From Laetmonice hystrix (Eukaryota), in NCBI GenBank assembly GCA_965235115.1, contig OZ249436.1:8620001-8684000 (forward strand): a stretch of DNA of 64,000 bases, written 5' to 3'. The stretch's first letter is position 1, and every line of letters begins with the position of its first letter. Below are positions 1 to 64,000 of the stretch, in pieces. The position numbers and the translations under genes were made by a program. The notes under the pieces are model-generated. The model was given only the letters and a program-made list of their open reading frames with translations. It did not search any database and was not told the DNA's origin.

Positions 1-2438
1 CTCCTGAGGTGGTCTGATGCCGCTATATGTTAATAGCGCAACACCTTATAGCGGAATAGTTTCGGTGTATCAACAGGAACATAACTATAGAGCGCCACAG
101 ACTCGCTTCAGACCACGTGACAACCCCCCTTTCGATAGTGATGACGTCATGCGTTCCCGTAATATCCCTCGTAATGGCGCATTCGTTTTGCTACTGGTGA
201 CACACCAATATCGGAATGATAGCGGCGCGGTTTCGACATAATTGGCAGTGTGTCATCGGGTTCGAGAGTTATATCGCTTTTGCGTATCGCGTATCGCGTA
301 TGCCAGAGTTTGGGGATAATTCTGATAGGTCGGCATACGCTGGCTAAATCGTCAAGGTGTGACCGGGCCATTGCCCAACACAATGTTCCAACTTACCCCA
401 TCATGGCCCATGTGTAGGGTTAGTTTGAACATCTGAGATAAGCCTACGTTTTGTCGATTATGTAGGTCATGGTCAGATATCCTAGGCAAATGATGTAATA
501 TTTTTATAAGATGAATATACGATAATTCTAAAGTTAGCATCTACAAGTCAAGAAAGGTGAATCAAACTTTACCATGTCTCTAGCTGTCTGTGGCAGTAGT
601 TGGTGCTGGTGATGGTGCAAGATCTTACGCGATGTTCATCGATGTGAGGCGGTCGCCGTCCGCGTGTAAAATGGAAACGTGGCAAACGTCTTTGCTAAAC
701 GTTGTGCCAGCTGTCCTTCCATATCAGCGTGACGCACCATGTATGGCGTATCGTCTTTTTTTGTCGTTTTCTTTCCTTTGTCTGTCTTCTTAATCACAAA
801 TCTTGATAGAATAGATGCAGAATCCTAAAAGATGTAGGCCTACAGCTGACACTTCATGGTCAGACGATTCCAAGCATATATAATACACATTGGTCTAATT
901 GCCTTTTCATTCAACAGAATTGCAAGGAAGTGGCAAAAAATGAGCAAAATTGCATGTCCAATGCCAGGGTGCACTTATTCACCTCCACTTGTTCTTTGTA
1001 AAAATGTACATAATTGCAAATATTTGCTGTTTGTTCCATGATTCTAGGATGCTATTCTTTGGTATGCAACCTCTTTGAAGTAATATATTTGTATTACTTC
1101 AAAATATATTACTTTACTAGAATCTATAGGCGCGACAGGTGCCTGGCCGCCAGTAAAAGTGTACTTGGTGATTCCATGGCCAGCCGTATCCTGCCTCCTC
1201 GACAATAAACGCATGGAAACCTGAAATGTCACAGCGTTTGTGATCCCCTTTTCCTTGTCCTTTCCTTAATTAACCTTGGGGGCCACCATGAGGTTGTGGG
1301 GATTGGGGGGGGGGGGCGTTCAGTTGACGTGCCTTACGACCGACTCGGTTAAAGCCTTTCAGTGAAACAACGTCCTGTCTGAGAGGACCATCTGCTTTAT
1401 GAGGCTGACCTAGGCATCACTTTGCAATTATATCAGTTATTAAAAGTACAGTATTAGAGTAGAATTATTTCTAAAAAGTGAACTTGGTCTTAGTCGACTA
1501 GATCCGTTCATCCTACCGTTCGAAGATCTGGCGTCTGATACAACACGTGATAACCCAATGGTAGCCGCCATACGGAACTGTGCCACAGATCGACCCACTG
1601 ACGGGGAACAGGTTGTATTGCTACATCCCTTTAGAAGAGTCGTATTGCACTTTTCTCAGCCTTGCACCCTCCCGGCTCCAAGTGGACACTTTGCGACTCA
1701 TCATACTCTCAGTGTTTTACTATCAGCACTAGTTGCCAGACTACGACCGAATGTGGACCCATGCAAGCTCCTTCCGACCCATCAGCCAGTTCATGGGAGA
1801 CAGACCCGAGTCTATAGATAAGCGATACTTTCAGACGTGACCGTTCACTGTACATGTGATTAGTGGTTTCGTGGCTGTCAAGCTGGACCTCCAGAGTGGT
1901 GTCCGACACAACCACCTTGTTTATGTTAAGATATAATCATTTTGTAGCCACAACCAAAACCTTGGATTTGGATATGTTGTCTGCGGGACTAAAAATGCAA
2001 CGACTATCCATATATTGTTATTGTAAATAATTTCTATTATAAGATATTAATAAAAATTATGAAATCTAGGGTTACGACGACCGACGCTATCTTGCTTTCG
2101 ACGTAAGGTATCGCCAAACGTTATGCCCACATACTTTAAGTCACTTTGATTTATCAACGTTGTGGAGACGATTCTCTAAACGTCTGGCTAAACATTATAA
2201 TTTTGCAGGCGTTATTTATATTTGACGTATCAAAAATGAAGCAATTTTTGGTGTAGCATTGCAGATTCCTATCTATCCACGAAGCGCGACAGGTGCCTGG
2301 CCGCCAGTGAAAATGTACTTGGTGATTCCATGGCCAGCCATATGGTGGCAGTGCAGTCGGAGGCGCCCCCTTCTGGATAACCCGGTGACGTTTGCCTGCA
2401 AGATCTCTGTAACCTTTATACTTAGGGATGGGACATCT

Positions 2439-2863
2439 GGGTCGGGTCCCATAAATGTTACGTCAGAATTTAGATAGCCCATAATCACTTATGTCAAATA
2501 GAAGTAACCGACGTAGCTGACGTAAGGGGCTTATTTCTACGCAGGTGGAGCCTGCCTGCGTAACTTCCTAAAATAAGAATTTATATACGAAACTTTGAAT
2601 TAATGTAGTTTATAATGTTACATCAACATATATGAAGTTTCATGGTGGCACGAGGAACATACTCTATGTGGTGCCATTAAAGTTTTAATAAAAATTGATG
2701 TAGCGTTGAAATAAAGGCCCACATCACGCCAAAGAAAAGTCCCTACCGAGGCTCTCCACTTGGACGCAGGCGGGCCTACGTCAAATCGGTATAAGAAGTA
2801 GCATTCTACTTCTTACGTCAACGCTACGTCAATTTTTAGGCAAAAATTTATGGGCCCCGACCC
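2439..2863. mobile_element. MITE-like element with terminal inverted repeats
   Basis: GGGTCGGGTCCCATAAAT ... ATTTATGGGCCCCGACCC; no clear target-site duplication (TSD). Confidence 0.65.
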
Positions 2864-3165
2864 TGGAAGGGAGTAGTACTTCATTAATTTTGCCATGATT
2901 GCGGTAAATTGCCCTTGCGACTATAACTGAGGAGAGGCTGGGGTTCGGGGCTGGGGGTTCGGGGGGCACTATAAGCCCCCACGATCATTTTTGATATTGA
3001 AGGCTTTGATACACTTCTTTATAGACACTTTGATGATCATTTTTATTATCTGGAAGAAATATCATGGGAGCAGACTGGTGATTTATTTTGGTGGGGAAGA
3101 CTAAAGTGATATAGTTAGTTGCCTATCCAACCCGTCAATATTAAGAAACGTTTAGGGGACGTGAA

Positions 3166-3450
3166 GTTAGTAATAAAAGCACTCGGAACCTGGCATTGCA
3201 GGGTGCGCTGAAGTTAGTAATAAAAGCACTTGGAACCTGGCATTGCAGGGTTCGCTGAAGTTAGTAATAAAAGCACTCGGAACCTGGCATTGCAGGGTGC
3301 GCTGAAGTTAGTAATAAAAGCACTCGGAACCTGGCATTGCAGGGTGCGCTGAAGTTAGTAATAAAAACACTTGTAACCTGGCATTGCAGGGTGCGCTAAA
3401 GTTAGTAATAAAAGCACTCGGAACTTGGCATTGCAGGGTGCGCTGAAGTT
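3166..3450. repeat. 47-bp tandem repeat, about 6 copies
   Basis: Unit GTTAGTAATAAAAGCACTCGGAACCTGGCATTGCAGGGTGCGCTGAA. Confidence 0.95.
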
Positions 3451-4609
3451 AATCAGATCAAAATAAGACAGTGAGTATAGATACGGTAAAATAATGGCTT
3501 TTATTTCATAGGTAGGTCCTAGTTTCTCTCGTAGGCCTACCCGATAAATCTTCGCAAGCAACGTTTGTGATGGAAACCGTTCAATAAACTGTTTGTGTAA
3601 CCAGATTTATATTGTGGCGATTTTAGGTTTAGGCCTAGACTCTTATATAGGCCGGTGTGTGTGTGTATGGGTGTAGGTGGGTGTGTAGGGGTGTGGGTGG
3701 GTGTGTAGGGGTGTGTGCACAAGGTAGGACTTTATTTCTCAGTAGGCGTACCGGTTTGTTTGTCGTGGTGCATGATCGTTAGAATTTCCCCTCCTACCCG
3801 CATGCGTCAGAGACCTTCCGTGCGTGACGTCGATCTCCGACCACTCCTGGATCATCCAACCCCTTACTTAGCGGCCCGAGCCCAGGGTCTGCAATATCTC
3901 CCGTTTGCGACGACCTATTGAATTGTTGTTCCAGTTCCTACCGTCAGAGGGCTTAATGGCCCTAGCGGTGAAACCGGATACTACGGTTCGCCTTCGGAGC
4001 AGCACCAGCAGCAGCGGCGGAAGTTCCCTTTATCTATAGCCCCTCAATAATTTAATTTTTATGGAAATTAGGGCATACAGGCAATATTAATCATCTGCCA
4101 AGATTATCAAAATGAAAGGGGAAACAGTTGTAGATATACCCTTTTTAATCCCTACATATTATTTTTCAAATCCGTCAAATCCTTGTCAAATACCAGTATT
4201 TTGATGAGAAAAACAAAATCAGCTTCCGATTTTCTTCATATTTTTTATTCACAACATTTCTAAGTTTTATAAGGAACCTCTGGTTTCCTTATAGATAAGC
4301 ACATTAATAAGTATACTATATGAGCAGTATGGGACATTTATTTTCAATTAACATTATGTATAGATCTATATATTATGTATTCATTCTCTGTCAATTAATA
4401 ATGCCTTCGTTAATATTTTTCTCTATTATTAAAGACGTATAAAAATATAAATACCCCCGATTATACTTAAACTAAGTACAATATTCCAGTATATATGCAG
4501 ATTGATTAATCATAAATTATTATGTCTAGGTGAGAATATATCTATCCCAAGTCAGACAAGTTGTCAGTCGCGACCTTTCTGTCTATAGTGACTATGTTCG
4601 ACGAGTAGT

Positions 4610-4806
4610 TCACACGACCTGAGAGAAGCTGGCGACTGCCGCCATGAGAACAGCCACCGATCCTAGAACCATCCCGACACCGTTCTCGACCTGCAAGGGT
4701 CGTAGAAAATGAGAGATGAACCAAAAGATGAAATATAAGCAGAGCCGTAAATTTGAAGGGAATTTGGCCTGAGGCGAGTGCTGAAGGCCCGAGTCGTTCA
4801 TGTGGC

Positions 4807-4837
<31 letters not shown>

Positions 4838-7550
4838 TTAAATGCCATTTACGGCCCTGTATAAGAAAGGGCATGATAAGTGATCGTATTTTCGTATTCC
4901 ACATGTTTTGTTAGGGTAAAGTAAACAAAACTGAACCAAACATGTCCTTCGTTACTATCCACTGTATAGTTCATCGTGACAAGTACTGGGGCCCTGACAC
5001 GTTTCTCTATAACTAGCAAACGTTTAGAAATGTATATACAACGTCATTATTGTCTGAAATAAAGTTTTATCGTCTTCAAACCTATTGTTTTCTTGATTGT
5101 TATGTATATAGGCCTAAAGACGAACTAATAATGAGAGGGAAGCCTACCTATGTTGTGATCTCTCCTACTCCAGTGTTAGTAATAATGAGAGGGAAGCCTA
5201 CCTGTGTTGTGATCTCTCTTACTCCAGTGTTAGTAATAGTGAGAGGGAAGCCTACCTGTGTTGTGATCTCTCCTACTCCAGTGTTAGTAATAATGAGAGG
5301 GAAGCCTACCTGTGTTGTGATCTCTCCTACTCCAGTGTTAGTAATAATGAGAGGGAAGCCTACCTGTGTTGTGATCTCTCCTACTCCAGTGTTAGTAATA
5401 ATGAGAGGGAAGCCTACCTGTGTTGTGATCTCTCCTACTCCAGTGTTAGTAATAATGAGAGGGAAGCCTACCTGTGTTGTGATCTCTCCTACTCCAGTGT
5501 TAGTAATAATGAGAGGGAAGCCTACCTGTGTTGTGATCTCTCCTACTCCAGTGTTAGTAATAATGAGAGGGAAGCCTACCTGTGTTGTGATCTCTCCTAC
5601 TCCAGTGTTAGTAATAATGAGAGGGAAGCCTACCTGTGTTGTGATCTCTCCTACTCCAGTGTTAGTAATAATGAGAGGGAAGCCTACCTGTGTTGTGATC
5701 TCTCCTACTCCAGTGTTAGTAATAATGAGAGGGAAGCCTACCTGTCTCTCCTACTCCAGTGTTAGTAATAATGAGAGGGAAGCCTACCTGTGTTGTGATC
5801 TCTCCTACTCCAGTGTTAGTAATAATGAGAGGGAAGCCTACCTGTCTCTCCTACTCCAGTGTTAGTAATAATGAGAGGGAAGCCTACCTGTGTTGTGATC
5901 TCTCCTACTCCAGTGTTAGTAATAGTGAGAGGGAAGCCTACCTGTGTTGTGATCTCTCCTACTCCAGTGTTAGTAATAATGAGAGGGAAGCCTACCTGTG
6001 TTGTGATCTGTCCTACTCCAGTGTTAGTAATAATGAGAGGGAAGCCTACCTGTGTTGTGATCTGTCCTACTCCAGTGTTAGTAATAATGAGAGGGAAGCC
6101 TACCTGTGTTGTGATCTGTCCTACTCCAGTGTTAGTAATAATGAGAGGGAAGCCTACCTGTGTTGTGATCTGTCCTACTCCAGTGTTAGTAATAATGAGA
6201 GGGAAGCCTACCTGTGTTGTGATCTCTCCTACTCCAGTGTTAGTAATAATGAGAGGGAAGCCTACCTGTGTTGTGATCTGTCCTACTCCAGTGTTAGTAA
6301 TAATGAGAGGGAAGCCTACCTGTGTTGTGATCTCTCCTACTCCAGTGTTAGTAATAATGAGAGGGAAGCCTACCTGTGTTGTGATCTCTCCTACTCCAGT
6401 GTTAGTAATAATGAGAGGGAAGCCTACCTGTGTTGTGATCTCTCCTACTCCAGTGTTAGTAATAATGAGAGGGAAGCCTACCTGTGTTGTGATCTCTCCT
6501 ACTCCAGTGTTAGTAATAATGAGAGGGAAGCCTACCTGTGTTGTGATCTCTCCTACTCCAGTGTTAGTAATAATGAAAGGGAAGCCTACCTGTGTTGTGA
6601 TCTCTCCTACTCCAGTGTAAGTAATAATGAGAGGGAAGCCTACCTGTGTTGTGATCTCTCCTACTCCAGTGTTAGTAATAATGAGAGGGAAGCCTACCTG
6701 TGTTGTGATCTCTCCTACTCCAGTGTTAGTAATAATGAGAGGGAAGCCTACCTGTGTTGTGATCTCTCCTACTCCAGTGTTAGTAATAATGAGAGGGAAG
6801 CCTACCTGTGTTGTGATCTCTCCTACTCCAGTGTTAGTAATAATGAGAGGGAAGCCTACCTGTGTTGTGATCTCTCCTACTCCAGTGTTAGTAATAATGA
6901 GAGGGAAGCCTACCTGTGTTGTGATCTCTCCTACTCCAGTGTTAGTAATAATGAGAGGGAAGCCTACCTGTGTTGTGATCTCTCCTACTCCAGTGTTAGT
7001 AATAATGAGAGGGAAGCCTACCTGTGTTGTGATCTCTCCTACTCCAGTGTTAGTAATAATGAGAGGGAAGCCTACCTGTGTTGTGATCTCTCCTACTCCA
7101 GTGTTAGTAATAATGAGAGGGAAGCCTACCTGTGTTGTGATCTCTCCTACTCCAGTGTTAGTAACGGCGGTGATACTTTCGGTGGTAGATGGCGCAGTGC
7201 TGTTGTCTGTTGTGAAGACTTCTGTAGTGGCAGTGGCAGAATCTGTGGCAGAGCCTGCTGTCGTTGGAGGGGCGCTGGTCGTGGCAGTTTCACATTTAGC
7301 TACAACAAGAAAGTACCGTTAACGGTCTGCATGAGAAGAAAGGTATTACCTTTTAAAGACTATGCGAGGTTTATTTTTGGCTCTGTATAGGTAACTGCCT
7401 TAGAACATTTTCACCGTCAATCAATTAATTTCCCCATACTGTACAGGTTTTCTGCAATCTAAAGATAATTGTACAGTGTTTATTTGTAGAGTAATACTCA
7501 CCAAAGAAGGCAACAATGGCGATGGCGGTGAGGATGGCGATGGTGTTCAT
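4610..7550 (-). CDS. Small secreted Thr/Ser/Ala-rich mucin-like protein, probably GPI-anchored (99 aa, 3 coding exons)
   Basis: Exons 7550-7502, 7299-7130 and 4690-4610 have GT-AG ends and compatible phases (49+170+81=300 nt). Translation: MNTIAILTAIAIVAFFA (signal peptide), KCETATTSAPPTTAGSATDSATATTEVFTTDNSTAPSTTESITAVTNTGVGEITTQ, VENGVGMVLGSVAVLMAAVASFSQVV* (small-residue site followed by a hydrophobic tail). Confidence 0.8.
5126..7164. repeat. 54-bp minisatellite, about 38 copies, built from the exon-2 end and splice donor of the mucin-like gene
   Basis: Unit ATGAGAGGGAAGCCTACCTGTGTTGTGATCTCTCCTACTCCAGTGTTAGTAATA; two 46-bp deletion units near 5745 and 5845. Confidence 0.97.
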
Positions 7551-8270
7551 GATCACGGAGCTAATATCTTACTGCTCTGTAAGTGTAACGACTGTTTGTA
7601 GTTATCTAGACGGTGAAGATCTTTCCGACTTGCACGTGTTAAACCCTGATACACGATGAAGGACAAGGTCGGACCGACCACCTAATATATGCAGCGGGCT
7701 ATAAGTAGTTGCTAAAGTTACCGACAACAGTTAGAAATCCTGTAAAGTCGAAGTGTGAAAACTTAAACACTATTGGCCGATTGCAAGGACGTGTTTAGTC
7801 TCGGGGTTAATCGGCTATTGGGGTTATCTTCGACAACAACGTCACGATTCTCGGGGTTAAACCATTCTGGAGGTTAAGTTAACCCCGCTTGACTAGTAGG
7901 TTTCACCTTTTCTGGTGTTTCCTGGATAGAAAACGGCCCCTCAGATGCCTAGAAAATGCACCTCAGAGAGTCTTGTTTTTCAAAATTTTCAGGGGGAGGA
8001 CGCTCGGATCCCCCATTTGGAGTATCTAAATTTAGTAATCTAAAGGCCTTGAATCCCACAGAAGAAATGTGTCAACTGGTCCAATTTTTTTTACCAAGAG
8101 TAGTAAAACAGACCTTTTCTGGTGTGTTTCCTGCCCCTCAGATGCCTGGAAAATGCAGCTCAGTCTTGTTTTTCAAAATCTTCAGGGGGAGGACTCTCCT
8201 GTACCCGGCTACTTCAGGCTTTAGGCCCTCCTGTACCCTGCTACTCGGAACTTTTACCCTGTATATCTGT

Positions 8271-8386
8271 GACCTTATTCACAAAGCACCCGCAAGACTT
8301 ACGTGACCGCCAAAACTATTATCCTCAAACTGTTTAATAATAGTTTGCGGGTCCGCAATTCTTGCGTGTGCTTTGTGAATAAGGTC
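8271..8386. mobile_element. Short palindromic MITE
   Basis: GACCTTATTCACAAAGCAC ... GTGCTTTGTGAATAAGGTC, with imperfect pairing extending to the centre. Confidence 0.7.
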
Positions 8387-8784
8387 GTGATTCCTGGGGG
8401 AGGTATAGGGGCGCTATATATGTAACTCAGATTCTCCTGCACGGGATCCTGGGTAAGCCGCAGGGGACCAGGCTAACGAGGACACCGCTTGCCGAACTAG
8501 GCCTATTTCTTTTGAGAAGCTATATGGCGGATTTCCCCGTGACACCAGCCGAATAATCAAAAGACAAACACTCAGCGTAAGATTAAATAAAGACTGCTTG
8601 ATGCCCCTCTTCGATAGGCCTAGGCCTGGTGTAGTAAGCTAACGATCAGTGAGGTGGCGCTCGTGTTTCTATTTGGGCCATGAGTGCTTTCCCCGAACGA
8701 AAGGACTCGAGTGTGAGAATGAGAACTACCTGACATGATCACAAATACAATTTTGTGCTCCAATAATGTTTATTGTGGAACTTA

Positions 8785-11700
8785 TCAGCAGGTTCCTTCC
8801 CATACACATGATCCATCGCCACGGCCCTGTTCACAGAATTCCGTACCCCCTGGGCAGGAAAACTCGTCCCAATGCCCCCCGGCGACATGGCATCGACAGT
8901 ACCTCTTATTATTACTGCCTGGCTTGGCCCAATGTCCATCCCCGTTGCGCAGACAAACGTCTTTGCAGGCTGCAAGAAAACAAAACTGGACTGAAGAGAA
9001 TATTTAGGCCTACCTGAATCATAGGACGCTCATTACTTAGAGGCCAAGTTATTGCCCTGTCCCCGTTACAGACCCTCGGAACACTGCTTGTCGCCAAATA
9101 CATAATGAGAATTGTGGCGGCCAGCGGCAGTGGTTGGGACGTACATGTGCCTGGCGGCAGGGTGGGCGTGGTCGGTCCGGTCGTGGTCGGGGTGGTCGGG
9201 CCCGTACTGAGTGGTTTCCGGGTGGTGGTCGTACTCGGACCGATCGCAGGACGGCAGTGGGACAGATCAGGTTCTTCGTCACTACAAATACATCACTATC
9301 TTCACGTAAACAGAATGTTACTGAAGAAGAAAATAACTGACGCTTTGCTTTCTACATTCAATTGCCCAAGTCATCGCAGCGAAATATGAATTATATCATA
9401 TGTTTTGGTAATTGGTATGCATGTTTTGGCTAATTTTCAAGTGTTTTTCTTTTTCTTTTCTAACCTAAACTATAGTGCTTTGTTATAGTTATTTAAAAGG
9501 ATATAACTAATGAAATAGCAAGTAACAAAAATGAAAAGGCGTACGAGTTAAGCTGGTCAATCATGCACGTCAACAGCGGATATTTCTTTCCTCCACAAAA
9601 CTGTCCATTGAAGTCGTCCAAATCTAGTGCCCAAATCATTATTCCGAGGAACTCCTGCTCTTTCAACCAGTGCATCTTGATTAACCAAATAATAAGCGTA
9701 AATAGTAAGATAATATATAATCGCTCTCAGGTAGGAAATACAATGTTATATTGTTTCCGAACTCAGGCTTACTGTCATGTCTTCCTGTTTTCCTTTGACT
9801 TCCTTTTTTTTCGCCCGCACTTATTTTCTACTTGAGTACAATTTTGAGTAGGTCACGTTCAGTTAAGAGACTCCTTGGTTTGACCAATGGTGCTCACCTT
9901 ACATAAGCAGCTGTCGATGTCGTCGTAGCCGACCCATTCGGTACGACCGTCGGTGCCCTTACCGAAGGCGTAGGGAACCTCGTGTTCCTTGTGAAACACC
10001 CGGGTAGTCAGCACGTTGTTTGACAACTTCTCACAAATCTGCGTGCAGATCATGAAAATGTTATAGGCCTATAGATCTAGTGTGGACGGTTAAAGGCCTA
10101 TTCAAGCCGGTACACAGTGTGGGGATGGCACTAACAACTCTGCTTGGTCAACTTTCCTGAAAGGTCCATGTCTACAAAATAGCGGGCTCAGGTCGGGGAA
10201 AGGCCGCGACGTCATAAAAATGAGCGATAAAAGATGCTAAAACCTAACCCTATGACGTTACCTCATTATCGCTCATTTAGTGACGTCACGGCCATTCCCC
10301 GGCGACTTGTGCAAAAAAGCGCCCCCCTTGACAGATCTTATCCCTTGAACTCCCAACAAGGTAAACTCCTGCTTACCTCGTAATAAGACCAGAATCCATT
10401 TTCGCCGGTAAATCTGCCTGCGGTCGCGCCGCCATCAATGGATGCACCCATGTTGGTGTTACTCCCAGACATTTTAAAAGAACGCCCATAGGTCGGCATA
10501 CCAATAACAAGCTTATTTCGAGGAACACCATTTCGTACCCAGTAGTTAGCTGCCCAGTCCTGATAAAAAAAACAGAGAAAAAACATTCGAGTATATCTAT
10601 AGGCTGATAGGAAGTTAATATACCAGGAAGCCGGAAAATATCAGGGCCGTGCCGGGCGGGAGGGGGCGAAGGGGCAGCTGTAGCTGCAGGCCCACCGGAA
10701 TCAACTGACACCGTATTACGGTAGTCGAAAAGTACAATTGCGCGCAGCGAGCACTGAGGCAGCGTCGATTTCAGTATAGGACTATAGGCCTACAACTCTT
10801 CTCTTTCCGGACATTCGCAAAGTAGATCTACGCCTGATGCCCGTGCATGCACATGTAAAAAGAAAATCATTGATTACGGAATGATCTGATGACGTACCAC
10901 GTTGAGGTAGCGATGACTGGCCTGTTCGTCGGACCGCGGGTAGAGCGGCGCGTTGTGGGCGGCGTACCAATTCCACGCTCCGTTCAAATCGTACGACATT
11001 AGATTGATAAAGTCCAGAGATCTTGGAACACGGAGAAAACTTGGTTATCCATGTGATAATTAGTATCCTATACCATCATGTTAGGGTAATTTGAAGACGC
11101 CTTAGGCTATGCCATTGGAAATATGTGGTCCACTGGCAATCTAATTAAAATTAGATCTTGGTATTCCGCGTCTCTCTCGGCTGTGTCAGTGCTGCGCATG
11201 CGAAATAACTAAGACCTAATTTTAATTAGATTGGGTCCACTGGCGCATCCGAAGTGAAATGCATGATCGTGCCGGAACTATATCAAAGGTTAAGAATTTT
11301 TCACCCCCAATACTAGCCTGGTCCCCGGTCTAAACACTACGTATACACTACGTATATAGAGCCTGGTGATGGCCAATCAAAGCAAGCGTTGTGATTGGCC
11401 CATCGAAAACATGGACGCAAACGAGGTATAGTTCCGTACCCTCCGTATTTCTCCAACAAGACACAAATATTTTCGTAAATCCCTTTAAAATACAAGTGTT
11501 AAAATTTTAATGTCCTCGCTTTTCTGGATGTAAACATAGCGCCAGCAGTCCCCACACCTGCTACGGTCTGCATACGCAGGGGCATGTTGCTATTGTTGGC
11601 CACTCCTGGCCACGCTCCAAGCAGAAGCCAATCACTCTGTTAACGCTGACAAACGGACCGGAGGCGGAAGTGATTAGCTCCGAGGCGGAAGTGCGTGGAG

Positions 11701-12868
11701 ATCACCACTTCCGTTTTACAGCTTTCTGTTAGCCATCACCGGGCCTAACATCACAGCGGATGCGTATGGTAGGCACCGGGGACCAGGCTACCCCAACACG
11801 TGGTGGTCGTCCCCCCTCCCCCCAGTCTGACTTACTTGCCGATTTTCTCCATTTCGTAAGCTGTGTCGATGGTCCACTTCCCGGCTGCCACTGCGGCTGT
11901 AACTAAGAGTCCTTCCGGTCCAAAGGCGTCTTTGAGTTCCTGGTCGGAATCAGACCATTGAACAGTATGTATAGGGTCTATTGCCATAATATATACATGT
12001 TGCCATCTCCCCATATAGGTCTTTAGGTCTTATTACATTGATAGAAGATATGTATCCAAGCAGGGCAACAAATCGAAATGTCTGAAGAAGTAAATTTCTC
12101 ATGGAGGCACTGCATATAGGTCAAGCCTATCAGTAGTTCTAGGCCTATATAGGCCTACATGTGTAGTGGTGTTTATTTAACAGTCTTTTCCCCCCTTGTT
12201 GAACCTAAATTATGAGCCTCCCTGAACTATGCTGCCCTACCAAGAAATACTACATTATCTGCAAAATTGTGAAATTGAAAAAATCTACCCTAGAGTTTAT
12301 CCCTCAGCCATATAAAAGTATTTAAACGACTTAAGTAGTTATGGTACCATAATATGCCATACTACTTAAGTCGCTCAAATACAGTGCCTCTTGGAAGGGC
12401 AGTATGAGTTCGAACCCATTTAACGGTACCGACTGGTACCGGTGTAGCTTAAATTCAGTACGCCTATGTAGAGACCAACCTGGCAGAGTTTCGTGAAGCG
12501 TTGTTTATCACCGGGCGGACTCCCTCGGTTTCCTGGGTACTCGAAATCCAAATCAAGCCCGTCAAAACCATATTTTCTAAGATAAGTGATAGAGCTCGAT
12601 ACGAATTCCGCCCTGTTCTCATCGGTCGCCAACATTTTGGTCATATTCTCCGTACCAAAATTGTAGCCTCCTACCGCCAACAGAACCTTCAGGGACGGAT
12701 TTATCTTTTTCGTAGCCACTACTTGCACGTACCTTGAAATAAGCAGTATATAAATTTAGTACATGTATCTGCATCATTATGGTATTCATTATTGCTGGCA
12801 TGTGCATTCAATAAAATGTATACCTTTTGGGTCGTATTATTCATGTAAACGCACTTTACGTGTACACA

Positions 12869-12926
<58 letters not shown>

Positions 12927-13886
12927 TGAACCAGTTGAGGCCGATATCAGACGATTGGGCCTTATAAGTTTGGCAGGTTTATACAGACGTTTTTGTTAAT
13001 TTTCATAGACAGAGGATGTCATTGGGATTGACCCAATATTTTGTTAATTTTCATAGACAGAGGACGTCATTGGGATTGACCCAATATTTTGTTAATTTTC
13101 ATAGACAGAGGACGTCATTGGGATTGACCCAATATTTTGTTAATTTTCATAGACAGAGGATGTCATTGGGATTGACCCAATATTCTCCCAATAGTTCTCG
13201 ATGCAACATGCAGTCTCCTCCCCTAATGAGCCCACCTATAGACTCTTCCTGAGGATGAACAACAAATTTAGATGCAAGTGTAGGCCTACATGTCATAATC
13301 GTTGTCCTCGTATGGTGCGAGTTTGTTGCCCTCCATCTTAGCAAAGGAGTAGATGAGATGAGTGCAGAGGTGGGGATCGATACTTTCAGCCGTGTAATTC
13401 ATAGGCGCCGGGCGATACTGGGCCCAGTTGGTGTAATAACAAACAACATAGTACCCTGTCGAACACAGCACCAATGGGATTATTTCAACATAGTACCTAT
13501 ATTTATTATTTTCCAAATCGTATGATTCTATAGAGAAATGATACCAATAAATAGTCGATGTAATTTCAGATGCAAGTTATTGTAGGCCGATACGAGGGGC
13601 GGATCTAGGAATTATTAAAACCTTAAATTTAGCAAGTCAGCTTGTGGCCTACCCCGGGAACATGAATTATTGAAGGTTGCAATGCCAGTATTACTAAAAC
13701 ATTTTGTTCATACACAACCCTCCGAGGTATTTATTGATATTTATTACAAACTCGATTTTATTTTCGGGAGTATAGGGTTATTTATCGATATACCCATTTA
13801 CTATAGATTAAAGATTGGTATTACATACCTTCGCAGGTAGCCAAAGTGACCGTGGCTACGACGAGTAAAAGCAGTCCTCTTTCCAT
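8785..13886 (-). CDS. GH18 chitinase (chitotriosidase/AMCase-like): signal peptide, catalytic domain, Thr/Pro linker and C-terminal CBM14-like domain; about 493 aa, 10 coding exons
   Basis: Exons 13886-13829, 13455-13290, 12732-12480, 11939-11836, 11021-10898, 10559-10377, 10038-9898, 9675-9545, 9281-9145 and 8969-8785 join in frame (1482 nt). Motifs: [29 protein letters not shown], catalytic [57 protein letters not shown] on the minus strand at 8769-8774. Confidence 0.95.
10194..10300. mobile_element. Palindromic MITE remnant in a chitinase intron
   Basis: CGGGGAAAGGCCGCGACGTCA..AATGAGCGATAA pairs with TTATCGCTCATT..TGACGTCACGGCCATTCCCCG. Confidence 0.55.
11137..11233. mobile_element. 97-bp MITE with a 10-bp TSD
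   Basis: TIR CAATCTAATTAAAATTAG / CTAATTTTAATTAGATTG, flanked by the direct repeat GGTCCACTGG at 11127-11136 and 11234-11243. Confidence 0.85.
11314..11790. mobile_element. Non-autonomous DNA transposon with a 9-bp TSD (Mutator-like)
   Basis: TIR TAGCCTGGTCCCCGGT / ACCGGGGACCAGGCTA; TSD CCCCAATAC / CCCCAACAC. A second, inverted partial copy lies at about 16475-16807. Confidence 0.85.
12872..12921. repeat. (CT)n microsatellite
   Basis: About 25 CT units in a chitinase intron. Confidence 0.95.
12990..13184. repeat. 48-bp tandem repeat, about 4 copies, in a chitinase intron
   Basis: Unit TTTTGTTAATTTTCATAGACAGAGGAYGTCATTGGGATTGACCCAATA. Confidence 0.9.
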
Positions 13887-15815
13887 GTTGATGCTGTATA
13901 AAGATACGTAAATTCGGTATTTAATTAAACAATTAAACAAAATAGAGCATCGCCAATTTGCTTAATCCAAAAAGAGGCGAACCCTTACCTCCTACTTTTC
14001 TTTGTTCTCTCTGTCCTCTCTCTGTATGGACCGACAGCTCGGCTGTTCCTCTGACTGCTCGTCATGCGGTTAAATGCAGCCACCGTGTGAATGAACCGAT
14101 GTTCATGTCATGCAGAGTAGAGTCGGAAAAAAATATCCACAATTTCTATACACCTATCTATAGACTAAGTGGTGCACGATCTCTGCACCTGTTATAGGTC
14201 TCACTATTATTCGTGCTTTCCTTAGGCATTGGTACCGTCCCAGCTGGATCAATCCTGCCTCTGTCTTTACTACGAAATGAACATTGTCAAAACAATGTTC
14301 ACTCCAACTTTTAGTAAACAGGCCGCTGGGTTATAGTTGATGGTGGAATATATTCCTATACCGTTTTAATATATCGATTGTATTCCCCGTGTCAACGTAT
14401 AAAATGATAAACAACTAATCAATAAGTACGAATTCATGTTAACTACACAAAGTCAAAATTGTGACTTTTCTTAAAGGGACATGTACACATGGTAAAGAGC
14501 CATGTACACTGGTCCGCATGCATGCCCGGACGTTTTGGGCGTTAAATATCTGCATGTTGTCGGTAACGTGTTTACACGTATAGACAGCACTGGTAACTGA
14601 GTACAAACCAATATGAAAATCGATAACTGTGCGTCCTTTAGTACCCTTGAGACGTCTTCCTGTCGCACCCTTTTAAGATAACAGTCTTATCTGAGTGATC
14701 TTTTGTCGTCTAAACTATACGTTAAATCTCAACCTCGACATCTCATCTTCACTCAGGGCCGAGGACACCGAATGGGCATCATAGCTGCAGTAAGTTCTAG
14801 AAACATTGCATGATATTTGTGATATTTTGCCCTTGGTTTTATACATTCAAGGTCTATATGCCAACTTCCAGGGTTCTCACTATAAATTCCACTGTATTTG
14901 TTTTTCATAATCAAATTCTACATTCTGTTGGGTTGACGGTTGTATATCGCTGTAGGACTTATTCACGTTCACGAAATAGAACCATGCATACAAAGGGCCG
15001 CTTATAGGCCCTGCATCCACAGATATAAAATTGCTCTGTCTCTGATTTTATTTACAGGTCTACAATATGCATATAGCATACGTACGCATATATCTCCATA
15101 TCGTGAGGCGTAGAGGCGCTTGAATTTCACCTAAAAATGGCCAGGGGTCAGATCGAGGTTCTAAGAAACATTTGGTAGGTCTATTTCTTTCAAGGGGATT
15201 GCCTGTCAAAAATTCCGTTCTCCAAAATATATCAGGATTTGCCACCCCCCATAGCTGTAGGCCTATATTTTGGTCAGGAACGGCCCCATCAGACCTTACA
15301 AAATTAATAGGGTCTGTTTATATCTTTGTAATGGCTCGGTTTCGAAATGATATAGAAGACAAATATTAGCTCAATGTCACGTGATTAAGGAGGCGTTTAC
15401 ATAGACAAAAAATAGCATGCCTCTCTGTATTCTTAGTGCATATCGCAATATAACCTCCGAGGCGAGTTTTGTTTGTGGTTTGCACAGTGAACCTAGGCCA
15501 ATACGCCTCTTTTGCTGACCCGTATGGACCCTCCACTGTCATTAATATAAAGGTCGGGTTCCTGTTTGGGCCTACAGATACTGTCGAATGTTGTCCAAGT
15601 GACACATGCACGTCAATCCGCTCTGCTGAGCAATAGGCCTTCAGGATACCCACGTCGGCCTTGGTGACCTCTGTATTAATTTTGTCGGCCTATATACTCG
15701 CCATTTTATCACAGGCCGACCACGTCCAATTTACCAACTAGACTCTAGTAATTTTACGACGCTCTGACAATATTGTGTCGGCAGATTTGGAGTCACAAGT
15801 CTGTCTCCATCGAAA

Positions 15816-18800
15816 ATGAAGACCTCTTCCGCACAGACCATCGCCTGGGAAGGTTGCCTCGAATACCGGAAGCAGCCTCTTGCGTCAATTATTGCCAAGA
15901 CAGGCATCCCACTCAAAGGTCATCTGTGAGTTCAGAGTTTACAATAATTGTAATAGTGTGATTTCTCAGCCATTCTAGACGACTTGTTTCCATGTCACCA
16001 TTAGTTTTTCAGTCACATTTTATCTTTGGCATAAAGTCCAACGCCCCCCCCCCACCCCCATTATAAAGATTGTCTCAATGGGCCTATCTTTTTCAGGCCA
16101 ACTGATCTTCAGGTGCATCAAAAAATCAATTTTGAGAAGTTTGCAGAGCAAGTGCTGCCATCATCCCTGCGGTGCAAGAGCTCACGTCTGTCCCATTCCA
16201 AAATATGTAAGTTGCGAATGTGTATTCTATATAAGTAGGACTTCAAGCATAGAAAGATCGAGGGCCTACCGCCATACTCTTTGCAGTGTACAAGTTACGA
16301 TAAGCAACGACATGATATAACAACTTCCTCTATCATCTGGGTCATGTAGAATTCTAAAGTTTGATCCCACGGCTGTGGTTAGGGCATGGACACAATTTTC
16401 GTAAAGGGCTCCTGGGGGAAGAGTTAGGCCTGTAAAAACATCATTGCTCCTCCGACTGGTCATTGATTAAACTCCAAGCACTTCCGCTTCCGTTCCGTTG
16501 GTCAGCGTTAACATAGTGACCGACCTCTGCTTGGAGTGTGGCCGGGAGTGGCCAACATGCCCATGCGTATGCAGACCGTAGCAGGTGTGGGGACCGATGA
16601 CGCTATGTTTACATCCAGAAAAGCGAGGACATTTAACAGATGTAGATCTAGGCCTATTTTAAAGGGATTGCCGAAAATATCTGTATCTTGTTGGAGAAAT
16701 ACGGAGGGTGATTGGCCCATGTTTTCGATGGGCCAATCACAATGCTCGCATCGATTAGCCTTCACCAGGCTGTATATGTAGTCAATAAAGACCTGGGGTC
16801 CAGGCTAGTTACAGGTGAAGTGACGAGCCATGACGTCAGCGTGAAATCTGCCATACGACTGGTAAATCAATATCAGTTGATTTTACGCTTTAATTTTTTA
16901 GTTCATTTAGACTACAGGTGACATTCAGTGTTTGTTTTACTTTTGCTAACTGGTGAAATAAACATTTTTTTTTTACAAAATGACGATTATTTTTGTGGCT
17001 AATTAGGCCTAAACATGGATCTGGCTAATAAAAACTGTTCAATTAGCCACAGTGGCTAATGATTTTTGAAATCCTAGCGAGATCCCTGTAATGCCCTCCC
17101 ATTTCATTCGTTACACATGCATGACTGTCGATTTTTTGCCGAACAGATAGTGATATTTGCATGACGACGTTATCGCCGTTATGCTATATGGGTCAACACT
17201 ATCAGTGTATGAGTCATGCAGCCTGTCAGGACTGAACCGGAGACAACATGATAGGCCTGGACCTAAGTAGGCCTACTCAAACATGGGCAGACTGAAGAGA
17301 CATCAACGTTCAGTTTGAAATAACATCCTTAAGCTGCGTGTCCACAGGTCCGGATGCGGACACGGTTACGGATACGGATTTTTAAAAACACATTACAAAT
17401 ATAGGGACTGTGTCGGATCGGTCGCCGTGTCTGGAATGTGTTTTTAAAAATCCGTATCCGTATCCGTGTCCGCATTCGGACCTGTGGACACGCAGCTTAA
17501 CTTAATCTTTTTGGGGGTCAGTTTTGACTTTTATTCAGAAATAACATTATACAGAGCCCTGTTGGGAACATAAAGGAAAAACTTCGTTTCAGAGAAACAT
17601 TTTTGTCGTGATCTCGTAATTACCACTTAGTGACGTCATTAACTAGTTATTACGACTTAATGACATCACTAAGTCGTTATTACGAGTTAATGGCGTTCGT
17701 TTCAGAGAAAAAATGTTGTGACGTCACTAAGTCGTTATTACGACCTAATGATAACGACTTTGTGACTTCTTTAACTCGTTATTACCATTTAATGACGTCA
17801 CTAAGTCGTTATTACGAGATCACCACAAGATGTTTTCTCTGAAACGAACGCGATTAACTCCAATTTGTGAAGTCCCCCCCCCATTTTTTCTTGATCTTGT
17901 TGTCGCAAGGTGCACCCTAGAATGTCTTTTATGCTTGTCTAAGGGTGCACCCCCTCAATTGACAATATTTCGACATAGGCCTAATATTATTTTTTATCAG
18001 AGTGAGCCTACCTTGAAGGTAATGGTTTTAGGGCTCACAATCATATCCTCATGGCAGAGCACATGTTAATTCCGGAGACTATCCGATCAAATATACCATA
18101 GGAGGAAACTTTAGAAAGTAAATGAAAATTTATCGAATTTCCTTGTGATATAGAGCACTGCCATCCAACATTTTACATGTAGTCCTCTTCGATCCCAAGT
18201 ACAGGAAAACTGTGCAAATATATGATCCATACTCTGCCTACAGTTACGGAGGGTGTCACAGGTTATCAAATATGTTGTCTGGAACCAAAAGAGAAAGTAA
18301 CCAAATGGCAACGCTTCACAGACTTCCTTCAACGGGATCATTCGGTACGTTGGTTATATTCTAATGTATATCTAAGATGTCTCCGGTAGCACCATGCTTA
18401 ATACATGCTTATTTAAGTATGGCATTATACACCATCTCAATGTATTCATTCCCTTGCCGTGTACATAGGAGACCAATATCTTAAAGGGTCACCGTCTGTT
18501 TACGAGCGCTAAGTATTACTTGTATTGTTATAGTTTTGTCCCTCTCCATCCCGTACACCACAGGTTGGAGTGGCTAGCATCGAAGGAAAAGCCCTGGATG
18601 AAACAGATAGTTGCCTCTTTATCGTTCCAACATTATTCATGAAGGAATACTATGGTAAAATATGTTTGTATTTTCGCTTCTAAATAAGGCCGGTCTGGCA
18701 CAAAGGGAAGACTTCGAGTAACAAATTCTCTATCATAAGCCTATATAACGTAAATGTAAAGGTATAGTAACTATGAGGGTCCATCAGTATCGTAGTGTTG

Positions 18801-21800
18801 AGTGAGTTATAACAGACAGACTTTTCTAGATAATGCAGGTTTCGATCCAACGGTCTCAGCACTGGGGCTTGTTTCATGGCGGATCATACCTACCCAAAGT
18901 CAGAGTATCACTCAGGGACCCAGGTAGGTCTCACCTCATGCTATCAACTCTCTTTCCTGGCAAAAGAACAATGTTGATAGGATTGCAATAGCTAGGTTTA
19001 CTCGGCACTTACATTAGGATCTAGTCCAATATTGTTTTATTTCAGCAACTCGGAAAACTCGCAATTGGACGCTATTCGTGGTGAGGACAACAGACGCGCC
19101 TCGTCGGAGACGCCAGTCGTTCGGCAGAGTGCTCCGGGGACCATTGTCAGTGGCGACGTCGTCAGTCAGGCAGCCTCCAATCATAAGCTAAAGCCGGTGG
19201 CTCGGAGCAGACGACGTCGTGATTGCCTACATCTGGACGGGACAAACGATCGCATCCTGTCGAGTGGGTCTCTTGCTGATGCGACTGTCTTGAAAGATTC
19301 GCACGCTCGAAATAAGGCGCGAATCGCGACACAAATGGCGTCAAGCAAAAAACCACTTCATGTTGGTGGTCTGCCCGCTGACAGGAAACGACAAAGGCCG
19401 TCTGATATATCTGGTGTGGCTGCGGAATCGGCGAATGTCAAAGAAGCAGGTGGGAGTGACCCATCCAAGGTCACATCCCGGTCGAGTCTCTTGTCCAAAC
19501 GTCCAAAATCATCTGTTCCACCTACAAAACTGAAGCGGGACACCCAAAACGAAGTTAAACGAAGCGGTTACACAAGATCCACCTCAAGGGAAGTGCATTC
19601 AGCGTATTTAACAGGCAAACAACATCATAATGGAAAAACAGACCAAATGAAAGGTGATGATCATAATGTGCCAGTGAAGGGAGATCCAAAGTCTGACAGC
19701 CAATGTAAAACTCGTCTCATTCATAATTGCCCTTCTAGGCAACGTGAGAAACAAGGAGGGAATGACAGGGTAGGGATGGCCCGCAAGATCCCAAACGCAC
19801 TGGCGTTACCAAGTCAACAGGACGGAAAACTTCCGCCAAATGCTTCAAATTCAGGTAATCCAAATACTCCCCCTACACCTGAGATACCAAAGCTAATGCC
19901 CGAGGGGTGTGCCCCTGATTTCCTAATATCGCAATCTGATTATAATATGATAGAAATGCCCAAACTTGAGCCTGAAGGAAAGATGCCTGTTACAGAAGAA
20001 AGAAAACCCTCTGACCCTCGTTTAAAAAGTAGACGTTTCAGTTGGAAGGAAAGTGATGTGAGCAAAACTATCCATCCTGAATCAAGTACCCTGTCACCAA
20101 AAGAACTCGCCAATGATATCAGCCATGCTAAGAACGGATCTGAAAATGGTCTAGCTGTAAAAAGACCCCTGCCTAATTATGACACACCTAGGCTGGAAAC
20201 TGTAACGAGGAAGAGGTTGTCTTATGATGAATATATAGCTGAGAAAAAGCGCAAGATAGATGACCAAAAGTCTGAGACGGTAGCAACAGGAAATAAGGGT
20301 CACAGTGACACGTCAGGAAATAAGGGTCACAGTGACACGTCAGGAAATAAGGGTCACAGTGACACGTCAGGAAATAAGGGACACAGTGACACGTCAGGAA
20401 ATAAGGGTCACAGTGACACGTCAGGAAATAAGGGTCACAGTGACACGTCAGGAAATAAGGGACACAGTGACACGTCAGGAAATAAGGGTCACAGTGACAC
20501 GTCCGAAGATAATCTTTGCGAGCAAGGTTGTAAGCGTCAAGACCCCACACATACCAAGGAAACCAAGACAATAGTTTCAGCGTTAGAACAGAGTATTGAC
20601 GAACCACACAAAAAAGAGGGAGTGCTACTTCAAGAGAGCATTAACATAGAAGAACGTGTTATTATGACACGAGATGTATGTATTCAGGTTTGTGATGGCC
20701 AAGGTAAAGCTGATAACATGGAACTGGATCGAATGGCATTGAGGCAGTCGATCATGAGCGCCTTGTCTGCTGTCATAACCAGCATAAAAGGAAATATGAC
20801 GGCACTTACCAAGACCACTGCCATTTTAACTTTGGAAAAAATCATTGACGCTGTTGGAAAATCCACCCTTTTTGGAACTGAGAAATTGCCCGGTTTTGAC
20901 CCCGCCGACCAGCATTTCAGCTGTACTGTCCACCAAAGATCTGTTCCCATAGACAAGAAGAGGGTTCAGGCAAGTTTCGTTGGTCACCACCAGGATGAAC
21001 CACACGCAGGTAGAGGATCGACAAGTGCCTTCCCTGCGTTTTATGCGCGCAATGAATTTCAGATGGCGCCGGGGAAAAATGAACCAAAAAACGCTCTAAA
21101 ATTTCGGCTGGTTGGTTATGATCCTTACGGTTGTCCTTTGATATTGCCGGATGAACGGCCTTCTAACATAGATCGAACTGAATGGCCAGGCATATCATCA
21201 GTCCCTGCTTCTAAAGAGACAGAACAAACAAAACCAGCCAAAGAACCCCCTGAACTCACTAAAGAGGCTGCCCATATACAACCATCCGATGCAAATGACA
21301 GCTGCACCCCCCAGGGAAACACGGTTGAAACCCAAACCCCTGACACACCCGGCGGCATGGAAACAGGACCTGAAACCAGGGAGAAAACCACGTTGTCGAC
21401 AGCAACCACCAAAACAGAAGCCACGGAAACGGACCCGGTCAAAGCTGGAGCTGGCGTTAGTGATCAATTAGCTTCGACAGACGTAAAGGATAAAGTAAAA
21501 CCGGATCCAGAACAATCAGATGATACCAAAGATAACAAATGTGTGACTATAACAGAAAAGCGAACCACTGCAATACCCAGGAAATTAACCTTACCTGCCA
21601 ACAGAGAATCGACGGGCCATGCAGACGCATCCTCCGGGCAAAGATCAGAACACGTACTTTTATTATCAGAAGAGGAAAAAGGGCAAGAGGATGTCGTGAA
21701 CCTCGTAAAACGCAGCATGCACACAGACGGCTTGCATGATCGGAGAGTCATCAAGGTAGAACCTTTTACAAGACACGATCTTCAGGTACAGAGGGGACTT

Positions 21801-24800
21801 AGTGTACAAGTGCCACTCTCAAGACAGCAATGGAGACAGAATATTAATTTAAATACTGGATTACGACCAGATCAACAAAGACAAATCAATTTTTATGATG
21901 ACGACGTTAGGAGGACACCAGACTGGGGGCAGCCTCATGGCAACGGTCCACTTTTCGATCGAAGCCATTCTCAACATAATCTAAGAGACTTTGAAAGGAT
22001 GGAAATTGATTATGACTGGATAGACTCAGATGATAATGAAAACGATTATGCCACTTGCATTGGTGACAGACCAACCGAACGAAAAACAGACTGGCTGTCT
22101 CAGAACCACATGGATGAAGATTACGATAGGATTTCGGGTCAACAGCTGGACTATTTATGTGTTTCTGAACATATGACAACAACTGAAGATTGGAAATCGG
22201 ACAAGATCGACGACTGGCAATGTTTTGACAAACAATTGAATCTCATTTATCATCTGTGTGAAAGGTGGGTGGCCGTGCCCAACCTTTCTGAAATTCGAGC
22301 AACTATCAGCGGGAGAAGTGAAGATTTGCAGCAAAAACTCAGCAAATTCGAACAAGCCTTAACACATCACCATGAACGGTCCTGTATCACCATGATTTGG
22401 GACAATAGGACAGTGCTAGTTTCTACTGCTTTAAGAAAACGGCAACAACTGAAGTTGGCTTGTGAGCTTTGTGAGTACTTCAAGTTTGTGTCTGCTTTCC
22501 ACTTAACGAAAAGGAACATAGAACAGCTAGAACAAAGTTCAGGTCTCTTCAAAAATGATAAGCTGGCGTTCTTTCTGCGGGAACTGACAAGGATCTCAAA
22601 CTATCTGGATCTAACACATTCTCGATTTCGAGAATTCGTACACATGGAGAGAACGACAACTTTATTTAAAGGGGCGCCTGCAAACTTACTCTATGATGCC
22701 TACTTCCAATCTGAAAGTCTGGTCAAAGATGTAAGAAATACTATCTTGGAAGCAGAGAAGAAGAAGTCAGGACCTCGTCGAAAGGGAAGGAAGGGTCACA
22801 AGCGGAAAGGTCAAAAACCGCGAGTCCAGCCTTCAGTCTGGACTAACTCCATCACAAATGTATCAGTTGATAATGGTTTCAACGGCACAAGACAGATTCA
22901 AAATACACAACTGAGTCAATCACATGGACCGACTCAGTGTAGAAATAAACATTACAATCAACTAGATCTACACGCTGACCAATGCGGTAGTAGCCGTGAA
23001 CGTCCCTTCTCTGGTCTCCAACAGTTGTCTCTGAGATCCATTTGCGAATCTACCAGCTGCAAAAACACCCAGAAATCAACTGATATACAAAACGAACGCT
23101 GCTCATGGAAAGATGTCAAGACTGAAGACACGCCGCATCACTCGGACCGTTTGAGTCGACGAACGTCTCAGAACAGGGAGGATCTAAATAACGATCCCAA
23201 CTCGGGCGTGGCGGTTCGTGGTGGCACCCATTCGGAGCATTATCGGTCCTCCTCAAGGTCTTCATCTGAAAGTAACAAGGAGAAACCAAAAGGAAGTGAG
23301 ATTAGGAAGCGATCTCCTAGGACAGCAGCCTCCTCTGACAAGAATGAGGCTAGAAAAAAACAAAGAGTGAGCCCTCAGGAGAAGCAGCCGGCTCGCCGGG
23401 ACTGCAACAAAGTGAAACCGGGCATGGGGAAAAGAAAAGATTGTGACGACTCCACGGTGAAGAAGTGTAAGGAACCTGCTGCCACTTCAAAGGATGGTCG
23501 TTTGGGGATAGCGTCCACAAGTCGACCACTTTCATCGTCTCCCTCGTCCATCAAACAGGTTCCATCCAAAGAGAAAGATATGAATACGGCCTCTACAACA
23601 CTGACACATCTGAATGGAGAACATGTGAAAGACGTGGACTCCAGTTGTGCCCGGGGGGAAACGTCCCACGATTCAAGTCATTCTGTTCTGTGTGTGGTAA
23701 AGCAGAAAGAAGTCATGAATTCACTTGAAGACCCTGCATCACCTCCAAATGCGCAAAATGTAAGTATTCCTCTTTATCTAGAGGAAATATTCAATGCATG
23801 TTACCCAGTAATTTGGCCACTTTCAAATTCATTTCTGTTATCTTGCACGGAATAAGCTGGGGGCACGCTTAATTCTCACACCAACCTTACAATCCTCTTT
23901 GTATTAATCAATTTCATTGGAATGTACTGCCAAATTGGTGACGGTATTTCTTAAATATAGTTCTTGAAATCTTGCTCTGAATATCATGTAAACACGAGAC
24001 CCGTTTATTCATAATTTTCCGTGTGTAAACGACTTGTACGTACATTGGATATGATACTGCACTTTCCTCTAGATCTACCAGTGAAACCTTCAGACTCTAT
24101 ATGACCCTGGCTGCTGCTGAGATTTAACCCCCAAATTCCATTCGCAGAAAACAGAGGAAGCCCGTGAAAGCCAGACGGAAAAAATGAAGTCGTTGGTACC
24201 AAATGAACAGAATAGGGAGTCACTATATGCAGGCTCACTTAATAGCGAGTCGACTGAGAAAAGCAGACAATGCACGTATAGTGATCCTAGTATGCAAGAC
24301 AGATCGTCGAGCATCGAACCGATAGAAGAAAACGAAAAGAACAAGCCGGTCGGCAAGTCCCAAAACGATAACACAAAAGGTGACAAAGCGGATGACTCAA
24401 ACGCAAAGCCACAACTGAAGTTACAGTGCGATGGCATAATTGTAGGCCCCTCACGAAGGGCCACACCGCCATACAACCAAGAGACCAACAGGGCTGCAAA
24501 CGTTGACTGTATTTATCCTGGAAACGACAAGACTACGCTCCCACTTCTCGTACACAAAGATTACCTGCAAATAAGTGATTCCGATGAGGAAGTGACAACT
24601 GTAACACGGAACAGTGAGAAGGTTGATCAGTCTGCTGTCAAGGAACAAAGTAAAATCACCAAAGAAACATCTCGCGTCGCTAACTCTCCACAGGCGGCGA
24701 ATTTAAAATCCGGTACAGCACAACAGCAAAATGCGGTATCGACCAAAGTTGATATGTTTGCCTTTGAGGAATCTACTCCTCGACCTACACGTTCATCACC

Positions 24801-27246
24801 GGTAACCAGGAATGTGGGAAAGTTAGTGGTCAGCCGACAACCGACCTTTTACCCACGACCTGTTCCTGCACCGTCCACCGCTATCGGGCGTAAAACCAGA
24901 GGGTGGATGTCTCTCACAAGATCGAGCTCCGTGAGACCAAGAAATAACATCTTTGATGATTGGAATCAAGTATGATTCTGTGGGACAGTCCTCCTGTCCG
25001 ATCCTCGCTCAATTCTTTGATGATTGTAATCAAGTATGATTCTGTGGGGCAGTCCTCCTGTCCGATCCTCGCTCAATTCTTTGATGATTGTAATCAAGTA
25101 TGATTCTGTGGGGCAGTCCTCCTGTCCGACCCTAGCTCAGTTCTTTGATGATTGTAATCAAGTATAATTCTGTGGGGCAGTCCTCCTGTCCGATCCTCGC
25201 TCAATTCTTTGATGATTGTAATCAAGTATGATTCTGTGGGGCAGTATTTGTGTTTTAGAATAAACTCTCACGCCGTTCAAATATAATTCTGTTTGATTAC
25301 AAAAAGCGGGTCTAGTTTTAATATCGTGCGAGAGGCTTCTTCCATGCTTTAAAGCCGGTGTCGCATTTCGTTCCGATGCTCCGACCGCCCGACATCGGAG
25401 ACATATCGGACCAAATATCGGGCCGTGAGAGCAGAAGGTCGTGTAGTGTGATGACATTTACGTGCGATGGTTGCAACAATATGGGAGGGTCGGTGAGTCC
25501 GATAAAAGTCTGACACTGTCAGACCGATCATCATCCAGCAGTCGGAGGTAGGCCTAAATCGGGGGTTGTAGGGTAGTGTGAGCATGACGTCGTACCGTGT
25601 GAGCGTCATATCGGACTAAAATCGGAGTCGGGATTGGGCTCTCGGAACTGACAGCCAATCAAAACGTCAGAAATATCATGTAAACTCAATTTACCTCCGA
25701 TCCTCGGAAGGCTGCGTGGTCGGAGGATCGGAATAAGATCGCAACAACTGGAGCCCCGATTTACCTACGATTGTCGGAAGCTCGGGCAGTCGGAGCATCG
25801 GAACGAAATATTGTGCCGTGTGACAGAAATTCCGGTGTGAAAGGAATATGGGAATGGAATTCTGCCGCCCCCTATAGGTATGCAGGCCCCAGGTCGTCCA
25901 CTTCGTGGTAAACAATATGACAATAGCCCGTCGGAGTCACAGCCCCCAACTGGGTAGGGACTAATTATCTGTGGGTTCAGGAACTAGTACTAATACAAAT
26001 ACGTTGGGATAAGGATGATAAAGATATATTGATATAACACAACATTAAGGACTTCAAGCCCTAGGGATGCAGACACATGTATTTCGGGGATTGCATTGCA
26101 TTCCAATGGGACATACAAATCTGTTACACCCGACCCATTTTAGGGTTGGTTATACAAATTAAAGGGGCATATTATGAGGAAACGTGCAAAATCTGTATTT
26201 CAAAGAACTTTTGCCGTTTTCATAAAGAGATCTTTCATTAAAATTGTTTGGTAAACAAAGACAGACTTAGTTTCATTTTGCGTGAGAAATCGAAGTTTAT
26301 GAAGCTCCCTTGCCCGCTTCTCTGCCGATTTCGTAAAATATTTTTGGGTGGCATTCTGATGCCAGACGATCGAGTGCAACTGCTGAATTGTTTACAACTA
26401 AGCGAAGCACGTGACTAAGCACATGCAGAGAGTGCACACGCAGGATGTGACGCAGTATGCAATTACACGGGTTGATGGGAGGTTGTCTATACCAAATTAT
26501 GGTGGGAGATGTGCTATCGGGAGAAATCTATAGGTTTGGTCGTATAGAACCTACTTGTGCTGCATACGCAGCGAAAACACGTCGGAGGACAAAATGCTTT
26601 GGTAGGATTATTTACTTGGATCCCTATTACACGGTCATGTTGGATAATTGCCGGAAATCCCCCAAAACGTTTTCCATAGGATGCCCCTTTAAACAACAAA
26701 ACCAAGACGACAGATTTTTTGTGTTTGTTTTTATCAAAGCATTGCGAATTTATTTGCCCCAACATAACATACCTAAAAGATTTCCTAGAATGAAACGATT
26801 CCAAGCACTCTTTTTAATTCAGTAGCACATAATGTACTATAATCTGTACTCAAGTCAAATTTAGCCGGAGGCCCTAAATGGTACCATGGCACATAAATAC
26901 ATCAGGAAAAAGTGCCTTATGACTTTATAATATGTAAATATGGACACATAATCATGTTTCCCACACATCCCTGTATCAGCAGTTTGGATAAATGTATAAT
27001 ACGCCTATAGAAGAGTAATAGTTCAATAATAGTTTCTAATATTTCCTTCCATGGTAATATTTGGATTTCTCAATACACCATGAGAATGAGTTTGCAAACT
27101 TCTAACAGTAATGATCGCTCATTCACAACTCATTTTGTTCAATGTTACGCACTGATTCCCTTTTTGAACACAATGCTGTAATCATGTTTGATGTTCGCTG
27201 GCCCTATACCATGTACCTGTATCTCCGACAGTTTATACCAGACTAA
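15816..27246 (+). CDS. Large protein (about 2000 aa), probably nuclear: N-terminal SPOC-like domain resembling TASOR/FAM208, followed by a mostly disordered region encoded by a 4.7-kb exon
   Basis: Phase-compatible exons: 15816-15925 (acceptor at 15785), 16097-16206, 18244-18344, 18564-18654, 18830-18923, 19046-23759, 24148-24969 and a tentative last exon 27232-27246 (FIPD*). The N-terminus reads MKTSSAQTIAWEGCLEYRKQPLASIIAKTGIPLKGHLPTDLQVHQKINFEKFAEQVLPSSL...YQICCLEPKEKVTKWQRFTDFLQRDHSVGVASI...CLFIVP...ALGLVSW. The start codon and the last two exons are less certain. Confidence 0.7.
16475..16807. mobile_element. Truncated inverted copy of the 11314-11790 element
   Basis: Reverse-complement match over about 330 nt (e.g. 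CAGACCGTAGCAGGTGTGGG, GCTATGTTTACATCCAGAAAAGCGAGGACATT), ending in CCAGGCTA. Confidence 0.8.
17329..17500. mobile_element. Palindromic MITE bounded by TTAA
   Basis: TTAAGCTGCGTGTCCACAGGTCCG ... CGGACCTGTGGACACGCAGCTTAA with arms of about 65 nt. Confidence 0.85.
17583..17848. mobile_element. Palindromic MITE with internal subrepeats
   Basis: TTCGTTTCAGAGAAACAT ... ATGTTTTCTCTGAAACGAA, with internal TGACGTCACTAAGTCGTTATTACGA subrepeats. Confidence 0.75.
19046..23759 (+). CDS. Giant internal coding exon (4714 nt) of the SPOC-like gene
   Basis: Largely non-repetitive 1607-aa ORF in the track. Acceptor TTTATTTCAG| before 19046 and donor AAT|GTAAGT after 23759. Basic NLS-like runs (KKKSGPRRKGRKGHKRKG) and a predicted helical block at about 22150-22760. 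Confidence 0.9.
20287..20503 (+). repeat. 27-bp coding tandem repeat (TSGNKGHSD, about 8 copies)
   Basis: Unit CAGGAAATAAGGGWCACAGTGACACGT inside the giant exon. Confidence 0.95.
24950..25245. repeat. 64-bp tandem repeat, about 4.5 copies, spanning the exon end and donor of the SPOC-like gene
   Basis: TCTTTGATGATTG(G/T)AATCAA|GTATGATTCTGTGGG recurs every 64 nt. Confidence 0.92.
25350..25823. mobile_element. MITE-like element (Harbinger-like ends)
   Basis: ATTTCGTTCCGATGCTCCGAC near 25365 pairs with GTCGGAGCATCGGAACGAAAT near 25788-25809; CCGA/TCGG-rich interior. Confidence 0.7.
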
Positions 27247-27552
27247 CGCGGCCGATCACGTCTCCATAATCCCGACGATTTACACCAGACTTACGCGGTC
27301 GATCACGTCTACGTAATCCCGACGATTTACACCAGACTAACGCGGTCGATCACGTCTCCATAATCCCGACGATTTACACCAGACTTACGCGGTCGATCAC
27401 GTCTACATAATCCCGACGATTTACACCAGACATACGCGGTCGATCACGTCCACATAATCCCGACGATTTACACCAGACATACGCGGCCGATCATGTCTCA
27501 CGGTGTATACCAGACTGACTAGGCCGTTCACGTCTACATAACCCCGACGTCT
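27226..27552. repeat. 47-bp tandem repeat, about 7 copies
   Basis: Unit CCGACGATTTACACCAGACTWACGCGGTCGATCACGTCTMCATAATC. The first copy carries CCGACAG|TTTATACCAGACTAA. Confidence 0.92.
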
Positions 27553-29257
27553 ATAGGCCAAGAATACAATGTACTACTAAGGGAGACGTTCTCAGCCCTT
27601 GCCCACCCCACCACCACAAGCTGCAACCCCTCTTCTAGGATTATTCTATCATCATAGTACACCTATTAAATACGGAATATAGCGTTTGGAATCAACTCCA
27701 AAATCATGATTACCTTATTGCATTTACTCTATACCCTTCAAATGTAGGAATTCAGTGGAATGACTTGGGCTCATATGAGAATCAGGACACTAAACAAAAC
27801 AAAAACAAAAATATCCTTCCAACGGATTCCAGCTGTTTCTGGGATTGCACCTCTAATGTCAGTCACTGATTCATATTAACAGAAAGTAATATTTATAACA
27901 TAATACACTTGATTTGTTCATCGTCTTATACGAGATTCACCTACTACTACATACTACTCCCGAAACATTCATCAAAAAATGCGTCCGTACGATTGCTCTT
28001 GTAAACAATAATATGATACTGATCAGAATGTCCGACTAGAAGAAAAGGATATAAAAATTACAGCATTGATGAAGCGTGTATATTAAGGCCTAAGGAACGA
28101 AACACGAGTTCAGTGAACCTCGTGAAATCTGAAGGCTAACGGTTTTTACCCGAAGCGGAAAAAGACTTTATTGGGAAAACGAACTTTATCCTACCAAAAC
28201 AAACTTTACCTTACCAAAATAAACTTCACGGTACCATGCGGACGGCTGTATCGACCAAGAATGCTCGACCAATAGCGATTGTGTTCACATGCTTATCTGC
28301 TTTGCTAGAAATCTGAGTGGAACCATCATTTCTTAAAGAGGTTTAAGGGATCATCTTTAAGAAAATGCTTATTTAAAATCTCATATTATGATATCATATT
28401 GACATTTAACACTGGATAGCTTGTAGCAGCAATCCAATACACTTAGTTTTTCTGTTCAAATTGCGAAGGTAATCAATTTCAATTAATTAAGGACGAGGGG
28501 CATATGTCCCCGACATTAATTGTGGGAAAATTCTCAATTGATCAACATACCAATAGCTGCCAATGTGTAATGGTTCACTCGAGATGATAATACTTTGGTA
28601 CAGAGACACACTATAATAATTACCTCCTATTGATAAACTCTGACCAACTCAGTCATGCATTTGTTATTCTACCTTTACAAACTGCTTCAAATAAAGTTAC
28701 AATACGATAAGATCTTACATCATAGACGACACTAAATTAAGCTGTTTCAAGTATCGTATGTTAGGGCAGCGTCCCAGTTGTCCTCAGAGTCGGGGCCCTC
28801 ACTTCCCTCTTACCATTACACCCAGACTTAATCATCCATTACTCTCATCCTATCGTTGACCTTTCTATATCCATCGGCGCGAAAATAGGCTGAAATTCGT
28901 CTAGGTGTGTAACCGAGTGACTAGACTGCTAACTAATATTATTTACTCTATATTTAGATCGATTTGACACCATTACAATGGCACCCACAGTACCTATTCA
29001 GTTTTTGTTTGAAATTACATCAATTAACAACAAATGTACAAATATCATTGTTGATCTTCCTTTGAATTGAGATCTTTTCACGGTTGTGCTTGGTTATTGT
29101 TGCAATGAATGTATCTACTCCACTAACTCTATTACACAACAAAGGTTTAAATTCATGGTTTAAGTTTCATGGTTAAGCTAAGAAAGCAATTATCACATGC
29201 CATCATGACTGGTGACCTTTCTGTTAAGATACAAATCTGGTCCCTCTAACTTCTCTT

Positions 29258-29305
29258 CTACACACGATCACAGTGAACCTTGAGAAGTCCGCGTGGTTGA
29301 TCAAC
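29258..29305 (-). CDS. GFPT: GFAT alternative (distal) last exon with a divergent C-tail
   Basis: Strong acceptor GTTTTCTTTGTTCCGTTATTGTAG| followed by VDQPRGLLKVHCDRV*, homologous to the proximal last exon VDCPRNLAKSVTVE* at 35569-35525. Confidence 0.7.
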   Translation of the reverse strand, partial: VDQPRGLLKVHCDRV

Positions 29306-29865
29306 CTACAATAACGGAACAAAGAAAACACACTGTCACAAACGGCCTGCGGACAATGTTAGTGTCACCCTTCTCCTACTTTACCCATTGCTTTAACGAA
29401 TGACGACAGAACAAAACATCTGATAACACTTGTTACCATAGTCTGACCGTAGTATCTTTCTTAGCTCCTGAGTCTTGAAAACACACATTTATTTATTATT
29501 CCGGCATGGTGTAATTTTTATAAGAATTCACCTGTACATTGACCATTGTCATCCAACTACATAATATACATGAACAATATGACCATAATATACATGAACA
29601 AAAACAAACATTGCCAATCTAAACTACGCAGGCAACATGCAACTACATGCTTTACTCCCTGTGACTACAGACAACCCCCTTTCCCATGCTCACCTCCATG
29701 ATTTACATCAGTTATGCAAAACATAGAAGTGTCAACGCCTTAAAAAATAATCAAGGTTTCTCACACCAACCAATGTAATGGTATGTGGGAAGTTCAGTAC
29801 TGTGAAGTAATCCAAACCCTTTTTGGGTATGGGAGAAGAAATACGAAGAGAGATAAGGACAAAAA

Positions 29866-32800
29866 TGTCTCTGACTGACATGTTGGGGAGGAGGGGGTGG
29901 GGGAGGTACTGTCTCTGACTGACATGTTGGGGAGGAGGGGGTGGGGGAGGTACTGTCTCTGACTGACATGTTGGGGAGGAGGGGTGGGGGAGGTACTGTC
30001 TCTGACTGACATGTTGGGGAGGACGGGGTGGGGGAGGTACTGTCTCTGACTGACATGTTGGGGAGGAGGGGGTGGGGGAGGTACTGTCTCTGACTGACAT
30101 GTTGGGGAGGAGGGGGTGGGGGAGGTACTGTCTCTGACTGACATGTTGGGGAGGAGGGGGTGGGGGAGGTACTGTCTCTGACTGACATGTTGGGGAGGAC
30201 GGGGTGGGGGAGGTACTGTCTCTGACTGACATGTTGGGGAGGAGGGGGTGGGGGAGGTACTGTCTCTGACTGACATGTTGGGGAGGAGGGGGTGGGGGAG
30301 GTACTGTCTCTGACTGACATGTTGGGGAGGAGGGGGTGGGGGAGGTACTGTCTCTGACTGACATGTTGGGGAGGAGGGGGTGGGGGAGGTACTGTCTCTG
30401 ACTGACATGTTGGGGAGGAGGGGGTGGGGGAGGTACTGTCTCTGACTGACATGTTGGGGAGGAGGGGGTGAGGGAGGTACTGTCTCTGACTGACATGTTG
30501 GGGAGGAGGGGGTGAGGGAGGTACTGTCTCTGACTGACATGTTGGGGAGGAGGGGGTGAGGGAGGTAATGTCTCTGACTGACATGTTGGGGAGGATTGGG
30601 TGGGGGAGGTACTGTCTCTGACTGACATGTTGGGGAGGAGGGGGTGGGGGAGGTACTGTCTCTGACTGACATGTTGGGGAGGAGGGGGTGAGGGAGGTAC
30701 TGTCTCTGACTGACATGTTGGGGAGGAGGGGGTGAGGGAGGTACTGTCTCTGACTGACATGTTGGGGAGGAGGGGGTGAGGGAGGTAATGTCTCTGACTG
30801 ACATGTTGGGGAGGATTGGGTGGGGGAGGTACTGTCTCTGACTGACATGTTGGGGAGGAGGGGGTGGGGGAGGTAATGTCTCTGACTGACATGTTGGGGA
30901 GGAGGGGGTGAGGGAGGTACTGTCTCTGACTGACATGTTGGGGAGGAGGGGGTGAGGGAGGTACTGTCTCTGACTGACATGTTGGGGAGGAGGGGGTGAG
31001 GGAGGTACTGTCTCTGACTGACATGTTGGGGAGGAGGGGGTGGGGGAGGTACTGTCTCTGACTGACATGTTGGGGAGGAGGGGGTGAGGGAGGTACTGTC
31101 TCTGACTGACATGTTGGGGAGGAGGGGGTGGGGGAGGTACTGTCTCTGACTGACATGTTGGGGAGGAGGGGGTGAGGGAGGTACTGTCTCTGACTGACAT
31201 GTTGGGGAGGACGGGGTGGGGGAGGTACTGTCTCTGACTGACATGTTGGGGAGGAGGGGGTGAGGGAGGTACTGTCTCTGACTGACATGTTGGGGAGGAG
31301 GGGGTGAGGGAGGTACTGTCTCTGACTGACATGTTGGGGAGGAGGGGGTGGGGGAGGTACTGTCTCTGACTGACATGTTGGGGAGGAGGGGGTGGGGGAG
31401 GTACTGTCTCTGACTGACATGTTGGGGAGGAGGGGGTGAGGGAGGTACTGTCTCTGACTGACATGTTGGGGAGGACGGGGTGGGGGAGGTACTGTCTCTG
31501 ACTGACATGTTGGGGAGGAGGGGGTGAGGGAGGTACTGTCTCTGACTGACATGTTGGGGAGGAGGGGGTGGGGGAGGTACTGTCTCTGACTGACATGTTG
31601 GGGAGGAGGTACTGTCTCTGACTGACATGTTGGGGAGGAGGTACTGTCTCTGACTGACATGTTGGGGAGGAGGGGGTGGGGGAGGTACTGTCTCTGACTG
31701 ACATGTTGGGGAGGAGGGGGTGAGGGAGGTACTGTCTCTGACTGACATGTTGGGGAGGAGGGGGTGAGGGAGGTGCTGTCTCTGACTGACATGTTGGGGA
31801 GGAGGGGGTGGGGGAGGTACTGTCTCTGACTGACATGTTGGGGAGGAGGGGGTGGGGGAGGTACTGTCTCTGACTGACATGTTGGGGAGGAGGGGGTGGG
31901 GGAGGTACTGTCTCTGACTGACATGTTGGGGAGGAGGGGGTGGGGGAGGTACTGTCTCTGACTGACATGTTGGGGAGGAGGGGGTGAGGGAGGTACTGTC
32001 TCTGACTGACATGTTGGGGAGGAGGGGGTGAGGGAGGTACTGTCTCTGACTGACATGTTGGGGAGGAGGGGGGGTGTACTGTCTCTGACTGACATGTTGG
32101 GGAGGAGGGGGTGGGGGAGGTACTGTCTCTGACTGACATGTTGGGGAGGAGGGGGTGAGGGAGGTACTGTCTCTGACTGACATGTTGGGGAGGAGGGGGG
32201 GTGTACTGTCTCTGACTGACATGTTGGGGAGGAGGGGGTGGGGGAGGTACTGTCTCTGACTGACATGTTGGGGAGGAGGGGGTGAGGGAGGTACTGTCTC
32301 TGACTGACATGTTGGGGAGGAGGGGGTGGGGGAGGTACTGTCTCTGACTGACATGTTGGGGAGGAGGGGGTGAGGGAGGTACTGTCTCTGACTGACATGT
32401 TGGGGAGGAGGGGGTGAGGGAGGTACTGTCTCTGACTGACATGTTGGGGAGGAGGGGGTGGGGGAGGTACTGTCTCTGACTGACATGTTGGGGAGGAGGG
32501 GGTGGGGGAGGTACTGTCTCTGACTGACATGTTGGGGAGGACGGGGTGAGGGAGGTACTGTCTCTGACTGACATGTTGGGGAGGAGGGGGTGAGGGAGGT
32601 ACTGTCTCTGACTGACATGTTGGGGAGGAGGGGGTGAGGGAGGTACTGTCTCTGACTGACATGTTGGGGAGGAGGGGGTGGGGGAGGTACTGTCTCTGAC
32701 TGACATGTTGGGGAGGAGGGGGTGGGGGAGGTACTGTCTCTGACTGACATGTTGGGGAGGAGGGGGTGAGGGAGGTACTGTCTCTGACTGACATGTTGGG

Positions 32801-34624
32801 GAGGAGGGGGTGGGGGAGGTACTGTCTCTGACTGACATGTTGGGGAGGAGGGGGTGAGGGAGGTACTGTCTCTGACTGACATGTTGGGGAGGACGGGGTG
32901 GGGGAGGTACTGTCTCTGACTGACATGTTGGGGAGGAGGGGGTGAGGGAGGTACTGTCTCTGACTGACATGTTGGGGAGGAGGGGGTGAGGGAGGTACTG
33001 TCTCTGACTGACATGTTGGGGAGGAGGGGGTGAGGGAGGTGCTGTCTCTGACTGACATGTTGGGGAGGAGGGGGTGGGGGAGGTACTGTCTCTGACTGAC
33101 ATGTTGGGGAGGAGGGGGTGGGGGAGGTACTGTCTCTGACTGACATGTTGGGGAGGAGGGGGTGGGGGAGGTACTGTCTCTGACTGACATGTTGGGGAGG
33201 AGGGGGTGGGGGAGGTACTGTCTCTGACTGACATGTTGGGGAGGAGGGGGTGGGGGAGGTACTGTCTCTGACTGACATGTTGGGGAGGAGGGGGTGGGGG
33301 AGGTACTGTCTCTGACTGACATGTTGGGGAGGAGGGGGTGGGGGAGGTACTGTCTCTGACTGACATGTTGGGGAGGAGGGGGTGGGGGAGGTACTGTCTC
33401 TGACTGACATGTTGGGGAGGAGGGGGTGAGGGAGGTGCTGTCTCTGACTGACATGTTGGGGAGGAGGGGGTGGGGGAGGTGCTGTCTCTGACTGACATGT
33501 TGGGGAGGAGGGGGTGGGGGAGGTACTGTCTCTGACTGACATGTTGGGGAGGAGGGGGTGGGGGAGGTACTGTCTCTGACTGACATGTTGGGGAGGACGG
33601 GGTGGGGGAGGTACTGTCTCTGACTAACATGTTGGGGAAGACGGGGTGGGGGAGGTACTGTCTCTGACTGACATGTTGGGGAGGAGGGGGTGAGGGAGGT
33701 ACTGTCTCTGACTGACATGTTGGGGAGGAGGGGGTGAGGGAGGTACTGTCTCTGACTGACATGTTGGGGAGGAGGGGTGGGGGAGGTACTGTCTCTGACT
33801 GACATGTTGGGGAGGACGGGGTGGGGGAGGTACTGTCTCTGACTGACATGTTGGGGAGGAGGGGGTGAGGGAGGTACTGTCTCTGACTGACATGTTGGGG
33901 AGGAGGGGGTGGGGGAGGTACTGTCTCTGACTGACATGTTGGGGAGGAGGGGGTGAGGGAGGCACTGTCTCTGACTGACATGTTGGGGAGGAGGGGGTGA
34001 GGGAGGTACTGTCTCTGACTGACATGTTGGGGAGGAGGGGGTGGGGGAGGTACTGTCTCTGACTGACATGTTGGGGAGGAGGGGGTGGGGGAGGTACTGT
34101 CTCTGACTGACATGTTGGGGAGGAGTGGGTGGGGGAGGTACTGTCTCTGACTGACATGTTGGGGAGGAGGGGGTGAGGGAGGTACTGTCTCTGACTGACA
34201 TGTTGGGGAGGAGGGGGTGAGGGAGGTAATGTCTCTGACTGACATGTTGGGGAGGAGGGGGTGGGGGAGGTACTGTCTCTGACTGACATGTTGGGGAGGA
34301 GGGGGTGGGGGAGGTACTGTCTCTGACTGACATGTTGGGGAGGAGGGGGTGAGGGAGGTACTGTCTCTGACTGACATGTTGGGGAGGAGGGGGTGAGGGA
34401 GGTACTGTCTCTGACTGACATGTTGGGGAGGAGGGGGTGGGGGAGGTACTGTCTCTGACTGACATGTTGGGGAGGACGGGGTGGGGGAGGTACTGTCTCT
34501 GACTGACATGTTGGGGAGGAGGGGGTGGGGGAGGTACTGTCTCTGACTGACATGTTGGGGAGGAGGGGGTGGGGGAGGTACTGTCTCTGACTGACATGTT
34601 GGGGAGGAGGGGGTGAGGGAGGTG
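29866..34624. repeat. 44-bp G-rich minisatellite, roughly 108 copies
   Basis: Unit TGTCTCTGACTGACATGTTGGGGAGGAGGGGGTG(G/A)GGGAGGTAC; it lies between the two GFAT last exons. Confidence 0.98.
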
Positions 34625-35524
34625 CTCATTACAGTATGTGATTGAAAGATGTGAAATGTGTGGTGAGGTATACCCATGACAACAGGTTTCCCTATATAAA
34701 GTAACCTTTGAGAAGCCCATGATTCCATGAGAGCTGGTTCATGTGGTTCAGACATCAGCAGGGGAGGGTATGACTAGAACTACGACTACTGGGTAAGCCA
34801 TTCTCAGCCTGAAGCCATTAACAGCCAGGGAAAACGGAAATCTACAACGGATGGGTTTTCCTAGCAAAGAGGGGGTATAAAACCTTTCCGACACCTAAAG
34901 ACCAACTGCCATTACTATATCCTGCCCATTTCAAAACAAAAAGGGGTGAGCAGCCAAAAATTCTACCAAATAGCAGAAAAAATAAATAAATGAAATAATA
35001 TTACAAAAGGAGATAACACAAGAACCAGAGAAGCAAAAGTGTTTGTACCTTTTCAGTCGAAACAATCAAGTGATCAAGTAAGCCAGTAAACAACAATCCC
35101 GCACGTCTGAGGAGCCTTAACTACTCAACACACAGCCACTGAACCCTAGTCTGCCAGTACCTAGTCAGTGGGGTGATGGCCAACGGTCTGGTCGAGACTT
35201 TATATTCAAAATACCGTCACTGAAACTGCCATGTGTATGGACAGCAGTAACCCGATTTCACCATTTCACCATTTTAATAATCAAAACGCGCATGTGGTGT
35301 AAGGCGATATTATGCACGACAATTTCAGGTTTCAATGTAGCAAAACAAGCCCTGACTAAAAGACTTGGTGGCCAGGACTATGTACATGTATTTGGATAGG
35401 CTGACGTGCAAGGTACAGAGAAGGCTGCTCCTTGGCGTTCGGGAGAGGAACGGTACAATACGACACTAGAGGACGCTACTTTACCCTGCTCTCTCTCCCT
35501 TTCTCTCTCTCTTTCTACAGGAGT

Positions 35525-60640
<25,116 letters not shown>

Positions 60641-63600
60641 CTATCAAAGACACAAAACACAGCACTAAATGGTAGTAATAGTAGTGTCAGGCAGTTCAGG
60701 TAGGCGAATATTCCTATCAAAGACACAAAACACAGCACTAAGTTAGGGGCCAACAAATCGCTGAGATAATGAAAATATTATGAATACAATCATCACATAT
60801 TAAATTATTTAAACCTTTTAAAACAGTACTGTATTTATACTTCCTAACCAGTCAGAAGGTCTGGAATATATTGGATCCGTGTATCCTCTAAATTCAATAT
60901 CCCCAGACGAGTGGAAGGGTAGACTGAATACAATCCATGTTTTCATTTAGACTTTTACAAACCAAACTTATTATTCCTCCTTCAGAGTCACAGAAAGACT
61001 GGCATTGAGAGTTTGAAATATATAAACCTGGAAATAACCGTCTACCGCGAGGTGTCCTTTAGGGTCGAGAAGAAATCACGTACCATTATCTGGGCCTGTA
61101 GATGGTAGGGGGAGGGGGGAAGTGTCTGTTGTAGCTTTAAAGTTCCCAGCATCTAAGATGGGACATATCAGGGACTTGGCCTTCAGATCCTGCCCATTAA
61201 AATAAAAGTTCCGGCCCCACTGAATGTAGATCCACAGGGAATCCGTGTGATCATATCTTGCTCTGTTTTCATACGTGCTGTATACACGAATAAATTTTCA
61301 TGGCGTGTTCCTGACGTATATCTGCCCGCCCAAACTTGTTTTAATCGATTTATGTACAAAACTGGGCACGACTAAAAACTGGTGCGCCATATTCATTTCT
61401 TTTCAAACTTGTTTCATAAAGAATACTCGCCACAGATAGGAGACCTGAGAGACCGACTGATGTGAAAGTTTGTGAGGTCGGGGCCTGGCCACAGCCGACT
61501 CGAGCCTAATACATGATGCGCCGCCGCCTCCACCAATGTATCGTTCAGATACAGGCCATGACCCTCGATTACTGCATCCTGTACCGACATGCAGCATCCC
61601 CGTGTGTCTGGTGCTATGTATGCTCTGTGCATATTATATGACCGTCATTATTCACAAGCACCACTTGCATATGGTCTGCTTGAGAATACATGTCGCCACA
61701 TGCTGAATAGTTTGGGCTACTGTAGACCTTTCATATCGACCATTCCGCCATTAATTTTTCTCCCATCTTTGCCCATTTATCAAGCTCTGACCAAAACGTG
61801 TCCATCATCTACTGTGTCATTTATGGCGTTTTAACAACTACCGTGTGTGTCTATAGGTAATTGAAACATGACAATGCGTATCACTTCCAATGGCTTTTCA
61901 TACGGATTCTGGAAAAAAACCTTGGCGCCTCAAATTAAAAGGTTTGGCTCCCATTAACATCTCTTACGTTGCTATTAATGTGCCAGGCCGGCGTGGGGAC
62001 GAATACCTTACGATCGAACGTGGGGTATATGACCTCCGTCTGACGTTCATCTGGCGCTCACTACCCAACAATCAACGATACCAACACCAGGCCCGTAATA
62101 TCCATCAAATTATTGAGGGGGCTATTGAATTATTGAGGGGGCTCGACGAACAGATCCAAGGTTCTCACTGGTAAAGTAGGATAGTTATTAGGCAACACTG
62201 CAAATATTTGGGGGGGGGGGGGCTTAAGCCCCCTAGCCCCCCCCCCCCCCCCCGAATTACGGCCCTGAACACACTCAACATTCTACAGCCATTATCCGAT
62301 ACGGACCATCGTCATACACAGACGTATGGCTTGAAGCTTTGGTCTAAATCAATCCACCTCAACAGTTCTCGTGAAGACAGCACGACATAATATTTTCTTC
62401 CAGCTTCTATACAAAAGCCTACGTTTGCCATGAACAAAATTCAATCGAACTACCGGTAACTTTAACATGGTTGGAAATATTACATCTGGCTCTAAATCAA
62501 GAAAACATATATATTAAAACATCAAGTGTTCTAAAGGAGCTATTGCAGAGAGAGTACTGGCCTAATCATACGATGTTTACACCGTAGTAACCGTAATTTG
62601 CTACTTATAGACCACACTTTTATTCATCAAACCCCTCTACAGCAGTTTAAACAGGGCAATAAGCCAACATTACTTGTTTCCTCAGCTGTATCTCTCACTC
62701 CACTTGTCATGATGGAGAAAGTCTTTCTTGTTTTTTCTCCTGAAACACTTTTCACTTAACCCCACAACTGGTCCAAAGTCGAAAACAAGCTCGCTAATAT
62801 TATTGTTAATTACGCATTCCTTCGACGAGGTATCATCTCAGTTTTTCAGGAATCACACTCGGTATCACGTATAGTGTATCAATTTGCCTGAAGATCCCGA
62901 GGATGTCTTGAGTTGTCAACACTGGGTTAAAGTCACCAGCACTAGCTACCGTGTATCATTTACCTAAGGACCATATTACGTAAGCTTTACCTAAGCTCTA
63001 TATTTATTCCAAAGTTAGCATCTAGTTTAGTACTAAACGAGGAGTCTGGATGAGAACCTGGTCAGGAAGATTTGCTTAAGTTCCGTAGATTTAAAACCTT
63101 ACATGTACAATTAATACATGATTTTACATGTACATGACTGATCCTTTCAGAACATGAGGGCATCAGGGCCACACCTGACGTGTGCTACACAACTGAGTCA
63201 CTGTTCCTTGAAAGTTCATTCAGTGTGGGGGTCAATACTGCCGGTCTAGTTCTTGGAAAGAAACGTACAACAATTACTCCGATTTTTTTCCCATCAATGA
63301 CCTTTTGGACTGCCTGTACTCTCATGTAGAAGGACACATTCCAGGACGTTTCAAACTTAAGATATGTAGTCTAAATGATTCACCTGACCTGCTGTGACGA
63401 CCCCCTCCCCAACACCTCTAAACAAAAGTTTCTATCATGGCAGATCTTCAGAAGGTAATTCTATAATATTAGCCGAGCTACAGAGCCTTGACCAAAGAAC
63501 TGTGCAGATAACCTTTTATCGCCGTTTACGTCGGCAGCCATGCGTTTCAGACACCACTAATAGATCCCTATAGTTACGAATATGCCCAATGTGGATGTAT

Positions 63601-64000
63601 TAAACTGTTGATATCAAAGGTCCCTGCATATCGCTGAAAATTACTAGGTAGTCTACTGGCTATAGGACGCTTTAGCAGAGTTGGGTTTAAGGCAGCCTTA
63701 AACCTGTTTTAGGCACGGCACTTGCCCTAAACTGCCCTAAACTGCCTTAAAGTGGTTAAAACCGCCCTAAACTGCCTTAAACTGCCTTAAAACTATACCA
63801 ACCAAATATGTTCAGCCTTTCATTGTAGTAGACACATTACCAGAAAGCCACATTATAGGTTTTTAAAACTGTTCATGACTTTATTTAATAGTTTATTAAT
63901 ATTCAATAAATAAAATACATGTAGTAGAAAATAATGTAGTAGAAATGACATTCGAAAAAATATTTCTTTTATATACATGTATTGTTGGTGGCTTGGTGCA

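What the first reader, a model, noticed from the sequence alone, without database searches (positions are those of the whole stretch)
4610..7550. Tiny GPI-type mucin gene with a ladder of in-frame splice donors that could tune protein length
The 54-bp unit is the last 37 nt of exon 2 plus CAG|GTAGGC and 17 intronic nt. On the coding strand it is stop-free and a multiple of 3 (VGFPLIITNTGVGEITTQ). Twenty-four near-identical donors from 7130 down to 5888 are in frame with exon 3, so donor choice could give 99 aa up to 99+23x18 aa, all keeping the signal peptide and anchor. Beyond the 46-bp unit near 5845 the frame is lost. Either the spliceosome picks one donor among about 38, or a length-variable surface protein family comes from one locus.
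Basis: partly seen in the sequence, partly recalled or inferred. Interest (0 to 1): 0.75.

Follow-up and report, generated by a model that had tools for sequence, protein, structure and literature searches.

The report
Repeated splice donors in mucin-like gene
A 54-base piece covering the end of an exon and its splice signal has been copied about 38 times in a small cell-surface protein gene of an invertebrate; this kind of repeat is already known, another copy of the gene lacks it, and most likely only the first splice signal is really used.

Summary
The anatomy is real: a 3-exon, 99-aa signal-peptide/Ser-Thr-rich/hydrophobic-tail gene on the minus strand, with 38 GTAGGC donors, the first 24 in frame. 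The unit is 35 exon + 19 intron nt, not 37 + 17. The functional-ladder reading is not supported. (1) About a quarter of donor-spanning duplications are in frame and stop-free by chance (6686 of 27552). (2) GFAT in the same window has an 11-donor, 49-bp ladder whose extra donors bring a stop (3 of 3 tried). (3) Three DNA runs from one sample hold a contig of this exon that leaves the array 22 nt after donor 1, so a copy without the ladder exists (allele or paralogue unresolved). (4) The array shows no sign of coding selection. It matches amphioxus 'mirage' minisatellites and human F7/IFI6/CBS VNTRs, where only the first one to three donors are used. The scan noted the same arrangement before, in this genome (LIG1) and others (unchecked notes). 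No RNA could be tested, so donor use is inferred. Ordinary; one natural experiment remains (array versus array-less copy).

The parts
7502..7550 (-). Exon 1 coding part (49 nt): ATG and hydrophobic signal-peptide-like segment; donor G|GTGAGT
   Evidence: hydropathy; no differences listed in this exon in 3 of 3 DNA runs
7300..7501 (-). Intron 1, 202 nt, GT..AG
   Evidence: a 4-nt insertion at 7390 in run X1 falls here
7130..7299 (-). Exon 2 (170 nt), Ser/Thr-rich stalk; ends at donor 1 (CAG|GTAGGC)
   Evidence: the array-less copy keeps the frame (6-nt insertion; 3 synonymous and 4 conservative codon changes among 8 listed differences)
5126..7164 (-). 54-bp minisatellite, 38.1 copies; unit = 19 intron nt + last 35 exon-2 nt; TTA microhomology at both ends; 38 donors
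5888..7130 (-). Donors 1-24, in frame with exon 3 (99-513 aa if used)
5842..5887 (-). First 46-nt unit (8-nt deletion); frame lost from here
5742..5787 (-). Second 46-nt unit with the same deletion
5148..5842 (-). Donors 25-38: out of frame or behind a stop; donor 38 is TAG|GTAGGC
4691..5125 (-). Unique part of intron 2 with pyrimidine-rich acceptor
4610..4690 (-). Exon 3 coding part (81 nt): small residues, then a hydrophobic tail and the stop (GPI-signal-like)
   Evidence: GPI attachment inferred, no predictor available
4244..4342 (-). Two AATAAA hexamers (starting 4342 and 4249), candidate poly(A) signals

Best explanation
A young, tolerated minisatellite of the 'mirage' / donor-reiterating VNTR type in intron 2 of a small secreted, probably GPI-anchored Ser/Thr-rich protein gene. 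Step 1 (shown in sequence): a 54-nt segment spanning the exon-2 donor and bounded by a TTA microhomology was duplicated head to tail. Step 2 (inferred from near-identical units and clustered shared variants): slippage or unequal exchange expanded it to 37 units. Step 3 (inferred from precedent, exon size and the GFAT control; not shown): the spliceosome pairs the 7299 acceptor with the first donor, 7130, so the 99-aa protein dominates and the other 37 donors are silent or used in traces. The in-frame unit is a coincidence that makes any leak harmless; it is not a selected length-tuning device.
For: Shared exon suffix 35 nt, shared intron prefix 22 nt, TTA overlap. In 3 of 3 DNA runs (one sample) a contig at depth 33/66/47 aligns from 7248 or 7296 down to 7108, exactly donor + 22 nt, then carries about 246 letters that do not fit the array: a copy with a single donor. 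In frame and stop-free by chance in 6686 of 27552 simulated duplications at 16 GFAT donors. Internal control: GFAT splices to one open frame through the first donor at 41492, while use of donors 2, 3 or 4 of its 49-bp, 11-donor ladder gives a stop. Of 3 donor-spanning arrays seen in the window (54, 49, 64 bp), 1 is a multiple of 3. Two 8-nt deletions and a stop variant are tolerated; 0 of 6 distinct substitutions are synonymous. Donor 3 onward would make exon 2 longer (278 nt or more) than any of 16 internal GFAT exons (39-257 nt). Precedent: F7, LMNB2 and PDGF use only the first donor; IFI6 and CBS use two more (PMC1557585); amphioxus mirages do not disturb splicing (PMC3087553).
Against: Donor use was not observed; the mechanism is borrowed from mammals and amphioxus. 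All donors are identical and strong (9.9 bits, equal to the best of 17 GFAT donors scored leave-one-out), and folding does not favour donor 1 (unpaired probability 0.27 against about 0.36). GFAT's extra donors could be hidden by nonsense-mediated decay, which would not act on this in-frame ladder. Large exons or ORFs do occur in the window (284 and 1619 codons). 0 of 6 synonymous has P = 0.16 under neutrality, so it is only an absence of signal. The letters of the 246-nt overhang were not shown, and allele versus paralogue is unresolved.
Confidence: 0.72

Rival explanations
1. Leaky but unselected use: donor 1 dominates, while donors 2-3 give an appreciable share (over 10%) of 117- and 135-aa isoforms, as reported for IFI6 and CBS.
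For: IFI6 and CBS each use two pseudo-sites besides the authentic one (as summarised in PMC1557585). Donor 2 gives a 224-nt exon, within the GFAT range. Each copy carries 35 nt of the true exonic context, against 4 nt in F7, and the products are in frame.
Against: F7, LMNB2 and PDGF use the first donor only, and in F7 even in-frame pseudo-sites stay unused.
Confidence: 0.15
2. One reading: many of the 24 in-frame donors are used, giving a family of anchored proteins in 18-aa steps that is maintained by selection.
For: 24 consecutive in-frame, stop-free donors, all keeping the signal peptide and tail. The host gene is a surface-type protein for which length could matter. Variable repeats at exon-intron boundaries can be kept or spliced out in young human genes (PMC2812944).
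Against: Chance level 24-30%; array-less copy; frame-breaking deletions; no synonymous bias; the repeat peptide is hydrophobic rather than mucin-like; exon 2 would reach 1412 nt.
Confidence: 0.04
3. The array disables this copy: donors nearest the exon-3 acceptor are chosen, or exon 2 is skipped, giving out-of-frame, decay-prone transcripts, and the array-less copy supplies the protein.
For: Donors 25-38 are out of frame or behind a stop. Reporters with competing 5' splice sites produce intron-proximal as well as distal products (PMC1877881 passages). An array-less copy exists that could compensate.
Against: The same rule would destroy the intact GFAT frame in this window. Exons 1-3 of the array-bearing copy are undamaged.
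Confidence: 0.04
4. The host gene is mis-modelled or not transcribed, so the 'donors' are only look-alikes in a non-coding minisatellite.
For: No family or homologue supports the model: no Pfam family above its curated cut-off; low-complexity exon.
Against: Three exons join in phase through GT..AG introns into signal peptide + stalk + hydrophobic tail. The second copy keeps the frame (6-nt insertion; 4 of 8 listed differences at third codon positions), while a 4-nt insertion falls in intron 1.
Confidence: 0.05

Closest known systems
Amphioxus 'mirage' minisatellites (Adh3, globins BflGb6 and BflGb9); PMC3087553, passages read
   Same: Head-to-tail duplications of an exon-intron boundary in an invertebrate; units of 10-160 bp; donor or acceptor side; unit number differs between haplotypes; reported not to interfere with splicing.
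   Different: Here 37 units, more than the 3 and 6 reported for BflGb6, with 24 donors in frame; the host is a small surface-type protein; the organism looks protostome by GFAT hits.
Human F7 intron 7 37-bp VNTR; PMC1557585, abstract, introduction and discussion read
   Same: First unit spans the exon-intron junction; identical donors reiterated in the intron; polymorphic.
   Different: F7 unit has 4 exon nt and 5-9 copies; this one has 35 exon nt, 38 donors and a unit divisible by 3. First-donor use is shown for F7 and only inferred here.
Human IFI6 (6-16) intron 2 and CBS intron 13 minisatellites; seen only as summarised in PMC1557585; the IFI6 paper was not held
   Same: Long donor ladders (25 and 15-20 pseudo-sites) of which the nearest two extra donors are used. 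That the IFI6 variants are in frame is recalled, from no call.
   Different: Human genes with transcript data; use beyond the third donor is not reported there.
Coding-VNTR mucins (MUC1 type; recalled, not tested by a call)
   Same: Repeat-linked length variation of a Ser/Thr-rich surface protein.
   Different: Mucin repeats lie wholly inside an exon and are Ser/Thr/Pro-rich; here the repeat is intronic under donor 1, half intron-derived and hydrophobic.

Membership tests
Mirage / donor-reiterating minisatellite | First unit spans an exon-intron boundary and reiterates the splice site | tested here: met
   35 exon nt + 19 intron nt, 38 donors; the boundary rests on a gene model without RNA
Mirage / donor-reiterating minisatellite | Head-to-tail units of about 10-160 bp, homogenised within the array | tested here: met
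   54 bp, 97% matches; 25 of 37 units identical to the consensus
Mirage / donor-reiterating minisatellite | Unit number varies between haplotypes | tested here: inconclusive
   An array-less copy is present in 3 of 3 runs of one sample; allele versus close paralogue not resolved
Mirage / donor-reiterating minisatellite | Normal splicing at the authentic site is kept | not testable with these tools
   The three runs laid are genomic DNA
GPI-anchored mucin-like protein | N-terminal hydrophobic signal segment, Ser/Thr-rich stalk, C-terminal hydrophobic tail with no cytosolic part | tested here: met
   Hydropathy peaks 2.9 and 2.8 at the two ends; 25 of 56 stalk residues Ser/Thr
GPI-anchored mucin-like protein | Predicted or shown omega site, GPI attachment and O-glycosylation | not testable with these tools
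   No SignalP or NetGPI on hand
GPI-anchored mucin-like protein | Homology to a named family | tested here: inconclusive
   No Pfam family above its cut-off for exon 2, exon 2 + 4 units or exon 3; 0 of 7 candidates pass; 3 hits that are unrelated repeat proteins; weak searches on a short low-complexity piece
Coding-VNTR mucin (MUC1 type) | Repeats inside one exon, Ser/Thr/Pro-rich, frame kept through the whole array | tested here: not met
   Unit 4 of 18 Ser/Thr, hydropathy +0.69; read-through stops at 510 aa before exon 3
Splicing-based diversity generators (Dscam, protocadherin type; recalled) | Arrays of diverged, frame-preserving alternative exons under purifying selection | tested here: not met
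   Near-identical units, no working acceptor context (33% pyrimidine before the internal AG against 67-72% at the real acceptors), 0 of 6 synonymous changes, frame breaks

The most novel reading that the evidence does not exclude
Because each unit carries 35 nt of true exonic context, an equally strong donor and an open frame, the array-bearing copy yields a graded, decay-resistant series of anchored proteins in 18-aa steps (well beyond the two extra donors known from IFI6 and CBS), while the array-less copy yields one length. A young repeat would then have created an allele-specific protein-length dial in one step.
Probability: 0.07. Interest if true: 0.6.

Novelty: new member of a known kind. 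Interest (0 to 1): 0.17.

Why it matters
Most likely it matters little: one more splice-junction minisatellite in a genome that has many. Its modest value is as a test case. The donors are in frame, so decay cannot hide their use, and an array-less copy exists in the same sample. Long-read RNA from one animal could therefore measure how an invertebrate spliceosome chooses among 24 identical, harmless donors, something tested by mutation in a human gene (F7) in the papers read. If a real ladder appeared, it would be a simple way to make a length-graded surface protein.

Tried and rejected
No whole genome is held, so no genome-wide count of paralogues or ladders. No RNA holder listed: no evidence either way. 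The three runs laid on 7066-8000 were genomic (flat cover over intron 1, no joint across it). In runs X2 and X3 no window-like contig was shown over 7162-7257; a hole proves nothing there. Protein searches: exon 2 + one unit, 0 of 7 candidates at E <= 0.1; exon 2 against 1.84 billion representatives gave 3 hits, all repeat proteins with 4-5 short stretches and no resemblance in architecture, rejected; Pfam, only a sub-cutoff YvrJ match. The + strand frame of the unit is also open, and 5 of 6 substitutions would be silent in it (worked out by hand). I rejected a + strand gene: the frame is the in-register antisense of a Thr/Ala-rich exon, it is broken by the same 46-nt units, and I saw no exon structure; the pattern remains a small oddity. 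Each unit formally has GT, a TACTAAC branch-like motif and a terminal AG; use as a 54-nt intron was rejected because there is no pyrimidine tract and the shortest of 16 GFAT introns is 170 nt. Enrichment of arrays on splice sites in GFAT: 2 of 5, P about 0.06, not significant. RNA folding does not single out donor 1. Papers looked into without a bearing passage: PMC10078293, PMC12783039, PMC13196383 and bioRxiv 10.1101/2020.12.16.423078 (passages). Nine literature searches listed no paper describing a long, used in-frame donor ladder; the library lacks most subscription journals, I opened only some of the listed papers, and no supplements were read.

Full report
OBSERVATION. On the minus strand there is a compact three-exon model: ATG at 7550, exon 1 7550-7502 (49 nt), a 202-nt GT..AG intron, exon 2 7299-7130 (170 nt), and exon 3 from 4690 to the stop at 4610. 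It gives 99 aa with hydrophobic ends and a stalk that is 25 of 56 Ser/Thr. From 7130 to 5148 lie 38 GTAGGC donors, separated by 35 units of 54 nt and 2 of 46 nt; TRF reports 38.1 copies at 97% matches. Donors 1-24 are in frame and give 99-513 aa; donor 25 shifts exon 3; donors 26-38 lie behind a stop.

CONTEXT. The window is from an invertebrate animal. A GFAT exon is 88-90% identical to named annelid, mollusc and centipede proteins; I did not resolve the clade further. Upstream lies a GH18 chitinase-like gene. The window is rich in private minisatellites (35 TRF rows).

IS THE IN-FRAME LADDER MORE THAN CHANCE? No. I simulated every donor-spanning unit of 30-70 nt at 16 of the 17 GFAT donors (the one with its own array left out): 6686 of 27552 (24%) were a multiple of three and stop-free, and 1014 of 3344 (30%) for units shaped like this one. 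Most of the unit is exon sequence and so already stop-free. Of three donor-spanning arrays seen in the window (54, 49 and 64 bp), one is in frame. Within the array, two 8-nt deletions and a CAG-to-TAG change are tolerated, and none of 6 distinct substitutions is synonymous; with 27% expected this has P = 0.16, so it shows no purifying selection but does not prove its absence. The repeat peptide is hydrophobic (+0.69) and only 4 of 18 Ser/Thr, unlike the stalk it would extend.

INTERNAL CONTROL. GFAT (minus strand, 60650-35528, mapped with two homologues) splices to one open frame of about 690 codons. The exon ending at 41492 is followed by a 49-bp array with 11 GTGAGC copies; using donors 2, 3 or 4 (the three tried) brings a stop. 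GFAT exon 2 also has a three-fold acceptor repeat (57218, 57162, 57100). An intact housekeeping gene therefore lives with the same architecture, which implies that productive splicing uses the first donor (inference; decay could hide leak there, and GFAT paralogues could not be checked).

A COPY WITHOUT THE LADDER. No run on record as RNA was listed. The three listed runs, one sample, proved genomic: flat depth over intron 1 and no joint across it. In 3 of 3 runs, a contig of 393-441 letters at depth 33, 66 and 47 aligns over exon 2 down to 7108 and then carries about 246 letters that do not fit the array. Position 7108 is donor + 22 nt, the point where array and unique intron part. The contig has its own letters inside the repeated segment (7142, 7160) and single-copy depth, so it is not a collapsed array. 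It has 10 other letters and a 6-nt in-frame insertion; the 8 listed differences give 3 silent codons and V>T, S>T, T>A and I>M. This supports the exon-2 frame and shows that a one-donor version exists. The array is also in the sample (unit depth 1105-1216, 18-33 times the single-copy contigs). Limits: the overhang letters were not among the loose ends shown, so their identity with the intron below 5126 is inferred; allele versus close paralogue is open; the depth ratios are below the 37 units of the window, clearly so in two runs; the sample may be the one the window was assembled from, so it is not independent support for the array's spread.

HOW IT MOST LIKELY WORKS. Shown: a 54-nt segment across the donor, bounded by TTA, is repeated head to tail. 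Inferred: slippage or unequal exchange expanded it recently (25 of 37 units identical; one variant shared by units 16 and 18-21, the same deletion in units 24 and 26). Inferred: donor 1 dominates. Donor 1 gives a 170-nt exon and donor 2 a 224-nt exon; donor 3 onward exceeds all 16 internal GFAT exons (39-257 nt). Against this, the donors are identical and strong (9.9 bits, the top of the GFAT range) and folding does not favour the first, each copy has 35 nt of exonic context, and in-frame products would escape decay. Some use of donors 2-3 is therefore plausible (0.15); a long selected ladder is unlikely (0.04).

WHAT IS KNOWN. Borensztajn et al. 2006 (PMC1557585; abstract, introduction, discussion and passages read) describe minisatellites whose first unit spans the donor: F7, LMNB2 and PDGF use only the authentic site, IFI6 (25 pseudo-sites) and CBS (15-20 repeats) use two more, and in F7 even in-frame pseudo-sites stay silent. 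The amphioxus globin paper (PMC3087553; passages read) describes 'mirages', tandem duplications of exon-intron boundaries that vary between haplotypes and seem not to disturb splicing. De Grassi and Ciccarelli 2009 (PMC2812944; first part and passages) report that repeats at exon-intron boundaries of young human paralogues can be kept or spliced out. Yeo et al. 2007 (PMC1877881; passages) show both proximal and distal products in competing-donor reporters. The IFI6 paper itself was not held. Nine searches listed no account of a long, used ladder; the library is incomplete and no supplements were read. Earlier scan notes, unchecked except where I read the paper they named, report the same arrangement in this genome (LIG1, 22 donors, first used; several EGF-gene junctions) and in others (NADK, CUL2, enolase).

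VERDICT. Observation confirmed. It works like, and meets the two sequence criteria of, a mirage or donor-reiterating minisatellite; copy-number polymorphism is likely but unresolved, and splicing could not be tested. The host is a plausible GPI-type Ser/Thr-rich protein with no family found. New member of a known kind; interest 0.17. What remains of value is the natural comparison of an in-frame 24-donor copy with a one-donor copy in one animal.

Noticed in passing
window 40966-41505 (minus strand, GFAT): 49-bp minisatellite reiterating the donor at 41492 (11 GTGAGC copies); not a multiple of 3 and with an in-frame stop.
   Followed up: yes
window 57077-57252 (minus strand, GFAT exon 2): 56/62-bp repeat reiterating the splice acceptor three times (57218, 57162, 57100).
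   Followed up: partly
window 39092-38922 and 38426-38265 (minus strand, GFAT): Two homologous phase-0 exons for the same part of the second SIS domain; either alone completes the frame. Probably mutually exclusive exons; the Ridgeia model P0019 contains both.
   Followed up: partly
window 24950-25245 (plus strand): 64-bp array reiterating a likely donor (CAA|GTATGA at 24970, five copies) at the end of the ORF 24121-24975; the gene model is unverified.
   Followed up: partly
window 18996-23855 (plus strand): 1619-codon open frame with no Pfam family above cut-off and an internal in-frame 27-bp repeat of 8 copies (20287-20503).
   Followed up: no
window 42414-42660 (minus strand, GFAT): 18-bp array that ends about 10 nt before the acceptor at 42403, where a pyrimidine tract would normally be.
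   Followed up: no
window about 9000-14000 (minus strand): GH18 chitinase-like gene with signal peptide, Thr/Pro-rich linker and Cys-rich C-terminal part, directly upstream of the small gene; GFAT lies in the same window, so two amino-sugar/chitin-related genes are neighbours.
   Followed up: no
window 5126-7164, plus-strand frame: 5 of the 6 distinct substitutions in the array fall at one codon position and would be silent in the in-register antisense frame; probably chance (worked out by hand).
   Followed up: partly
window 3162-3451 (minus strand): 47-bp array of 6 copies, each with a TACTAAC motif followed by TTCAG, like a repeated branch point and acceptor; no exon assigned.
   Followed up: no
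window 7770-8200: Upstream sequence is a dispersed repeat: depth up to about 2000 with many loose ends over 7770-8000 in 3 of 3 DNA runs.
   Followed up: no
window 29866-34623: 4.8-kb G-rich 44-bp satellite of 109 copies whose minus strand is open in all three frames.
   Followed up: no
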